From the UHGV virus genome UHGV-0154878: a stretch of DNA of 15,016 nt. The stretch is one strand, 5' to 3'. The notes beneath the pieces are model-generated. The model was not told the DNA's origin. It made no database searches and saw only the letters and a list, made by a program, of their open reading frames with translations. Within the stretch, counting starts at the first letter, position 1; each line of letters opens with the position of its first letter. The position numbers and the translations under genes are program-made. Below, piece after piece: positions 1 through 15,016 of the stretch. Source of the stretch: a virus.

Positions 1-194
1 CTTGATCCATAGAGGATAAATGCAGACATCCCTTGTCTTGCTATGATCACTAGAATCATGAAACGAGCTGATCTATGCGCCCAAGCCTGGCTTATTTTTT
101 CTGATAGAGATTTCGCACTAAAAGCATGCGCTAAGCCGTAAATTGTCGAGATTGCCAACATCCCAAAAAAGCTTGCTATAGCGGTTCCAACCAT
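1..194 (-). CDS. Hypothetical small membrane protein, 3' end truncated by the window edge (N-terminal 64 aa visible: MVGTAIASFFGMLAISTIYGLAHAFSAKSLSEKISQAWAHRSARFMILVIIARQGMSAFILYGS...)
   Basis: Hand translation of the - strand from an ATG (complement of 192-194) stays open to position 1. An AAGGGG Shine-Dalgarno lies about 6 nt upstream. It starts 17 nt downstream of the cI stop on the same strand, so it is probably co-transcribed with cI. Two hydrophobic stretches are visible. It is absent from the ORF track because it has no stop in the window. Confidence 0.5.
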   Translation of the reverse strand, partial: MVGTAIASFFGMLAISTIYGLAHAFSAKSLSEKISQAWAHRSARFMILVIIARQGMSAFILYGS

Positions 195-211
195 AATCGC
201 CCCTTGCGTGA

Positions 212-928
212 TCAAACCAGCCTTAGTTTTGTCTCAATTGCAACGCCTATAATCTTGCAGTTTCCATTGATTGGCACGAGAGGCCATGCAGGGTTAAGTC
301 CCTTGAGGTATTTATTTCCGCCGTCGATTATCAGCTTCTTGAATGTTGCTTCGTTAGAGTCAGAAAGTTTTGCTATGACCAAGCTGCCGTTGATCGCCTC
401 CCTTCCGGTATCGAAAAGAACGAATGTTCCCTCTGGAATGCTTAACCCAACCGGTGCCGTCATTGAATCACCTTCCACTTTAAGCCAGAACGCATTACCT
501 TGAATATGCGCGTCAGACTCAAGCCAAACATCTATGTCTTTAATGGTGTATGGTTCGCATGCTTCACACCACGAGCCAGCCTGGATACTGCTTAACACCG
601 GATACCTCTTTCCTGCTCTGTATTCCCCTGCATACCTTACGTTGGCATCGCTCTTAAGGCTTTCTGCCTGTTCTGCAACCTTGGCAGCAATTGACTGGCT
701 AAAATCAGCAATTGAGACTTGCAACAATCGTGCAAAACCAGATGCAACCTCAACGTTTAGCGCATTTCTGCCATTAAGATAATGCCCTACCGCTCCTTGG
801 GTGATACCCAGTTCATCAGCGATTGAGTATTGGGTTATTCCCAATTCTTTCTTTTTTGACTCATACAAAGCCTTAAGCCGCTTAGCGTCTTCGAGCTGTT
901 CTGTCGTCAGTGATTTTTTATTTTCCAT
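212..928 (-). CDS. cI: CI-type prophage repressor (N-terminal HTH, C-terminal S24/LexA-like autocleavage domain)
   Basis: The 238-aa ORF aligns by eye with lambda CI along its length (LTxEQLEDAxRLKAxYExKKxELG...; FWLxVEGxSMTAP; ATFKKLIxD). It is divergent from the cro-like gene across a roughly 100-bp operator region. Confidence 0.93.
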   Translation of the reverse strand: MENKKSLTTEQLEDAKRLKALYESKKKELGITQYSIADELGITQGAVGHYLNGRNALNVEVASGFARLLQVSIADFSQSIAAKVAEQAESLKSDANVRYAGEYRAGKRYPVLSSIQAGSWCEACEPYTIKDIDVWLESDAHIQGNAFWLKVEGDSMTAPVGLSIPEGTFVLFDTGREAINGSLVIAKLSDSNEATFKKLIIDGGNKYLKGLNPAWPLVPINGNCKIIGVAIETKLRLV

Positions 929-934
929 AGCTTA

Positions 935-1012
935 ATTCTAATAGCTAAGGTACTTAAACTAAAAATACCCTGAGTATTGATTGCTTTGAATACCTGTAGT
1001 ATTCTTTGTTCA
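935..1012. promoter_or_regulatory. OR-like immunity operator region with three sites sharing AATAC-N5-GTATT, plus candidate divergent promoters PRM and PR
   Basis: Two perfect palindromes are AATACcctgaGTATT (964-978) and gAATACctgtaGTATTc (988-1004). A degenerate third is AATAGctaagGTACT (940-954). Centre-to-centre spacing is 24 to 25 bp. A candidate PRM -10 (TAGAAT on the - strand, + coordinates 935-940) sits about 6 nt upstream of the cI ATG, implying a leaderless cI mRNA as in lambda. A candidate PR is TTGATT (977-982), 17 bp, TATTCT (1000-1005). Promoter hexamers are weak matches and uncertain. Confidence 0.6.
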
Positions 1013-1034
1013 TGGTTAATAACGGAGAGTGCAT

Positions 1035-1229
1035 ATGATTCGAATGACACTTGCCGATTACGCCAAAATCCATGGACAGGCTAAAGCAGCCAGTGACTTT
1101 GGTGTAATCCAGTGCGCTATCAGCAAGGCCATTCTGGCAGGCCGTAACATCATGGTTACGGTAAAGCCTGATGGCAGTGTGATTGGAGAGGAAGTTCGTC
1201 CTTTCCCAAGCAACAAGAAAAACAAATAG
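1035..1229 (+). CDS. cro: Cro-type repressor
   Basis: The 64-aa product [62 protein letters not shown] aligns with lambda Cro ([21 protein letters not shown]...PFPSNKK). GGAG lies 7 nt upstream of ATG 1035. The track's GTG at 1029 is an alternative start. Confidence 0.85.
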
Positions 1230-1235
1230 TAACAC

Positions 1236-1305
1236 CGCTCTTTAACAGTCATGGTCCTCATTCCCGCCGAAATGCGGGAATACAACGCGCATAAGTTGAT
1301 GCGCA
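1236..1305 (+). promoter_or_regulatory. nutR-like site (boxA plus boxB-like hairpin) followed by a tR1-like hairpin
   Basis: CGCTCTTTAACA at 1236-1247 matches the boxA consensus. A perfect 7-bp stem hairpin TTCCCGC-cgaaat-GCGGGAA follows at 1261-1280. A second hairpin GCGCAT-aagttg-ATGCGC at 1287-1304 precedes a T-rich tract. The location between cro and cII matches lambda nutR/tR1. Confidence 0.45.
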
Positions 1306-1337
1306 TAACTTCTTATTTGTTAAGGAAATACTTACAT

Positions 1338-1616
1338 ATGCAACTTACAAGTACTCGCAAGAAAGCGAATGCAATTACAAGCAACATCCTGAATCGAATT
1401 GCTGTACGTGGTCAGCGAAAGGTTGCCGACGCGTTAGGGATTAATGAATCGCAAATTTCGCGATGGAAAGACAGCTTCATCCCAAAAATGGGAATGCTTC
1501 TGGCTGTGCTGGAGTGGGGTGTTGAAGACGAGGAATTAGCGGAGCTGGCAAAGAAAGTAGCCATGGTGCTGACAAAAGAAAAGCCTCAAGACTGCTGCAA
1601 CAGTTTTGAGGCCTGA
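1338..1616 (+). CDS. cII: CII-type transcriptional activator
   Basis: The C-terminal part aligns with lambda CII ([42 protein letters not shown]). I place the start at ATG 1338 with AAGGA about 11 nt upstream; the track ORF begins at 1251. Confidence 0.8.
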
Positions 1617-1650
1617 TGTAGAAAGACTGGATCAATCCACAGGAGTCATT

Positions 1651-1797
1651 ATGACAAAACAACTCAGTCCTTACCAGGACAAAATTCACAAACACATACT
1701 ACGTGATCGCTTCCTGTCCAGCTTCAAGCAGCCTGGTCGATTCCGGGCTGAGTTGGAAAAAGTGAAGCTGATGCAGAAGGAGAAAGGTCATGAGTAA
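1651..1797 (+). CDS. Hypothetical small protein (48 aa) between cII and the replication initiator
   Basis: AGGAGT Shine-Dalgarno 5 nt upstream of ATG 1651. Its stop overlaps the downstream start by 8 nt. No recognisable family. Confidence 0.4.
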
Positions 1798-2689
1798 CAT
1801 ATCTAATCTAGCCGAAGCCAGAGAGGCCAGAAGGCTACAACAACCGCATCAAAGCAGCGGTAAGGGGTATGCCTTGCTGCACCGTAAAATTATGGATGTG
1901 CCGTTTTACAAGGACGCAGAAGCTGCGCATCTGTGGGTTCACTTAATCCTCAAAGCAAAGCATACGCCTGAGTATGTAATGACTGACGCAGGAGAAATTC
2001 TGGTAGGCAGAGGGAAGCTACTTGGCGGTAGAAACTCTCTGGCGTTTGAAACAGGACTCAAACCAGATCGCGTTCAGTACCTGCTTAGAAAGTTCAAAAA
2101 ACTCGGCATGATTGACTGGGTTTCACACGGTAAATTCTCAGTTTTCTCGGTAGAGAAATATGACGATTATCAGTCAAATTTTGTACCAGCAGATTACCAG
2201 CAAATTACCACCTCAAAGCCAGCAATACCAATGCCTGCAAGCAATACTGTACCAGCAGATTACCAGCAAATTACCACAGATAAAGAATATAATAATATTA
2301 TCTCTAATACTGACGTATTAGAGAGTACCGTAGCAGACAAAAAGTCTGACAAGAAAAAACCTTCCGTCAGCTGTCAGGATGTTGTCGATGCTTACCACGA
2401 AATCCTTCCTGAAGCGCCAAGAATCCGCGCACTGAATGACAAGCGTAAAAACCAGATCCGAACGTTCTGGCGCAAAGCCGGAGTGATAACCCGCCAGCTT
2501 GACGGGCATGGGTTCACGATGCAGGACTGGAGAAATTATTTGAGCTACGTTGGCGAAAATTGCCGATGGATGTTCGAAGAGCGCCCAAACCATCAACGCG
2601 GAACCGTCTGGCACAAAAAGGGATTTGATTTCCTGCTTAACGATAATACCTACCTGAAAGTTCGTGAGGGTGAACACGATGACCGATAA
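1790..2689 (+). CDS. Replication initiation protein, lambda O / P22 gp18-like, with the origin embedded in the coding sequence
   Basis: Strong AAGGAGAAAGG Shine-Dalgarno. It sits immediately after cII and before a DnaB-family helicase. Direct DNA repeats (iterons) plus an AT-rich tract lie inside the gene and produce the duplicated peptide [10 protein letters not shown]. Confidence 0.75.
2182..2310 (+). repeat. Candidate origin of replication: iterons (two copies of a 30-bp unit, each containing ACCAGCARATT sub-repeats) followed by an AT-rich tract
   Basis: TGTACCAGCAGATTACCAGCAAATTACCAC occurs at 2182-2211 and again at 2248-2277, 66 bp apart. The AT-rich AGATAAAGAATATAATAATATTATCTCTAATACTG follows at 2278-2310. 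This is the same architecture as ori-lambda inside gene O. Confidence 0.65.
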
Positions 2690-4115
2690 TTTTTATGCGC
2701 CGCCCCATAGCATCGAGGCAGAGCAGGCGGTGATTGGTGGATTGCTTCTGGATGATGACAGCAGTGAGCGCGTCCAGAAAGTTCTGGCGATGCTGAAGCC
2801 TGATTCATTTTACAGCCGACCACACAAAATCCTTTTCGAAGAAATAACCAGAATGCACCGGGAGCAAAAGCCAGTAGATGGCCTGACGCTTTTCGATGAA
2901 CTGGAGCGTAAATCGTTAACGGCGTCTGTTGGCGGTTTTGCTTATATCGCTGAGATCGCAAAGAACACGCCAAGCGCAGCAAACATCGTTGCCTATGCAA
3001 TGCAGGTTCGTGAAACCGCAATGGAACGCTACGCCATCAACCGCATGACTGAAGCGACGGAATTGCTCTATTCCCGCAACGGAATGACTGCAACGCAGAA
3101 GTACGAAGCTATTCAGGCGATTTTCACGCAACTGACAGACCATGCAAAAACCGGATCGCGTCGCGGCCTTCGCTCATTTGGTGAGGTCATGGAAGACTGG
3201 GTTAGCGACCTTGAGAAGCGATTTGACCCGTCAGGCGAACAACGAGGAATGAGCACAGGGATCCCATCGCTGGACAGGATGCTGTCACCGAAAGGTCTGG
3301 TGAAAGGCTCTCTGTTTGTCATTGGCGCTCGCCCTAAGATGGGGAAAACGACGCTATACAGCCAGATGGCAATCAACTGCGCAGTGCATGAGAAAAAGCC
3401 CGCTCTGATGTTCAGCCTTGAAATGCCAGGTGATCAGATACTGGAAAAACTGGTAGGGCAGAAGTCTGGTGTTAACCCGAATATTTTTTACCTTCCGGCG
3501 ACAAATGACGCTGATGACGGCTATCAGGGTGATTACGATGGTGACTTCAACAGGGCGATCGAAACAGCCAATCGCTTGAGTGAAATCGACCTGCTTTACA
3601 TCGACGACACGCCGGGATTATCTCTGGCTCAAATCGTCAGCGAAAGCCGTCGAATCAAGCGAGAAAAAGGATGTGTTGGCATGATTCTGGTCGATTACCT
3701 GACACTAATGACCGCTGAGAAGGCCGATCGCAACGACCTTGCTTACGGCATGATCACCAAAGGACTGAAGAACCTTGCCAAAGAGCTTGATTGCGTTGTT
3801 GTGCTTCTGACACAGCTTAACCGCGCACTGGAAAGCCGAACCAATAAACGCCCATTACCAAGTGACTCGCGAGATACAGGGCAGATTGAACAGGATTGCG
3901 ATTATTGGGTCGGGATCCATCGTGAAGGTGCTTTTGATGACAGCGTTCCTCCTGGTGAAACCGAACTAATCCTTCGTCTCAATCGTCATGGCAATACCGG
4001 CACGGTGTATTGCATTCAGGCAAATGGCGCTATTTATGACACAGACCAACAGTCTGCTGAAATGCGCCGACGTGAACGCGAGGAACCGCAGTCCAAGAAG
4101 AAAGGAGGATTCTGA
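2679..4115 (+). CDS. Replicative DNA helicase, DnaB family (P22 gp12-like)
   Basis: DnaB N-terminal domain (SIEAEQAVIGGLLLD...). Walker A GARPKMGKTT. RecA-like C-terminal region. GAGGG Shine-Dalgarno before ATG 2679, which overlaps the upstream stop. Confidence 0.9.
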   Translation: MTDNFYAPPHSIEAEQAVIGGLLLDDDSSERVQKVLAMLKPDSFYSRPHKILFEEITRMHREQKPVDGLTLFDELERKSLTASVGGFAYIAEIAKNTPSAANIVAYAMQVRETAMERYAINRMTEATELLYSRNGMTATQKYEAIQAIFTQLTDHAKTGSRRGLRSFGEVMEDWVSDLEKRFDPSGEQRGMSTGIPSLDRMLSPKGLVKGSLFVIGARPKMGKTTLYSQMAINCAVHEKKPALMFSLEMPGDQILEKLVGQKSGVNPNIFYLPATNDADDGYQGDYDGDFNRAIETANRLSEIDLLYIDDTPGLSLAQIVSESRRIKREKGCVGMILVDYLTLMTAEKADRNDLAYGMITKGLKNLAKELDCVVVLLTQLNRALESRTNKRPLPSDSRDTGQIEQDCDYWVGIHREGAFDDSVPPGETELILRLNRHGNTGTVYCIQANGAIYDTDQQSAEMRRREREEPQSKKKGGF

Positions 4116-4384
4116 TGAATAAAAAACAATTAGCCATTCTCGAAAAGGCATGGGATGCGCAAATATCATACGCTTTGAAAGAACAGGCACTACCAATAAT
4201 CCAGACCAAATCGAAAATAGCCAGGCAGTTATGCGATGGCGGATTCCTGAACGAAGTTGAGATTACGCGCCAGATGGTAACGTTCAAAGGGTATGAGATA
4301 AATCATCATGGTATAGCGGCGTATTGCTCCCATCTTCCTGATGACGTTGACATTGATGAAGTGGAAAGGGAGATGAAGCAATGA
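4115..4384 (+). CDS. Hypothetical protein (89 aa) in the ren position
   Basis: ATGA overlap with the helicase stop suggests translational coupling. No recognisable motif. Confidence 0.5.
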   Translation: MNKKQLAILEKAWDAQISYALKEQALPIIQTKSKIARQLCDGGFLNEVEITRQMVTFKGYEINHHGIAAYCSHLPDDVDIDEVEREMKQ

Positions 4385-4409
4385 CCATCTACATCACTGA
4401 GTTAATAAC

Positions 4410-4441
4410 AGGCCTGCTGGTAATCGCAGGCCTTTTTATTT
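4410..4441 (+). terminator. Intrinsic terminator (tR2-like)
   Basis: Perfect 8-bp GC-rich stem AGGCCTGC-tggtaatc-GCAGGCCT followed by TTTTTATTT, located where lambda carries tR2 between the replication and nin genes. Confidence 0.7.
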
Positions 4442-4456
4442 GGGGGAGAGGGAAGT

Positions 4457-4783
4457 GTGGCTGACTGGCAAATTCCAATCATCATTCTTGCCGGAGCTTC
4501 GCTGGTTGCTGGCTTTATCCTGCTGAAGAAGCATAAAGACCGTGATCAAAAAGTCGAAGTTCTCTATGGGTATCCAGCGAACTGCACAACATGGCTGACC
4601 ATTTACCACTACCGAAAATCAGGCCGTTGGGTATTCGAATGGGATGATCTGTTTGCTGAAAAGCGACCAAAGTCATGGGGAGACATCAGCGAATGCATGA
4701 TGTTTGAAGAAAGAAAATCCGGCGCAACTCGAGAAGAGTTTAACGAAGCGTGGAGGCGATTAAGTGAGAGAGGGTATCAATGA
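4457..4783 (+). CDS. Hypothetical protein with an N-terminal transmembrane helix (108 aa; GTG start)
   Basis: GGGAGAGGGAAG Shine-Dalgarno upstream of GTG 4457. Hydrophobic N-terminus IPIIILAGASLVAGFILL followed by a charged soluble domain. Confidence 0.55.
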   Translation: MADWQIPIIILAGASLVAGFILLKKHKDRDQKVEVLYGYPANCTTWLTIYHYRKSGRWVFEWDDLFAEKRPKSWGDISECMMFEERKSGATREEFNEAWRRLSERGYQ

Positions 4784-4805
4784 GCAGAATTAAGTCGAGG
4801 TAACG

Positions 4806-5252
4806 ATGAGGCAAATATACATGCTTCGCAACGAAGCAATCAGAAACAACGCCATAGACGCAATACACTCACTTCCGATCGACGACAAGTCACCCCACGA
4901 AGTCCACATTAAAGAACCAAAGCGGAGCAATCCTCAAAACCGCCTTATGTGGGCGTTATTGCAGGACGTATCGCGTCAGGTGCTCTGGCATGGAGAGAGA
5001 CTTGCGCCGGAGGACTGGAAAGATCTGTTCACTGCCCTGTGGCTTAAGACCAAAAAACTGGAGCAACGAAGTGCGCCTGGTATCGACGGTGGCGTTGTTA
5101 TGCTTGGCGTGCGTACCAGCAAAATGCGAAAGGCCAGCATGACTGAGCTTATCGAAATCATGTTCTGGTTCGGCTCAGAGCGCAACGTGCGGTGGAGTGA
5201 TGACTCCCGGCGAGAGTATGAATGGTCACAACGAAAAGGGAAGGCTGCATGA
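4806..5252 (+). CDS. ninB: NinB/Orf-family recombination protein
   Basis: Resembles lambda NinB (QNRxLWAxLxDVSRQVxWHG...WKxxFTA...RxVRWSD). ATG 4821 is an alternative start. Confidence 0.75.
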   Translation: MRQIYMLRNEAIRNNAIDAIHSLPIDDKSPHEVHIKEPKRSNPQNRLMWALLQDVSRQVLWHGERLAPEDWKDLFTALWLKTKKLEQRSAPGIDGGVVMLGVRTSKMRKASMTELIEIMFWFGSERNVRWSDDSRREYEWSQRKGKAA

Positions 5253-5776
5253 CTATCAAATCAAATACGCCAGCACACGACAAGGACTGCTGGCAAACGC
5301 CGCTCTGGCTTTTTGATGCGCTGGATATTGAGTTTGGATTCTGGCTGGATTCAGCTGCGAGCGACAAAAACGCTCTGTGCGCTCACTGGCTAACTGAGGC
5401 TGACGACGCGCTAAATTCTGAGTGGATAAGCCACGGTGCAATCTGGAATAACCCACCGTACAGCAATATCAGGCCGTGGGTGGAAAAAGCCGCTGAGCAG
5501 TGCATACAACAGCGACAGACGGTAGTGATGCTTGTGCCAGAGGATATGTCAGTCGGATGGTTCAGCAAGGCTCTGGAGAGTGTCGACGAAGTTCGCATTA
5601 TCACTGATGGACGGATTAATTTTATCGAACCATCGACAGGGCTGGAGAAGAAGGGAAACAGCAAAGGCTCCATGCTGCTGATTTGGCGACCGTTCATCAG
5701 TCCTCGACGGATGTTTACTACCGTATCCAAAGCGGCATTGATGGCGATCGGGCAGGGCGTCAGGAGGGCGGCATGA
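5249..5776 (+). CDS. Phage Dam-family DNA N6-adenine methyltransferase (orphan)
   Basis: Motifs DxWQTPxWLFDALDxEFGF and NPPYS (the catalytic D/N-PP-Y/F motif). ATGA overlap with the ninB stop. No adjacent restriction endonuclease. Confidence 0.8.
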
Positions 5777-5955
5777 GACGACAGCGACGAAGTATCACCG
5801 ACATCATCTGCGAAAACTGCAAATACCTTCCAACGAAACGCTCCAGAAATAAACGCAAGCCAATCCCAAAAGAATCTGACGTAAAAACCTTCAACTACAC
5901 GGCTCACCTGTGGGATATCCGGTGGCTTAGAGAACGTGCGAGGAAAACAAGGTGA
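5773..5955 (+). CDS. ninE: NinE-like small protein (60 aa)
   Basis: [60 protein letters not shown] matches my recollection of lambda NinE. ATGA overlap with the upstream stop. Confidence 0.6.
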
Positions 5956-6122
5956 TTGACCCAAATCGAAGTTACGAACAAGAAAGCGTCGAGCGGGCTT
6001 TAACGTGCGCTAACTGCGGTCAGAAGCTGCATGTGCTGGAAGTTCACGTGTGCTCCGATTGCTGCGCAGAACTGATGAGCGATCCGAATAGCTCAATGTA
6101 CGAGGAAGAAGACGATGAATGA
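5952..6122 (+). CDS. ninF: NinF-like small Cys-rich protein (56 aa; GTG start)
   Basis: Hand-translated [56 protein letters not shown] resembles lambda NinF. GTGA overlap with the ninE stop. Below the ORF-track size cut-off. Confidence 0.6.
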
Positions 6123-6837
6123 GTTAATAAATGGCAATGCCATCAAAATGACAAGCATTGAAATCGCTGAGTTGGTGGGTAAGCGTCATGACAATGTGAA
6201 ACGTACCATCGAAACGCTGGCTAAAAATGGTGTTATCCGGCTTCCTCAAATTGAGGTTTCCGAAAGAATCAATAACTTAGGGTTCAATGTTCAGTACGAG
6301 CATTACGTCTTCGAAGGCGAACAAGGTAAGCGAGATAGTATTGTTGTTGTTGCCCAGTTGTCGCCAGAGTTCACCGCTCGCCTTGTTGACCGCTGGCGAG
6401 AGCTTGAAGAAGCTGCGGTTAATATCCCCAAAACGCTACCGGAAGCGTTGCGCCTTGCTGCTGATCTTGCTGAGCAGAAAATGCAACTGGAAAACCAGCT
6501 CGCAATTGCCGCACCTAAAGTTGAGTTTGCCGATCGCGTTGGCGAGGCCAGCGGAATTTTGATTGGAAACTTTGCAAAGGTTGTTGGTATTGGTCCAAAC
6601 AAACTGTTTGCGTGGATGCGCGATCACAAAATCCTTATTGCTTCAGGTTCCCGGCGCAATGTGCCAATGCAGGAATATATGGATCGCGGCTATTTCACAG
6701 TGAAAGAAACAGCGGTCAACACAAATCACGGAATACAGATATCGTTCACCACAAAAATCACCGGGCGTGGTCAACAGTGGCTGACCAGAAAGCTGCTCGA
6801 TAACGGAATGCTGAAAGTAACAGGGGAGGCTGCTTAA
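6115..6837 (+). CDS. Phage antirepressor, Rha-family N-terminal domain with KilAC/ANT C-terminal domain
   Basis: N-terminus IEIAELVGKRHDNVKRTIETL is typical of the Rha family. The C-terminus (KLFAWMRDHKIL...EYMDRGYF) is typical of KilAC antirepressor domains. Confidence 0.75.
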   Translation: MNELINGNAIKMTSIEIAELVGKRHDNVKRTIETLAKNGVIRLPQIEVSERINNLGFNVQYEHYVFEGEQGKRDSIVVVAQLSPEFTARLVDRWRELEEAAVNIPKTLPEALRLAADLAEQKMQLENQLAIAAPKVEFADRVGEASGILIGNFAKVVGIGPNKLFAWMRDHKILIASGSRRNVPMQEYMDRGYFTVKETAVNTNHGIQISFTTKITGRGQQWLTRKLLDNGMLKVTGEAA

Positions 6838-7127
6838 TGGCTAACCTACGCAAAGAAGCGCGCGGCAGAGAATGCCAGGTACGTATTTACGGCGTATGCA
6901 ATGGCAATCCTGAAACTACAGTTCTGGCACATTACCGGATGGCTGGAATTTGCGGAACGGGAATGAAGCCTGACGACCTGATCGGCGCATGGGCTTGTAG
7001 CGCGTGTCACGATGAAATCGACCGACGCACCCATAATCTCGACAACAAAGACGCCAGACTTTACCACCTCGAAGGCGTGATCAGGACGCAGGCGATACTG
7101 CTGAAGGAGGGGAAGATTAAGCCATGA
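6837..7127 (+). CDS. DUF1364-family protein (YbcO-like putative nuclease, Cys/His-rich)
   Basis: RGRECQVRIxGVCNGNPETxVLAH...CSACHDEIDRRTH resembles E. coli DLP12 YbcO. TAATG overlap with the upstream stop and a GGGGAGG Shine-Dalgarno. Confidence 0.7.
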   Translation: MANLRKEARGRECQVRIYGVCNGNPETTVLAHYRMAGICGTGMKPDDLIGAWACSACHDEIDRRTHNLDNKDARLYHLEGVIRTQAILLKEGKIKP

Positions 7128-7486
7128 ACGAATATCAGTTTGTGCTTCCATACCCGCCGTCGGTGAACACCTACTGGCGAAGACGGGGAAGCCAATACTA
7201 CATCAGCGATAAAGGCCAGAAATACCGAAAAGACGTTCAGCAAATCATCCGCCAACTTAAGTTAGACATTTTCACCAAATCACGACTCCGCATCAAAGTC
7301 ATCGCAGACGTTCCAGACTCCCGCCGCCGCGACCTCGACAACATCCTGAAAGGTTTACTCGACTCCCTTATCCACGCCGGATTTGCGGAAGACGACGAGC
7401 AATTCGATGACATTCGCGTAATTCGTGGTGTGAAAGTACCAGGCGGACGGCTTGGAATAAAAATCACCGAACTGGAGAACGTATGA
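7124..7486 (+). CDS. rusA: RusA-family Holliday junction resolvase
   Basis: LPxPPSxNxYWR...RRRDLDNxxKxxxDxLxxAGF...GGRLxIxITE aligns with E. coli RusA. Confidence 0.9.
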   Translation: MNEYQFVLPYPPSVNTYWRRRGSQYYISDKGQKYRKDVQQIIRQLKLDIFTKSRLRIKVIADVPDSRRRDLDNILKGLLDSLIHAGFAEDDEQFDDIRVIRGVKVPGGRLGIKITELENV

Positions 7487-7671
7487 ACGCCACAATTCAA
7501 ACGATACCAGAGCTTCTTATCCAGACACGAGGCAATCAGACCGAAGTGGCGAGGATGCTTTCCTGCGCAAGAGGAACAGTGCTCAAGTACAACCGAGACA
7601 GCAAAGGCGAGCGTCACGTAATAGTTAACGGCGTCCTGATGGTCAAACAGGGCAAGAGGGGAAGACGATGA
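7483..7671 (+). CDS. ninH: NinH-like protein
   Basis: TIPExLxxxxGNQTEVARxLxCxRGTVxKYxxDxxGxxHxIVNxVLMV matches lambda NinH. Confidence 0.75.
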   Translation: MNATIQTIPELLIQTRGNQTEVARMLSCARGTVLKYNRDSKGERHVIVNGVLMVKQGKRGRR

Positions 7672-8156
7672 GCATAAGAGAACTAAACCTCACCAAAGAG
7701 CAGCACGAGTGGCTGAATGGCTGGCTTGAACTGTGGGGCGCATGGGTTTATTCAGGTCGTCTGGAAAAGCGCATGAGCAGCGTAATAGCGAAGTTCATGG
7801 AGAGCGTAGAGCCGGGAAGAGTTATGACAAGGCCAATGTGCAATGATGATGATGGAATGTTGATTTCTCAGGTCGTCGATTCCGTCATGTACATTGACAA
7901 GAAAGCCTTTGGCATCCTCCTCAGCTACTACGCTCATGGATCTTCCAAGCATGCCATTGCATCTTACTATCATCGCGTCGCAAGACCTCGCAAGATGTTA
8001 TGCCGGGGCGGCGGGCGTATTCAAAAACCATCGCTCGCAACCTGTCGCCGGGAAGTTGACGAAATCCTCAATGCTTCGTTGTTTATGATTTACCCGGTTC
8101 TGGATAGTGCGTTTAAAAACCGGAAACGTGTAGAGAAAATTAAACATGTAGCATAG
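7668..8156 (+). CDS. Q: Late-gene antitermination protein Q (QuuD/Q82-like family)
   Basis: Motifs LELWGAWV and RPMCNDDDGMLI resemble QuuD-type Q proteins. It is the last gene of the nin region and sits immediately upstream of a promoter-like element, tRNA genes and the lysis cassette. Confidence 0.8.
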   Translation: MSIRELNLTKEQHEWLNGWLELWGAWVYSGRLEKRMSSVIAKFMESVEPGRVMTRPMCNDDDGMLISQVVDSVMYIDKKAFGILLSYYAHGSSKHAIASYYHRVARPRKMLCRGGGRIQKPSLATCRREVDEILNASLFMIYPVLDSAFKNRKRVEKIKHVA

Positions 8157-8162
8157 AACGTG

Positions 8163-8247
8163 TTGACATCATTGAGCAAATGAGCAACACTATTCGCATA
8201 AGCTGCCGTTAGTGACTCTTAAGTTGCAACGGTGGCTTTTTTTATTT
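8163..8247 (+). promoter_or_regulatory. Candidate late promoter PR' and qut region, ending in a tR'-like intrinsic terminator
   Basis: Consensus TTGACA at 8163-8168, 7 nt past the Q stop. The -10 is ambiguous (CACTAT, TATTCG or CATAAG). A hairpin GCTGCCGTT...AACGGTGGC with two G-U pairs is followed by TTTTTTTATTT (8202-8247). Confidence 0.4.
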
Positions 8248-8322
8248 GGGTCAGTCGTATAAAGGTCATTACGGAAGGCTGTTAACCTTCTTATCGTGGT
8301 TCGAGTCCACGCTGTCCCGCCA
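8248..8322 (+). tRNA. tRNA with anticodon GTT (Asn), non-canonical (one acceptor-stem mismatch, short D-stem)
   Basis: Hand-folded cloverleaf. Anticodon arm GAAGG-cTGTTaa-CCTTC. T-arm CGTGG-TTCGAGT-CCACG. Acceptor GGGTCAG/CTGTCCC has a T-T mismatch at position 4:69. Discriminator G, then encoded CCA. Confidence 0.6.
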
Positions 8323-8327
8323 AATAT

Positions 8328-8403
8328 GCTGGTTTAGCTCCAATGGTAGAGCGGTCGCCTTGTAAGCGAATGGGTAGCGGTTCAAGTCCGTTAACCAGCA
8401 CCA
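8328..8403 (+). tRNA. tRNA with anticodon TGT (Thr)
   Basis: Perfect 7-bp acceptor stem GCTGGTT/AACCAGC. D-arm GCTC-caatGGta-GAGC. Anticodon loop cTTGTaa. T-arm AGCGG-TTCAAGT-CCGTT. Discriminator A, then encoded CCA. Confidence 0.75.
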
Positions 8404-8490
8404 TAACTGAGCCGTAGCCACTGGCTATCCTGAATTCATCAGTGATAGTTACGCTGCGGCCTTCTACACATGACCTTCGTGAAAGCGGGC

Positions 8491-8526
8491 GGCATGAGGT
8501 TGCGCTAACAACCTCCTGCCGTTTTG
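8491..8526 (+). terminator. Hairpin with a short T-run downstream of the tRNA genes (candidate terminator or processing structure)
   Basis: 12-bp stem with one mismatch, GGCATGAGGTTG-cgctaa-CAACCTCCTGCC, followed by GTTTT. Confidence 0.4.
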
Positions 8527-8645
8527 CCCGTGCATATCGGTCACGAACAAATCTGATTACTAAACACAGTAGCCTGGATTTGTTCTATCAGTAATCGACC
8601 TTATTCCTAATTAAATAGAGCAAATCCCCTTATTGGGGGTAAGAC

Positions 8646-8969
8646 ATGAAGATGCCAGAAAAACATGACCTGTTAGCCGCCATTCTCGCGGCAAAGGAAC
8701 AAGGCATCGGGGCAATCCTTGCGTTTGCAATGGCGTACCTTCGCGGCAGATATAATGGCGGTGCGTTTACAAAAACAGTAATCGACGCAACGATGTGCGC
8801 CATTATCGCCTGGTTCATTCGTGACCTTCTCGACTTCGCCGGACTAAGTAGCAATCTCGCTTATATAACGAGCGTGTTCATCGGCTACATCGGTACTGAC
8901 TCGATTGGTTCGCTTATCAAACGCTTCGCTGCTAAAAAAGCCGGAGTAGAAGATGGTGGAAATCAATAA
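8646..8969 (+). CDS. S: Class I holin, lambda S type, with dual-start motif (Met1-Lys2-Met3)
   Basis: The 107-aa product is almost identical to lambda S as I recall it ([39 protein letters not shown]...). The MKM N-terminus corresponds to the S107 antiholin and S105 holin starts. Confidence 0.95.
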
Positions 8970-9429
8970 TCAACGTAAGGCGTTCCTCGATATGCTGGCG
9001 TGGTCAGAGGGAACTGATAACGGACGTCAGAAAACCAGAAATCATGGTTATGACGTCATTGTTGGCGGAGAGCTATTCACTGATTACTCCGATCACCCTC
9101 GCAAACTTGTCACGCTAAACCCCAAACTCAAATCAACAGCAGCCGGACGTTACCAGCTTCTTTCCCGTTGGTGGGATGCCTATCGTAAGCAGCTTGGCCT
9201 GAAAGACTTCTCTCCGAAAAGCCAGGACGCTGTGGCATTGCAGCAGATTAAAGAGCGTGGCGCTTTACCGATGATTGATCGCGGTGATATCCGTCAGGCT
9301 ATCGATCGTTGCAGCAATATCTGGGCGTCGTTACCTGGTGCAGGTTACGGTCAGTATGAACATAAAATCGGTGACCTGATTGCCCGATTTAAAGAGGCTG
9401 GTGGGGTGGTAAATGAAGTTGAGCTATAA
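8953..9429 (+). CDS. R: Endolysin, lambda R-type lytic transglycosylase
   Basis: The 158-aa product is near-identical to lambda R through most of its length ([51 protein letters not shown]...) and diverges only in the last residues. Confidence 0.95.
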
Positions 9430-9805
9430 GCTGGTTATCGCTGCATTCTTCTTTACTGTCATCGGTTCTTTCATCTGGTCTGCCAACCACTACTACAGCA
9501 AATATCAGCACGAAAAGAAACGTGCTGATGAGGCTGTACAAAATGCCAAATCGGCAACTGTCATTACCAATAACGTCCTGCAATCACTGCAAATCGTCAA
9601 TACAGTTCTGGAGGCTAACCAGCATGCAAAACAGCAGATCACACTGGAGTCACAGAGAACCGAGAACGATATCAAGGCTGCTGTTGCGGATGATGATTGT
9701 GCTGTTCGTTTTGTGCCTTCTGGCGCAGTTAAGCGGCTGCACGACTACGCGAACGGTCTACGTTCCAGTTCCGGTGGTTCCGTTACCAGCCAACCTGACG
9801 GCTGA
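9413..9805 (+). CDS. Rz: Rz-like inner-membrane spanin (i-spanin), not lambda-type
   Basis: N-terminal transmembrane helix LVIAAFFFTVIGSFIW followed by a charged, probably coiled-coil periplasmic region. Sits directly after the endolysin and overlaps its 3' end by 17 nt. Confidence 0.6.
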   Translation: MKLSYKLVIAAFFFTVIGSFIWSANHYYSKYQHEKKRADEAVQNAKSATVITNNVLQSLQIVNTVLEANQHAKQQITLESQRTENDIKAAVADDDCAVRFVPSGAVKRLHDYANGLRSSSGGSVTSQPDG

Positions 9806-9968
9806 AACACCGCAGCCAGACTTACCCGACCCGTTTACGTGGGGAGCAAGTCTTGACCTGAATGTCGCATTGCTGTCAGCGCTGGCGCAGTGCAACAGGG
9901 ATAAGGCTGATATCAGGATTTTCGAGAACAACAGGGCAGGACAAACCGATGGCACGATTAAACGTTGA
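9690..9968 (+). CDS. Rz1: Rz1-like outer-membrane lipoprotein spanin (o-spanin), overlapped in the +1 frame and extending past the Rz stop
   Basis: Signal peptide plus lipobox MMIVLFVLCLLAQLSGC, followed by the proline-rich stretch TVYVPVPVVPLPANL typical of Rz1. The start lies inside Rz in a different frame. Confidence 0.55.
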   Translation: MMIVLFVLCLLAQLSGCTTTRTVYVPVPVVPLPANLTAETPQPDLPDPFTWGASLDLNVALLSALAQCNRDKADIRIFENNRAGQTDGTIKR

Positions 9969-10134
9969 AGTTATCCCACCAGACAGCGAGGTGCTGAACG
10001 GGATTTTTGCAGAGATTGAGCGCAAATATGCGCGTCAGCCGCTGACGCCAAAAGTAATTGATGAAATGCAACGCGAAGTGGCGCGCCTTGTGCGGCGAAT
10101 GATAACCACAAAGGTTACGTTCGTCCGGGACTGA
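9949..10134 (+). CDS. Hypothetical small protein (61 aa)
   Basis: ATG 9949 with AGGGCAGGA upstream. Followed by a hairpin at 10142-10164. No recognisable family. Confidence 0.35.
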   Translation: MARLNVEVIPPDSEVLNGIFAEIERKYARQPLTPKVIDEMQREVARLVRRMITTKVTFVRD

Positions 10135-10188
10135 CATTACAGAAGCCCTTCACTGAGGGGCTTCGATAATGGAGCACTGGAATTATTC

Positions 10189-10809
10189 ATGAACAGACCA
10201 CACCCACCAGCGCATTTTACGATGCCACCTGACCCGAAGCCGTACATCAGCATTATGCCCGCTAATGACGTTGGCGAGTGGCTGAATCAGCACATCCTGA
10301 GCGATGAGGGTGACCTCTACAACCCTGACCACCAGCATTTGCTTGAAGCGGATCTGTGCTTTCTCTGGGCGTCGAACGCTTTCGAGAAGAAAGGGCGTTC
10401 CGTGCTGGGGCAGGCGGAAGAAGTGGCAATGCGTGCCGGAGGCTGGCAGAAAGCGCGGATGGAGCAGCAGATGTATGAATGGTTCGGCAGGGTGCCGCAG
10501 TTCATCATCACGCTGGCCGCTGATTACTGCTCGCAATGTTCCGATCTGGAATTCTGCGCGCTGATAGAGCACGAGCTTTATCACATTTGCCAGGCGACAG
10601 ATGAATTTGGCGCGCCGAAGTTCACGCAGGAAGGGCAGCCAAAGCTGAAGCTGCGCGGCCATGACGTGGAAGAGTTTGTGGGCGTGGTTCGCCGTTACGG
10701 TGCGAGCCGGGACGTGCAGGAAATGATTGATGCGGCGAATCAGCCAGCGGAGGTTGCTCATCTCGATATTGCCAGAGCGTGCGGGACGTGCATGCTGCGA
10801 CTGGCTTAA
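10189..10809 (+). CDS. Putative zinc metallopeptidase-like protein (HExxH motif), possibly of the phage 'putative peptidase' family
   Basis: EHELYH motif in a 206-aa ORF co-oriented with all flanking late genes. The overlapping - strand ORF (10183-10878) has antisense-type composition. Family assignment is from memory and unverified. Confidence 0.5.
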   Translation: MNRPHPPAHFTMPPDPKPYISIMPANDVGEWLNQHILSDEGDLYNPDHQHLLEADLCFLWASNAFEKKGRSVLGQAEEVAMRAGGWQKARMEQQMYEWFGRVPQFIITLAADYCSQCSDLEFCALIEHELYHICQATDEFGAPKFTQEGQPKLKLRGHDVEEFVGVVRRYGASRDVQEMIDAANQPAEVAHLDIARACGTCMLRLA

Positions 10810-10840
10810 ATACTGGACTGTATAAGACGAATGGTGATTT

Positions 10841-11314
10841 ATGGCTGCATTAAAACCTGATGTGAAAGCCTTCATCATTCAGTCGCTTGCGTGCTATGAC
10901 ACGCCATCGCAGGTGGTCGAGGCTGTCCAAAAAGAATTCGGGATCAAGATCACCCGCCAGCAGGCTGAATCTCACGACCCCACGAAGGCCAGCGGTAAGA
11001 CGCTCGCCAAAAAGTGGATCGAGATGTTCCACGCGACGCGCGAACGGTTCCTGACCGAAACCAGCGACATTCCGATCGCGAACAAATCCTATCGCCTCCG
11101 CGTGCTTGACCGCATGGCAACCAAAACCGAGGGGATGAAAAACTTCTCCCTGACGGCGCAGCTGATTGAACAGGCCGCGAAAGAGGTTGGCGACGCTTAC
11201 ACCAATAAGCTGAAGGTTGAGAGCACTGGCAAGGATGGCGGCCCGATCAAGACCGAGACGACCAACCTCACCGCAGATCAGGCCGCAGAGATTTACCGCA
11301 AGATGATGGGGTGA
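10841..11314 (+). CDS. Putative terminase small subunit (DUF2280-like)
   Basis: 157-aa ORF immediately upstream of the large terminase subunit, with an overlapping stop. The N-terminal region looks like a DNA-binding domain. Assignment is by position and weak recollection. Confidence 0.5.
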
Positions 11315-11316
11315 TC

Positions 11317-12939
11317 ATGCCTCTCCCGTTTGAATTCGATTTCAGAAACCCTGATTACCAGATGGTTTTTGAATGGCGGATGGAGCGCTTACAGCGCATT
11401 CGCCAGAACCCTGAAATGCTGCCAGCGCTAAAGCAGTTTTACCGCACCAACCCGGCACAGTTCATCATCGACTGGGGTATGACTACTGACCCGCGTAACA
11501 TCGATTATGGCCTGCCGGTCACCATCCCTTTTCTGCTGTTCCCGAAACAGGAAGAGTGGATTCACTGGATCATGGAGCGGCGCGAACGACTGGAGAACGG
11601 CATCACCGAAAAGAGCCGCGAAATGGGGCTCAGCTGGACGGCGATCGGGCTGGCCTGTTCGCTCTGCCTCTTCAACAAAGAAATGGTTATCGGTTTCGGC
11701 TCCCGTAAAGAGGAATACGTCGACAGCACCGGTGACCCGAAGGCGCTGTTCTGGAAGGCGCGAAAGTTCGTGGAAACACTGCCCATCGAGTTTCGTGGTT
11801 CGTGGGACGAGAAGAAGCATGCGCCGTATATGCGCGTTGAGTTTCCAGATACTGGCGCGGTTATCAAAGGCGAGGCTGGCGACAATATCGGACGTGGTGA
11901 CCGTACCACGCTCTACCTGGTGGATGAAGCTGCATTCCTCCAGCGTCCTCTGTTGATTGATGCGGCGCTGTCGCAAACCACCCGTTGCCGTATTGACCTG
12001 AGCTCGGTTAATGGCATGGCGAACCCGTTCGCGCAGAAGCGCCACGGCGGAAAAATACCAGTATTCACATTCCACTGGCGAGATGACCCGCGCAAGGATG
12101 AAGAGTGGTATCGCAGGGAGTGCGAGAAAATCGACAATCCGGTGGTGGTGGCGCAGGAACTTGACCTGAACTACAGCGCATCTGCGGAAGGCGTCCTGAT
12201 CCCGTCCGACTGGGTACAGGCTGCCGTCGACGCGCATATCAAACTTGGTATTCAGCCAACGGGCAAGCGACTTGGCGCGATGGACGTCGCCGACGAAGGC
12301 CGGGACAAAAATGCCTTTTCGACCCGTCACGGCTTCCTTCTGGAGAACGTGCGTGAATGGTCCGGCGTGGGCAGCGACATTTACCAGTCCGTTGAGAAGG
12401 TCTTCGGCTTTTGCGAACAGGACAACCTCGAAGAGTTTCGCTTCGACGAGGACGGCCTGGGTGCTGGCGTTCGCGGCGATGCGCGCGCCATCAACGAACT
12501 GCGTAACGCTGCGCGCCGACCGTCAATACTCGCCACACCGTTTCGTGGTAGCGGCGCGGTATTTGATCCGGACGATGAAGCGGTGCGCGGGGACAACGGA
12601 CAGGCCGCACGCCTGAACAAGGACTTCTTCGCCAACGCCAAGGCCCAGAGCTGGTGGTGGCTACGCAAGCTTTTCCAGAACACCTATCGCGCCGTGGTTG
12701 AGGGCATGGCCTACAACCCGGACGAAATCATCTCAATCAGCAGCGCCATGGCGAGCAAAGACAAACTCATCATCGAGCTGTCGCAGCCGACCTACTCCAT
12801 TAACGGCGTGGGGAAAATCGTTGTTGATAAACAGCCTGACGGCACCAAGTCGCCGAACCTCGCCGACTCGGTGATGATCAGCTACGCGCCAATGAATTCA
12901 GCCCTGAACATCTGGGAGCTGCTAGGGAGACAGGCCTGA
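11317..12939 (+). CDS. Terminase large subunit
   Basis: About 540 aa with ATPase and nuclease-type architecture (LYLVDEAAF Walker B-like segment), positioned between the small terminase and portal. GGGG Shine-Dalgarno 6 nt before ATG 11317; GTG 11311 is the alternative start. Confidence 0.85.
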
Positions 12940-14405
12940 TGGCACGAAACAAGCAATCCTCTCAGCGAACGGCACAGCCCACCGCTGACGGCTACGAGAA
13001 CTTCGTCGCCCGCGTTGGGATGCAGACGCCTAACCAGCATTCAGCATCGACCTACCGGGCGAACTTCACCAGCCGCAACCGCATGCTGGTGGAATGGTCA
13101 TATCGCGGTTCGTGGGTTATCGGTGAAGCGGTCGACGCTATCCCGGACGATATGACCCGAAAGGGCATTCGCATCACTTCGGAGATTGACGCCAAAGACC
13201 GTGGCACCCTCGAAGCGCAACTGGATGAGTTGCAGATCTGGGATGCGCTGAACGACGTGCTGAAATGGTCGCGCCTCTACGGCGGCGCGGTCGGCTTCAT
13301 CATGATCGAGGGGCAAGCACCAATGACCCCGCTGCGACTCGAAACCATTGGCGAGGGCAAGTTTAAGGGCATTCTCCCGCTCGACCGCTGGATGATTAAC
13401 CCGGTGCTGACACGCCGCATTAAAGAGATGGGGCCGGACCTCGGCAAGCCTGAGTTTTACGACGTGGTGACCACCGCAACGGGCATTCCGGCCTGGCGCA
13501 TCCATCACAGCCGCCTGATCCGCTTTGATGGCGTCACGCTGCCATTCCAGCAGAAGATGACCGAAAACGAATGGGGAATGTCGGTTGTAGAGCGTATCTG
13601 GGATCGGCTTACTGCGTTCGATAGCGCTACTGTCGGCGCGGCGCAGCTGGTCTATAAAGCGCATCTGCGTACCTATAGCGTGGAGAAGTTGCGCGAGCTT
13701 ATCGCGCTTGGAGGCCCGGCGTTCGAAGCGTTGCTGAAGAACATCGACCTGATCCGCCAGTTCCAGAGCAATGAAGGTATGACGCTCATGGACTCGCGGG
13801 ATAAGTTCGAAACCCACCAGTACAGCTTTAGTGGTCTGGATGACATTCTTTCGCAGTTTGCTGAGCAGATCAGCGGTGCCGTTGGTATCCCGCTGGTACG
13901 CCTGTTCGGTCAATCCCCGAAAGGCTTCTCTACTGGTGATGCAGACCTCGCCAACTATTACGACCGGGTGAGCTCATTGCAGGAGCGCCGCTTACGGCTG
14001 CCGATGCGCCGGATACTGGACATTATGCACCGCTCGGAACTCGGAAAGCCGCTGCCGGACGATTTCACGTTTGAGTTTAACCCGCTATGGCAAATGTCAG
14101 ACGTTGACCGATCAACGGTGGCCGTAAACACCACCAACGCGATCAGTACCGCGCTGGGCGACGGATTGATGACGCGTAAGGCGGCGATGACCGACCTGCG
14201 CGAAAACTCTGACGTCACCGGCATCGGGGCATCCATTACCGACGAGGACATAGAGAATGCCGAAGACGAAGCGCCGCCAGGCATCGGCGAACTTGGCGAC
14301 AAACCGCCAGAGTCGCCAGGCGGAGATCCGATATCGAACGAGCCTACGGCAGATAGCGCGGGCGGTCGGGGATATCGTAAATGGGCGCTACGATGGTTCA
14401 AATGA
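12939..14405 (+). CDS. Portal protein (DUF1073-type), with an acidic, Gly/Pro-rich C-terminal tail
   Basis: 488-aa ORF immediately after the large terminase (ATGA overlap) and before a head morphogenesis gene. Confidence 0.8.
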   Translation: MARNKQSSQRTAQPTADGYENFVARVGMQTPNQHSASTYRANFTSRNRMLVEWSYRGSWVIGEAVDAIPDDMTRKGIRITSEIDAKDRGTLEAQLDELQIWDALNDVLKWSRLYGGAVGFIMIEGQAPMTPLRLETIGEGKFKGILPLDRWMINPVLTRRIKEMGPDLGKPEFYDVVTTATGIPAWRIHHSRLIRFDGVTLPFQQKMTENEWGMSVVERIWDRLTAFDSATVGAAQLVYKAHLRTYSVEKLRELIALGGPAFEALLKNIDLIRQFQSNEGMTLMDSRDKFETHQYSFSGLDDILSQFAEQISGAVGIPLVRLFGQSPKGFSTGDADLANYYDRVSSLQERRLRLPMRRILDIMHRSELGKPLPDDFTFEFNPLWQMSDVDRSTVAVNTTNAISTALGDGLMTRKAAMTDLRENSDVTGIGASITDEDIENAEDEAPPGIGELGDKPPESPGGDPISNEPTADSAGGRGYRKWALRWFK

Positions 14406-14421
14406 TAGCGTTACCGAAATA

Positions 14422-15016
14422 ATGGATGCGCTGGAGCGCTACAGCGAAATCATCACCCCCTGGGCGACGAAGGTTGCTGAGAACTTCACCGCAGACATAG
14501 CGCGCCAGAATGAAAAGCAGTGGCGTCAGCACAGCCGGAACATCAGCGCAGAGCTGCGCAACATGGTTGACCGCGCCCCGGTAGGCCAGGTGATGAAATC
14601 CATCGTCGCCGAGCAAATTAAGTACATCAAATCGCTGCCTCTTGAGGCCGCCGATCGGGTGTATGACATTCAGAACAAGGCCATCGAGGCCGTTGTGACT
14701 GGTGGCCGCGCTGAGCCATTCGCGAAAGAGATAGCTGCGTCCGGTGACGTTTCACGCTCACGAGCGAACCTTATCGCACGTACCGAGCTTGGACGCGCAA
14801 CCGGCGCGCTGGATCAGGCGCGTGCGCTGTCAATCGGCTCGAATGGTTATATCTGGCGTACAGCTGAAGATGGCGACGTCCGGCATTCTCATCGGGCGAT
14901 GGAAGGGAAGTTTGTCGAATGGGGACGACCTCCAACGCTTGACGGCATGACCGGTCACGCTGGCGAGCTTCCGAACTGCCGCTGTTACAAAGAAATCGTC
15001 TTCCCCAATCCTCATT
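14422..15016 (+). CDS. Head morphogenesis protein, Mu F / SPP1 gp7 family (3' end truncated by the window edge)
   Basis: Hand translation of the frame that runs off the window end gives ...GYIWRTAEDGDVRHSHRAMEGKFVEWGRPPTLDGMTGHAGELPNCRCYKEIVFP, matching the conserved Mu F-like domain. Not in the ORF track because it has no stop in the window; the exact start is uncertain. Confidence 0.75.
   Translation, partial: MDALERYSEIITPWATKVAENFTADIARQNEKQWRQHSRNISAELRNMVDRAPVGQVMKSIVAEQIKYIKSLPLEAADRVYDIQNKAIEAVVTGGRAEPFAKEIAASGDVSRSRANLIARTELGRATGALDQARALSIGSNGYIWRTAEDGDVRHSHRAMEGKFVEWGRPPTLDGMTGHAGELPNCRCYKEIVFPNPH

Follow-up and report, generated by a model that had tools for sequence, protein, structure and literature searches.

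The locus downstream of cI

The window analysed here is a 15,016-nucleotide stretch of a viral genome (UHGV-0154878). Its left end carries, on the minus strand, a cI repressor gene and the beginning of a small open reading frame (Table 1), and sequence comparison identifies this frame as the start of hkaS, the second and last gene of the presumed immunity operon of HK620-type phages. In the minus-strand reading, the cI stop codon TGA lies at 214-212 and the hkaS ATG at 194-192. The frame (194-3) is open for 64 codons up to the window edge, which cuts the gene at codon 64, and the visible peptide of 64 amino acids is MVGTAIASFFGMLAISTIYGLAHAFSAKSLSEKISQAWAHRSARFMILVIIARQGMSAFILYGS. By Kyte-Doolittle hydropathy, residues 1-24 and 43-64 are hydrophobic and a basic segment lies between them, so the portion within the window covers the predicted TM1 (residues 1-24), a basic cytoplasmic loop (residues 25-44) and most of TM2. 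The preliminary description of this DNA had reported a minus-strand frame beginning 17 nt past the cI stop, with a good Shine-Dalgarno sequence and a small product containing at least two hydrophobic segments. Our reading agrees on each of these points.

Table 1. Features at the left end of the window.
Feature	Position	Strand	Basis or remark
hkaS, 5' part (codons 1-64 plus 2 nt)	1..194	-	Translation, PHROG 6534 match, HK620 annotation, hydropathy, AlphaFold2 model of orthologue
cI-hkaS spacer, 17 nt	195..211	-	Contains Shine-Dalgarno AAGGGG (205-200), 5 nt before the ATG
cI repressor, 238 aa, HTH_3 and Peptidase_S24, HK620 immunity type	212..928	-	ORF, Pfam, protein identity
OR3-OR2-OR1 operators with divergent pRM/pR	939..1012	.	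Coordinates carried over by homology from the HK620 annotation

The cI gene would be the first gene of a presumed cI-hkaS operon, whose transcript would begin at pRM in the operator region. The cI protein of the window is 99.6-100% identical to those of HK620, mEpX2, HK630, HK140 and the Stx2c phages. Operator positions were transferred from the HK620 locus (L001), in which OR3 is annotated at 4046-4062, OR2 at 4022-4038, OR1 at 3997-4013 and pR at 3989-4024, by taking the window position as 5001 minus the L001 position; positions 1-1000 of the window are 99.1% identical to HK620. The GC content of hkaS is about 42-43%, against 46-48% for cI. We considered a foreign origin of hkaS on this basis, and set it aside as the difference is modest and uninformative.

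The gene has been catalogued since the 2001-series GenBank record of HK620 (AF335538; protein AAK28867.1), where hkaS is annotated as "unknown" with a length of 369 bp and a product of 122 amino acids. A gene in HK630 bears the same name; the orthologues in mEpX2, HK140, HF4s and the Stx2c phages have none. The 64 visible residues differ from HK620 HkaS at 4 positions, and the gene occupies the same place behind the same cI. At the DNA level, the fragment is 98-99% identical to the 5' part of the annotated 122-codon gene in its relatives. More broadly, positions 1-1000 of the window are 98.6-99.5% identical to 16 phage records (among them HK620, HK630, HK140, mEpX2, HZ41, HF4s, two vB_EcoP Stx phages, vB_EcoP-611R6 and two Stx2c phages), and 146 of the 5,426 complete E. 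coli genomes contain prophages in this identity range. The fragment matches positions 1-64 of the 122 in the PHROG 6534 profile (E 1.2e-35), the HK620 orthologue matches it from 1 to 122 (E 1.1e-78), and all six diverse members of the family match it as well. In phage HF4s (MT833387, 28106-28464), the hkaS protein matches in two pieces with 90% identity, probably reflecting a frameshift.

The preliminary description had left open both the extent of the product and the existence of a partner gene, and had allowed that the frame might end in an early stop just beyond the window. These points can now be settled from the relatives. In every orthologue the frame runs 58 codons beyond the position of the window edge and then stops, giving the 122-residue HkaS annotated in GenBank. 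The full gene was read from these 98-99% identical orthologues because a 44-mer and a 23-mer bearing the private variants of the window had no exact match in the viral, genome and metagenome collections. A longer form of 129 amino acids (P0001), with a TTG start overlapping the cI stop, was rejected: an in-frame stop directly before the ATG in both the Salmonella and the metagenome lineages fixes the start. The annotated order in HK620 is cI, hkaS, tIMM, OL3-OL1/pL, nutL and N, with pRE also annotated, and HK630 and the RefSeq prophages share this order. In HK620, HK630, the E. coli prophages and all of the divergent loci, hkaS stands by itself between cI and OL, so it has no partner gene there; OL/pL, nutL and N come next.

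The copy in the window has some peculiarities of its own. It carries three private non-synonymous changes, I26S (nt 118), I53R (nt 37) and I56M (nt 27), each of which introduces a G on the coding strand; a fourth change (nt 51) is synonymous. The three substitutions are absent from every database copy and fall at sites that are invariant or conservatively hydrophobic in the family; Arg53 lies inside the predicted TM2 and adjoins the invariant Q54. This copy may therefore be impaired. Of the five mismatches to the closest genome within positions 1-1000, the 194 nt of hkaS hold four (binomial P 0.006), a clustering for which relaxed constraint, diversifying selection and sequence error are all candidate causes.

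The arrangement of the locus bears on when hkaS would be expressed. The gene lies on the cI strand, behind the short ribosome-binding spacer and before OL. A consensus scan of the HK620 orthologue found no terminator-like site between cI and hkaS, and pL was the only promoter-like site in the scanned HK620 region, though such a scan may miss a weak internal promoter. In four lineages a stable stem-loop follows 10-22 nt after the hkaS stop (z -2.2 to -4.6), with stems that differ in sequence and, in all four, no clear U-tract; these stem-loops may terminate transcription or may only stabilise the RNA. Transcription from pRM must be stopped at this point, since it would otherwise run directly on into pL and N, which have the same orientation. 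This architecture suggests that hkaS is transcribed with cI from pRM in the lysogen, and from pRE during establishment. Precedents point the same way: by analogy with the cI-rexAB, cI-hex, cI-stk and cI-bstA pairs, HkaS should be made in the lysogen.

The preliminary description placed the gene in the slot that lambda uses for rexAB, and the lambda and HK620 layouts bear this out, with hkaS in the interval from cI to OL. It further took genes of this slot to be lysogen-expressed and typically to give superinfection exclusion or abortive infection. The interval between cI and N is a recognised accessory-gene hotspot, and in the BTP1 cI-bstA operon a single transcription start site serves both genes, with reads crossing the intergenic region (PMC7067206). 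The genes rexAB, stk and hex are lysogen-expressed accessory genes downstream of cI, and exclusion of other phages is a common property of genes that share the pRM transcript of the repressor (PMC3564112). However, position alone does not imply exclusion because the slot also holds regulators of the choice between lysis and lysogeny, namely 434 Hex and RexA/RexB. The gene hkaS belongs with rexAB, hex, stk and bstA among the accessory genes of immunity operons, a well-known class, and does not represent a new kind of system.

Comparison with the other members of this class shows a shared place rather than a shared protein. Like hkaS, BTP1 bstA and 933W stk each follow cI as the only accessory gene, in a lambdoid prophage; the cI promoter drives both. 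Their products are large and soluble (BstA a DNA-binding Abi protein, Stk a tyrosine kinase), whereas HkaS is a 122-residue predicted membrane protein. The 434 hex gene lies immediately after a related cI, 52% identical to that of the window, and is co-transcribed from pRM. Hex, annotated as a "repressor protection protein", has been reported to guard repressor from RecA-stimulated cleavage. Unlike HkaS, Hex as annotated has only an N-terminal signal-like stretch and no polytopic transmembrane helices, and the two align with an hhalign probability of 0.1%. Lambda RexB shares with HkaS the cI-OL slot, the cI strand and a polytopic inner-membrane character, and is expressed with repressor, as HkaS would be from its position. 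RexB has about 4 hydrophobic helices against the 3 predicted in HkaS, and HkaS has no adjacent rexA or other second gene; exclusion by RexB requires RexA. The preliminary description saw no resemblance to RexB in the visible part, and direct profile comparison gives the same answer: hhalign probability is 0.7% over 20 columns, and no RexB family in PHROG or PADLOC matches.

Predicted topology and conserved residues of HkaS

HkaS is predicted, with good confidence, to be an inner-membrane protein with three transmembrane helices, its N-terminus outside and its C-terminus inside. Topology was assigned from hydropathy and the positive-inside rule. The loop at residues 25-44, which contains K28, K33, R41 and R44, should be cytoplasmic, and the loop at residues 71-92, which contains D81, D87, E90 and D91, should be periplasmic. 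An AlphaFold2 model of a full-length orthologue, built on a six-sequence alignment, has a mean pLDDT of 87 and a pTM of 0.74, with helices at 2-29, 31-38, 41-74 and 89-121 and a short hairpin in the 75-88 loop. Hydropathy and charge distribution predict three transmembrane helices in the full-length protein, in keeping with the earlier description of a membrane-protein gene. HK620 HkaS terminates in TFAD right after TM3, without a soluble or catalytic domain.

Conservation is unevenly spread over this predicted topology. The cytoplasmic loop and the C-terminal tail are the best-conserved parts of the protein: 45% of positions are invariant in the cytoplasmic loop, the highest value, versus 18% in the periplasmic loop, the lowest. 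Invariant positions total 43 of 122, among them the whole C-terminal motif K-x-ILVLT-x-A; the TFAD tail is present in five of six sequences. Within the helices, Q54, S106, D110 and K113 are invariant. In TM1, the small residues G3, A5, S8, G11 and S16 are invariant and lie on one helical face (P ~0.03), an arrangement that suggests helix packing or oligomerisation.

Searches against known functions yielded little. No significant match was found in Pfam or NCBIfam, only sub-threshold hydrophobic noise (lnt, Cation_ATPase_C, TssN, Sdh_cyt), with Cation_ATPase_C reaching 19 bits against a cut-off of 27 bits and most likely reflecting transmembrane composition. None of the PADLOC-DB 2.0 defence models matched at E up to 10, no PHROG with an assigned function matched at E <0.5 (family 6534 alone matches), a PDB sequence search returned 0 matches, and fold searches gave generic helical bundles only. 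The preliminary description had suggested HMM and structure searches and had considered that the gene might turn out to encode a housekeeping phage protein; the searches returned no match of assigned function. In the literature, we found no paper naming hkaS together with HK620 or its RefSeq protein accession, and the papers on Hf4s and SieA are silent on the gene. Nor did the searches turn up an experiment on hkaS or a transcriptome from a lysogen of HK620 immunity.

Distribution, linkage to cI and selection

The HkaS family is small. A search of 5.8 billion proteins recovered 12 clusters only, and a profile search of 1.84 billion representative proteins found no relatives outside the family. 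The loci occur in E. coli, Salmonella and Hafnia prophages, always directly behind an HK620-type cI. This holds for 16 of 16 phage records, for 146 of 146 E. coli genomes and for all Salmonella, Hafnia and metagenome loci, with 0 exceptions, and no plasmid-borne copy was found. Five rare clusters depart from the common form (P0004, P0005, P0007, P0008 and P0009), three with a frameshifted N-terminal third and two with short internal deletions.

The linkage persists through considerable divergence. In the Hafnia and metagenome lineage HkaS is 82% identical to that of HK620 and the adjacent cI is 96% identical to the cI of the window; in Salmonella the corresponding values are 60% and 86%. Two further metagenome loci have HkaS identities of 55% (L017, whose partial cI is 84% identical to that of the window) and 52% (L007, cI 89%). 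All of these divergent loci lie between a cI of the same type and N, and their OL operator sequences are recognisably alike. On the other side of this boundary, the next-nearest cI genes (62-71% identity; Serratia OS31, Erwinia Eho49, Cronobacter ENT39118 and E. coli Fostie) are followed by an empty slot or by unrelated soluble ORFs. We looked for a distant HkaS behind these more distant cI genes, and the slot does not contain one. The content of the slot evidently turns over, as expected of an accessory locus. Three of these phages, with cI genes of 62-65% identity, have soluble slot proteins, none with an assigned function. In Erwinia phage vB_EhrS_49 (Eho49; L011 2230-2832) the protein has 200 residues and its gene follows cI by 12 nt; those of Cronobacter ENT39118 and Fostie resemble each other and have 111-120 residues (L012 2321-2683, L013 2322-2657).

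Strict linkage to one repressor type is by itself no proof that the two are functionally coupled. Because hkaS is flanked by cI and by the OL operators that this cI must recognise, recombination will rarely separate them. The modules around it differ among carriers: N, replication and virion genes vary, from P22-like in HK620 to lambda-like in HK630 and to the Stx phages. Since the immunity module is carried with these different N, replication and virion types, the function of hkaS is not tied to the virion of its carrier.

The gene has been maintained as a coding sequence. In all compared lineages it is exactly 122 codons long with zero indels, and the ATG start and Shine-Dalgarno sequence are kept in every lineage, with short Shine-Dalgarno-bearing spacers of 14-20 nt in the Salmonella and metagenome lineages. 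Intact copies number ~650 member sequences versus ~6 that are frameshifted or deleted. Synonymous sites are saturated between lineages in both hkaS and cI (pS ~0.8), and pN is 0.27-0.33 for hkaS versus 0.07-0.08 for cI. An open frame of constant length and a pN well below the saturated pS indicate that HkaS is under purifying selection, and it evolves about four times faster than the neighbouring cI. That the frame is non-functional, merely hitch-hiking between cI and OL, might be argued from its modest size, the lack of relatives outside the module and the damaging-looking private substitutions in the window copy, but the identical length without indels, the pN well below saturation, the conserved start signals, the 43 invariant positions and the confident fold prediction effectively refute this.

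Possible roles of HkaS in the lysogen

The position of the gene makes HkaS a plausible and reasonable candidate for a prophage-encoded phage-exclusion factor. We put the chance that it serves in defence, by whatever mechanism, at about even. Our tentative preference is for single-component protection of the lysogen against other phages at the level of the membrane, most likely by blocking DNA entry, a mechanism proposed by analogy with SieA and Imm. HkaS would insert into the inner membrane, would probably be oligomeric, packed through the conserved small-residue face of TM1, and would interfere with the transfer of an incoming genome across the inner membrane, as P22 SieA and T4 Imm do. A two-component abortive system in the style of RexAB is less likely than such injection interference.

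P22 SieA resides in the inner membrane and prevents the delivery of DNA; its conserved motif FxRYPxEAxxFNK faces the cytoplasm (PMC10883804). SieA, T4 Imm and HK97 gp15 resemble HkaS as predicted: all are small, prophage-expressed, polytopic inner-membrane proteins without soluble domains. The conserved part is cytoplasmic in SieA (PMC10883804) and, by predicted topology, in HkaS as well. The SieA motif is absent from HkaS, and hkaS lies in the immunity region, tied to no virion type, whereas sieA is located between genes 16 and 9, in the virion region (PMC10883804).

Several observations count against genome-transfer blocking. First, HkaS has no similarity to any known exclusion or defence protein. 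Second, injection blockers (sieA, HK97 gp15, cor) usually lie in or beside the virion genes they protect against. A gene that travels with the immunity module across virion types would fit a heterotypic abortive role, or a regulatory one, at least as well. Third, the conserved face of HkaS is predicted to be cytoplasmic, though the same has been reported for SieA (PMC10883804).

Among the other possibilities, the one that survives best, though unlikely, is that HkaS tunes the lysis-lysogeny switch of its own phage, whether through membrane-bound FtsH/HflKC and the stability of CII and CIII during establishment or through prophage induction. There is precedent in this very slot: Hex, co-transcribed with 434 cI, stabilises lysogeny (PMC3564112), and a preprint describes an effect of RexA and RexB on the switch (bioRxiv 10.1101/2021.04.19.439022). 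Expression from pRE would also coincide exactly with the action of CII, and conservation is strongest in the cytoplasmic loop and the C-terminal tail of the protein. The strict linkage to one repressor type through deep divergence would suit a regulator too, but position alone accounts for it, the gene being shut in between cI and the OL operators, which must stay together. HkaS shows no relation to Hex, the nearest relatives of this cI (62-71% identity) do without HkaS, and an evolutionary rate about four times that of cI would be unusual for a core regulator.

Slightly less probable is an abortive-infection effector like RexB but acting without RexA, in which HkaS would form a latent, holin-like pore that opens on infection, depolarises the cell and aborts the incoming phage. 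HkaS occupies the slot of rexAB and goes with the immunity module, not with virion genes, as do the heterotypic Abi genes rexAB, stk and bstA. Its predicted topology resembles that of class I holins, in which three transmembrane helices place the N-terminus outside and the C-terminus inside; for HkaS, hydropathy and the positive-inside rule give three helices and a consistent charge distribution, and the polar and charged residues Q54, S106, D110 and K113 are invariant within the membrane segments. Yet HkaS has neither a sensor partner nor a soluble domain with which to sense infection. To our knowledge, the known single small polytopic phage proteins mostly block DNA entry, which also counts against a pore. 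Nor is the sequence that of either model: there is no RexB similarity, the best holin PHROG reaches an E value of 0.56 in only one of six members, and the charged C-terminal tail typical of holins is missing, since the protein ends in TFAD after TM3. The gene also lies outside the lysis cassette; the actual holin gene of the window is at 8646-8969.

Next, and somewhat more doubtful again, HkaS could be a lysogenic-conversion factor that alters the envelope physiology of the host (stress, antimicrobial or colicin tolerance, transport), with no role in phage conflict. A predicted membrane protein apparently expressed in the lysogen would fit, as would the intactness of the gene in nearly all of the ~650 sequences, from commensal and pathogenic E. 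coli, Salmonella and Hafnia. Lambda lom and bor are prophage accessory genes with host functions of this sort (cited in PMC7067206). However, no transporter or resistance family reaches threshold, HkaS has no soluble or catalytic domain, and the characterised occupants of the slot act on phages or on the switch (PMC3564112).

A more speculative and quite improbable idea is that HkaS represents a new type of sensor-less, single-protein membrane immunity factor coupled to its own repressor module. Such a protein might, for example, be a membrane switch linking the DNA entry of a rival, or membrane stress, to maintenance or induction of the prophage, and an arms race with other lambdoid phages would then account for how fast it evolves. 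The lack of relatives of known function, the conserved cytoplasmic face, the variable periplasmic loop, the invariant charged residues in the membrane and the association with one cI lineage through deep divergence are all compatible with a coupled factor of this type.

If HkaS does exclude phages, by blocking genome transfer or otherwise, the prophage-encoded defences would gain a new single-gene family of very small size. Part of the resistance pattern would then be accounted for in the ~3% of complete E. coli genomes with this immunity module, Stx2-converting phages included, which matters for phage typing and phage therapy. Exclusion would be the expected sort of result because the cI-N interval is a known hotspot. 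Should its role be to tune lysogeny, HkaS would be an equivalent of Hex or Rex located in the membrane. As a single gene of 369 bp, hkaS is a cheap and sensible target for an exclusion screen.

Finally, some features elsewhere in the window merit mention. Only ~46% of the length of the window is matched by HK620; the source is accordingly a mosaic relative and not HK620 itself. In the nin region (5222-5776 and 6115-7127, both on the plus strand) there are a DNA methyltransferase (PHROG 111), a Roi/Ant-type anti-repressor (PHROG 63) and an HNH endonuclease (PHROG 131). The late-promoter region contains two plus-strand tRNA genes, tRNA-Asn (GTT) at 8248-8322 and tRNA-Thr (TGT) at 8328-8403, with the Q antiterminator gene (7668-8156) on one side and the holin gene on the other; some Stx and lambdoid phages show the same arrangement. 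Immediately upstream of the terminase genes, a plus-strand ORF of 206 amino acids (10189-10809) matches PHROG 513, "transposase" (E 1.6e-97); the overlapping minus-strand ORF of 231 amino acids (10183-10878) has no match and is probably spurious. In the HK620 locus (L001 6990-7048), outside the region covered by the window, the Rfam cIII thermoregulator Lambda_thermo is found with 88.5 bits, upstream of a shortened cIII.

Follow-up and report, generated by a model that had tools for sequence, protein, structure and literature searches.

The question raised by this locus is whether the gap between a divergent pair of genes resembling lambda cI and cro holds a right operator of the lambda type, which immunity specificity it would confer, and whether the repressor is translated from a leaderless transcript. 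The gap lies in a stretch of 15,016 nucleotides from the virus genome UHGV-0154878, which was analysed as a whole and is here called the window. The part under study, positions 935-1012, runs from the -10 hexamer of the candidate promoter PRM to the end of the promoter annotated as pR in phage HK620. We conclude that it is very probably the right operator region (OR), with the promoters PRM and PR, of a lambdoid prophage with the immunity specificity of HK620, and that it would act as a lambda-like switch.

The genes on either side are readily recognised (Table 1). Over 233 residues the cI protein shares 43% identity with lambda cI, and its cleavage site (QAG) and catalytic serine (SM) and lysine (FKK) are kept; its nearest solved structures are the lambda repressor entries 3BDN, 1LMB and 1RIO. 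The N-terminus aligns with lambda Met1 and the DNA-contacting arm, and Asp38, Gln44 and Asn55 also align with lambda cI. Gln44 and Asn55 are part of the DNA-contacting surface, while Asp38 is the positive-control residue through which sigma-70 is contacted. In-frame TAA and TAG codons stand directly upstream of the ATG at 928, and no other start is possible. Cro is 63% identical to lambda Cro, and the gene that follows cro encodes a Phage_CII protein (Pfam).

Table 1 Positions of the features discussed, in the numbering of the window
Feature	Position	Strand	Remarks
cI repressor, 238 aa	212..928	-	Pfam HTH_3 (N-terminal) and Peptidase_S24 (C-terminal autocleavage domain)
Candidate PRM -10, TAGAAT	935..940 (940->935)	-	followed by TAAGCT (934..929) and the cI ATG (928..926); absent from HK620 annotation
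OR3 17-mer, TAATAGCTAAGGTACTT	939-955		core AATAGCTAAGGTACT, 940-954, centre 947; degenerate, 2 mismatches; annotated OR3 in HK620
Candidate weak PRM -35, TTTAGT	958..963	-	17-bp spacer, adjoins OR2; 3/6 against TTGACA; position by analogy with lambda PRM
OR2 17-mer, AAATACCCTGAGTATTG	963-979		core AATACCCTGAGTATT, 964-978, centre 971; half-sites perfect; annotated OR2 in HK620
PR	977..1012	+	-35 TTGATT 977-982, 17-bp spacer, -10 TATTCT 1000-1005, start near A1012; HK620-annotated pR
OR1 17-mer, GAATACCTGTAGTATTC	988-1004		core AATACCTGTAGTATT, 989-1003, centre 996; half-sites perfect; annotated OR1 in HK620
cro Shine-Dalgarno, GGAGAG	1024..1029	+	5 nt before ATG; GGAG invariant in four-phage alignment
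cro, lambda-type, 64 aa	1035..1229	+	Pfam Cro, E 3.6e-26
DNA methyltransferase	5222-5776		
Putative phage metallopeptidase	10189-10809		
PHROG family of unknown function	10841-11314		
Large terminase	11311-12939		
Portal protein	12939-14405		

Several things can be read directly from the DNA: where the sites lie and how they are arranged, their match to annotated HK620 features, the extent to which they are conserved, and the nature of the genes on either side. A preliminary description of this stretch had reported two perfect palindromes and one degenerate site at a spacing of 24 to 25 bp, and this was confirmed. OR1 and OR2 match AATAC-N5-GTATT without mismatch, and OR3 departs from it at two of the ten half-site positions, one in each half-site, so that the weakest site is the one nearest cI. 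The centres of OR3 and OR2 are 24 bp apart and those of OR2 and OR1 25 bp apart, roughly 2.3 helical turns in each case, and all three sites fit into the 106-bp gap between cI and cro. OR1 and OR2 are the only exact matches to the motif in the 15-kb window, against a mean of 0.00 in 200 dinucleotide-preserving shuffles and an analytic expectation of 0.012. If up to two mismatches are allowed, there are 5 matches for 3.9 expected. Sites as good as OR3 therefore occur at chance frequency, and OR3 is meaningful only through its position and its conservation; by position, the chance of finding such a site (two mismatches or fewer) 23-25 bp from the centre of OR2 is about 0.001. Two other AATAC-like sites, at 1279-1293 and 12051-12065, have two mismatches each, are likewise at chance frequency and are not conserved, and were dismissed as operators.

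The operators are already known, having been part of the public annotation of HK620 since 2001 (GenBank AF335538; Clark, Inwood, Cloutier and Dhillon 2001, J Mol Biol 311:657). The 161 bp at 900-1060 are 100% identical to AF335538 9087-9247, and the OR3, OR2, OR1 and pR features of that record map exactly onto the positions given in Table 1. The same 161 bp are also 100% identical in HK630, mEpX2, HF4s and phi296/phi367. The cI protein is identical to that of HK620 at 237 of 238 residues, the sole change being A66T, outside the recognition helix and the helix-turn-helix, and Cro is identical at all 64. The preliminary description had held that these sites define the immunity of the prophage and proposed a comparison of the half-sites with known immunity groups, which gives a clear result: the operators are identical to OR1, OR2 and OR3 of HK620. 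Identical operators, together with near-identical cI and Cro, would place the prophage in the HK620 immunity group, and this membership predicts which phages it excludes and which repressors regulate it crosswise. Since the same sites have been annotated for so long, the right operator is in itself ordinary and offers nothing new. The interpretation given in the preliminary description is supported.

The similarity extends well beyond the operator. Window positions 1-1700 are 97.7% identical to HK620, with HK630, HK140, mEpX2, phi296/phi367 and two Stx2c-converting phages similarly close. The similarity to HK620 and to mEpX2 stops near 9.4 kb, and the window, unlike HK620 from there on, is thus a mosaic relative. 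The OR region is carried by HK630, HK140, mEpX2, HF4s, HZ41, phi296, phi367 and the two Stx2c phages, and by 146 of 5426 complete E. coli genomes (about 2.7%). The prediction on exclusion and cross-regulation takes in these genomes and some Stx2c-converting phages. Within the similar part, a direct repeat at 2182-2277 lies in the O-like replication gene, where a 10-residue stretch is encoded twice; it corresponds to the rep_origin feature of HK620 and therefore probably represents ori iterons.

The promoters need more care. The HK620 record has no PRM and says nothing of a leaderless cI, and both are inferred here. The hexamers of PR and PRM are at the positions expected from lambda and are conserved; in PR, TTGA and TATT(C/A)T are kept in relatives. 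Both promoters score 8/12, and a generic sigma-70 scan of 800-1400 with a threshold of 9/12 reported no promoter. Both calls, being below that threshold, were retained on positional and comparative grounds. The -35 hexamer of PRM is the weakest part of the model, and its poor match is consistent with a promoter that needs activation, though it is no evidence by itself.

The preliminary description had placed a candidate PRM -10 about 6 nt from the cI ATG and had seen the degenerate site as overlapping PRM. Both statements hold: exactly six nucleotides separate TAGAAT from the ATG, and the OR3 17-mer covers part of the hexamer, namely its first T and A, as well as part of the spacer. Between positions -20 and -1 of cI there is no GGAG, GAGG, AGGA or AAGG, and hence no Shine-Dalgarno-like 4-mer; cro, by contrast, has its GGAGAG. 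Given the distance of 6 nt and the lack of such a motif, transcripts from PRM most likely have their 5' end at the A of the AUG or no more than one base away. In lambda, cI is described as being made from a leaderless PRM transcript (PMC10491246). It is likely, to judge from this layout, that cI of the window is also leaderless.

The wider family of lambda-type cI genes was compared on this point. A -10-like hexamer was defined as having A at position 2, T at position 6 and at least 4/6 matches. Of the 21 loci, 17 have such a hexamer 5-7 nt from the cI ATG; lambda is one of these 17, and so is a Mixta prophage whose operators are of the lambda type. The family conserves the hexamer itself, but the sequence of the short gap that follows it is free to change. 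Four loci do not fit. By the strict definition the gap is 3 nt in two Morganella loci, in Pseudomonas phage F116 it is 12 nt, and in Cronobacter phage ENT39118 cI is preceded by GAGG and has no -10 hexamer next to it. The departures in Morganella and ENT39118 indicate that the leaderless design is common in the family and not universal.

A second source of cI message should be mentioned. The sequence TTGCGAGTACTTGT (TTGC-N6-TTGT), on the minus strand at 1338-1361 inside the start of cII, matches the cII-binding site and pRE annotated in HK620. Because of this match, cI would also be expected to come from an establishment transcript with a long leader, which reads through OR.

For the conservation analysis, relatives were gathered by a distant DNA search, a protein search of phage records and a scan of bacterial genomes. 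They comprise Serratia phage OS31, Hafnia phage Pocitis76 and Erwinia phage 49, and prophages of Tatumella, Yersinia, Providencia, Morganella and Xenorhabdus. The operators of Fostie and 'Chryseobacterium 18061', which have two mismatches per site and are not cleanly resolved with the motif, were excluded from the consensus. The recognition helix is (T/S)QGAVGHYLNGRN in the three phages and in the Yersinia and Morganella prophages, and differs from this at one to three residues in Tatumella, Providencia and Xenorhabdus. Thirteen loci have AATAC-N5-GTATT-like sites at about -75 and about -50 from the cI ATG, most of them with a weakened third site near -26. In the diverged relatives, from nine other genera, the three sites are 24-25 bp apart, the exceptions being the middle site of Yersinia (4 mismatches) and the third site of Morganella (3-4 mismatches), which are unrecognisable.

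Across the 13 loci, positions 2-5 and 13-16 of the OR1 and OR2 17-mers are conserved at 85-100%, while the central five bases and the spacers between the operators are variable; OR1 is the best conserved of the three sites. Conserved half-sites around free centres are, as far as an alignment can tell, the pattern expected of protein-binding half-sites. OR3 is the weakened site in most relatives, and its two halves differ in fate: the promoter-proximal half, G(G/C)TATT, is near-invariant, with T13, T15 and T16 present in 13 of 13 loci, and the distal half is degraded, showing the identical change to AATAG in 6 of 13. This recurrent change suggests selection for a weak site and not for the lack of one. 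In both promoters, moreover, the -10 element merges with an outer half-site, as GTATT-AGAAT in PRM and GTATT-CT in PR.

On the basis of these observations, we propose the following working of the switch, in which binding, cooperativity, activation, autorepression and the transcript start are carried over from lambda with the help of the conservation. Dimers of the prophage cI would bind the 17-bp pseudo-palindromes nAATAC-N5-GTATTn. OR1 and OR2 overlap the predicted PR -10 (TATTCT) and -35 (TTGATT), so that their occupancy would turn off cro and the early lytic operon. OR2 has its centre some 43 bp ahead of the cI start, and a repressor bound there would be suitably placed to activate the weak leftward PRM (TTTAGT, 17 bp, TAGAAT). 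OR3, overlapping the PRM -10 and spacer, would be filled only at high levels of cI, or by Cro, and would then reduce cI synthesis. The PRM transcript would start at or next to the A of the AUG, and its translation would need no leader, as with lambda cI. In lambda, activation of pM by CI at OR1 and OR2 is reported (PMC1874639). A search of the open literature, which does not include the primary paper of 2001, yielded nothing on binding, footprints or transcript starts for operators of the HK620 type.

It must be asked whether the palindromes are repressor operators at all. They might be inverted repeats that arose by chance, or be bound by some unrelated factor of the host or phage, and their assignment as operators does come from sequence comparison. 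However, no exact match is expected by chance, the motif recurs in pairs 25 bp apart in the OL regions of HK620 and Serratia, the sites accompany the cI/cro pair in nine other genera, and their overlap with the two putative divergent promoters is just that seen in lambda. The comparative data come close to refuting a non-operator reading, which we consider highly improbable. A narrower proposal is that only OR1 and OR2 function, 940-954 being a chance likeness or a site for Cro alone, through which cI would not repress itself. The chance frequency of sites of this quality in the window and the loss of one position from each half-site speak for it, as do the even poorer equivalents of OR3 in Yersinia and Morganella, with 2-4 mismatches. 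Its difficulty is that the site is just where an OR3 should be, that the three T residues of its promoter-side half never change, and that the AATAG form of the distal half looks like selection for weakness; moreover, the annotators of HK620 likewise named this region OR3. We therefore regard a two-operator switch as quite unlikely, and retain OR3 as a probable, weakened third operator.

The leaderless start is a separate matter, since the operators could be real and the cI transcript nevertheless begin elsewhere, be it slightly ahead of the ATG, by a few bases, or at a promoter lying right of OR, with TAGAAT kept merely through its overlap with OR3 and the adjoining flank. The transcript start in the window is a prediction from sequence, the PRM -35 is poor and the generic scan is silent, and two bases of the hexamer do lie within the OR3 17-mer. 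In ENT39118, which belongs to the family, cI is preceded by a conventional Shine-Dalgarno sequence. While lysogeny is being established, a promoter of the PRE type, which the HK620 record places at the equivalent of window 1322-1361, would yield cI mRNA with a long leader. Against this, the four bases of the hexamer that lie outside OR3 (GAAT, CAAT or AAAT) are conserved across genera and the following 5-7 nt are free. The gap of 5-7 nt recurs in the majority of family loci, among them lambda, whose leaderless start is established (PMC10491246). Furthermore, the 11 nt between OR3 and the ATG, which lack a Shine-Dalgarno motif, could not accommodate a leader on a transcript from an OR3-controlled promoter. 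A start elsewhere is in our view unlikely, and a PRM transcript that begins at the AUG is the reading we prefer.

The fused -10 elements, with the cI start 5-7 nt from the PRM -10, occur in lambda-type switches of at least ten enterobacterial genera. A leaderless cI and a deliberately weakened OR3 could accordingly be an ancestral and selected property of the family and not a peculiarity of lambda, a proposal for which, from such comparisons, we see about even chances. In the comparative set, nature has in effect mutagenised a switch built like lambda's but with another operator code; the set also favours the idea that many members of the family have a leaderless cI. What the present analysis adds is the conservation of the sites across genera, the fusion of -10 elements with half-sites and the leaderless layout across the family; the classification of the locus is unchanged.

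The left operator of HK620 lies outside the window and was inspected in the locus sequence L001. OL1 and OL2 are perfect AATAC-N5-GTATT sites 25 bp apart (L001 3655-3669 and 3680-3694). The annotated OL3, TGATGAAATAATGATAA (L001 3701-3717), has half-sites that match at just 4 of 10 positions. A third site with a single mismatch, AATACAAAGGATATT, is found at L001 3725-3739, 45 bp from the centre of OL2, and is identical in HK140 (L002 3725-3739); Serratia phage OS31 has a site with two mismatches at the same +45 position (L004 2712-2726). Each of these +45 sites is followed by TTTATTTTTT, and each overlaps the annotated tIMM terminator. Judged by its sequence, the third OL site of HK620 may be mis-annotated, and the true OL3 may be that at L001 3725-3739. 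If so, the geometry of OL would be unlike that of lambda.

Some other records examined also call for comment. In Serratia phage vB_SspS_OS31 (L004 3529-3577) the annotated cI start is 16 codons upstream, reaching into the operator region, and the conserved ATG at 3529 aligns with Met1 of HK620 and lambda; the start codon is probably mis-annotated. Contigs filed as Shewanella canadensis and as a Chromatiales MAG carry the cI-OR sequence of lambda itself, the 'Chryseobacterium sp. 18061' contig has an enterobacterial, Fostie-like cI, and very short contigs filed as Enterococcus, Algoriphagus and Corynebacterium encode a lambda-like cI. These off-taxon contigs (L024, L025, L019 and L026-L028) look like contamination of assemblies with lambda or enterobacterial DNA.

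Salmonella phage epsilon34 offers a more distant comparison. Its operators, WTACRAWWTGTAT, are likewise only predicted (PMC2629481). The predicted sites TATACAATTTGTATC (L035 1061-1073) and AATACGATGTGTATA (1120-1132) share the core ATAC-N5-GTAT with the HK620 type, and the repressor helix TKGAVSHWLNGR resembles the HK620-type TQGAVGHYLNGR. The epsilon34 repressor is, however, only 33% identical to cI of the window and is without the lambda-type N-terminal arm region, and just two operator sites are annotated, about 59 bp apart.

The closest well-studied system is that of lambda, whose functions were shown by experiment; those of the window are deduced. The preliminary description saw in the window the OR3-OR2-OR1 geometry of lambda with a different recognition sequence, and the comparison bears this out. 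In both phages the gap between the divergent cI and cro is 100-106 bp and contains three 17-bp sites, with the OR3 17-mer beginning 11 nt away from the first base of the cI start codon. The site spacings are 23/24 bp in lambda and 24/25 bp in the window. The PRM -10 of lambda overlaps the end of OR3, its PR -35 the end of OR2 and its PR -10 the end of OR1, and the candidate hexamers of the window are placed alike. PR has TTGACT, 17 bp and GATAAT in lambda, and TTGATT, 17 bp and TATTCT in the window. PRM reads TAGATT-TAACGT-ATG in lambda and TAGAAT-TAAGCT-ATG in the window, with 6 nt and no Shine-Dalgarno sequence in either.

The difference is in what is recognised. The half-site is TATCAC(C) in lambda and AATAC(C) in the window, and the recognition helix is GQSGVGALFNG in lambda and TQGAVGHYLNG in the window. 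The change of lambda Ser45 to Gly was considered as the cause of the changed operator positions 3-4, and was dropped because relatives that bear Ser (the Fostie type, and Xenorhabdus with TQSAISHY) still carry sites of the AATAC/AGTAC type. Finally, the centre of OR2 is at -42 relative to the cI ATG in lambda and at -43 in the window, so that the geometry of activation would be similar to that of lambda and not identical.

What the first reader, a model, noticed from the sequence alone, without database searches (positions are those of the whole stretch)
2182..2310. Replication origin iterons embedded in the initiator gene
A 30-bp unit is repeated exactly 66 bp apart, each unit built from about 2.5 copies of an 11-bp ACCAGCARATT motif, and is followed by a 33-bp AT-rich stretch. 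This matches the ori-lambda design of iterons plus a DNA-unwinding element inside gene O. The repeats are in frame and encode a duplicated peptide ([10 protein letters not shown]) in what is presumably the interdomain linker of the initiator.
Basis: seen in the sequence. Interest (0 to 1): 0.45.

Follow-up and report, generated by a model that had tools for sequence, protein, structure and literature searches.

The report
Phage replication origin inside initiator gene
The repeats are real and are almost certainly the replication origin of a lambda-like phage, sitting inside the gene for its own initiator protein, but public records of phages HK620 and VT2-Sakai already annotate this same element.

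Summary
An exact 30-bp unit lies at 2182-2211 and 2248-2277, 66 bp apart. Each unit holds 2.5 tandem 11-bp repeats (TACCAGCArAT). The most AT-rich 33-mer of the window follows.

All of it lies in gene 1790-2689, a 299-aa initiator. A DnaB-type helicase gene follows.

The HK620 record marks rep_origin at exactly these coordinates. The VT2-Sakai record marks 'ori iteron 1' and 'ori iteron 2' on the same two 30-mers. A 2020 paper describes the equivalent 11-bp repeats in phage L.

Comparison of about 90 distinct relatives supports a DNA-level function:
- The 11-bp period is out of codon phase.
- Third-codon positions in the units are far less variable than elsewhere.
- The 66-bp spacing is conserved while the spacer diverges.
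- Unit sequence follows the initiator's N-terminal domain, and the palindrome follows its C-terminal domain.
- The palindrome shows compensatory changes in all 10 pairs.

The repeats encode a linker that AlphaFold2 predicts with low confidence.

The initiator is not a lambda O family member by sequence. Its sites are direct repeats, not dyads. No experiment on this origin type was found.

The parts
1790..2689 (+). Replication initiator gene ('O', 299 aa). N-terminal winged-helix-like domain about aa 26-125, low-confidence linker aa 131-191, C-terminal helical domain aa 195-293.
   Evidence: ORF list and translation. phrog_345 'replication initiation O-like', E 1e-87. 98-99.7% identical to the O proteins of mEp235, VT2-Sakai and HK022. 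AlphaFold2 model. Foldseek neighbours are wHTH proteins and phage 'replisome organizer' or DnaD-like proteins.
2182..2211 (+). Iteron unit 1. Cores TACCAGCAGAT (2184-2194), TACCAGCAAAT (2195-2205) and partial TACCAC (2206-2211), 11 bp apart.
   Evidence: Annotated 'ori iteron 1' in AP000422.1 and as part of rep_origin in AF335538.1.
2212..2247 (+). Inter-unit spacer. Variable in sequence and fixed in length, so the units stay 66 = 6 x 11 bp apart. Holds a weak in-phase core, GCCAGCAATAC, at 2218.
   Evidence: 66-bp spacing found in about 70 of 91 distinct relatives under a strict exact-match test. Spacer differs by 37.6% where the units differ by 3.4%. In-phase CCAGCA at 2219.
2248..2277 (+). 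Iteron unit 2, identical to unit 1.
   Evidence: Annotated 'ori iteron 2' in AP000422.1 and as part of rep_origin in AF335538.1.
2278..2300 (.). AT-rich stretch, the putative DNA-unwinding element. Also the junction at which the N-domain+iteron module and the palindrome+C-domain module are exchanged between phages.
   Evidence: 2278-2310 is 85% A+T, the maximum for the window. Conserved as an Asn/Ile-codon run in all relatives. Module junction.
2301..2324 (.). Perfect 10-bp inverted repeat with a 4-nt loop: TCTCTAATAC TGAC GTATTAGAGA.
   Evidence: Present in all lineages with different sequences. 10 of 10 pairs show compensatory changes, 97.9% of cells paired against 31-53% in slid controls. 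ssDNA hairpin -8.6 kcal/mol, z -3.98.
2664..4115 (+). DnaB-family replicative helicase gene, called 'P' in phage records. HK620 annotates the start at 2679. Presumed partner of the initiator's C-terminal domain.
   Evidence: Pfam DnaB (E 3.5e-31) and DnaB_C (E 3e-60). TIGR03600 phage_DnaB, 584 bits against a cut-off of 499. HK620 annotation.

Best explanation
This is the phage's origin for theta-type (bidirectional) replication, embedded in the linker-coding part of its own initiator gene.

Proposed mechanism (inferred except where stated):
1. The initiator's N-terminal winged-helix domain binds the 11-bp direct repeats. There are three cores per unit and two units 66 bp apart, so all cores lie on roughly one face of the helix.
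2. The resulting nucleoprotein complex destabilises the adjacent AT-rich stretch.
3. The initiator's C-terminal domain brings in the phage's own DnaB-type helicase, encoded immediately downstream. No lambda-P-type loader is involved.
4. The conserved inverted repeat just right of the AT-rich stretch is part of the origin. It travels with the C-domain and helicase module. It may act as a hairpin or cruciform at the site of helicase entry.

Shown here: the anatomy, the DNA-level selection, the co-variation with protein domains and the identity with annotated origins. Inferred: binding, unwinding and helicase loading.
For: 1. Prior annotation. HK620 marks rep_origin at window 2182-2277. VT2-Sakai marks 'ori iteron 1' and 'ori iteron 2' on the same two 30-mers. 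Phage L marks a 'putative ori' at the same position in its homologous gene. PMC8022706 states that L gene 18 holds six imprecise 11-bp repeats (TGTCCAACGGA) that are 'likely the origin'.

2. Conserved layout. Relatives from Escherichia, Salmonella, Klebsiella, Enterobacter, Cronobacter, Yersinia, Erwinia, Pantoea and others share the same layout. It is two units of three cores 11 bp apart, then an AT-rich run, then a palindrome. Each lineage has its own 11-mer: TACCAGCAGAT, TGTCCAACGGA, TGTCCAGCCGA, TGCCAACAGAA or AATCCAAAGGA.

3. Selection acts on the DNA. The 11-bp period is out of codon phase, so one DNA motif is read in three frames. Third-codon-position diversity is 0.03-0.15 in the units, against 0.36-0.55 in the N-domain and 0.17-0.40 in the spacer, in four iteron groups.

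4. Specificity coupling. Unit sequence follows the N-domain (Mantel r 0.80, 0 of 2000 permutations; partial r 0.76) and not the C-domain (partial r 0.05). Pairs with similar N-domains but diverged C-domains differ by 3.4% in the units and 37.6% in the spacer between them. Unit 1 and unit 2 of one genome differ by 4% on average, against 36% between genomes whose N-domains differ by 30% or more.

5. Fixed spacing. The 66-bp spacing holds while the spacer sequence diverges.

6. Palindrome. All 10 pairs carry compensatory changes.

7. Protein. The N-domain is predicted as a winged-helix fold. The repeats encode a low-confidence linker. Variants with 1, 3 and 4 units exist. A DnaB-type helicase gene follows.

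8. Parallel layouts. Lambda and P22 origins have the same order, repeats then AT-rich run, inside their initiator genes; P22 also shows the palindrome.
Against: - No experiment is available. I found no paper showing replication from, or initiator binding to, this origin type. The database annotations are themselves predictions by analogy.
- The association of the units with the N-domain, and of the palindrome with the C-domain, could partly reflect physical linkage. The spacer contrast and the compensatory changes argue against linkage alone, but do not prove binding.
- The N-domain shows no detectable sequence similarity to lambda O. The lambda mechanism therefore cannot simply be transferred.
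- Foldseek E-values against solved wHTH structures are weak (0.0075 or worse).
Confidence: 0.85

Rival explanations
1. The repeat is only a protein-level duplication, a repeated peptide in a flexible linker, or a neutral slippage product. It has no function as DNA.
For: The 66-bp unit is in frame and encodes [10 protein letters not shown] twice. Copy number varies from 1 to 4 units, as expected for slippage or unequal crossing-over between exact repeats. The region is predicted with low confidence, so insertions are tolerated.
Against: The inner period is 11 bp, out of codon phase, so it is invisible at the protein level. Third-codon positions in the units are 3- to 10-fold less variable than in the flanking coding sequence. 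The spacer between the units diverges ten times more than the units. Both units change together with the N-domain in every lineage.
Confidence: 0.03
2. The repeats are initiator-binding sites with a mainly regulatory role, such as autoregulation, titration or handcuffing of the initiator, or exclusion of related phages. The true start of replication lies elsewhere.
For: Co-variation with the N-domain shows only that the initiator probably recognises them. In lambda, cloned iterons inhibit replication of homologous phages (PMC3349717), so iterons can act as regulatory sites.
Against: The repeats directly adjoin the most AT-rich stretch of the window and a conserved palindrome. This is the same order as in the origins annotated in the lambda and P22 records. 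No other repeat cluster of this motif exists in the window. A regulatory role would not exclude origin function.
Confidence: 0.07
3. The palindrome plus the AT-rich run is an intrinsic terminator for leftward (minus-strand) transcription, or an RNA hairpin in the mRNA. It is not part of the origin.
For: On the minus strand the hairpin 2324-2301 is followed by TAATATTATT and fits the terminator-like scan. The phage L record carries computed minus-strand 'terminator' features close to this position. Compensatory changes fit an RNA stem as well as a DNA stem.
Against: The number of terminator-like sites in the region (2) is what shuffles give (mean 1.8). The stem has only 3 G-C pairs. No leftward promoter is evident downstream (0 promoter-like sites in 1500-2800). 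P22 has a palindrome at the equivalent place. This rival concerns only the palindrome, not the iterons.
Confidence: 0.1

Closest known systems
Origins annotated in coliphages HK620 (AF335538.1), VT2-Sakai (AP000422.1) and HK022 (O/P module)
   Same: Same element. The initiator is 98-99.7% identical. The two 30-bp units sit at the same coordinates and are annotated as rep_origin (HK620) and as 'ori iteron 1' and 'ori iteron 2' (VT2-Sakai). The same DnaB-type helicase gene lies downstream.
   Different: Nothing of substance. HK022 has one substitution in unit 2 (GTC for GTA) and a few in the spacer. These annotations mark only the two 30-mers. They do not mark the 11-bp substructure, the AT-rich stretch or the palindrome.
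Phage L / ST64T gene 18 origin (Zaworski et al. 2020, PMC8022706)
   Same: Homologous initiator, 66% identical overall with a near-identical C-terminal half. Two units of 2.5 x 11-bp repeats 66 bp apart, an AT-rich run and the same palindrome, at the same place in the gene.
   Different: The 11-mer is TGTCCAACGGA instead of TACCAGCAGAT, and the N-terminal domain is only about 50% identical. This looks like a different origin specificity on a shared helicase-interaction module.
Lambda origin and lambda O protein
   Same: The origin lies in the middle of a 299-aa initiator gene. Repeated initiator sites are followed by an AT-rich stretch. A palindrome to the right of it is from my own knowledge of lambda. 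The initiator has an N-terminal DNA-binding domain and a C-terminal domain that recruits the helicase machinery (established knowledge for lambda).
   Different: Lambda has four 18-bp sites. From established knowledge, these are dyad-symmetric and bound by O dimers. Here there are 11-bp head-to-tail direct repeats in two clusters. The N-domain does not match Pfam Phage_rep_O and shows no hhalign similarity to lambda O. The partner is a phage DnaB-type helicase, not lambda P, which hijacks host DnaB.
P22 origin and gp18/gp12
   Same: The origin lies inside gene 18. TCGGTAAAAC-type repeats are followed by an AT-rich run and a palindrome (CCCCCT AAA GGGGG). A DnaB-type helicase gene (gene 12) lies downstream. 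There is weak C-terminal similarity of gp18 to this initiator (hhalign E 0.006).
   Different: The P22 gp18 N-domain is Pfam Phage_rep_O (E 7e-38) and this one is not. The repeat sequence and length differ.
Phage 'replisome organizer' / DnaD-like initiators (for example SPP1 G38P)
   Same: The predicted fold resembles viral proteins named replisome organizer or DnaD domain protein (Foldseek E down to 6e-11). PHROG 'DnaD-like helicase loader' families match residues 20-190. From my own knowledge, SPP1 G38P also binds repeats inside its own gene.
   Different: No Pfam or NCBIfam model of those families matches. The relation is at fold and PHROG level only. Binding sites and partners were not compared here.

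Membership tests
HK022 / HK620 / VT2-Sakai type origin-plus-initiator module | Initiator protein of this type (phrog_345; near-identical to HK022, HK620 and VT2-Sakai O) | tested here: met
   phrog_345 E 1e-87. 98-99.7% amino-acid identity. DNA 99% or more identical.
HK022 / HK620 / VT2-Sakai type origin-plus-initiator module | Two 30-bp units at the positions annotated as origin or iterons in those records | tested here: met
   VT2-Sakai iterons 1 and 2 map to window 2182-2211 and 2248-2277. HK620 rep_origin maps to window 2182-2277.
HK022 / HK620 / VT2-Sakai type origin-plus-initiator module | DnaB-family helicase gene immediately downstream | tested here: met
   TIGR03600 phage_DnaB, 584 bits against a cut-off of 499. 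Pfam DnaB and DnaB_C.
Lambdoid origin layout (origin inside the initiator gene) | Repeated sites in the middle of the initiator gene, followed by an AT-rich stretch and then an inverted repeat | tested here: met
   for the window. for lambda and P22 for comparison.
Lambdoid origin layout (origin inside the initiator gene) | Initiator binds the repeats, and the fragment supports initiator-dependent replication | not testable with these tools
   Only indirect evidence: the units co-vary with the N-domain and are constrained at synonymous positions.
Lambda O protein family (Pfam PF04492 Phage_rep_O) with lambda-type iterons | N-terminal domain matches Phage_rep_O | tested here: not met
   No Pfam hit for aa 1-125 even at E up to 1. 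Lambda O and P22 gp18 score E 6e-36 and 7e-38. hhalign probability 0.2% against lambda O.
Lambda O protein family (Pfam PF04492 Phage_rep_O) with lambda-type iterons | Iterons are dyad-symmetric sites of about 18 bp | tested here: not met
   The units are head-to-tail 11-bp direct repeats. No inverted repeat was found within 2182-2277.
Lambda O protein family (Pfam PF04492 Phage_rep_O) with lambda-type iterons | Partner is a lambda-P-type loader for host DnaB | tested here: not met
   The downstream gene is itself a DnaB-family helicase.
Phage replisome organizer / DnaD-like initiators | N-terminal winged-helix DNA-binding domain plus a C-terminal helical domain | tested here: inconclusive
   AlphaFold2 N-domain pLDDT 83-96 with helix/strand order H-H-EEE-H-H-EE. 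Best solved-structure neighbours are all wHTH proteins, but E is 0.0075 or worse. Viral neighbours named replisome organizer or DnaD reach E 6e-11. PHROG DnaD-like families reach E 9e-21. No Pfam or NCBIfam model matches.

The most novel reading that the evidence does not exclude
This widespread enterobacterial phage origin may be a two-part device in which each half is matched to a different protein module.

Left half: head-to-tail 11-bp repeats, held in strict helical phase (3 + 3 cores, units 66 bp apart). They would be read by a non-lambda winged-helix N-domain as a one-sided array of monomers.

Right half: a hairpin or cruciform whose sequence changes by compensatory substitutions. It travels with the initiator's C-domain and the phage DnaB-type helicase, and would serve as the helicase-entry site.

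The AT-rich melting region would double as the recombination joint where the two halves are swapped between phages. Natural variants with 1 to 4 units would tune origin strength. None of this has been tested experimentally, as far as my searches show.
Probability: 0.3. Interest if true: 0.4.

Novelty: already known. Interest (0 to 1): 0.18.

Why it matters
The element itself matters little as a discovery. It is the predicted origin of a common replication module found in HK022, HK620, mEp235 and several Shiga-toxin phages including VT2-Sakai. Public records have marked it as such since about 2000.

What may be useful to specialists:
- This origin type has apparently never been tested experimentally, although it drives replication of medically important Stx prophages. 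Replication after induction contributes to toxin gene dosage (established knowledge).
- The family-wide comparison gives a ready set of natural specificity variants: at least five 11-mer types, each paired with its own N-domain type.
- It also gives natural copy-number variants of 1 to 4 units.
- The co-varying palindrome is linked to the helicase-side module. This makes clear, cheap experiments possible.

Tried and rejected
- Sequence homology to lambda O. hhalign of two family profiles against lambda O gave probability 0.2%. Pfam at E up to 1 gave nothing for the N-domain. I therefore rejected filing the protein in the lambda O family.
- Solved structures by sequence. A profile search of the PDB found nothing meaningful (best E 0.49).
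- NCBIfam. No model matches the initiator.
- Pfam DUF7376. The hit is below the cut-off (19.7 against 27 bits) and was ignored.
- Literature. I searched for experiments on this origin: VT2-Sakai + iteron gave 0 papers. HK022 + iteron gave only papers on other subjects. Searching the repeat sequences as text found only the phage L paper. The work on Stx-phage O proteins (PMC7466680) deals with lambda-type O of 933W and P27, not this type. Oberto et al. 1994 (PMC523588) is not held.
- Terminator reading of the palindrome. It fits the scan pattern on the minus strand, but the count is at chance level. I kept it as a minor rival.
- Rfam. No RNA family matches in or near the origin.
- First fetch of P22 coordinates missed gene 18 and was repeated.
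- A diverse full-length alignment for structure prediction could not be built. The protein search returns mostly near-identical relatives. An N-domain profile search gave the needed diversity for that domain only, so the C-domain model rests on a shallow alignment.

Full report
**1. What is in the sequence**

The window is the early-right region of a mosaic lambda-like phage. It holds:
- a cI-type repressor gene (212-928, minus strand);
- cro;
- a cII gene (1251-1616);
- a small DUF2740 gene;
- a 299-aa ORF at 1790-2689;
- a DnaB-family helicase gene at 2664-4115.

The first 4.2 kb is colinear with coliphage HK620.

Inside the 299-aa ORF, the 30-mer TGTACCAGCAGATTACCAGCAAATTACCAC occurs twice without a mismatch, at 2182-2211 and 2248-2277, 66 bp apart. 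Each copy holds TACCAGCAGAT, TACCAGCAAAT and a partial TACCAC in tandem with a period of 11 bp. The exact 11-mer occurs nowhere else in the 15 kb.

Directly after unit 2 comes 2278-2310. It is 85% A+T and is the most AT-rich 33-mer of the window.

It overlaps the end of the AT-rich run. As single-stranded DNA it folds at -8.6 kcal/mol, z = -3.98.

The repeats are in frame and encode [10 protein letters not shown] twice.

**2. It is already annotated**

The gene is 99% or more identical to the 'O' genes of mEp235, Stx2 phage 86, VT2-Sakai and the Stx1 phage. It is 98% identical at protein level to HK022 O.
- The VT2-Sakai record AP000422.1 carries two misc_binding features, 'ori iteron 1' and 'ori iteron 2'. 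They map to window 2182-2211 and 2248-2277.
- The HK620 record AF335538.1 carries a two-piece rep_origin at window 2182-2277.
- The phage L record marks a 'putative origin of replication' at the same position in its homologous gene.

These annotations are predictions by analogy. I found no experimental study of this origin type. The published biochemical work on Stx-phage O proteins concerns the lambda-type O of 933W and P27 (PMC7466680).

**3. Comparative evidence that the DNA is the selected object**

I collected 121 loci with homologous initiator genes from phage records, bacterial genomes and IMG/VR. They give about 90 distinct versions.

*Conserved layout, lineage-specific sequence.*
- The layout recurs throughout: a unit of three cores 11 bp apart, a spacer, a second unit, an AT-rich run, then a palindrome.
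- Under a strict exact-match test, 78 of 91 versions show two triple-core clusters, and in about 70 the clusters are 66 bp apart.
- The 11-mer differs by lineage: TACCAGCAGAT, TGTCCAACGGA/T, TGTCCAGCCGA, TGCCAACAGAA, AATCCAAAGGA, TACCAACAGAT.

*Out of codon phase.* Because 11 is not a multiple of 3, the same DNA motif is read in three frames. It gives unrelated amino acids, for example TGT CCA ACG GAT GTC CAA CGG ATG TCC in phage L. A periodicity that the protein cannot see is hard to explain except by selection on the DNA.

*Synonymous positions.* Diversity was measured in four iteron groups:

| Region | Diversity |
|---|---|
| Units, third codon positions | 0.03-0.15 |
| N-domain, third codon positions | 0.36-0.55 |
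| Spacer, third codon positions | 0.17-0.40 |
| N-domain, first and second positions | 0.07-0.24 |

The units are thus at least as constrained as the non-synonymous positions of the folded domain.

*Coupling to the N-domain.* Unit sequence follows the initiator's N-terminal domain and not its C-terminal domain:
- Mantel r is 0.80 for the N-domain, with 0 of 2000 permutations as high.
- Partial rank correlation is 0.76 for the N-domain and 0.05 for the C-domain.
- In 38 pairs with similar N-domains (15% different or less) but diverged C-domains (25% or more), the units differ by 3.4% and the spacer between them by 37.6%.
- In 127 pairs with near-identical C-domains but different N-domains, the units differ by 46%.
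- Within one genome the two units differ by 4% on average. Between genomes with N-domains 30% or more different, they differ by 36%.

The spacer lies between the two units, so linkage alone cannot explain why the units are kept and the spacer is not. This is the pattern expected if the N-domain recognises the 11-mers.

**4. The palindrome**

Every lineage has a perfect 9-11-bp inverted repeat with a 2-4-nt loop at the homologous codons, but the sequence differs. Examples are TCTCTAATAC/GTATTAGAGA, TCTCTTCTAC/GTAGAAGAGA, ACTTACTACC/GGTAGTAAGT and ACTCATTAGAT/ATCTAATGAGT.

On 24 distinct versions:
- 97.9% of cells pair, against 31-53% when the partner is slid by 1-3 columns;
- all 10 pairs carry changes on both sides;
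- the covariation score is 0.74, against 0.18 or less in the slid controls;
- no shuffle reached any of four of the five summary measures (1 of 500 reached the fifth, further pair types).

Caveat: I centred each sequence on its best palindrome, which favours pairing. However, the sites are homologous, and a perfect 10-bp stem at one fixed place in each lineage is not a selection artefact.

The palindrome sequence follows the C-domain (partial r 0.74) and not the N-domain (0.03). The joint between the '[N-domain + iterons]' module and the '[palindrome + C-domain + helicase]' module therefore lies in the AT-rich run. Linkage could account for this association. It remains a lead, not a result.

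P22 has a palindrome at the equivalent place, after its own repeats and AT-rich run. From my own knowledge, lambda does too.

On the minus strand the hairpin is followed by a T-rich run and fits a terminator-like pattern. The number of such sites in the region is what shuffled sequence gives.

**5. The protein**

AlphaFold2 was run on a 60-sequence alignment. It predicts:

| Residues | Prediction | pLDDT |
|---|---|---|
| 26-125 | N-domain, order H-H-EEE-H-H-EE | 83-96 |
| 131-191 | Low-confidence segment | below 50 |
| 195-293 | C-terminal helical domain | mostly 81-92 |

The low-confidence segment is exactly what the units, the AT-rich run and the palindrome encode.

So does natural copy-number variation:
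- one unit in L097;
- three units in L092 and L093 and in 26 listed protein entries of 321 aa;
- four units in P0001, 343 aa.

The best solved-structure neighbours are all winged-helix DNA-binding proteins (CadC/SmtB, CodY, TubR, CRP, MarR), with weak E-values of 0.0075 or worse. Among predicted viral structures the neighbours are 'replisome organizer', 'DnaD domain' and 'replication initiator' proteins, with E down to 6e-11. This agrees with the PHROG matches.

The protein is not a lambda O family member by sequence:
- Lambda O and P22 gp18 match Pfam Phage_rep_O at E 6e-36 and 7e-38. This N-domain has no Pfam match even at E up to 1.
- Profile comparison with lambda O gives probability 0.2%.
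- Only the C-terminal part shows a weak resemblance to P22 gp18 (E 0.006). That would fit a shared DnaB-type helicase partner.

**6. How it most likely works**

Steps 1-4 are inferred from the anatomy, from the co-variation and from established knowledge of lambda and P22 replication.
1. N-domains bind the 11-bp direct repeats. With three cores per unit and units 6 x 11 bp apart, all sites lie on about one face of the helix.
2. The complex strains and opens the neighbouring AT-rich run.
3. The C-domain delivers the phage's own DnaB-type helicase.
4. Host primase and polymerase then take over.

Differences from lambda:
- The sites are direct repeats rather than dyads, which suggests monomer arrays rather than dimers.
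- There are two clusters rather than four evenly spaced sites.
- There is no P-type loader.

**7. Verdict**

The element is already known as an annotated, untested prediction.

The additions made here are of modest interest to phage replication specialists. They are the strict phasing, DNA-level selection, coupling of the iterons to the N-domain, the co-varying palindrome tied to the helicase-side module, and the variants with 1 to 4 units. Their main value is in defining easy experiments for a replication module carried by Shiga-toxin phages.

Noticed in passing
L092, L093 (3 units); L097 (1 unit); P0002-P0027 (321 aa); P0001 (343 aa, 4 units): Natural copy-number variants of the exact 66-bp unit-plus-spacer. 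One, three and four units occur in otherwise near-identical initiator genes. All remain in frame, at 22 codons per unit.
   Followed up: partly
window 2278-2300 and the homologous stretch in L003-L121: The AT-rich run is the junction at which phages exchange modules. The iterons go with the N-domain (partial r 0.76). The palindrome goes with the C-domain (partial r 0.74).
   Followed up: partly
window 2217-2227: A weak fourth core, CCAGCAA, lies in phase (33 bp after the first core) inside the spacer. 'CCAG' at this place is kept in several relatives of the same iteron group (for example L010, L098-L100, L108), so unit 1 may extend further than annotated.
   Followed up: no
window 1627-1659: [quoted passage not shown] It sits just upstream of the initiator gene.
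   Followed up: no
window 8248-8322 and 8328-8403 (+): Two tRNA genes, tRNA-Asn (GTT) and tRNA-Thr (TGT), lie just upstream of a 107-aa ORF (8646-8969) whose near-identical homologue HK620 annotates as holin S.
   Followed up: partly
window 1-15016: No single phage record covers more than 46% of the window. The early region matches HK620 and mEpX2, while the replication module matches mEp235, HK022 and Stx phages. This is a typical lambdoid mosaic.
   Followed up: no
L030, L031 (Silvania, Leclercia prophages): Homologous initiators whose repeat region departs from the standard layout. TTACCAAxxAAA-type repeats appear at about 11-12-bp spacing, with an extra 21 bp, and were not picked up by the strict three-core test.
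   Followed up: no

Follow-up and report, generated by a model that had tools for sequence, protein, structure and literature searches.

A probable ren/ninA-tR2 junction with independent accessory genes in the early-right operon of an HK620-like lambdoid phage

Introduction

In lambda the position between the replication and nin genes is occupied by ren, which confers protection from Rex exclusion, and by the terminator tR2. The 15,016-nucleotide stretch of viral DNA analysed here (the window) contains in the corresponding interval an open reading frame (ORF) of 89 codons, a 27-codon micro-ORF overlapping a hairpin, and an ORF of 108 codons. The original prediction treated the two larger ORFs as one uncharacterised cassette with an internal terminator, plausibly devoted to anti-defence or exclusion, and the micro-ORF as more likely spurious. 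Do these elements form a functional unit, or do they meet at this site for another reason? We conclude, with a probability of roughly 85%, that this DNA represents a ren/ninA-tR2 junction in the early-right (pR) operon of an HK620-like lambdoid phage, where a ninA/tR2 centre is flanked by independent accessory genes.

Organization of the region

The ORF list, the raw sequence and a terminator scan confirm that the predicted ORFs, hairpin and micro-ORF are all present at the positions assigned to them. The features of the junction and its operon are as follows.

1236 to 1287, plus strand: nutR and tR1 of the early-right operon, assigned by identity to the annotated sites of HK620.
2664 to 4115, plus strand: DnaB-type replicative helicase, a lambdoid “P” of the HK022/HK620 type and the last gene of the replication module (Pfam DnaB_C, 3e-60; DnaB, 3.5e-31).
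4115 to 4384, plus strand: 89-aa acidic protein, predicted winged helix (phrog_2239; orf28 of VT2-Sakai), in the slot held by ren in lambda, upstream of tR2.
4381 to 4464, plus strand: ninA micro-ORF of 27 codons, MTIYITELITGLLVIAGLFIWGRGKCG (phrog_5907).
4381 to 4456, plus strand: 76-bp boundary sequence (bsq6 of Sf6), 74 of 76 positions as in lambda, with different flanks.
4410 to 4443, plus strand: intrinsic terminator tR2, with the hairpin at 4410-4433 and the T-tract at 4434-4443.
4457 to 4783, plus strand: 108-aa protein, predicted to be anchored in the membrane by a single pass (phrog_5903; gene 46 of Sf6, gp62 of Oslo), the first gene past tR2.
4806 to 5252, plus strand: ninB, an Orf-family recombination mediator (Pfam NinB, 2.1e-48).

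The operon genes found in the window comprise cI, O, the DnaB-type helicase, ninB, Dam, NinE, NinF, Roi/Ant, YbcO, RusA and Q. Positions 1215-1345 are identical (131/131) to the HK620 stretch that bears the annotated nutR and tR1, and the equivalent of the helicase gene is labelled P in HK620 and VT2-Sakai. The ORFs and the terminator between helicase and ninB exceed chance: the 89-aa, ninA and 108-aa ORFs have end-to-end PHROG matches (5.5e-62, 1.8e-19 and 3.8e-75, respectively), and parts of the region recur in 406 records of phages and, among 5426 complete E. coli genomes, in 2006.

The genes are tightly interlocked. The ATG of the 89-aa ORF overlaps the helicase stop (TGATG) and is preceded by AGGAGG 6 nt upstream; the 89-aa ORF in turn ends in a stop that shares ATGA (4381-4384) with the ninA start codon at 4381, and the ninA stop overlaps the start region of the 108-aa ORF, whose GTG at 4457 lies inside the last ninA codons and has GGAGAGGGAAG upstream. 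In HK620, Sf6, P22 and lambda, ninA likewise lies between the replication and nin genes with ATGA coupling. HK620 and Sf6 differ from the window in that ninA directly follows the helicase, whereas here the 89-aa gene is inserted with gene precision, from the helicase stop to the ninA ATG.

The terminator tR2

The hairpin at 4410-4433 has an 8-bp stem with six G-C pairs and is followed by TTTTTATTTG; this G+C-rich hairpin with its T/U-tract lies after the replication genes and before ninB, as expected of tR2. Folding of the hairpin region yields a centroid consisting of the hairpin only, at -15.7 kcal/mol, and a minimum free energy of -17.6 kcal/mol for the 56-nt stretch. Although the site ranks second in the terminator scan of the window, the scan proves nothing by itself, since the 20 terminator-like sites found window-wide are not in excess of the 16.7 expected from shuffled sequence. 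The case is made by identity with lambda tR2: the hairpin and T-tract match lambda 40597-40618 and its flanks without a difference, and tR2 is annotated at the equivalent position in HK620 and Sf6. The predicted equivalence of this slot to the ren/tR2 position of lambda was thus borne out, and the terminator is lambda tR2 itself.

Among the ninA/tR2 elements, six sequence-divergent hairpin variants each retain an 8-11-bp stem and a T-tract (-12.5 to -17.4 kcal/mol), and one stem pair runs through a compensatory series of U-A, U-G and C-G. The in vivo efficiency of lambda tR2 is about 0.9 (PMC4824070). By analogy with lambda, the terminator of the window would stop transcripts from pR and would be overridden by N-modified polymerase (PMC4824070, PMC10695390).

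A boundary sequence at mosaic joints

The 76 bp from the ninA ATG to GGGAAGT match lambda at 74 positions and are near-identical in Sf6, Oslo and VT2-Sakai as well, where both flanks differ; Sf6 names the element boundary sequence bsq6. Megablast matches break at the edges of ninA, at 4457-4464 for those covering the left side and at 4379-4380 for those covering the right. The element is therefore conserved between phages with unrelated flanks and lies at mosaic joints, the two marks of a boundary sequence, and the pattern of these joints suggests that it may serve as a recombination boundary between modules.

A sample of 122 ninA/tR2 elements from viral contigs illustrates the extent of the shuffling. 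Five classes of genes flank the elements upstream and 15 downstream, in 32 observed pairings including edge cases. The 108-aa gene is found after a helicase or primase-helicase, after Ren, after the 89-aa gene or after some other gene, and the 89-aa gene itself is followed by members of six downstream classes.

Is ninA a gene?

The micro-ORF had been considered probably spurious, a view that probably does not hold up: it is the annotated ninA of HK620, Sf6 and P22, it is translationally coupled at both ends in nearly every copy examined, and its start is active in lambda. The phrog_5907 match spans residues 1-26 of 27 and places the peptide in the NinA family. Apart from its C-terminal end, the sequence equals NinA of lambda, Sf6 and HK620. 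Lambda ninA shares 25 of its 26 codons with the ORF of the window and ends in KS, compared to KCG here; generally, the last two or three codons vary with the identity of the following gene. The micro-ORF is called ninA in HK620 and gene 45 (“similar to phage 21 NinA”) in Sf6, and the nin gene lists of P22 and lambda include ninA, with ATGA chaining reported for the region (PMC8022706).

One alternative is that ninA is no true gene, and that the frame is a by-product of a conserved terminator and a boundary sequence maintained at the DNA level, encoding a peptide without function. We regard this as unlikely, yet deserving of serious consideration. The element is near-invariant as DNA, and selection at the protein level is consequently hard to demonstrate. 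Moreover, the peptide is hydrophobic in part because a G+C-rich stem and a T-run make second codon positions T-rich, and the segment encoded by the hairpin varies freely between variants (GLLVIAGLFIW, GAIYTVALFYW, GLSVTVAFFIC). The RefSeq record of lambda leaves ninA unannotated, and among the 122 elements a premature stop breaks the frame in two and read-on extends it to a 109-codon open frame in one.

However, the ATG, the frame and a length of 24-32 codons are retained in the other 119 elements and across all six hairpin variants, and coupling to the neighbouring genes is almost universal. In all but one of the 122 elements (121) the ninA ATG is overlapped or adjoined by the upstream stop, which begins at +1 (79 elements), -2 (29) or -3 (13), and the inferred start of the next gene falls within the last 20 nt of ninA in 110 of 122. 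Codon 8 is represented by five different leucine codons among the variants. Variant alleles are synonymous in the ninA frame in 9 of 18 cases, against an expectation of 26% (binomial p = 0.027), and the enrichment is confined to this frame (5/15 and 3/16 in the other two). The signal is modest (p ~0.03); DNA near-identity limits its power, and the pattern used in the search held some positions constant. Finally, mutation of the ribosome binding site (RBS) or the AUG of lambda NinA alters reporter output, and therefore ribosomes initiate there (PMC4824070). The RBS itself differs in context, residing in ren in lambda and in the 89-aa gene in the window. Taken with these points, the micro-ORF at 4381-4464 is probably not spurious, and by analogy with lambda it may well be translated in the phage of the window.

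Databases contain fusions of NinA and the 108-aa protein of 133-137 aa, for which a programmed frameshift was considered. This was rejected: each fusion has a different indel in a T- or G-run and is represented by only one or two sequences, and the fusions are treated here as assembly errors or sporadic mutations.

The proteins flanking ninA/tR2

Neither flanking protein matches any Pfam or NCBIfam family, and PDB profile searches with the 89-aa, 108-aa and Ren families returned nothing significant. A PADLOC search for defence components gave no match for NinA or the 108-aa protein and nothing meaningful overall, the 89-aa protein obtaining one weak local match (PDC-M53A, E 0.013, 30 residues). 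Both flanking proteins are “hypothetical” in every phage record listed. As had been predicted, detectable homology to Ren or to a named Nin protein is lacking in both.

The 89-aa protein had been described as soluble, in agreement with the lack of a hydrophobic 19-residue window (maximal Kyte-Doolittle mean 0.33). It carries an acidic C-terminal tail and is predicted to adopt a winged helix-turn-helix fold, the model being MarR/PadR-like; 15 family members searched at E up to 1 gave no match to MarR, MarR_2, PadR or any other HTH family in Pfam. Of the 115 phage records that carry the gene, over half are named Stx-converting phages. Our best guess is that the protein binds DNA or another protein and may have a role alongside the replication module or in interference involving the host or a prophage.

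Lambda Ren occupies the same slot, directly after and coupled to the last replication gene and with an ATGA end shared with ninA, and it is of similar size (96 aa). Ren shows sub-threshold winged-helix signals (MarR_2, HTH_Crp_2; E 0.06-0.13), and truncated homologues of it appear at NCBI under the name “MarR family”. A similarity of the two proteins at the level of the fold is only a lead, taken on the 89-aa side from a model and on the Ren side from sub-threshold sequence matches. Homology to Ren was rejected by two hhalign runs, which gave probabilities of 0.3% against Ren alone and 0.6% against a 14-sequence Ren profile and aligned only the putative recognition helix.

The N-terminal transmembrane helix ascribed to the 108-aa protein agrees with a hydrophobic segment at residues 5-23 (Kyte-Doolittle mean 2.28) and with an AlphaFold helix at residues 5-27, which is followed by KKHKDRDQK. 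The protein is predicted to be a domain anchored in the inner membrane and facing the cytoplasm. Its residues H51, R53, E61, D63, D64 and R70 are invariant. Sf6 gene 46 and gp62 of Salmonella phage Oslo are 97-98% identical over the full length, belong to the same family, likewise lie immediately after ninA and show no substantive difference. The family is small, and the contexts seen here are phage and prophage only; an exhaustive profile search of 1.84 billion representatives retrieved 35 small stand-alone proteins and none fused to a known domain. Distant members include an 87-aa protein of Skatevirus without the membrane helix, a protein of jumbo phage Goslar and one on a 148-kb contig, adjoining a DNA polymerase gene. 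The domain extends to virulent and jumbo phages.

Alternative functions of the junction

A more far-reaching proposal, which we consider quite improbable, is that the slot before ninA/tR2 holds interchangeable small winged-helix Ren analogues, each countering a different abortive-infection or exclusion system, that the 108-aa protein is one of a series of N-dependent small membrane proteins for exclusion or defence evasion, or else that ninA is dual-coding and yields a functional 27-aa membrane peptide. Candidates for a Ren-analogue slot are Ren, the 89-aa protein and two further proteins, one IclR-like (151 aa) and one DUF977-like (117 aa).

It is very unlikely, furthermore, that ninA and tR2 constitute a translation-controlled attenuator, in which a trailing ribosome masks the 5' arm of the hairpin and sets N-independent read-through. 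The arrangement matches a leader peptide with a terminator: as in the trp and pyrBI leader-peptide attenuators, the intrinsic terminator is overlapped by a short, apparently translated ORF. A constant 25 nt separates the end of the upstream stop from the hairpin, and tR2 efficiency is sensitive to ribosome distance below about 30 nt (PMC4824070). Yet lambda tR2 with its natural upstream sequence is already about 0.8 efficient at a distance of 18 nt, and termination drops by no more than about 10% when NinA is translated (PMC4824070). Unlike trp and pyrBI, ninA/tR2 lacks runs of regulatory codons and an antiterminator structure, the fold showing the terminator hairpin alone with no alternative pairing. 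The Rfam scan of the region yielded nothing above threshold; a Trp_leader match at 4333-4439 reached 21.3 bits where the gathering threshold is 41 (E = 0.13), which is chance level.

The joint cassette originally proposed, in which the 89-aa and 108-aa proteins serve anti-defence or superinfection exclusion in analogy to ren under control of the internal terminator, finds some appeal in a hypervariable ren position with 15 alternative downstream classes, many of them starting with a hydrophobic segment compatible, in our reading, with a membrane role such as exclusion, and in two uncharacterised proteins whose located homologues are in phage or prophage contexts, but it is highly improbable: the ORFs flank the recombination boundary on opposite sides, each has many other partners, they assort independently and are paired in 2 of 122 sampled elements (one being the window), in 0 phage records and in just one E. 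coli genome among 5426 (at least 80% coverage), the terminator is the operon-level tR2 also found in phages without the pair (lambda, HK620, Sf6), and PADLOC and Pfam give no support.

A model for the junction

We favour a ninA/tR2 junction between independent accessory genes, which may operate as follows. The conserved ninA micro-ORF (4381-4456) carries lambda’s tR2 within its coding sequence. As in lambda, RNA polymerase that starts at pR and is not modified by N at nutR would stop at tR2, and N-modified polymerase would pass the terminator and go on to transcribe the nin genes and Q. Because it precedes tR2, the 89-aa gene would be expressed together with the replication genes; the 108-aa gene, located beyond the terminator, would be delayed-early and N-dependent. 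Translation would be chained through ninA, the ATG of which is interlocked with the upstream stop (ATGA) and the last codons of which hold the Shine-Dalgarno sequence of the next gene (GGAGAGGGAAG) and overlap its start. Homologous recombination within the 76 bp shared by otherwise unrelated phages would swap replication modules on the left and nin modules on the right, which would explain why the window combines a left half like that of Stx phages with a right half like that of Sf6 and Oslo. The 89-aa and 108-aa ORFs would then be independent accessory genes.

Conclusions

tR2 and the ninA micro-ORF are textbook lambda biology and, as such, contribute nothing new. The analysis corrects two points: the micro-ORF taken to be spurious is probably a genuine linker gene, already annotated and apparently translated, and a supposed cassette consists of two unrelated accessory genes that meet at a recombination boundary. 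In quantitative terms, the 76-bp element emerges as a universal module adaptor, which provides the stop/start overlap, a spacer, a terminator and the Shine-Dalgarno sequence of the next gene. The 89-aa and 108-aa proteins are widespread and, because neither has been characterised, they are reasonable candidates for accessory-gene screens.

Layout and identity of the ninA/tR2 element

The centre of this finding is the lambda terminator tR2 within ninA, an element that is already known and has been annotated for more than 20 years. It lies in a chain of closely packed genes, in which the ORF listing and the raw sequence confirm the 89-aa, 108-aa and 27-codon ORFs of the original prediction at their positions.

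Features between the helicase gene and ninB
Upstream of 4115-4384, +: DnaB-type helicase, 483 aa (Pfam DnaB_C, 3e-60)
4115-4384, +: 89-aa ORF (ORF listing and raw sequence)
4381-4464, +: 27-codon ninA micro-ORF (ORF listing and raw sequence)
4410-4433, +: tR2 hairpin, 8-bp stem with 6 G-C pairs (terminator scan)
4457-4783, +: 108-aa ORF, GTG start (ORF listing and raw sequence)
4806-5252, +: ninB (Pfam NinB, 2.1e-48)

The ATG of the 89-aa ORF overlaps the helicase TGA and is preceded by AGGAGG 6 nt upstream, the stop of that ORF and the ninA ATG overlap in the sequence ATGA, and GGAGAGGGAAG precedes the GTG start of the 108-aa ORF. End-to-end PHROG matches were obtained for the 89-aa ORF (5.5e-62), ninA (1.8e-19) and the 108-aa ORF (3.8e-75); none of the three matched families has a functional annotation. 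The rest of the operon is typical (cI, O, DnaB-type helicase, ninB, Dam, NinE, NinF, Roi/Ant, YbcO, RusA and Q). The Dam-type N6-adenine DNA methyltransferase gene (5222-5776, +; Pfam Dam 9.9e-65) shares 31 nt with ninB at the ninB 3' end, where a DNA methyltransferase gene overlaps ninB in Oslo and VT2-Sakai as well. Further downstream, tRNA-Asn (GTT; 8248-8322, +) and tRNA-Thr (TGT; 8328-8403, +) are located between the Q antiterminator gene (7668-8156) and a holin-like ORF (8646-8969), and thus occupy a late-promoter-proximal moron slot.

Among phage records, megablast matched the region only in pieces. Positions 4000 to about 4457-4464 match Stx-converting phages (VT2-Sakai, phage 86 and CP-1639 among others), positions of about 4380-4900 match Salmonella phage Oslo, and for Shigella phage Sf6 the match is split in two. 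The 84-bp ORF is gene 45 of Sf6, annotated as “similar to phage 21 NinA”; its span is labelled “bsq6; boundary sequence” and the hairpin “terminator; homology to phage lambda; tR2”. Overall, the window is closest to HK620 (46% covered, 97.6% identity), which has an annotated ninA with tR2 inside, directly 3' of helicase gene P. When the window is aligned with its counterparts in lambda, Sf6, Oslo and VT2-Sakai, a 76-bp stretch that runs from the ninA ATG to GGGAAGT is invariant across all five save two sites, while both flanks are unrelated; window and lambda agree at 74 of the 76 positions. Lambda has the same ORF, flanked by ren and ninB and overlapping its neighbour through ATGA on either side, in agreement with the predicted ren/tR2 slot; the ORF is unannotated in RefSeq lambda. 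A published account counts ninA as a nin gene of both lambda and P22 and describes how genes of the region are chained by ATGA (PMC8022706).

The tR2 terminator

The hairpin at 4410-4433, directly followed by TTTTTATTTG, ranks among the top two terminator-like sites when the window is scanned. The hairpin-only centroid amounts to -15.7 kcal/mol and the minimum free energy of the 56-nt stretch to -17.6 kcal/mol. Hairpin and T-tract are identical to lambda 40597-40618, which bears out the strong intrinsic terminator predicted here. Six hairpin variants differ in stem sequence, and each folds into an 8-11-bp stem with a T-tract (-12.5 to -17.4 kcal/mol; z-scores -2.4 to -4.9). Within a single lineage, one stem pair occurs as U-A, U-G and C-G (GGGCUAUU...AGUAGCCC, GGGCUACU...AGUGGCCC and GGCCACU...AGUGGCC). 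Structural selection is acting on the terminator.

Lambda tR2 terminates in vivo with an efficiency of about 0.9; with natural upstream sequence, a distance of 18 nt from the preceding stop codon is already enough for about 0.8, and translation of NinA costs only about 10% (PMC4824070). Since the upstream stop in the window lies 25 nt before the hairpin, near-maximal termination would be expected for unmodified polymerase. The nutR/tR1 stretch is identical to the annotated sites of HK620 (131/131), and in lambda N antitermination is needed for genes past cro, and the nin region is dispensable (PMC10695390). The 89-aa gene would be expressed together with the replication genes, and expression of the 108-aa gene would need N read-through.

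In the predicted fold (4400-4445), the T-tract is paired to an A-rich run, TAATAACA, which lies 5' of the hairpin. This pairing renders the terminator nearly symmetrical, and tR2 might be active on the minus strand as well. A match of 4333-4439 (+) to the Rfam Trp operon leader was sub-threshold (21.3 bits versus a gathering score of 41; E 0.13) and was rejected, as it reflects the micro-ORF-plus-terminator layout.

ninA as a probable translated coupling device

The micro-ORF had been regarded as more likely spurious; it is probably real, given an active start in lambda, a conserved frame and coupling to its neighbours. A reporter with 48 bp of natural lambda sequence 5' of tR2 revealed an active NinA initiation site (Li et al., PMC4824070). 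Ribosomes running onto terminated, non-stop transcripts cut the output by half, and mutation of the RBS or AUG restored it.

We compiled 122 ninA elements with an ATGA start by scanning viral contigs with a degenerate pattern over ninA codons 4-11 and adding loci already fetched. ninA measures 24-32 codons in 119 of them, the upstream stop overlaps or abuts its ATG in 121 (stop beginning at +1, n=79; -2, n=29; -3, n=13), and the inferred start of the downstream gene falls inside the final 20 nt of the micro-ORF in 110. The reading frame is kept in all six hairpin variants, five of which also retain the ATGA start. Of 18 variant alleles in the lambda-type group, 9 are synonymous when read in the ninA frame (26% expected; binomial p 0.027), compared to 5/15 and 3/16 in the other two frames, in a test of low statistical power due to high conservation and with some positions fixed by the search pattern. 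Five different Leu codons occur at codon 8. Hydrophobic residues in this frame are expected anyway from the G+C-rich stem and the T-run. In our view, ninA is a translated coupling device, with a possible role for the peptide itself.

Public databases also hold in-frame fusions of NinA to the 108-aa protein (133-137 aa; database proteins P0001, P0003, P0004 and P0006; window 4434-4457). Each junction is different, consistent with small T-run/G-run indels just 3' of the tR2 hairpin, and each fusion represents only 1-2 sequences. They may stem from sequencing errors in homopolymers, or be genuine sporadic fusions that yield a two-helix membrane protein.

Neighbouring genes and proposed module exchange

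The genes on either side of the 122 elements were classified.

Neighbours of ninA (number of elements; four largest of 15 downstream classes)
Upstream, DnaB-type helicase: 61
Upstream, Ren: 33
Upstream, Oslo-type primase-helicase: 13
Upstream, 89-aa protein: 9
Upstream, other: 5
Downstream, NinB: 47
Downstream, 68-aa two-helix membrane protein: 26
Downstream, 108-aa protein: 13
Downstream, VT2-Sakai orf29 type: 7

Edge cases included, 32 upstream/downstream pairings were seen. Six different downstream classes follow the 89-aa gene, and the 108-aa gene is preceded by helicase in 6 elements, by primase-helicase in 3, by the 89-aa gene in 2, and by Ren and another gene in 1 each. At ≥80% query coverage, the window's exact combination is absent from the phage records and present in a single one of 5426 E. 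coli genomes, of which 2006 contain pieces of the region. The flanking ORFs had been taken for a cassette; since they pair freely with other partners and stand together in only 2 of the 122 elements, they represent separate accessory genes, each widespread and uncharacterised.

The window equals Sf6 up to ...GGAGGATTCTGATGA, where the 89-aa ORF follows in the window, but ninA in Sf6; the 89-aa gene looks like a gene-precise insertion. By sequence comparison, the neighbour pattern fits the boundary-sequence model of lambdoid mosaicism, i.e., homologous recombination at short conserved inter-module sequences (summarised in PMC3233612).

A hydrophobic, transmembrane-like N-terminal segment is found in many alternative genes after ninA (fetched loci L015, L010, L035, L077 and others). 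Examples are the genes for the 68-aa two-helix protein (26 elements), for the 108-aa protein and for a 50-aa protein (L010-L012), and the first position after tR2 seems enriched for small membrane proteins.

The flanking proteins

The 89-aa protein is acidic (net charge -3) and without a hydrophobic segment. Judged by source name, its homologues (49-98% identity) stem from several genera of enterobacteria, Escherichia, Salmonella, Erwinia and Enterobacter among them. More than half of the 115 phage records with the gene are named Stx-converting phages, and any CDS annotated under the match is “hypothetical”. In a diverged set (L010-L012), primase-helicase is followed by a 151-aa IclR-like winged-helix protein, the 89-aa gene and, by ATGA overlap, a diverged ninA/terminator; hence, the 89-aa gene is carried into this slot alongside different replication modules. 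In keeping with the predicted lack of likeness, no Ren homology is detectable, and none of 15 family members matches a sequence family. Ren itself yields sub-threshold MarR_2 and HTH_Crp_2 matches, and truncated Ren homologues are named “MarR family” by NCBI, which makes a fold-level analogy between the two proteins a lead rather than a result.

In the 108-aa protein, the postulated N-terminal transmembrane helix corresponds to hydrophobic residues 5-23 (Kyte-Doolittle mean 2.28), followed by KKHKDRDQK; these positive charges suggest that the soluble domain faces the cytoplasm. Sf6 gene 46 and Oslo gp62 are 97-98% identical, and the family shares the invariant motif YGYP..WLT.YH.R...FEWDDLF..RP. 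An exhaustive profile search retrieved only 35 cluster representatives (73-133 aa), none fused to a known domain. BFVD matches are confined to uncharacterised proteins of jumbo phage Goslar (A0A482GDX9) and Salmonella phage IME207. Distant members occur in prophages after a lambda-P-type loader (L007), on a 148-kb contig with genes for DNA polymerase A and HNH endonucleases as neighbours (L005:4001-4312) and, as an 87-aa form without membrane helix, in virulent Salmonella Skatevirus phages (L134:2962-3225). Accordingly, the soluble domain is the conserved unit and the anchor is optional. An anti-defence role of the 89-aa and 108-aa genes may be considered a candidate reading.

The ninA/tR2 element is a good example of a multifunctional adaptor, in which a stop/start overlap is joined by a spacer, by a terminator and by the Shine-Dalgarno sequence of the next gene.

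Follow-up and report, generated by a model that had tools for sequence, protein, structure and literature searches.

A solitary, apparently intact Dam-family adenine methyltransferase, predicted to be GATC-specific, in the nin region of a lambdoid phage

Results

The dam gene and its junctions

In this work we have analysed a stretch of 15,016 nucleotides of the virus genome UHGV-0154878, which we call the window. Its plus strand carries at 5249-5776 an open reading frame of 175 amino acids, here named dam, coding for a phage N6-adenine DNA methyltransferase (PF05869 / TIGR01712) of predicted GATC specificity. The ORF list and the sequence itself agree with the initial annotation on these coordinates, and also on the coupling of the gene to ninB upstream and ninE downstream, both junctions reading ATGA. 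At 5249-5252 (plus strand) the ninB stop (TGA, 5250-5252) overlaps the dam start (ATG, 5249-5251), and at 5773-5776 (plus strand) the dam stop (TGA, 5774-5776) overlaps the ninE start (ATG, 5773-5775). A Shine-Dalgarno-like AAGGGAAGG lies at 5236-5244 on the plus strand, in the 3' end of ninB and 4 nt before the dam ATG, and another Shine-Dalgarno-like element, the AGGAGG purine run at 5762-5767, precedes the start of ninE. An alternative dam start at the in-frame ATG at 5222, which would give a protein of 184 amino acids, was rejected on the N-termini and annotated lengths of the homologues: those from several genera are 175 amino acids long and start at the position of 'MT(I/L)KSNTP', which favours 5249. 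The ATGA coupling is not peculiar to dam, as other junctions of this nin region overlap likewise, with 4-nt overlaps starting at ATG between ybcO and rusA, rusA and ninH, and ninH and Q, and one starting at GTG between ninE and ninF; ATGA junctions are described as general in lambdoid nin regions (PMC8022706).

Three minus-strand ORFs run across dam (5383-5964, 5256-5456 and 5158-5367). They gave no family match, and we treated them as chance ORFs and not as genes. The one at 5383-5964, of 193 amino acids, covers most of dam and all of ninE, its best hit being HIV Tat with an E value of 0.027, and is probably due to chance.

The surrounding genes

The window spans early, lysis and packaging genes of lambdoid type, in a mosaic nearest to HK620 and mEpX2, and its best E. 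coli match spans 82% of it. It begins with a cI-type repressor gene (212-928, minus strand), followed by cro (1029-1229), cII (1251-1616), the O-like initiator gene O (1790-2689) and a gene for a DnaB-like helicase (2664-4115, plus strand). The helicase gene overlaps the O-like gene and stands in the replication 'P' position, and its product bears the DnaB N- and C-terminal domains and is not a loader of the lambda P type. Two small plus-strand ORFs of unknown function come next (4115-4384 and 4457-4783), with full-length matches to phrog_2239 and phrog_5903 and no match to a Pfam family. Between them, at 4410-4433 on the plus strand, there is a strong terminator-like hairpin of 8 pairs, 6 of them G-C, and then TTTTATTT; the hairpin is upstream of the nin genes and, by analogy with lambda, may occupy the position of tR2.

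The neighbours of dam are ninB (4806-5252, plus strand), which codes for the Orf recombination mediator (PF05772, E 2e-48), ninE (5773-5955, plus strand; PF05322, E 3e-43), ninF downstream of ninE, the gene for a Rha/KilAC antirepressor (Roi/Ant, 6115-6837) and, between the antirepressor and the Q antiterminator (7668-8156), ybcO, rusA and ninH. Genes for tRNA-Asn (GTT; 8248-8322) and tRNA-Thr (TGT; 8328-8403), both on the plus strand, are followed by a holin (8646-8969) and then, in this order, by an endolysin, spanins and a metallopeptidase-like ORF (10189-10809, plus strand; PF18894, E 2e-43), after which come a DUF2280 small terminase, TerL and the portal. A minus-strand ORF of 231 amino acids (10183-10878) mirrors the metallopeptidase-like gene. 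It matched no family, and it is probably a spurious ORF. In VT2-Sakai the slot between Q and holin holds tRNAs and then stx2; in the window it holds the two tRNAs and no toxin genes.

Between ninB and ninE, lambda (L006:1582-2624) has ninC, a PAPS-reductase-like gene, and ninD, where the window has dam. The slot has the look of a site at which alternative cassettes, dam among them, are exchanged. The related E. coli prophage H114 has a gene with a PAPS-reductase domain somewhere under its match to the window.

Family membership and conserved motifs

The product of dam, hereafter Dam, matches the Pfam family PF05869, 'DNA N-6-adenine-methyltransferase (Dam)', over profile positions 1-167 of 169 (E 8.3e-65; 218 bits against a cut-off of 28.1), the NCBIfam equivalog TIGR01712 (phage_N6A_met) over positions 1-165 of 165 (264.2 bits, cut-off 97.05) and phrog_111, 'DNA methyltransferase', with an E value of 9e-88; its best PADLOC matches are the 'orphan methyltransferase' (oMTase) models. 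By these scores the family signal is far beyond chance. The Dam-family motifs proposed from the sequence alone, NPPYS included, are thus present. NPPYS corresponds to residues N68-P69-P70-Y71-S72 (5450-5464, plus strand), the catalytic motif IV (NPPY) of amino-methyltransferases, and a six-frame scan of the 15-kb window found no other (D/N/S)PP(Y/F/W/H) motif among ORFs of at least 80 amino acids. Upstream of it are WQTP (W15-Q16-T17-P18; 5291-5302, plus strand), the N-terminal 'TP' motif, which we label as motif X-like by comparison with M.TaqI-type enzymes, and LDSAAS (L33-D34-S35-A36-A37-S38; 5345-5362, plus strand), a motif I-like segment with a putative function in AdoMet binding. In Dam, a small single-domain protein within the size range of about 170 to 240 amino acids that goes with the family, both the WxTP and the LDxxA segments precede motif IV.

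We aligned Dam with 30 homologues from Escherichia, Pectobacterium, Edwardsiella, Providencia, Yersinia, Serratia, Photorhabdus and others, down to 60% identity. T17, P18, D34, A36, N68-S72 and a block of C-terminal residues are invariant in this alignment; a loss of catalytic residues from Dam, named in the initial annotation as a refuting result, was looked for in it, and none is lost. N68, P69, P70, Y71, S72, D34, T17 and P18 are also invariant in the Dam enzymes of phages T1 and HP1, as are L33, D34 and A37 of the AdoMet-binding segment, while W15, T17 and P18 are invariant among Dam, VT2-Sakai orf32, T1 Dam and HP1 Dam. T1 Dam (ST20, 237 aa) and HP1 Dam (Haemophilus phage HP1 orf13, 173 aa) belong to the same family, PF05869, with 33% and 35% identity, respectively, to the enzyme described here. 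They share with it the WxTP, LDxxA and NPPYS motifs, and the C-terminal half is conserved as well. T1 Dam has in addition an N-terminal extension of 45 residues and an insertion of 14 residues that are absent here. Taken at the level of sequence, an AdoMet-dependent N6-adenine DNA methyltransferase of the T1/HP1/VT2 Dam family, with its active site intact, is strongly supported.

A methyltransferase without a nuclease partner

The absence of a restriction endonuclease partner, claimed in the initial annotation, was borne out both in the scanned ORFs of the window and at the loci of distant homologues. None of the other window ORFs that were scanned matched a restriction-enzyme family, a PADLOC scan of nine of them gave no match, and no nuclease partner lies beside the homologues in Yersinia, Providencia and Pectobacterium prophages. 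The position of these homologues also varies: the Yersinia gene is in the early-left region near int, the Providencia gene is between the replication genes and Q, and the Pectobacterium gene is upstream of ninF and ninG, in no case with an adjoining NinB. The genes for T1 and HP1 Dam are, like dam, solitary early-region genes, although with other neighbours and without NinB. Since distant homologues have neither NinB nor a nuclease as a constant neighbour, Dam travels, and presumably works, alone. An obligate NinB-Dam complex, which the ATGA coupling could suggest, was rejected because this adjacency is absent for T1, HP1, Yersinia, Providencia and Pectobacterium, and it is further weakened by the generic nature of such coupling in nin regions (PMC8022706).

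About 1 kb downstream of the Providencia dam homologues, in the same operon direction, there is a Lar restriction-alleviation gene (PF14354; L011:4448-4633 and L012:4258-4443), a possible hint of an anti-restriction neighbourhood.

Target sequence

Dam is identical at 174 of 175 residues to orf32 of phage VT2-Sakai (BAA84315 / NP_050531), which is equally long and also lies between ninB and ninE; the single difference is I60 here for V60 in VT2-Sakai. The two loci differ in that dam lies here in an HK620/mEpX2-like early region, in a window without stx genes. PMC6602927 gives GATC as the target of M.EcoVT2Dam of VT2-Sakai, and PMC7139368 names VT-2 as one of the phages for which a dam-like activity has been demonstrated; both cite Radlinska & Bujnicki 2001. 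M.EcoVT2Dam comes without a stated accession and must, by elimination, be orf32, because orf32 is the sole VT2-Sakai ORF of at least 80 amino acids with an amino-methyltransferase motif IV in a six-frame scan of the whole phage, and the only methylase annotated in that genome. VT2-Sakai orf4 (299 aa) was considered as a second methylase and rejected, its only match being DUF551.

The near-identity to an enzyme reported to act on GATC allows the same target to be predicted for Dam, which we regard as highly probable; this prediction rests on a difference of one residue (I60 against V60) from M.EcoVT2Dam. The earlier statement that the target cannot be read from the sequence thus holds for a de novo reading, but not once orf32 is brought into the comparison. 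M.EcoGIX, with SAY specificity, was rejected as a relative, being plasmid-borne and single-strand-specific. The original reports on the T1 and HP1 enzymes are cited in PMC7139368 and PMC7556043.

Fold and relation to the host Dam

An AF2 model built on a 30-sequence alignment reached a moderate confidence, with a mean pLDDT of 73.7 and a pTM of 0.76; residues 35-52 (window positions 5351-5404), directly after the AdoMet-binding segment, have a pLDDT below 50. Only 33 residues separate the AdoMet-binding segment from NPPY, and the beta2/beta3 elements usual for the methyltransferase fold are absent from the prediction. A Foldseek search of the model against PDB chains returned no match at E <= 0.001, and a sequence search of the PDB found no relative (best E 0.18, to an unrelated SdiA chain) and no solved structure for any member of the family. 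With moderate confidence, the predicted fold is closest to the M.TaqI-like / HsdM-type N6-adenine methyltransferases, whereas E. coli Dam, T4 Dam and DpnM reach a score of only 5.3-5.8 against the model; the structures compared are 2-3 times larger than Dam, and the alignments are limited to their catalytic domains (128-140 residues). Together with the order of the motifs (TP, AdoMet segment, NPPY), the structure comparison indicates that Dam may consist of a minimal catalytic core of the M.TaqI-like kind, with no target-recognition domain separate from it.

Dam is not a homologue of the host Dam. In the Pfam scan PF05869 was the sole family matched, with no match to the host-Dam family PF02086. 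In comparison with the alpha-class enzymes of that family (E. coli Dam, T4 Dam and DpnM), it is about 100 residues shorter and lacks the target-recognition domain that host-type Dams have between the AdoMet-binding and catalytic motifs. Among phage enzymes, only the T2 and T4 Dams are homologous to cellular Dam (PMC7139368).

Distribution

At a nucleotide identity of at least 95%, dam is present in 244 phage records, mostly of Stx1- and Stx2-converting phages but also of 434, HK97-type, mEp, SfI and lambda-like isolates. At the same identity it is carried by 1566 of the 5426 complete E. coli genomes (about 29%), with up to five copies per genome. The RefSeq label in E. coli is 'phage N-6-adenine-methyltransferase', with NinB and NinE flanking it. 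The protein of phage Nil2 is 100% identical, and identical or near-identical copies occur in Phi24B, 933W-type Stx phages, HK97, 434 and SfI as well; for the Phi24B dam gene (528 bp), 100% identity to NP_050531 of VT2-Sakai is given at the protein level (PMC3342100). The closest relatives have Enterobacterales as hosts, and members of PF05869 are common among virulent T1-like phages that infect Escherichia and Klebsiella. Some phages, such as Stx2a_F349, carry pseudogene copies of dam.

Five database proteins (P0001, P0005, P0011, P0013 and P0023) are fusions of Dam with NinE, CII, RusA or NinB domains, P0001 being a protein of 233 amino acids with 41 member sequences. These entries may be frameshifts or gene-calling errors.

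Discussion

Our results support the reading of this gene, made at first from the sequence alone, as an orphan Dam-type adenine methyltransferase, which was essentially right. We propose that Dam is an intact, solitary AdoMet-dependent DNA N6-adenine methyltransferase, most likely acting on the adenine of GATC and with a role linked to replication, a reading to which we assign a probability of about 0.88. The gene itself is already known, very common and routinely annotated in phages, and its specificity has been reported previously.

We propose that dam is translated as one link of the overlapped nin chain in the early rightward operon. By analogy with lambda, its product would appear in lytic growth or on induction, once antitermination carries transcription beyond the hairpin at 4410-4433, but would not be made while the prophage is repressed, since the hairpin stands upstream of the nin genes and implies an expression dependent on antitermination. 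Consistent with this, dam of phage Phi24B was detected as expressed, and its expression changed significantly on prophage induction (PMC3342100). Once made, the phage enzyme would add GATC-methylating capacity when phage replication outruns the host Dam, so that the replicating and packaged genomes would be fully methylated at GATC. Full methylation could in turn protect this DNA from enzymes that cut unmethylated GATC, and allow it to escape host Dam-dependent systems acting on hemimethylated or unmethylated DNA. In lambda and P22, which have no dam gene, virion DNA is reported to be under-methylated at Dam sites, with replication outstripping modification (PMC8022706). Substrate sites would be plentiful, as the window holds 59 GATC sites for 68 +/- 7 expected, an ordinary density with neither avoidance nor enrichment of GATC in the window. 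We consider such a top-up of GATC methylation on fast-replicating phage DNA to be the most likely role of Dam. The host carries a Dam of its own, and what a lambdoid phage would gain from a second GATC methylase is therefore not obvious; the function of phage Dam enzymes in general is not well understood (PMC7556043).

Could the main role lie elsewhere? Dam might serve chiefly as a cross-host anti-restriction device: GATC methylated in advance would shield the incoming genome from MboI/DpnII-type enzymes where a host or strain has no Dam or has a GATC-cutting system. The abundance of GATC sites in the phage, the spread of the family among virulent T1-like phages of Escherichia and Klebsiella and the Lar gene about 1 kb downstream of the Providencia homologues (L011, L012) all fit such a role. 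Against it, the closest relatives come from hosts among the Enterobacterales, which carry Dam, and systems that cut unmethylated GATC would be self-toxic in such hosts; we regard this role as possible but rather unlikely. Somewhat more doubtful is a mainly regulatory function, in which GATC methylation at phage or host promoters would tune the stability of lysogeny or induction. Host Dam is reported to be needed for stable lysogeny of the Stx2 phage 933W (Murphy et al. 2008, as summarized in PMC3342100), and the authors of the Phi24B study suggested that the phage enzyme could supplement host Dam (PMC3342100). In the phage studied here, however, dam belongs to a repressed early-right operon, behind the hairpin at 4410-4433, and a stable lysogen should therefore express it only weakly, and the Phi24B signal came from lysogen cultures containing spontaneously induced cells and was altered on induction (PMC3342100). 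We also think it distinctly unlikely that the enzyme reads GATC in an unusual manner, for instance as a dimer or through loops of the core for which there is no counterpart in solved structures, or that it has a second substrate or a role in controlling prophage induction; if true, this would be a mechanistic novelty in an otherwise well-known gene.

A prophage enzyme of another kind bears on the question of the substrate. Stx prophages also encode solitary methyltransferases of the MT-A70 type, such as M.EcoGV and M.EcoPA8orf6770P (phiPA8), which likewise bear the annotation of GATC adenine methylase. One Stx-prophage 'GATC DNA adenine methylase' described in 2023 showed hardly any activity on DNA by itself. 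It needs the PNB-2 partner, encoded by the gene directly upstream; with this partner bound its preferred substrate was 16S rRNA, and it controls spontaneous induction as well (PMC10810198). By this precedent Dam could be active but have a main substrate other than duplex GATC, be it adenine with relaxed specificity, single-stranded DNA or RNA, possibly with a partner; the lack of a target-recognition domain, the coupling to the DNA-binding neighbour NinB and the very relaxed specificity reported for some prophage methyltransferases (PMC7556043) would agree with it. The rRNA enzyme is nevertheless not the product of dam, nor of its family: it belongs to MT-A70, has DPPW in place of NPPY, and is encoded near int, co-transcribed with its partner (PMC10810198). 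Dam has NPPY, no MT-A70 Pfam match and an upstream neighbour that varies among homologues, so what is known of the MT-A70 enzyme does not apply to an NPPY-type PF05869 protein. Moreover, M.EcoVT2Dam, one residue away, is reported as GATC-specific (PMC6602927, PMC7139368), and an obligate partner is hard to reconcile with the absence of NinB beside the homologues in Yersinia, Providencia and Pectobacterium and beside T1 and HP1 dam. A substrate other than duplex GATC thus appears very improbable, and the MT-A70 case stands as a warning that annotation is no proof of substrate. We give almost no weight to the idea that dam is half of a restriction-modification system with its nuclease outside the window, or else a decayed, inactive remnant. 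The window is only about 15 kb of the prophage, and pseudogene copies exist in phages such as Stx2a_F349, but the ORF is full-length with all invariant residues kept, its best PADLOC matches are orphan-methylase models, dam-carrying phage genomes such as VT2-Sakai list no restriction enzyme, and the gene is kept at an identity of at least 95% in 1566 E. coli genomes.

In methylome studies of E. coli, prophage copies of dam may add to GATC methylation once induction has taken place.

Follow-up and report, generated by a model that had tools for sequence, protein, structure and literature searches.

The roi gene of a lambdoid phage genome carries a dyad-symmetric candidate operator beside an IHF core within its own Rha-domain codons

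The window, which is the whole stretch of 15,016 nucleotides analysed here (virus genome UHGV-0154878), comprises an early and a late region of the lambdoid type. It opens with cI (on the minus strand, with a Peptidase_S24 domain), cro and cII, which are followed by an O-like gene, a DnaB-type helicase, ninB, dam, ninE, ninF, and then roi. The series continues beyond roi with a YbcO-family gene, rusA, ninH, Q, two tRNAs, holin, lysozyme, Rz, a metallopeptidase, terminase, and portal. The features in the immediate neighbourhood of roi are as follows:

5952-6122, plus strand: ninF (Pfam NinF, PF05810), 56 codons, the end of which is overlapped by roi
6102-6106, plus strand: Shine-Dalgarno-like GAGGA, read from the sequence, 8 nt 5' of the roi ATG and within the end of ninF
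6115-6837, plus strand: roi coding sequence, with ATG start, 240 aa and TAA stop, from the ORF list and translation
6837-8156, plus strand: genes of the same operon 3' of roi (YbcO-family gene, rusA, ninH, Q)
6837-7127, plus strand: YbcO-family gene (Pfam PF07102)
7124-7486, plus strand: rusA (Pfam RusA)
7483-7671, plus strand: ninH (Pfam Phage_NinH)
7668-8156, plus strand: Q antiterminator (Pfam Phage_antitermQ)

The roi reading frame is tightly packed between its neighbours. Its ATG (6115-6117) overlaps the ninF stop (TGA, 6120-6122) by 8 nt, and its TAA (6835-6837) runs by one base into the ATG that starts the next gene (6837), in the form TAATG. The initial annotation had described these two overlaps, together with a 240-aa open reading frame at this position, and all of this was confirmed on the sequence. 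The GAGGA motif and the overlap with ninF would be compatible with translational coupling in an operon.

The placement of the gene between ninF and the ybcO-like gene, in a position that is empty in lambda, was also borne out, given that ninF directly abuts ninG in lambda, and that roi-ybcO-rusA stands here in place of the ninG of lambda. The suggestion that the gene had been inserted in the nin region was correct as to position, but the novelty that it implied was not upheld, as this is the standard slot of roi in HK97, HK022, and HK140. These three phages share the order ninF-roi-gp66/ybcO-rusA-ninH-Q in the genome comparison, and the annotation of HK620 shows the same genes under the roi match. 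The comparison of the nin region across related phages that had been proposed thus found roi in HK97, HK022, and HK140, and its absence in lambda. In prophages, the upstream neighbour of roi may be ninF, an ORF6N/P22_AR_C gene or a P63C gene, and the downstream neighbour may be either ybcO-rusA or ninG.

No credible promoter (sigma-70-like) or terminator was found near roi, where the counts of both lie below the shuffle expectation, and neither LexA-type control nor an immI-like control region was found at the gene. Lacking a promoter of its own and overlapping ninF, roi therefore sits in the rightward operon that is repressed by CI. The Rfam scan returned only the two tRNAs, located elsewhere in the window, and no RNA in the roi region.

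On sequence comparison, the open reading frame at 6115-6837 is an intact roi, an already known and very common gene for a DNA-binding regulator of lambda-like phages. A megablast search matched 431 phage records, with DNA identities of 98.4% to HK140, 98.0% to HK620 (annotated as “roi: DNA-binding protein Roi”), and 95.7% to HK97. Over 240 aa, the product is 88% identical to the Roi of HK97 and 89% identical to that of HK022. Proteins that are 100% identical to it are found on dozens of viral contigs, and the identical protein is at the head of a 2,355-member database cluster, while the gene is present in 1,110 of 5,426 complete E. coli genomes. Defence-system models (PADLOC) did not match it.

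The protein combines two domains, as the initial annotation had recognised, and both were supported by the domain search. The parts of the product are located as follows:

6148-6411, plus strand: N-terminal Rha-type winged helix-turn-helix domain, aa 12-99 (Pfam PF09669 and AlphaFold2 model)
6187-6225, plus strand: predicted recognition helix, aa 25-37, with N27, R30, and T34 exposed (AlphaFold2 model)
6436-6549, plus strand: long linker helix, aa 108-145, from the secondary structure of the AlphaFold2 model (pLDDT 52-69 by block)
6490-6798, plus strand: C-terminal ANT/KilAC domain, aa 126-228 (Pfam PF03374)

The Phage_pRha match (PF09669, aa 12-99) reached E=6.3e-9 and 36.7 bits against a cutoff of 29.9, and the ANT/KilAC match (PF03374, aa 126-228) reached E=7.7e-33 and 113.5 bits against a cutoff of 25.3. 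Taken with the position of the gene, these matches go well beyond coincidence. The narrower NCBIfam model of the Rha subfamily gave the product 17.9 bits, which is below its cutoff of 45.95. The AlphaFold2 model has an overall pLDDT of 77 (78-94 by block across aa 11-100), and its N-terminal domain is a winged helix, formed by a strand (11-13), a helix (14-21), a second helix (25-37), a beta-hairpin (45-52/58-67), and further helices (68-102). The linker helix that follows is possibly a dimerisation element in this model. The model of the KilAC domain weakly resembles winged-helix DNA-binding domains.

The KilAC domain is the source of the antirepressor role proposed in the initial annotation. 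In this reading, Roi would bind to the CI-type repressors of its own or of co-resident prophages, inactivating them and promoting induction. The classical P22 and P1 antirepressors contain this domain, as is known for the family, and the databases follow the same line, with PHROG_63 (“anti-repressor Ant”) matching the product at E=1e-99, and RefSeq naming it “phage antirepressor KilAC domain-containing protein” or “DNA-binding protein”, and elsewhere “anti-repressor Ant”. Roi might also affect other prophages in trans, after activation of its own phage. The locus itself, however, argues against this role, since a gene inside a repressed operon, with none of the control described above, cannot start the induction of its own prophage. 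The CI of the window carries a Peptidase_S24 self-cleavage domain, and therefore needs no antirepressor. The N-terminus of Roi is an Rha domain, rather than the Bro-N or AntA domain of the P22 and P1 Ant proteins, and Pfam gave no Bro-N or AntA match in the product at E<=1. A separate ORF6N/P22_AR_C gene adjoins roi in other prophages, and in Stx phages an enhancer of lytic induction, Ant, has been published as being encoded just upstream of Roi, so that Roi is not the sole candidate antirepressor. In the literature searched, no experiment was found on repressor binding or antirepressor activity for Roi or for any other Rha-KilAC protein. Overall, a true antirepressor appears improbable. The architecture, the position, and the overlaps given in the initial annotation stand, but the antirepressor role is a label inherited from the name of the KilAC domain. 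The gene already has a name and is widespread, and the use of the “antirepressor” label would spread a name without experimental support.

A different role for the C-terminal half would be that of an AriS-like dual regulator, in which the N-terminal domain acts on phage genes and KilAC acts on the host, by damping the RecA/SOS response, for example. AriS-like proteins have been described with N-terminal AntA/B, Bro-N or pRha domains joined to ANT/KilAC, and Roi has exactly the pRha and KilAC combination. On its own, the ANT/KilAC domain of Listeria AriS inhibits the SOS response. On the other side, AriS comes from a Gram-positive host and is only distantly related, and the weak resemblance of the KilAC model to winged-helix DNA-binding domains would fit a second DNA-binding role instead. 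This host-directed role seems rather unlikely for Roi; it concerns the effector half only, and is compatible with the explanation preferred below.

Nearly all the differences from the Roi of HK022 and HK97 fall in aa 22-63 in both the protein and the DNA alignments, the remainder being almost identical. At least six allele classes of this patch occur among E. coli prophages, and the roi of the window has the HK620/HK140-type allele. The patch includes the recognition helix and two DNA elements:

6178-6303, plus strand: mosaic allele patch, aa 22-63, holding the recognition helix, the dyad, and the IHF core (protein and DNA alignments)
6238-6262, unstranded: dyad-symmetric element CGGCTTCCTCAAATTGAGGTTTCCG, candidate Roi operator
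6244-6256, unstranded: dyad core CCTCAAATTGAGG, a perfect 6+1+6 palindrome of 13 bp, spanning codons 44-48
6267-6279, plus strand: IHF core consensus AATCAATAACTTA (WATCAANNNNTTR), 5 bp 3' of the dyad

The strict IHF core WATCAANNNNTTR has a single match in the window, with both strands searched, and this match lies inside roi. The core is found at the same codons in four diverged roi alleles, and in relatives from Yersinia, Pantoea, and Serratia. In 25 distinct sequence contexts, the Ile codon of the core is ATC in 24 of 24 cases and the Leu codon is the rare TTA in 25 of 25, while the codon under the unspecified bases of the consensus and the Gly codon just after the core vary freely. Such a choice of codons, as read from these contexts, is the signature of a constraint at the DNA level that matches the IHF consensus exactly. 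Some alleles of roi are intact and have neither the dyad nor the IHF core.

This arrangement recalls what has been said of the Roi of HK022. That protein reportedly has a helix-turn-helix motif and binds a site in its own gene that is closely linked to an IHF site, with IHF stabilising the binding. Single amino-acid changes that alter the binding of Roi are said to have allowed HK022 to grow on IHF-deficient hosts. The C-terminal half of the protein, for its part, is reported to resemble Ant1 and KilA of P1.

The second element of the patch is the palindrome CCTCAAATTGAGG, which ends ten bases 5' of the IHF core. Other alleles, too, have a palindrome at these codons, though not this one (CCTGCATTGCAGG, CCCCCAATGGGGG, and CCGCCAGTGGCG), and when synonymous codons were randomised with the peptide fixed, the observed symmetry had P=0.004-0.03 in most of the palindromic alleles. 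A scan of one genome per species provided only 12 loci, and the diverse homologues were taken from viral contigs instead; these are 52 distinct sequences from many hosts, 33-55% identical to a distant query from Zavarzinia. At the homologous codons, at least five of the six core pairs were found in 39 of the 52 (26 perfect and 13 with five of six), a level reached by about 0.5% of the other positions in the same genes.

The symmetry was also measured by covariation. In an alignment of 49 sequences, 87.5% of the core cells were paired, in comparison with 70.9±1.7% in shuffles and 33-47% when the partners were slid. The covariation score of the core was 0.423, against 0.158 in shuffles, and all four Watson-Crick types were seen at one core pair. 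The six pairs that flank the core were 67.3% paired, in comparison with 41.9±2.5% in shuffles; the symmetry thus extends outward from the core, which brings the element to 25 bp or more (6238-6262). Measured between their centres, the half-sites of the core are separated by approximately 6-7 bp, an unusually tight spacing for a dimer of the helix-turn-helix type and a point against the operator reading.

The dyad appears to be a solitary element. No second copy was found in the window with up to two mismatches allowed, or within 1.5 kb in the diverse homologues, and no consistent copy was found within 10 kb at 76 loci of the same allele. The early region of HK022 has a single perfect copy, which lies in roi. 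HK140 has near-matches, namely lambda-type ori iterons and one site upstream of N, which were not treated as targets. The resemblance to iterons raised the possibility of a role like that of an origin, which was set aside because the dyad is single and the window carries its own replication module.

Among sequences of a single recognition-helix class, the arms of the dyad outside the core differ freely from one another and yet remain complementary, a pattern that looks more like selection for base pairing (in a hairpin or cruciform) or template-switch mutation than like sequence read-out. The dyad could, then, be a nucleic-acid structure, either an RNA hairpin (possibly antisense) or a single-stranded DNA hairpin or cruciform, or else a quasi-palindrome produced by template switching, with the match to helix classes reflecting shared ancestry. 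The RNA of the window allele forms a stem of 5 bp with extra outer pairs (-9.8 kcal/mol, z = -2.4). A:C mismatches, which correspond to G:U on the antisense strand, are mildly over-represented, accounting for 30% of the non-Watson-Crick cells, where 20% would be expected, and antisense transcripts running from Q up to roi have been reported in phage Gally. The RNA of the HK022 allele, by contrast, folds poorly (-2.9 kcal/mol, z of about 0). A hairpin on the sense strand was down-weighted because G:U pairs are not enriched there (8%, versus 11% expected), and because the innermost pair, which flanks a one-base “loop” and could not form in a hairpin, is conserved, being complementary in 32 of the 49 sequences. 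Also against a purely structural origin is the correspondence between the bases of the core and the residues of the recognition helix, which is combinatorial, chemically sensible, and located on one face of the helix, together with the binding of DNA within its own gene that is reported for the HK022 Roi. A structural or mutational origin of the dyad is thus a minor possibility.

This correspondence was identified by an unbiased scan of mutual information between residues 22-43 and bases 3, 4, and 5 of the core, in which residues 27, 30, and 34 ranked first. The three residues lie on one face of the helix, opposite the buried face formed by V28, which is nearly invariant, and by I32 and L35, which are invariant. 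Residue 27 varies with base pair 3 in each core half (N with T:A, K with C:G, S with A:T, and D with G:C), residue 30 with base pair 4 (R or Q with C:G, I or V with G:C), and residue 34 with base pair 5 (T with A:T, R with C:G). The classes are listed here by residues 27, 30, and 34:

N, R, T: core half-site CCTCA
N, R, R: core half-site CCTCC
N, I or V, R: core half-site CCTGC
K, Q, R: core half-site CCCCC
S, R, R: core half-site CCACC
D, R, R: core half-site CCGCC

The three positions combine independently in these classes, some of which have few members, and the associations between residues and bases are counted here irrespective of phylogeny. A set of 66 distinct database segments shows the same pattern at the protein level. 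Chemically, the pairings are of an ordinary kind, with Lys or Arg facing G, Asn facing A, and Asp facing C. One of the bases that covary with a partner in the palindrome is the third base of the Pro44 codon, which is synonymous, so that coevolution internal to the protein cannot explain the pattern. Taken as a comparison of sequences, these results argue well for the dyad core being the cognate target of the Rha domain that is encoded around it, and the dyad is likely to be the operator of Roi.

The preferred explanation, which is judged quite probable, is that Roi is a regulator of the delayed-early operon that is subject to autoregulation, with a candidate operator in its own gene and KilAC as a separate module. 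Transcription of roi falls in the delayed-early phase of the rightward operon, where the gene lies after the replication genes and before Q. The winged-helix domain of the Rha type at the N-terminus of Roi would bind the dyad at 6238-6262 (core CCTCAAATTGAGG), probably as a dimer, at a site that would lie in the codons for the start of the wing of the Rha domain itself. The host IHF would bind the adjoining core at 6267-6279, stabilising the complex, which would most likely limit the production or activity of Roi by feedback, for example, as a roadblock to elongation. Without IHF, Roi would rise to levels harmful for lytic growth. The C-terminal KilAC domain would be a separate effector or a second DNA-binding module. 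We infer the equivalence of the dyad and the HK022-type binding site, as well as the dimer and the feedback, and the logic of the feedback is a guess that does not simply derive from the phenotype reported for IHF mutants.

If the dyad is the operator of Roi, this would explain why the variable patch moves as a block, with the helix, its site, and the IHF core together. It would also provide a small and testable code of protein-DNA recognition for a family of phage regulators that is very large and poorly understood, and a handle on the reason why phages of the HK022 and phi80 types need IHF for lytic growth.

The arrangement may extend beyond roi. In a family-wide reading, the winged-helix modules of the Rha type would carry their operator in the codons of the wing, approximately 20 codons past the recognition helix, with residues 27, 30, and 34 reading base pairs 3-5 in every half-site through a simple and swappable code; the case for this seems about evenly balanced. 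One mosaic cassette of approximately 130 bp would in that case move both the specificity and its target together, a proposal that could equally well hold or fail. The further suggestion that the enterobacterial alleles have had an IHF site added beside the operator stands at the same even level. No description of such a self-encoded operator across the family was found in the searchable literature, apart from the single binding result from HK022.

The closest known counterparts are the Roi proteins of HK022, HK97 (gp65), HK620, and HK140, which are like that of the window in the Rha and KilAC domains, in full length, in the slot that they occupy, and in the codons of the IHF core. The allele of the window differs from those of HK022 and HK97 on the face of the recognition helix, where it has N-R-T rather than N-V-R, and in the dyad core, where it has CCTCAA rather than CCTGCA. 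Rha of phi80 and P22 belongs to the Phage_pRha family, the Pfam threshold of which is passed by the N-terminal domain of the window protein. Classical Rha proteins are unlike Roi in having no KilAC domain and in being encoded in the late region. The rha gene reportedly blocks phage growth on IHF-deficient hosts, which is the same phenotype as that of roi. The papers that cite the original study describe Roi as binding DNA and as being implicated in lytic growth where the host is an IHF mutant (Clerget & Boccard 1996, PMID 8763934). This study of the HK022 protein is the sole experimental work on a close homologue and, in those papers, it is cited for a DNA-binding protein, and not for a repressor-binding one.

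The Ant of P22 and the Ant1/2 and KilA of P1 share their ANT/KilAC domain at the C-terminus with Roi. The Ant proteins of P22 and P1 have a Bro-N or AntA N-terminus and dedicated control regions, whereas Roi has an Rha domain and is encoded by an internal gene of an operon. The AriS of the Listeria phage phi10403S, from a Gram-positive host, has an AntA/B N-terminal domain in place of the pRha domain of Roi, and the damping of the SOS response by its KilAC domain is the opposite of an antirepressor effect.

Two further systems resemble the proposed arrangement in layout, and not by homology. The O protein of lambda has its target, the ori iterons, inside its own gene, as is proposed for Roi, and the lambda-type iterons of HK140 resemble the core of the Roi dyad (CCTCAAATTGGGG), but lambda O has an array of iterons, whereas Roi has one dyad. 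The controller protein (C-protein) of the Kpn2I system has a binding site within its own coding sequence, again as proposed for Roi, and regulates its own gene by acting there as a roadblock to elongation.

The control of roi (a gene encoding Rha and KilAC domains) by IHF is not universal in the Roi family, given that the IHF core, the IHF consensus match within the gene, is missing from some intact Escherichia coli alleles (loci L099, L206, and L209, 'QLPSMQKVENKQTISPNKF', and L101, 'FPPMGEKPTAGRP'). The 13-bp palindrome proposed as the Roi operator has also been lost in one class among these alleles, and, for this reason, the binding of Roi to its own gene may not, perhaps, be family-wide either.

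The gene and its surroundings also vary in other ways. In the viral contig IMGVR_UViG_2778261535_000012 (L148), roi has a natural in-frame deletion, which leaves codon ~22 of the gene fused directly to the beginning of the ybcO-like gene (...ELVGNLRKEARGRECQ...). In several E. coli prophages, ninF is replaced directly upstream of roi by a protein of approximately 226–234 aa, which is encoded by a separate gene that is absent from the window:

L097–L100, ~75 bp upstream of roi: ORF6N + P22_AR_C gene

A few database entries contain longer Roi proteins with N-terminal extensions (P0001 and P0002, 304 aa; P0006 and P0007, 294 aa), two of which have a NinB Pfam match. These entries are probably either frameshifts or fusions with the upstream nin genes, or gene-calling errors.

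The leader of the late operon in the window, flanked by Q on one side and the holin gene on the other, contains a pair of tRNA genes:

8248–8322, + strand: tRNA-Asn (GTT)
8328–8403, + strand: tRNA-Thr (TGT)

An open reading frame, probably a shadow ORF, lies on the strand opposite the phage metallopeptidase gene:

10189–10809, + strand: phage metallopeptidase gene (PF18894)
10183–10878, − strand: 231-codon ORF

Sequences resembling the Roi core, the palindrome itself, are found elsewhere in phage HK140 (L301), where the internal lambda-type ori iterons of the O gene, CCTCAAATTGGGG and CCTCAAAACGAGG, are closely similar to the allele-A core, CCTCAAATTGAGG, and a copy with one mismatch, CCTCGAATTGAGG, lies upstream of N:

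L301, 32554–32610 and 29866–29878: matches resembling the Roi core

The window has neither iteron-like nor N-upstream copies of this type, and its replication module differs from that of HK140. The gene at the position of the replication initiator has no confident Pfam family:

1790–2689, + strand: initiator-position gene (sole Pfam match DUF7376, weak)

After it comes a gene for a helicase of the DnaB type, and not one for a protein of the lambda P type.

Follow-up and report, generated by a model that had tools for sequence, protein, structure and literature searches.

A phage 21-type tRNA-Asn/tRNA-Thr cassette in a lambdoid late leader and its probable role in replacing host tRNAs cut by Toprim nucleases

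The two tRNA genes between the antiterminator gene Q and the holin gene S of the viral genome UHGV-0154878 (analysed here as a stretch of 15,016 nucleotides, the window) are the Asn + Thr cassette already described behind the late promoter of phages 21, Sf6 and SfI, and do not represent a new kind of element. As for its function, we consider it probable, at roughly 70%, that this late-leader cassette would supply cleavage-resistant substitutes for host tRNAs cut by Toprim nucleases, a reading suggested by the recognition and cleavage motifs that both tRNAs have lost. In other words, a routine-looking prophage tRNA pair would belong to the arms race between phages and prophages over tRNA cleavage.

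Results

In the whole 15-kb window, ARAGORN calls exactly two tRNA genes, both on the + strand and both encoding CCA, and a search with Rfam RF00005 (gathering score 29) recovers the same two, the tRNA-Asn with 55.3 bits (E = 7e-11) and the tRNA-Thr with 61.2 bits (E = 2e-12). Both predictors thus agree with the original prediction, which had named an Asn-GTT and a Thr-TGT gene, and the flanking protein families (Table 1) place the pair where it had been placed, between Q and the holin. The order at the site is a Q of the phage 21 type, PR' with its Q-binding element and tR', tRNA-Asn, tRNA-Thr and a lambda-type S, the latter being the first gene of the late operon 3' of the pair. A weak Rfam match to snoU85 (15 bits, E = 0.16) is put down to chance.

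Table 1. Features of the Q-to-S region, in window coordinates.
Feature	Position	Strand	Basis
Q antiterminator gene, phage 21 type	7668..8156	+	Pfam PF06530, E = 8.8e-25
PR' with Q-loading elements (predicted)	8163..8205	+	base-for-base identity to features annotated in phage 21 OL657228
PR' -35 (predicted), TTGACA	8163-8168	+	phage 21 identity
Q-binding element (predicted), ATTGAGCA/AATGAGCA	8171-8186	+	phage 21 identity
PR' -10 (predicted)	8186-8191	+	phage 21 identity
Transcription start site (predicted)	8198	+	phage 21 identity
Sigma-dependent pause element (predicted)	8199-8205	+	phage 21 identity
tR' intrinsic terminator (predicted), hairpin 8200-8238 + U7	8200..8247	+	identical to phage 21 terminator; fold
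tRNA-Asn(GUU), 75 nt, CCA encoded, G73, U4·U69 and U13·U22 mismatches	8248..8322	+	ARAGORN; Rfam RF00005
Spacer AATAT, 5 nt, between the two tRNAs	8323..8327	+	sequence
tRNA-Thr(UGU), 76 nt, CCA encoded, A73, G1-C72/C2-G71, C14, G27·A43	8328..8403	+	ARAGORN; Rfam RF00005
Conserved hairpin	8411..8460	+	fold -27.7 kcal/mol, z = -5.8
Hairpin, 13-nt arms, then UUUU, in lambda-derived S leader	8490..8521	+	inverted repeat I1; fold
Lambda-type holin/antiholin S, dual start MKM...	8646..8969	+	Pfam PF05106, E = 2.4e-30

The identification of the cassette rests on its near-identity to phage 21. Namely, the DNA from 7668 to 8465 is 98.2% identical to that phage, the two Q proteins agree in 161 of 162 amino acids, 8157-8260 is 100% identical, and all annotated phage 21 features from the -35 through the 3' end of tRNA-Asn (8163-8322) recur base for base. 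The tRNA pair itself is 98.7% identical to the phage 21 pair and 100% identical to that of SfI; as in the phage 21 type, Asn precedes Thr across a spacer of about 5 nt, and the array starts right after the U-tract of tR', 3' of PR'. That the whole unit is a known phage 21 cassette had been overlooked in the original prediction. On its other side, the S gene shares 97.9% of its DNA with lambda S. Comparison with the tRNA-less phage JEP4 shows that the junctions of the cassette fall at the tRNA ends, and a recombination event appears to have linked the cassette to a lambda-type S leader.

A simple consensus scanner for promoters and terminators missed both PR' and tR', and the two were assigned instead by folding and by identity to the elements in the phage 21 record OL657228, where their annotation is experiment-based. 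The candidate PR' and the tR'-like terminator noticed earlier are base-identical to these elements, and the predicted fold of tR' has an energy of -20.2 kcal/mol (z = -4.7, with none of 200 shuffles as good). Given this identity, PR' and the Q element of the window would be expected to function as in phage 21. RNA polymerase starting from PR' would halt at tR' unless modified by Q21, so that both tRNAs would be made late and in a Q-dependent manner, together with the late transcript of lytic growth. Host tRNA-processing enzymes would then excise both tRNAs, with CCA already encoded.

The roughly 240 bp of non-coding DNA with a further hairpin, as described earlier, correspond to the 242 nt of 8404-8645, which are ordinary lambda S-leader sequence and hold two hairpins. 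The first of these lies within a block of about 65 bp common to lambda, phage 21 and the tRNA-less JEP4, which marks where recombination has joined the 21-type segment to the lambda-type one; its counterpart in phage 21 has a U-run directly 3'. The second, in a region 97.9% identical to lambda 44942-45509, is probably the further hairpin that was meant. A search of open reading frames and protein families found no protein cargo, toxin genes included, in the Q-to-S interval, in line with the earlier claim. In particular, the only open reading frame in the 242 nt, of 50 amino acids (8442-8594, +), has no family match and sits in the lambda non-coding leader, and another of 50 amino acids (8269-8421, -) is antisense to the tRNAs; both were rejected as hidden cargo. 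The description of the interval as the classical cargo site is therefore right as to position, and only in that sense, since the 242-bp remainder is a standard lambda S leader.

Both tRNAs have the RF00005 cloverleaf of elongator tRNAs, comprising a 7-bp acceptor stem, the D, anticodon and T arms, an anticodon loop of 7 nt in which U33 and purine 37 are present, and a GTTCRA-type T-loop, with deviations at U4·U69 and U13·U22 in tRNA-Asn and at C14 and G27·A43 in tRNA-Thr. The T-T acceptor mismatch and the weak D-stem pointed out for the former are indeed there, the D-stem consisting of three pairs (G-C, U-A, A-U) followed by U·U, and had led to the suggestion that this tRNA is degenerate or specialised. 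The second half of that suggestion is plausible, while the first is contradicted by identity across phages, by compensatory changes and by the retention of the mismatch itself. Namely, the tRNA-Asn of the window is 100% identical in phages 21, Sf6, L, JLK-2012 and SfI, and 16 of the 18 distinct variants retain U4·U69 even though the adjacent pairs covary. Compensatory changes are seen at 5:68, 6:67, 7:66, 28:42 and 29:41, double ones occur in 6 pairs, and with the D-arm fixed by the search pattern, which limits how the covariation may be read, the covariation score is 0.156 against 0.062 in shuffles (0/500) and the paired cells amount to 90% against 33-53% with the partners slid. Minimum-energy folding of the single phage tRNAs gave no cloverleaf, but the host tRNAs asnT and thrU, folded as controls, gave none either, and it consequently says nothing about the weak D-stem. 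Judged by its variants, then, tRNA-Asn does not appear to be decaying.

The unusual features of tRNA-Thr, a pyrimidine at position 14 and the G27·A43 mismatch, had escaped the original prediction, as had the fact that this is the member of the pair with published functional data. The gene is the A26G allele of the phage 21 tRNA-Thr21, whose sequence we took from the phage 21 genome record, and position 26 is its sole difference from the tRNA-Thr of both phage 21 and HK446. Its covariation score is 0.133 against 0.073 in shuffles (0/500), with double changes in 4 pairs and 95% paired cells across variants; slid controls for both tRNAs reach at most 0.067. All 21 distinct variants have both G27·A43 and U28-A42, in contrast to a covarying acceptor stem. 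The same variants keep C2-G71 in 21 of 21 and G1-C72 in 20 of 21 cases. E. coli ThrRS recognises G1-C72, C2-G71, G35 and U36, and AsnRS the anticodon G34-U35-U36 together with discriminator G73. Both sets are intact in the window, in tRNA-Thr as GCUGGUU...AACCAGC-A-CCA with anticodon UGU, and in tRNA-Asn as G34, U35, U36 and G73 followed by CCA. With these elements present, both tRNAs would likely be charged and decode AAC/AAU and ACA normally, and for ACA such decoding is also implied by the in vivo rescue with Thr21.

Beyond the window, the Asn + Thr pair is annotated in Sf6, SfI and phage 21, as well as in 347 of 5426 complete E. coli genomes (about 6%), and the cassette is common in Salmonella phages and occurs with differing integration modules. 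Across 120 contigs of IMG/VR the array usually lies directly 3' of a late-leader terminator: about 85 contigs have the tR' of phage 21 there and about 14 that of lambda, the rest showing other contexts; the spacer of the Asn + Thr arrays reads AATAT in 45 of 96 and AACAT in another 45. The tRNA-Asn is retained even in arrays with a replaced Thr. JLK-2012-type arrays carry a separate, chimeric Thr derived from thrU, in which 27:43 and 28:42 do not pair and nt 40-42 read CAU, and add Gly(UCC), another OLD-depleted tRNA.

Discussion

In the reading that we prefer, the cassette would replace host tRNAs that Toprim abortive-infection nucleases of P2 prophages and P4 satellites (P2 Old and PARIS AriB) cut in the anticodon stem upon lambdoid infection. 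P2-OLD kills through cleavage of tRNA-ThrU, whose nt 28-30 and 40-42 form the paired CNG motifs that are cut. Against this nuclease tRNA-Thr21 conferred protection, its Site 1 being almost fully resistant in vitro, which has been ascribed to C28U/G42A and a shortened anticodon stem (PMC12445682). P2-OLD also cleaves tRNA-Asn(GUU), more slowly. In a second study, the Thr(UGU) of HK446 gave strong counter-defence and that of E. coli none (bioRxiv 10.64898/2026.07.10.737580). The main targets of AriB are Lys(UUU), Thr(UGU) and Asn(GUU), which share U36-A-A-U39; changing U39 to A abolishes cleavage, changing U16 to C impairs it, and infection is rescued by the T5 Lys, Thr and Asn tRNAs together (PMC12409363). 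PARIS also protects against lambda.

The anticodons of the window match these targets: P2 Old acts chiefly on UGU, which is also a prime target of AriB, and GUU, a secondary target of AriB, is cleaved by Old as well. We compared the two tRNAs with the host ones at the paired CNG of 28-30/40-42 and the 5-bp stem (Old), and at U36AAU39C↓N41 and U16 (AriB), and found recognition or cleavage motifs lost in both. Thus, tRNA-Thr has UCG at nt 28-30 and CGA at nt 40-42, as compared with CUG/CAG in thrU, and keeps U28-A42 and G27·A43, while tRNA-Asn is without both CNG motifs (AAG/CUU, as compared with CGG/CCG in the host). Nucleotides 36-39 read UAAG in Thr (within UAAGCG) and UAAC in Asn (within UAACCU), as opposed to UAAU in the host, and position 16 is A in both, as opposed to U. 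Being one base away from the phage 21 and HK446 versions, the G26 allele of the window would be expected to protect against P2 Old as they do. The chimeric Thr of the JLK-2012-type arrays appears to be the same resistance solution reached by another route, and as such lends independent support.

By the same motifs, tRNA-Asn may likewise be counter-defensive. The stronger proposal, that it is no passenger but the partner of tRNA-Thr in a minimal counter-defence set of two tRNAs, fitted to the targets shared by OLD-family Toprim nucleases (P2 Old and PARIS AriB), with C39 breaking UAAU, and perhaps U4·U69, giving resistance, and with Asn + Thr serving lambdoid phages better than Thr alone, is one that we hold only tentatively and at somewhat less than even odds. 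In particular, C28-G42, and hence the CNG motif, is regained in 7 of 18 distinct Asn variants, and only C39 is constant; moreover, Asn lies outside the most OLD-depleted tRNAs (Derzhaev et al.). If the proposal were true, the cassette with its always-linked tRNA-Asn would be a natural two-tRNA antidote, in temperate phages, to both P2-lambda interference and PARIS.

That said, the protection afforded may have its limits. The primary target of AriB, tRNA-Lys(UUU), is absent from all 120 related arrays searched, and a cassette lacking it should not suffice alone against B185 PARIS. Furthermore, Old responds to early functions, Gam for instance, and the tRNAs would appear only with the late transcript, so that rescue could arrive late in the cycle. 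Finally, a single Thr tRNA failed to rescue lambda itself or recB toxicity, and HK446 additionally needs the protein inhibitor Oad2 (Derzhaev et al.).

[quoted passage not shown] The SfI paper reports 17.3% ACA in the phage as compared with 7.1% in the host. In the window, ACA makes up 13.4/1000 codons of the early genes, which is 29% of their Thr codons, and 7.5/1000 (14% of Thr) of the late genes. The latter value exceeds that of ribosomal and EF genes, for which a sample of 49 kb from MG1655 gives 3.1/1000 (5%). Also favouring codon supply, tRNA-Thr(UGU) is a minor, single-copy tRNA in E. coli. However, the comparison of codon usage envisaged in the original prediction found no enrichment of ACA or Asn codons in the late genes, which are co-transcribed with the tRNAs, over ordinary host genes (7.5 vs 9.3/1000 for ACA, 38.5 vs 41.9/1000 for Asn). 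Asn codons show no bias, four tRNA-Asn genes exist in the host, and the SfI authors left tRNA-Asn unexplained. What is more, near-identical late genes (lambda S/R, 98%) are accompanied by the cassette in the window and in HK446 but not in lambda or JEP4; surplus host tRNA-ThrU gives little or no protection from OLD, unlike the phage versions; and supply alone does not account for the conserved peculiarities of the anticodon stems. We therefore regard codon supplementation as rather unlikely.

Three further explanations are much less probable still. A counter to other tRNA-directed toxins, namely HEPN anticodon nucleases such as Gifsy-1 HepS, or colicin E5, is brought to mind by the frequency of the cassette in Salmonella phages, by the cleavage of tRNA-Asn by colicin E5, and by HepS itself, which responds to lambda-type tail tips, has Thr(GGU), Thr(UGU) and Thr(CGU) as substrates, and prefers anticodons with U in third position and G before it, a rule that GUU also fits. 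Yet the main HepS target, Thr(GGU), is not supplied, Asn is not among its reported targets, and the cleavage site of these enzymes is the anticodon loop, where the phage tRNAs show no change, all of which makes this highly improbable. We give hardly any credence to tRNA-Asn as a decaying pseudo-tRNA kept through linkage to tRNA-Thr or as an RNase P processing signal: the acceptor mismatch, the three-pair D-stem and the want of a clean cloverleaf in thermodynamic folds, shared with host tRNAs, would suit it, but the Rfam score, the identity across five phages, the covarying pairs, the intact AsnRS set with CCA and the survival of Asn where Thr has been replaced all speak against it. Least probable of all, to our mind, is that the cassette makes up for the damage done to a host tRNA gene when the prophage integrates, a speculation made for HK446 (10.64898/2026.07.10.737580). 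It is true that many relatives integrate into tRNA genes, SfI into thrW. However, thrW is a tRNA-Thr(CGU) and not UGU, phage 21 integrates into a protein gene, icd, and we know of no Asn gene that serves these phages as attachment site. In addition, the tRNA genes lie 3' of tR' in the late operon and should hence be silent in a lysogen, and the same cassette accompanies differing integration modules. Replacement of cleaved host tRNAs is thus the reading that we retain, and we would advise against annotating such pairs as codon-usage helpers or integration scars.

Phage 21 is one of the closest known systems, with the same order and spacer length; it differs in A at tRNA-Thr position 26 (G in the window), in one spacer base and in the downstream gene, which is the S21 pinholin rather than the lambda S leader and lambda S. 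The published description of SfI places an Asn(GUU) + Thr(UGU) pair after Q, and the layout Q-PR'-tR'-tRNA-lambda-S recurs in Sf6, with 93% identity. The HK446 pair, whose Thr has been tested against OLD, is one base from that of the window, but the sequence upstream is of the lambda type in Q, PR' and tR', unlike the 21 type found here; its GenBank record is without tRNA annotation, and the preprint names only its Thr. The tRNAs (ileZ/argN/argO) of phages carrying Shiga toxin genes likewise lie between Q/PR'/tR' and the lysis genes, and in Stx2c phages the likeness extends to a shared Q21-PR'-tR' and to the first 24 nt of tRNA-Asn. As remarked in the original prediction, the anticodons differ, and the Ile/Arg set it names for such phages is correct: the Stx2c phage 1717 carries CAT, TCG and TCT here, followed by toxin cargo, whereas the window, without cargo, holds Asn(GTT) and Thr(TGT) only and not the tRNA-Ile2(CAU) and two tRNA-Arg found upstream of stx.

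More distant parallels exist as well. The unrelated temperate phages P1 and P7 have adjacent Asn(GUU) and Thr(UGU) in the same order, under a C1-controlled Op(ban) operator rather than in a late leader; the P7 Thr is identical to that of the window at 63 of 76 positions but keeps the full 5-bp stem with CUG/CAG, and the P7 Asn is unrelated (45/76). The resistant tRNAs of virulent phages (T5 Lys, Thr and Asn against PARIS; T4, Bas32 and Bas33 Thr against OLD) share the anticodons of the targeted host tRNAs and are likewise altered at or near 39-43, with mismatches that shorten the stem, as in T5 Thr (U28·U42) and T5 Asn (G27·A43). They have no detectable sequence relation to the pair described here beyond the tRNA fold, and come in arrays of 20+ tRNAs that are expressed early, whereas the window, from a temperate phage, has two tRNAs only, no tRNA-Lys, and a late leader predicted to depend on Q.

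Results

The tRNA pair, its flanks and the late leader

The original prediction of two tRNA genes in the Q-holin interval is confirmed: ARAGORN calls both in the window, and Rfam agrees (gathering score of its tRNA model 29), with no significant Rfam match beyond them at 7600-9000. The flanks are also borne out, NinH, RusA and YbcO lying upstream of this segment and endolysin and spanins downstream. Further along, a 231-aa ORF (10183-10878, minus strand) runs antisense to the whole metallopeptidase gene (PF18894, 10189-10809, plus strand); it has no family match and is probably a shadow ORF.

Features of the Q-holin segment in the window
Feature	Position	Strand	Basis
Q antiterminator gene	7668-8156
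PR' -35	8163-8168		phage 21 identity
Two Q-binding elements	8171-8186		phage 21 identity
PR' -10	8186-8191		phage 21 identity
PR' start site	8198		phage 21 identity
Sigma-dependent pause element	8199-8205		phage 21 identity
tR' terminator	8200-8247		phage 21 identity
tRNA-Asn(GTT)	8248-8322	+	ARAGORN, CCA encoded; Rfam 55.3 bits, E = 7e-11
tRNA-Thr(TGT)	8328-8403	+	ARAGORN, CCA encoded; Rfam 61.2 bits, E = 2e-12
Lambda-family holin gene	8646-8969

Positions 7668-8465 are 98.2% identical to phage 21, the Q proteins differ in 1 of 162 residues, and 8157-8260 is phage 21 sequence without a difference. Since the late-leader features annotated in phage 21 are each base-identical here, that curated annotation transfers to the window, and the suspected PR' and tR'-like terminator match its elements, even though a simple consensus scan of the window picked up neither. 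What is more, the folding energy of tR' is -20.2 kcal/mol (z = -4.7), and a run of seven U comes after it. As the tRNAs stand directly behind tR', they would, following the phage 21 annotation, be transcribed solely by Q-modified polymerase, i.e. in late lytic growth.

The predicted 240 bp or so of non-coding DNA with a further hairpin and no protein cargo turns out to be 242 nt of ordinary lambda S leader (8404-8645; lambda 44942-45509 matches window 8401-8969 at 97.9% identity), and neither ORFs nor a family search gave protein cargo between tRNAs and holin. The leader starts with a block of about 65 bp common to lambda, phage 21 and the tRNA-less phage JEP4, evidently a recombination joint, which forms a strong hairpin (8411-8460, -27.7 kcal/mol, z = -5.8). 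This hairpin is kept in all three phages irrespective of tRNAs; its counterpart in phage 21 and Salmonella phage L has a U-run after it or a terminator annotation, whereas in the window and lambda it has neither. A second hairpin with a U-run (8490-8521) is lambda sequence as well. At the joint, lambda 44931-44953 (L012 1132-1154; no tRNAs) reads AACAGCACAACCCAAACTGAGCC, against AACCAGCACCATAACTGAGCC at window 8393-8413 (tRNA-Thr 3' end plus joint), and JEP4 reads CAGCACC...CCAAACTGAGCC; there is a faint hint here of a tRNA 3' end since lost.

The tRNA pair as one unit

JEP4 has the same Q, PR' and tR' up to window position 8248, followed by about 190 bp of lambda-like filler, with homology returning at 8401; the breaks place the cassette boundaries at the tRNA-Asn 5' end and the tRNA-Thr 3' end. 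In HK446, the same pair follows a lambda-type Q, PR' and tR'. Both tRNAs are called there by ARAGORN (NC_019714, L134 901-1056); the GenBank record annotates neither, and the phage has been described as encoding a single Thr(UGU), the adjacent tRNA-Asn being unmentioned (bioRxiv 10.64898/2026.07.10.737580). The tRNA-Asn is 100% identical in phage 21, Sf6, L and JLK-2012, the tRNA-Thr is one base apart from the phage 21 and HK446 genes (position 26, G for A), and SfI and phiv205-1 carry the entire pair at 100% identity. The pair was already in print with the genomes of Sf6 and SfI.

Searching IMG/VR with an 18-nt signature from the Asn D-arm gave 120 contigs. Asn and Thr occur alone in 96 of these; other arrays have Phe(GAA), Arg(UCU) or Gly(UCC) added or substituted, and tRNA-Lys occurs in none of the 120. 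A terminator U-tract adjoins most arrays: about 85 contigs have the phage 21 tR' upstream, about 14 the lambda tR', and the others some different context. Of 5426 complete E. coli genomes, 347 carry the pair, with PGAP annotation, and the cassette is also found in phages of Salmonella, Shigella and Klebsiella.

Some arrays differ in their second tRNA. Namely, in JLK-2012 (L007 1581-1656) and 8 of the 120 IMG/VR loci (L109 among them) it is chimeric, with nt 1-26 of phage-21-type Thr and nt 27-76 resembling E. coli thrU with G42U/U43C, which leaves 27:43 and 28:42 unpaired and CAU at 40-42. ARAGORN rejects it (Rfam 49 bits), and it is followed by tRNA-Gly(UCC), itself reported OLD-depleted. One contig carries the chimera unmutated, its thrU 3' part exact, and the sequences suggest an origin by recombination with the host thrU gene. 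In phage L (L005 1281-1352), ST64T and PS3, of P22-like lineage, Asn is followed by a divergent 72-nt gene annotated as tRNA-Leu(TAA); in phage L it receives no ARAGORN call (Rfam 42 bits) and permits no canonical drawing of the anticodon arm.

Both tRNAs appear to be maintained

The T-T acceptor mismatch and weak D-stem predicted for tRNA-Asn are real (U4·U69; three pairs in the D-stem). The suggestion that it may be degenerate is ruled out, because the cloverleaf covaries, the oddities are conserved and the synthetase identity elements are present. In particular, among 18 distinct Asn and 21 distinct Thr variants, both cloverleaves are maintained through compensatory changes: six Asn pairs show double changes (score 0.156, against 0.062 in the shuffle control) and four Thr pairs (0.133 against 0.073), with 0 of 500 shuffles reaching either score. 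U4·U69 is unpaired in 16 of the 18 Asn variants, and 5:68, 6:67 and 7:66 below it covary; all 21 Thr variants have G27·A43 and a pyrimidine at position 14. The Asn D-arm being the search pattern, its invariance carries no evidential weight. Finally, the window tRNAs have the AsnRS (GUU, G73) and ThrRS (G1-C72, C2-G71, G35, U36) identity elements.

Discussion

The interpretation originally offered is essentially right. That said, the cassette is already known and annotated and its tRNA-Thr functionally characterised. In lambda-infected cells P2 Old is lethal because it removes the anticodon arm from host tRNA-Thr(UGU), cutting at paired CNG motifs (28-30 and 40-42); tRNA-Asn(GUU) is cut at a slower rate, and the phage 21 tRNA-Thr ("Thr21") is cell-protective and cleavage-resistant via C28U/G42A and a shortened stem (Govande et al., PMC12445682). 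OLD-sensitive lambdoid phages plate again when HK446 Thr(UGU) is supplied, but not with E. coli Thr(UGU) (Derzhaev et al., bioRxiv 10.64898/2026.07.10.737580). Cleavage by PARIS AriB falls between nt 40 and 41 of Lys(UUU), Thr(UGU) and Asn(GUU), with a common U36AAU39 motif and D-loop U16 serving for recognition, and the Lys, Thr and Asn tRNAs of T5 jointly neutralise it (Belukhina et al., PMC12409363). Lambda, too, is restricted by PARIS. From the comparison of window and host tRNAs, the cassette would thus supply the two anticodons targeted by both Toprim nucleases, in forms without the published recognition features. Published experiments support an anti-nuclease role well for tRNA-Thr, in an allele that differs by a single base; for tRNA-Asn it is a reasonable conjecture.

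Anticodon arms and nt 16 of host and window tRNAs
tRNA	27-31	39-43	28-30	40-42	36-39	nt 16	Mismatch
Host thrU	ACUGA	UCAGU	CUG	CAG	UAAU	U
Window Thr	GUCGC	GCGAA	UCG	CGA	UAAG	A	G27·A43
Host asnT	GCGGA	UCCGU	CGG	CCG	UAAU	U
Window Asn	GAAGG	CCUUC	AAG	CUU	UAAC	A

Several observations speak against this anti-nuclease reading. Namely, the cassette has no tRNA-Lys, although this is AriB's main target, and a CNG motif is regained in 7 of the 18 Asn variants, C39 alone being constant. In one study, moreover, Asn was outside the most OLD-depleted tRNAs, a single Thr tRNA failed to rescue lambda itself, and HK446 was found to encode a protein inhibitor in addition (bioRxiv 10.64898/2026.07.10.737580). The main rival is that the tRNAs provide extra Thr and Asn decoding capacity. 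The window late genes do exceed ribosomal genes in the codons concerned, but their usage is host-like, close to that of ordinary genes, with no Asn bias; what is more, the same lambda late genes occur with and without the cassette, and extra host tRNA-ThrU gives no protection. It should be noted that ACA is about twice as frequent in the early and nin genes (window 212-8156) as in the late genes, even though tRNA-Thr(UGU) is encoded on the late transcript. Compensation of integration damage, an idea put forward for HK446, does not fit tRNAs located in the late operon, behind a terminator.

Codon usage in window and host genes (MG1655 genes from one 49-kb sample)
Genes	ACA per 1000 codons	ACA, % of Thr codons	Asn per 1000 codons
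Window early	13.4	29	45.2
Window late	7.5	14	38.5
Ordinary MG1655	9.3	17	41.9
MG1655 ribosomal/EF	3.1	5	34.1

An adjacent Asn(GUU)-Thr(UGU) pair is also found in the unrelated temperate phage P7/P1 (L008 2425-2578), where it lies under a C1 operator and, as in JLK-2012, is followed by tciA/tciB-like genes; its Thr is identical to the window Thr at 63 of 76 positions, whereas its Asn shows no relationship (45/76). A tRNA-Ser(tga)-like sequence missing from the annotation is called by ARAGORN there as well (3025-3111). Rfam places the sRNA STnc100 (RF02076) 3' of the tRNA/toxin cargo both in JLK-2012 (L007 2561-2733, 107 bits) and in Stx2c phage 1717 (L011 4464-4675, 158 bits), and finds none in the window. 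As predicted, the anticodons differ from the Stx-phage set. Namely, the Stx2c phages 1717, 2851 and LC159 share with the window Q21, PR', tR' and tRNA-Asn as far as its nt 24 (8157-8271, compared with L011 2501-2615 of phage 1717), but unlike the window, with its GTT and TGT, they diverge beyond that point into CAT/TCG/TCT tRNAs and stx2c. Judging from this alignment, the truncated tRNA-Asn is the joint at which toxin cargo displaced the cassette.

Follow-up and report, generated by a model that had tools for sequence, protein, structure and literature searches.

Does the lysis region of a lambdoid genome with an almost lambda-like holin gene descend from lambda as a whole, or are lambda-type genes joined in it to spanin genes of a different ancestry and, if so, at which positions do the parts meet? 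This question was raised by positions 8646-9968 of a 15,016-nt stretch of viral DNA (referred to here as the window), which a preliminary description had read as lambda-type S and R genes combined with an overlapped Rz/Rz1 pair of non-lambda type and with a lipobox. This central idea was upheld by the present analysis. The region is very probably the lysis cassette, still intact, from the late operon of a lambdoid (pro)phage, mosaic by homologous recombination, in which the ATG at 9624 is the most likely start of Rz1. The cassette is at the same time an ordinary, already known and annotated combination of known modules, and represents one more case of lambdoid mosaicism, of little importance beyond its correct annotation.

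The window belongs to a lambdoid (pro)phage whose early region (cI, cro, O, P, the nin genes and Q) resembles those of HK620, mEpX2 and HK022. Two tRNA genes, for tRNA-Asn (8248-8322) and tRNA-Thr (8328-8403), are located 3' of Q, and four overlapping genes are encoded on the plus strand, i.e. S at 8646-8969, R at 8953-9429, Rz at 9413-9805 and, with its end at 9968, the Rz1 frame. Each of these positions was recovered in the ORF check as first described, and all four ORFs were shown to be of full length when compared with their homologues. Downstream of Rz1, a 61-aa ORF, a PhageMetallopep protein, a DUF2280 protein (10841-11314) and two long ORFs (11311-12939 and 12939-14405) are encoded, the last two being taken as putative terminase large subunit and portal genes on account of their position and the annotation of the related prophage of Escherichia coli ABWA45. 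A promoter scan of positions 8100-10900 identified no sigma-70-like site, and the four terminator-like sites detected in the same interval are all located on the minus strand within genes, their count not exceeding that of shuffled sequences.

Holin and endolysin genes

The S gene encodes a 107-aa holin/antiholin which is identical at 106 of its 107 residues to the S proteins of both lambda and HK633, the sole change relative to lambda being R105G; the near-identity to lambda S that had been noted earlier was thus confirmed. Both the holin_lambda equivalog TIGR01594 (127.3 bits; cutoff 55.05) and Pfam PF05106 (105.3 bits; cutoff 23.8; E=2.4e-30) were matched by this protein. S begins with MKM (8646-8654), in which Met1 at 8646 would correspond to S107 and Met3 at 8652 to S105, and the 46 nt preceding the gene (8600-8645), including the upstream (sdi) sequence, are exactly those of lambda. 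The dual start, shared with lambda and HK633, has therefore been kept, as previously proposed, and S is a lambda-family class I holin gene with a dual-start motif, for which two products are predicted. By analogy with lambda, these would be the holin S105 and the antiholin S107, which would time the formation of the inner-membrane hole. The overlap between S and R, previously given as 8 nt, was found to be 17 nt (8953-8969), as it is in HK633 and in lambda itself (lambda positions 45493-45509).

The R gene (8953-9429; plus strand) encodes a protein of 158 aa and shares a further 17 nt with Rz at its 3' end. Searches of Pfam and NCBIfam gave no match, and the assignment was settled by PHROGs (phrog_90, endolysin; E=5e-63) and by the PDB, where lambda lysozyme (1AM7) was matched over residues 1-157 with an E value of 2e-100. 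R is a predicted lambda R-type endolysin, which, judged by these homologues, would degrade murein as a lytic transglycosylase of the lambda type. Its sequence is 93% identical to that of lambda R (147/158), 97% to that of HK633 and 95% to that of SfII. Residues 1-62 are the same as in lambda, including the SEGTD segment that contains Glu19, which we take to be the catalytic residue of the lambda enzyme. The differences from lambda comprise G63A and ten others, all of which are located in residues 135-158. The claim that R is almost identical to its lambda counterpart therefore stands, whereas the divergence, formerly ascribed to the last few residues, affects ten of the last 24.

Overlapped spanin genes and the start of Rz1

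Rz (9413-9805; plus strand), situated directly 3' of the endolysin gene, is the putative i-spanin gene of a two-component spanin, its 130-aa product being predicted to consist of a membrane anchor and a helical periplasmic domain. A hydrophobic segment was observed at approximately residues 7-22 (peak at 7-21), preceded by Lys2 and Lys6, and the AF2 model showed helices at residues 5-99 and 103-117, followed by a low-confidence C-terminal tail that is encoded in the overlap with Rz1. The protein matched phrog_214 (Rz-like spanin; E=1.7e-42) and is 77-80% identical to the Rz proteins of the Shigella phages SfII, SfIV and SfV. NCBIfam gave no match, and the Pfam family DUF2570 was matched with 23.3 bits, under its gathering score of 26.6, although PGAP still labels near-identical i-spanins as DUF2570. 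When compared with lambda Rz, the common part was limited to a transmembrane stretch of 20 residues, seven of which are identical, and the periplasmic domain exhibited no detectable similarity, in line with the earlier view that this Rz is unlike that of lambda. With neither homology in the periplasmic domain nor an embedded Rz1, the pair falls outside the embedded lambda Rz/Rz1 family.

Rz1 (9624-9968; plus strand) encodes a 114-aa o-spanin precursor of the LysC family, as indicated by matches to Pfam PF23793 (65.7 bits; cutoff 27; E=3.6e-18) and phrog_456 (E=7e-28), with no match in NCBIfam; its similarity to lambda Rz1 is restricted to the signal peptide and the Pro-rich start. The gene lies in the +1 frame of Rz, has 182 nt in common with it and ends 163 nt beyond the Rz stop, consistent with the preliminary description. 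Since Rz1 begins inside Rz in another frame and passes its stop, the pair is of the overlapped architecture (Summer 2007; Kongari et al. 2018), defined by an o-spanin gene that starts within the i-spanin gene in a different frame and extends beyond it (PMC6139136).

Inspection of sequence patterns revealed a putative lipoprotein signal of the form ...RLLLR-MMIVLFVLCLLAQ-LSGC-T, and the proposed lipobox is indeed present as L36-S37-G38-C39 (9729-9740), with its Cys codon at 9738-9740 followed by a codon for Thr, not Asp, which would suit sorting to the outer membrane. The TGC codon was found in all 42 unique homologues, and alignment showed G38 and C39 to be invariant throughout the family and also in P2 LysC and lambda Rz1. 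The Gln at position -4 is outside the strictest lipobox patterns, and the lipobox Cys, which is residue 39 if translation starts at 9624, falls outside the range of 15-35 that is usual under PROSITE PS51257. The mature protein would comprise 76 residues, including eight Pro residues and one further conserved Cys. Rz1 is consequently regarded as a putative o-spanin lipoprotein, its lipidation and its interaction with Rz being suggested by family membership. By analogy, Rz would act as the inner-membrane-anchored helical i-spanin and form a two-component spanin with Rz1, and this complex would span the periplasm and remove the outer membrane by fusion with the inner membrane as the last step of lysis. 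It is likewise on the basis of family membership that we infer the lysis activity of the cassette as a whole.

The most likely start of Rz1 is the ATG at 9624, which yields the 114-aa precursor with a predicted, unusually long basic n-region. A GGAGG sequence (9610-9614) is located 9 nt 5' of this ATG, and the equivalent start has been chosen in four independent annotations, i.e. those of SfV, SfIV and Klebsiella phage Mulock and that of PGAP. The ATG is conserved in all 42 unique homologues, although the Rz residue encoded across it may be His, Tyr or Asp, and the frame 5' of it is closed by TAG at 9609 in 15 and by TAA at 9594 in 17 sequences. No stops were found in codons 1-22 of any of the 42, and codons 12-14 showed synonymous variation in the Rz1 frame, all four Pro codons being used at codon 13. 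The peak of variation was observed to move from the Rz wobble position in the Rz-only part to the Rz1 wobble position from 9623 onwards, a shift of marginal significance (Fisher p=0.03). This substitution pattern indicates that both overlapping frames are under purifying selection. A GTG at 9522, which opens a 148-aa ORF and corresponds to the start chosen for RZ1 of SfII, was rejected, since the frame is closed by the stops at 9594 or 9609 in many homologues.

A start further downstream, at TTG 9684 (94 aa, MRMMIV..., Cys19), ATG 9690 (92 aa, Cys17) or ATG 9693 (91 aa, Cys16), would imply that the upstream 22 codons are conserved only as part of Rz; this is unlikely, even though several observations are in its favour. 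The resulting signal peptide of 16-19 residues would have the usual lipoprotein length, the alignment with P2 LysC begins near this point (MRTKIF...), ATG 9693 occurs in all and TTG 9684 in 40 of the 42 unique homologues, and an AAGG sequence is located 6 nt 5' of TTG 9684. However, the forms starting at ATG 9690 and 9693 possess neither Lys nor Arg in the n-region and are not preceded by a Shine-Dalgarno sequence. Furthermore, the retention of ATG 9624 opposite a variable Rz residue, the synonymous changes at codons 12-14, the stop-free codons 1-22 with stops just 5' of 9624 in many sequences, and the agreement of the four annotations all argue for ATG 9624. TTG 9684 and ATG 9690/9693 are possible as additional or alternative starts of Rz1.

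In Rz1, a conserved basic N-terminal extension of 22 residues, MQNSRSHWSHREPRxISxxLLR, precedes an otherwise normal lipoprotein signal. This extension and the internal starts conserved at 9684-9693 might even, between them, constitute a dual-start arrangement.

The small ORF 3' of Rz1 (9949-10134; plus strand; 61 aa) overlaps the 3' end of Rz1 by 20 nt, belongs to phrog_12811, a family of unknown function, and adjoins Rz1 in 78 of 80 IMG/VR loci. Its AF2 model (pLDDT 93) displayed a beta-alpha-alpha-beta layout, for which Foldseek comparison with the PDB and BFVD returned nothing at E<0.2, and a phmmer search of the PDB gave no match. A sequence-based guess that the product is a ribbon-helix-helix protein was dropped, as it received support from neither Foldseek nor phmmer. 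The ORF is followed by a stable stem-loop on the plus strand (10135-10171; -21.3 kcal/mol; z=-4.6), which is located at the right-hand boundary of the module. That the 61-aa ORF or the 22-residue extension of Rz1 regulates the export of the spanin or the timing of lysis in some uncharacterised way appears improbable, although neither is explained by standard spanin models.

Decay of the Rz/Rz1 pair, as the non-functional remainder of a defective prophage, is very unlikely. Such decay would be in keeping with three related loci in which the 5' part of Rz is missing and with a fourth whose Rz frame incorporates a KilA-N-like ORF by fusion. In the window, however, both ORFs are of full length, the transmembrane segment, the lipobox and the conserved Cys residues are intact, as are the flanking Q, S, R and putative terminase/portal genes, and the substitution pattern points to purifying selection in both frames.

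Junctions within the cassette

DNA homologous to lambda positions 44945-45944 was identified by blastn at 8405-9404 (plus strand; 94.8% identity over 1000 nt), encompassing the region upstream of S, S itself and most of R. This homology begins right after tRNA-Thr and stops 25 nt before the R stop codon, and no alignment to lambda was possible 3' of 9404. In 40-nt windows, the identity to lambda is 98-100% through S, 90-100% over 8960-9319 and approximately 62-75% over 9320-9404. Among isolated phages, HK633 comes nearest to the window in S and in the first two-thirds of R, differing at a handful of positions across 8640-9280, while SfIV is 95-100% identical from approximately 9080 to approximately 9640. 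Informative sites are of the HK633 type up to 9186 and form an unbroken run of the SfIV type from 9303, with an SfIV-type site at 9282 and an HK633-type site at 9285 in between. The switch from HK633/lambda-type to SfIV-type sequence is thereby placed at 9187-9302 (R codons 79-117), an interval that is approximate because HK633 and SfIV are proxies, i.e. the best representatives of the parents rather than the true parents. The interval lies in the R core, which is common to both lineages at 95% identity or more, and an exchange within such shared sequence fits homologous recombination.

An alignment to lambda had been proposed as the means of locating the breakpoint precisely; its endpoint at 9404, however, marks only where the alignment ceases, and not the switch defined by the informative sites. 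The mosaic nature of the cassette is thus retained from the preliminary description, whereas, in place of the one breakpoint proposed for the 3' end of R, there is a switch inside R and there are further junctions at approximately 9606-9640 and at 10171.

The second junction is situated inside Rz at approximately 9606-9640, the identity to the Sf phages decreasing from approximately 97% to 60-88% per window after approximately 9640. Approximately 30 IMG/VR loci with different Rz N-termini align to the window only from 9606-9616 onward, with 87-95% identity, and Klebsiella phages begin to match at 9593-9611. The recurrent junction seen in the IMG/VR alignments (9606-9616; plus strand) spans the Shine-Dalgarno sequence of Rz1, and at least five types of Rz N-terminus are joined to the same module of Rz C-terminus and Rz1. 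Fast evolution of the Rz/Rz1 overlap was considered as the cause of the decrease after 9640; since the homology of other loci and of the Klebsiella phages sets in at 9593-9616, we favour recombination, although the two are not mutually exclusive. The third junction is located at 10171, just past the stable hairpin, where the homology of many loci ends. These homology edges, at 9593-9616 and at 10171, delimit a unit that travels together and comprises the C-terminus of Rz, Rz1 and the 61-aa ORF.

Divergence of the R 3' end and of Rz/Rz1 from a lambda-like ancestor by point mutation, with no recombination, is highly improbable. Consistent with such divergence, the identity to lambda falls stepwise (92-100%, then 62-75%) and not in one jump. 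Against it, SfIV is 95-100% identical over 9320-9640, exactly where the identity to lambda collapses, the Rz periplasmic domain has no detectable similarity to that of lambda, the architecture differs (overlapped with a 130-aa Rz versus embedded with a 153-aa Rz), and other lambdoid phages combine these segments independently.

Homologous recombination among lambdoid phages would accordingly have assembled the cassette from at least three distinguishable pieces. The first (8405 to approximately 9190) would be of the lambda/HK633 type, and the second (approximately 9300 to approximately 9640), comprising the 3' portion of R together with the first two-thirds of Rz, of the SfIV/SfII type. The third (approximately 9606/9640 to 10171) would contribute the Rz C-terminus, Rz1 and the 61-aa ORF, with its nearest copies in E. 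coli prophages. The first exchange would have taken place in the R core common to both lineages, and the exchange points would thus lie within conserved sequence, i.e. this core and, within Rz, the NQHAKQQ region, which extends over the ribosome-binding site of Rz1.

Occurrence and known relatives

At least 80% of positions 8600-10140 was detected in 52 of the 5426 complete RefSeq E. coli genomes, the best match being the ABWA45 prophage (NZ_CP022154.1; 98.2%), and the Rz/Rz1 type alone was present in 569 genomes. ABWA45 and the 51 other genomes, as well as three IMG/VR loci with the same genes at 95-100% protein identity, exhibit the same gene set and the same junctions. That these junctions arose as an assembly chimera is barely conceivable, as nothing specific speaks for it and they recur in 52 complete genomes and in independent IMG/VR contigs. 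ABWA45 differs from the window by a few substitutions, most of them in 9800-9920, and by its flanking Q and packaging genes. Of the 80 IMG/VR loci that are closest in Rz1, lambda-type S and R were found in 11 and an SfII-type holin with R in 35, while 28 contained neither of these holin types and no R-type endolysin.

PGAP names parts of the cassette 'phage holin, lambda family', 'glycoside hydrolase family 24/104', 'DUF2570' and 'Rz1-like lysis system protein LysC', the i-spanin being left unannotated in ABWA45 and named DUF2570 in other genomes. The practical gain of the present analysis is the correct Rz1 start (9624) and the overlap lengths; gene callers often miscall the starts or overlaps of overlapped spanins (PMC6139136). 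In the catalogue of Kongari et al. (2018; PMC6139136), whose spanin families include SfIV and SfV, more two-component systems are of the overlapped type (228 of 528) than of any other.

SfII, SfIV and SfV, which share a holin-lysin-Rz-Rz1 cassette (SfIV genome paper, PMC3851460), resemble the window in their overlapped architecture, with a 130-aa Rz, an equivalent Rz1 ATG, a 17-nt overlap between R and Rz, and Rz1 proteins that are 66-70% identical. Conversely, their holin is only 25% identical to S and does not possess the MKM start, the 5' end of R is only 70-80% identical, and the 61-aa ORF is absent, an HNH gene being located downstream instead (PMC3851460). Lambda and HK633 resemble the window in S and R, but their spanin is of the embedded type with a 153-aa Rz. 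The R/Rz overlap of lambda is 4 nt, and HK633 shares only the transmembrane segment of Rz past R, up to 9497.

The LysB/LysC pair of P2, the prototype overlapped spanin, has the same architecture, and LysC is 32% identical to Rz1 over 81 residues, including the second conserved Cys, but does not contain the 22-residue N-terminal extension. P2 LysB, in contrast, exhibited no significant pairwise similarity to Rz (BLASTP E=0.21). Klebsiella phage Mulock, whose spanin genes were curated by the Center for Phage Technology, has an o-spanin with 77% identity to Rz1, the start and the ribosome-binding site being placed as in the window, and the C-terminal part of its Rz is homologous to that of the window. 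Its Rz N-terminus, however, is of the lambda-like MSR...TAII type, its holin is different and its endolysin is a SAR endolysin.

Chimeric i-spanin genes and the o-spanin precursor

Comparison of IMG/VR loci carrying relatives of the o-spanin Rz1 (L012-L018, L062-L088 and L005) revealed that the i-spanin (Rz) genes are chimeric: one and the same Rz C-terminus/Rz1 module is preceded by N-termini of at least five unrelated types (MKLxYKL, MKMSYW, MSRLTAII, MSISLK and MGEAMKIHYK). The chimera junction is located at positions 9606-9616 of the window, within the conserved NQHAKQQ region, whose DNA also carries the ribosome-binding site and start codon of Rz1.

With its most likely start at 9624, the Rz1 precursor possesses a conserved, basic N-terminal extension of 22 residues (9624-9689), which precedes the hydrophobic core of the signal peptide and thereby places the lipobox cysteine at residue 39. 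This extension is absent from both lambda Rz1 and P2 LysC.

A small ORF associated with Rz1

A 61-aa ORF (9949-10134, + strand), assigned to PHROGs family phrog_12811, shares 20 nt with the 3' end of Rz1, stop codon included. Among the 80 IMG/VR loci carrying the closest Rz1 relatives, this ORF adjoins the window-type Rz1 in 78, independent of the flanking holin, endolysin or packaging genes. AlphaFold2 confidently predicted a beta-alpha-alpha-beta arrangement (pLDDT 93), for which Foldseek identified no structural match with E below 0.2 in the PDB or BFVD, and phmmer no sequence match in the PDB. The only isolated-phage match was to 'Elizabethkingia phage EKP1' (68% identity).

Four loci represent degraded or rearranged relatives. 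In L031, L032 and L046, the 5' part of Rz is missing and an integrase/excisionase remnant adjoins Rz1 and the 61-aa ORF. In L049, the Rz C-terminus carries an in-frame fusion to a KilA-N-like ORF.

Boundaries and downstream genes

On the left-hand side, a tRNA-Asn(GTT) and tRNA-Thr(TGT) pair (8248-8403) lies between Q and S. Since lambda homology starts at 8405, directly 3' of the tRNA-Thr gene, the pair marks a module boundary. On the right-hand side, a stable hairpin lacking a T-run (10135-10171; -21.3 kcal/mol, z -4.6) is placed between the 61-aa ORF and a metallopeptidase-like gene, and coincides exactly with the end of homology (10171) of many related loci.

The latter gene (10189-10809, + strand) encodes a 206-aa protein with a Pfam PhageMetallopep match (E 2e-43) and an HELYH motif. 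Its PHROGs family (phrog_513) is named 'transposase', a label which looks doubtful. The next gene (10841-11314) encodes a DUF2280 protein.

Follow-up and report, generated by a model that had tools for sequence, protein, structure and literature searches.

The stretch of DNA analysed here (the window; 15,016 nucleotides) covers the right half of a temperate phage or prophage of the lambdoid type, and near-identical DNA (96–98%) is carried by E. coli chromosomes. A cI-like repressor gene on the minus strand (212–928) is followed by replication and Nin-region genes, the gene for the antiterminator Q (7668–8156), two tRNA genes (8248–8403) and lysis genes encoding a holin (8646–8969), an endolysin (8953–9429), Rz (9413–9805) and an embedded Rz1 lipoprotein (9690–9968). 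Between the lysis and terminase genes lie, on the plus strand, a 61-aa ORF (9949–10134) and the gene for a 206-aa protein (10189–10809), as the preliminary description had reported, with a stem-loop between them (10135–10171, plus strand). The same strand continues with the gene for a protein matching Pfam DUF2280 (10841–11314), which is the small terminase (TerS) encoded upstream of its partner TerL, the TerL gene itself (11311–12939), whose start overlaps the stop of the DUF2280 gene, and a probable portal gene (12939–14405), assigned from its position after TerL and because its counterpart in related phages is annotated as portal. The TerL of the window matches PHROG 2 and is without a Pfam match. 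In the RefSeq annotation of the E. coli chromosomes the 206-aa gene is labelled 'putative metallopeptidase' and the 61-aa ORF 'hypothetical protein'. The GC content changes from 0.44–0.52 across the lysis genes to 0.55–0.60 from about position 10250 on, and that of the 206-aa gene equals that of the packaging genes. A promoter scan found no promoter-like site near the 206-aa gene, which is transcribed with the late operon.

The start of the 61-aa ORF overlaps the final 20 nt of Rz1, and its product matches phrog_12811 from end to end (E 2e-34). The homologues form 37 clusters, almost all of 60–61 aa and from Enterobacteriaceae, and the differences from divergent copies fall mostly at third codon positions (35–36, compared with 15–17 at first and 7–10 at second positions). 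The conservation of length, the phrog_12811 match and the third-position bias indicate that the ORF is a real gene. The encoded protein is basic (pI 9.5) and is modelled with a beta-alpha-alpha-beta fold (pLDDT 94.4), for which a structural search gave no informative match. The ORF is present in 7 of the first 168 loci of the collection described below, always immediately before the hairpin; in phage EKP1 it lies near an integrase, away from any terminase, and in related prophages other genes occupy its post-lysis slot. This patchy presence in a variable slot fits an accessory gene, which is what had been suggested earlier for the region between the lysis and packaging genes as a whole. The 61-aa ORF is a small gene of narrow distribution, unrelated to the 206-aa gene.

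The hairpin consists of an inner stem (10142–10151 with 10155–10164) of 10 pairs including one G-U, closed by the loop ACU, and an outer stem of 5 pairs (10135–10139 with 10167–10171). Its earlier placement at 10142–10164 and the missing U-tract are thus borne out, and the 7-bp stem is replaced by one of 10 pairs. The folding energy over 71 nt is -28.6 kcal/mol (z = -5.5), with none of 200 shuffles as good. A terminator scan makes no call here, and an intrinsic (rho-independent) terminator was rejected because no T-run follows the stem. The hairpin core, CATTACAG...CGATAATG, was found in 14 loci with variable flanks on both sides; in three of the loci (L014, L091 and L117) it is followed by another gene, in L134 a true terminator, GAGCCTCGC...GCGGGGCTTTTTT, takes its place, and in several unrelated relatives the peptidase gene is closely preceded by a terminator-like hairpin with a T-run. 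Pairing is kept in 93% of cells, compared with 31–54% for slid controls, and covariation is not significant, since the two compensatory pairs were matched by 101 of 500 shuffles. No Rfam family matches the hairpin. The hairpin sits at a mosaic joint, where megablast homology to Citrobacter phage Omnitron (99%) starts, at about 10135 and right behind the 61-aa ORF. We read it as a conserved module-boundary stem-loop at a recombination joint, related to the terminators found there in other phages, and possibly a weakened terminator or an element of transcript processing or stability. It is not a feature specific to the 61-aa and 206-aa ORFs.

Family, conserved residues and predicted fold of the 206-aa protein

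The 206-aa protein belongs to the Pfam family PF18894, 'putative phage metallopeptidase' (PhageMetallopep), which it matches at 148.1 bits (E 2e-43), far above the curated gathering threshold of 23.7 bits, with profile positions 2–134 of 134 aligned. PF18894 is a known, named family, and the gene as an object is already known: proteins 99–100% identical to that of the window are public under the RefSeq name 'putative metallopeptidase' (WP_001567573.1). Clustered at 90% identity the homologues form 3501 groups, at 50% about 900, and they occur in temperate phages and prophages of Escherichia, Klebsiella, Salmonella, Pseudomonas, Acinetobacter, Burkholderia and Vibrio. Other searches with the protein were negative: a sequence search of PDB chains gave no match even at E 10, NCBIfam gave none for the four proteins tried, and the PADLOC defence-protein library, whose coverage leaves out anti-defence proteins, returned only noise. 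The searchable literature (PF18894, DUF2280 with terminase, metallopeptidase with small terminase) yielded no functional study and no description of the position in the terminase operon, the co-inheritance with DUF2280 or the HTH-fused forms considered below.

Conservation was assessed in an alignment of 84 full-length representatives, 33–53% identical to the window protein. Residues H128, E129, H132, H158, G171, C198 and G199 are invariant in all 84, H48, H50, D159 and E161 reach a conservation of 95% or more, and C201 is kept in 75. Five conserved segments stand out, all encoded on the plus strand. The N-terminal motif MxRPxPP (residues 1–7, 10189–10209) is modelled with high confidence. It is followed by DHxHL (10327–10341), which contains H48 and H50, by EHELYH (10567–10584), by GHDVEEF (10657–10677), which contains H158, D159 and E161, and by CGTC (10780–10791), which contains C198, G199 and C201. 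EHELYH, which had been noticed at the outset as a zinc-binding-type motif, holds the HExxH residues H128, E129 and H132 at the end of a helix spanning residues 119–131, and these are predicted to form the zinc-binding and catalytic motif. The distance from HExxH to the invariant histidine is 25–27 residues throughout the family, and H158 is a candidate third zinc ligand. Residues H48 and H50 together with C198 and C201 probably form a second, putative structural metal site of the His2Cys2 kind.

The AlphaFold2 model of the 206-aa protein (pLDDT 93.7, pTM 0.86) has the layout of a zincin of the clan MA type, in which a helix backs the beta-sheet and the active-site helix terminates in HExxH, and the nearest structural matches of this core are the minigluzincins and Spartan/Wss1. 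The protein is soluble, and its core is acidic (pI 5.1; family median 5.5). The best explanation of these features is a zinc metallohydrolase with a minigluzincin-like zincin core, as predicted from the model. The preliminary description had proposed a metallopeptidase, to be checked by HMM search and by structure prediction for a peptidase fold and a third zinc ligand; with the PF18894 match, the confident zincin model and the invariant HExxH and H158, the peptidase-like reading holds as a prediction. It had also allowed that the protein might be structural or serve in assembly with an incidental HExxH, and this is very improbable, since the residues are invariant across homologues at about 40% identity and the predicted fold is that of a zincin.

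In about a quarter of PF18894 representatives the protein is extended at the N-terminus by some 45 residues or more; this extension is conserved and follows the pattern Y[ST]xExKxxALxxLxxxxGDxxxAAKxxxVPxxxLxxW. Individual long-form members match HTH_8, MerR, HTH_Tnp_1 and HTH_28 in per-member Pfam scans at relaxed E-values (best 3e-5 to 2e-4), which points to a predicted helix-turn-helix (HTH) DNA-binding domain; below E 0.01, the Pfam scan of the long forms found only PF18894. Homology of the extension to DUF2280 was rejected by hhalign. This predicted HTH fusion ties the PF18894 family to DNA-bound targets, judging by sequence.

The PHROG 513 entry matched by the 206-aa protein bears the annotation 'transposase', a label copied in several GenBank phage records. 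A transposase or recombinase catalytic domain is absent from all Pfam scans of short and long forms, and a transposase identity was rejected, PF18894 being the sole domain, the fold that of a zincin and the HTH_Tnp_1-like part confined to the extension. The label most likely stems from the HTH of the long forms and from annotation transfer.

Linkage between the PF18894 gene and the small terminase

Related loci were searched for with a 9-sequence alignment of PF18894, and 250 were collected from IMG/VR, GTDB genomes and GenBank, 248 of them usable (a PF18894 gene with room downstream). The PF18894 gene lies directly upstream of a small-terminase gene in 247 of the 248 usable loci, although these are phylogenetically clustered, mostly in Enterobacterales and Pseudomonas, so that locus counts overstate the number of independent observations. 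The downstream neighbour is a DUF2280 gene on the same strand in 242 loci, with a median gap of 31 bp, and another small-terminase-like gene followed by TerL in 5 (L188, L200, L209, L213 and L214). The sole exception is Bordetella phage PHB04, in which the PF18894 gene is found about 2.8 kb upstream of TerL and DUF2280 is absent. The position is held down to about 40% identity and across many host genera. The order PF18894, DUF2280, TerL, portal is constant in annotated phages of Pectobacterium, Pseudomonas, Acinetobacter, Vibrio and Rhizobium, and the genes upstream of PF18894 differ in each of them. The long forms, traced through their encoding contigs, likewise sit upstream of TerS, and an HMM of their N-terminal extension found no copy in the 250 loci.

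The two genes also vary together. Pairwise identities of the peptidase and of the DUF2280 N-domain are strongly correlated (Spearman 0.835); the coefficient drops far lower, to 0.456, when the peptidase is compared with the TerS C-terminal tail, to 0.236 with TerL and to 0.087 with the upstream gene. Where the peptidases of two loci are 70–85% identical, relatedness extends to the DUF2280 N-domain in 100% of the pairs, to TerL in 17% and to the upstream gene in 1%. The TerLs encoded downstream of PF18894 span several families (Terminase_3, Terminase_6 and unclassified). Among GenBank phages, records of DUF2280 and of PF18894 are almost equally numerous genus by genus, with 62 of each for Acinetobacter, 44 for Pseudomonas, 8 for Vibrio and 7 for Burkholderia. 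The exception is a group of 181 Salinibacter phages in which genes for DUF2280, TerL and portal are present and PF18894 is missing, indicating that a DUF2280-type TerS can work without PF18894. The coupling of PF18894 and DUF2280 is very strong and not obligatory.

The DUF2280 domain makes up residues 1–102 of the window TerS (10841–11146, plus strand) and is the part co-inherited with the peptidase gene; sequence and profile searches with DUF2280 against the PDB gave no match. The C-terminal tail comprises residues 119–157 (11195–11314, plus strand). In E. coli phage vB_EcoM-606R2, whose TerL is 96% identical to that of the window, a bona fide Terminase_2 protein serves as the small subunit, and over its final 39 residues it shares 64% identity with the tail of the window DUF2280 protein. 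A tail shared with the Terminase_2 TerS that accompanies so similar a TerL identifies the DUF2280 protein as the small terminase. The tail is probably the segment that binds TerL, and the DUF2280 N-domain is presumably the DNA-recognition domain. Phage vB_EcoM-606R2 has no PF18894 gene, and its TerS gene comes straight after Rz. This natural swap shows that the peptidase gene and the DUF2280 N-domain form a replaceable cassette which TerL, portal and head do not need.

The 206-aa gene thus heads the terminase operon as a conserved component and is passed on together with one type of TerS. An identity as a moron or accessory gene was rejected on the grounds of its constant position, its co-variation with TerS, the lack of a promoter and its matching GC content. 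The accessory slot proposed at the outset therefore does not extend from the 61-aa ORF to this gene, which is fixed before TerS in 247 of 248 loci. What the present analysis adds is this context: PF18894 is the fixed partner of one kind of small terminase and not a movable accessory gene.

A possible role at packaging initiation

We see an even chance that the PF18894 protein, expressed late, is a zinc protease working alongside the small terminase as packaging begins. The protein would be made late from an operon comprising PF18894, TerS, TerL and portal and could dock on the basic TerS, or in the long forms attach to DNA via their own N-terminal HTH; cleavage of TerS or of another protein bound at the packaging site could follow. 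Docking on TerS fits the acidic core (pI 5.1) and the basic TerS (pI 9.1 in the window) better than direct DNA binding, and the acidic core is contrary to DNA binding in the style of Spartan or Wss1. More tentatively, PF18894 may be a third component of one widespread phage terminase class, partnered with the DUF2280 recognition domain and required to start or regulate packaging, in which capacity it would process TerS or clear protein off the packaging site. Several observations weigh against a role in packaging. The 181 Salinibacter phages run a DUF2280 TerS without the protein, and in phage PHB04 the gene stands apart from TerL with no DUF2280. The linkage could also be an effect in cis, for example of a pac site in or near the gene; a search for pac-marking repeats around the peptidase and TerS genes returned only short, chance-level matches. 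The literature searched gave no evidence of any function.

Such a cis-acting packaging site, or mere proximity, could also hold an accessory counter-defence or host-directed protease near TerS, possibly one that is packaged and injected and comparable to the ArdC-type anti-restriction metalloproteases. We regard this as unlikely. The gene is constantly present and not patchy, its position is the same in 247 of 248 loci, and it stays in place through a complete turnover of the genes upstream; its place upstream is kept with differing types of TerS, which would be unexpected for a gene hitchhiking on a pac site. In addition, it lacks a promoter of its own, its GC content is that of the packaging genes, and PADLOC, with the limit on its library given above, returned no match. 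A metallohydrolase other than a peptidase, such as a nuclease that aids cutting by the terminase from a position like that of the terminase-adjacent HNH enzymes, appears improbable: the HExxH glutamate, which YbeY-type sites lack, is invariant in 84 of 84 homologues as in peptidases, the best structural matches are peptidases, the core is acidic, and the TerLs of the group bear RNase H-like nuclease domains of their own. An identity as an HNH nuclease specifically was rejected, with no HNH Pfam match and a zincin fold in the model.

Another candidate is a regulatory protease of the ImmA, IrrE or CapP kind, which would cleave a DNA-bound HTH regulator instead of TerS and so time late events or lysogeny decisions. 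This is harder still to credit for a protein that has no Peptidase_M78/ImmA Pfam match and whose gene follows the lysis genes in the late operon, far from the immunity region (212–928), with the terminase and not a repressor as its constant neighbour. That the protein is catalytically inert, with a structural or assembly role and a chance HExxH, or else a transposase, is a notion that can draw on the PHROG 513 annotation copied in several phage records and on the weak likeness of the long-form HTH to HTH_Tnp_1. It is the least probable of all and very improbable in itself, given the invariance of HExxH, H158 and surrounding residues at about 40% identity, the zincin fold and the lack of a transposase catalytic domain in Pfam scans.

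If the role in packaging is true, PF18894 would add a component of a new kind to a molecular machine that has been much studied, and it would account for a gene that many phage genomes, candidates for phage therapy among them, now list as 'hypothetical', 'transposase' or 'accessory'. The natural cassette swap, together with inducible prophages, makes the packaging hypothesis directly testable, and a demonstrated role would clearly interest phage biologists. As a third component, the protein would parallel the discovery of HNH endonucleases as parts of other packaging machines.

Comparison with known metallopeptidases and terminase-adjacent enzymes

Among peptidases of known structure, the minigluzincins (projannalysin, proabylysin and selecase) and the M48 and M56 peptidases share 10–15% sequence identity with the 206-aa protein. 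The 206-aa protein is about twice as large, has additional elements at both termini and probably a second metal site, and PF18894 comes from a phage packaging operon, whereas the minigluzincins and the M48/M56 peptidases are archaeal or membrane proteases. The zinc ligands of Wss1 are provided by HExxH and a histidine 6 residues downstream (PMC5557861). In PF18894, by contrast, the invariant histidine follows HExxH after 25–27 residues, and the acidic core speaks against direct DNA binding as in the DNA-dependent metalloproteases Wss1 and Spartan. This spacing, the lack of an HExxHxxxxxH motif and the absence of a WLM or SprT Pfam match led us to reject membership of the WLM and SprT families.

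ImmA/IrrE and ArdC, metalloproteases as well, belong to mobile elements and have a DNA-binding module as partner or fused domain, but the PF18894 protein shows no family-level sequence match to them, and its gene lies in a late packaging operon whereas theirs lie in immunity or leading regions. The HNH endonucleases encoded beside the terminase genes of HK97-like, GVE2 and Skunavirus phages are also small metal-dependent enzymes in a packaging module. Their likeness to PF18894 is confined to genomic position, as fold and chemistry are unrelated: a beta-beta-alpha-metal nuclease in the one case and, as predicted, a zincin with a catalytic glutamate in the other.

The terminase genes

The small terminase (TerS, window 10841-11314) is a mosaic, as comparison with locus L257 (3048-3620) shows: the DUF2280 domain at its N-terminus and the 39-residue tail at its C-terminus have different histories. 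The tail is 64% identical to that of a Terminase_2-type TerS whose large terminase (TerL) partner, in E. coli phage vB_EcoM-606R2, is 96% identical to the TerL of the window. Read from the sequences, this arrangement fits a small terminase made up of a putative TerL-binding tail and an exchangeable DNA-recognition domain. The TerL itself (11311-12939) gave no Pfam match at an E-value below 0.01, and its sole library match was a moderate one to PHROG 2. This is equally true of the large terminases encoded by ZF40 and by Vibrio phage PP270, and Pfam coverage of this lineage appears to be poor.

The late operon start and the lysis cassette

Genes for tRNA-Asn(GTT) and tRNA-Thr(TGT) (8248-8322 and 8328-8403, both on the plus strand) lie where the late operon begins, with the Q antiterminator gene on one side and the holin gene on the other. 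In the closest E. coli prophage, that of strain AW1.7, the annotation lists the Q gene (L007 565-1053) as a pseudogene interrupted by a stop codon. Late transcription may therefore be defective there, which is relevant to any experimental use of that prophage.

At the other end of the lysis cassette, the embedded Rz1 o-spanin gene (9690-9968, lipobox LSGC) overlaps by 20 nt the 61-aa ORF that starts at 9949, and this overlap suggests that the small ORF is translationally coupled to the cassette. A homologue of this enterobacterial ORF, with 68% identity, is found in Elizabethkingia phage EKP1 (L256 1-4703), where it adjoins a holin/lysozyme/Rz cassette and an integrase gene. The recorded host of EKP1 belongs to the Bacteroidota; either this host or the provenance of the record may merit checking.

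Genes beside DUF2280 and PF18894

A set of 181 Salinibacter ruber phages (phage 4_20, L170 3432-7571, and 180 sister records) encode DUF2280, a TerL-like protein of 540 aa and a portal in the absence of a PF18894 gene. The upstream neighbour of their DUF2280 gene encodes a membrane-like protein that lacks HExxH. These phages provide a natural control for the question of whether DUF2280 terminases need the peptidase.

In one metagenomic phage (L252 1138-3433), an Acb5-family gene and two N6_N4 DNA methyltransferase genes are located a few genes upstream of a long-form peptidase, that is, a PF18894 protein with an N-terminal HTH extension. The Pfam family name suggests an anti-CBASS role for Acb5, so at this one locus genes of predicted counter-defence type do cluster a short way upstream of the packaging module, within the variable region.

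The family label and the N-terminal motif

The PF18894 family is widely mislabelled as 'transposase', both in PHROG 513 and in GenBank records including ZF40 gp39, JBD44 gp16, phiPSA1 and vB_AbaS_TRS1. A transposase identity was rejected, as the transposase catalytic domain is absent. The long forms, whose N-terminal domain resembles HTH_Tnp_1, are the probable source of the label, which was then spread by annotation transfer.

The first seven residues of the 206-aa protein of the window (10189-10209) form a strongly conserved M-x-R-P-x-P-P motif, which was modelled with a pLDDT of about 94, residues 11-20 being of lower confidence. By analogy with proabylysin, in which a self-inhibiting tail is positioned in or near the active-site cleft, this N-terminal motif might be placed likewise.
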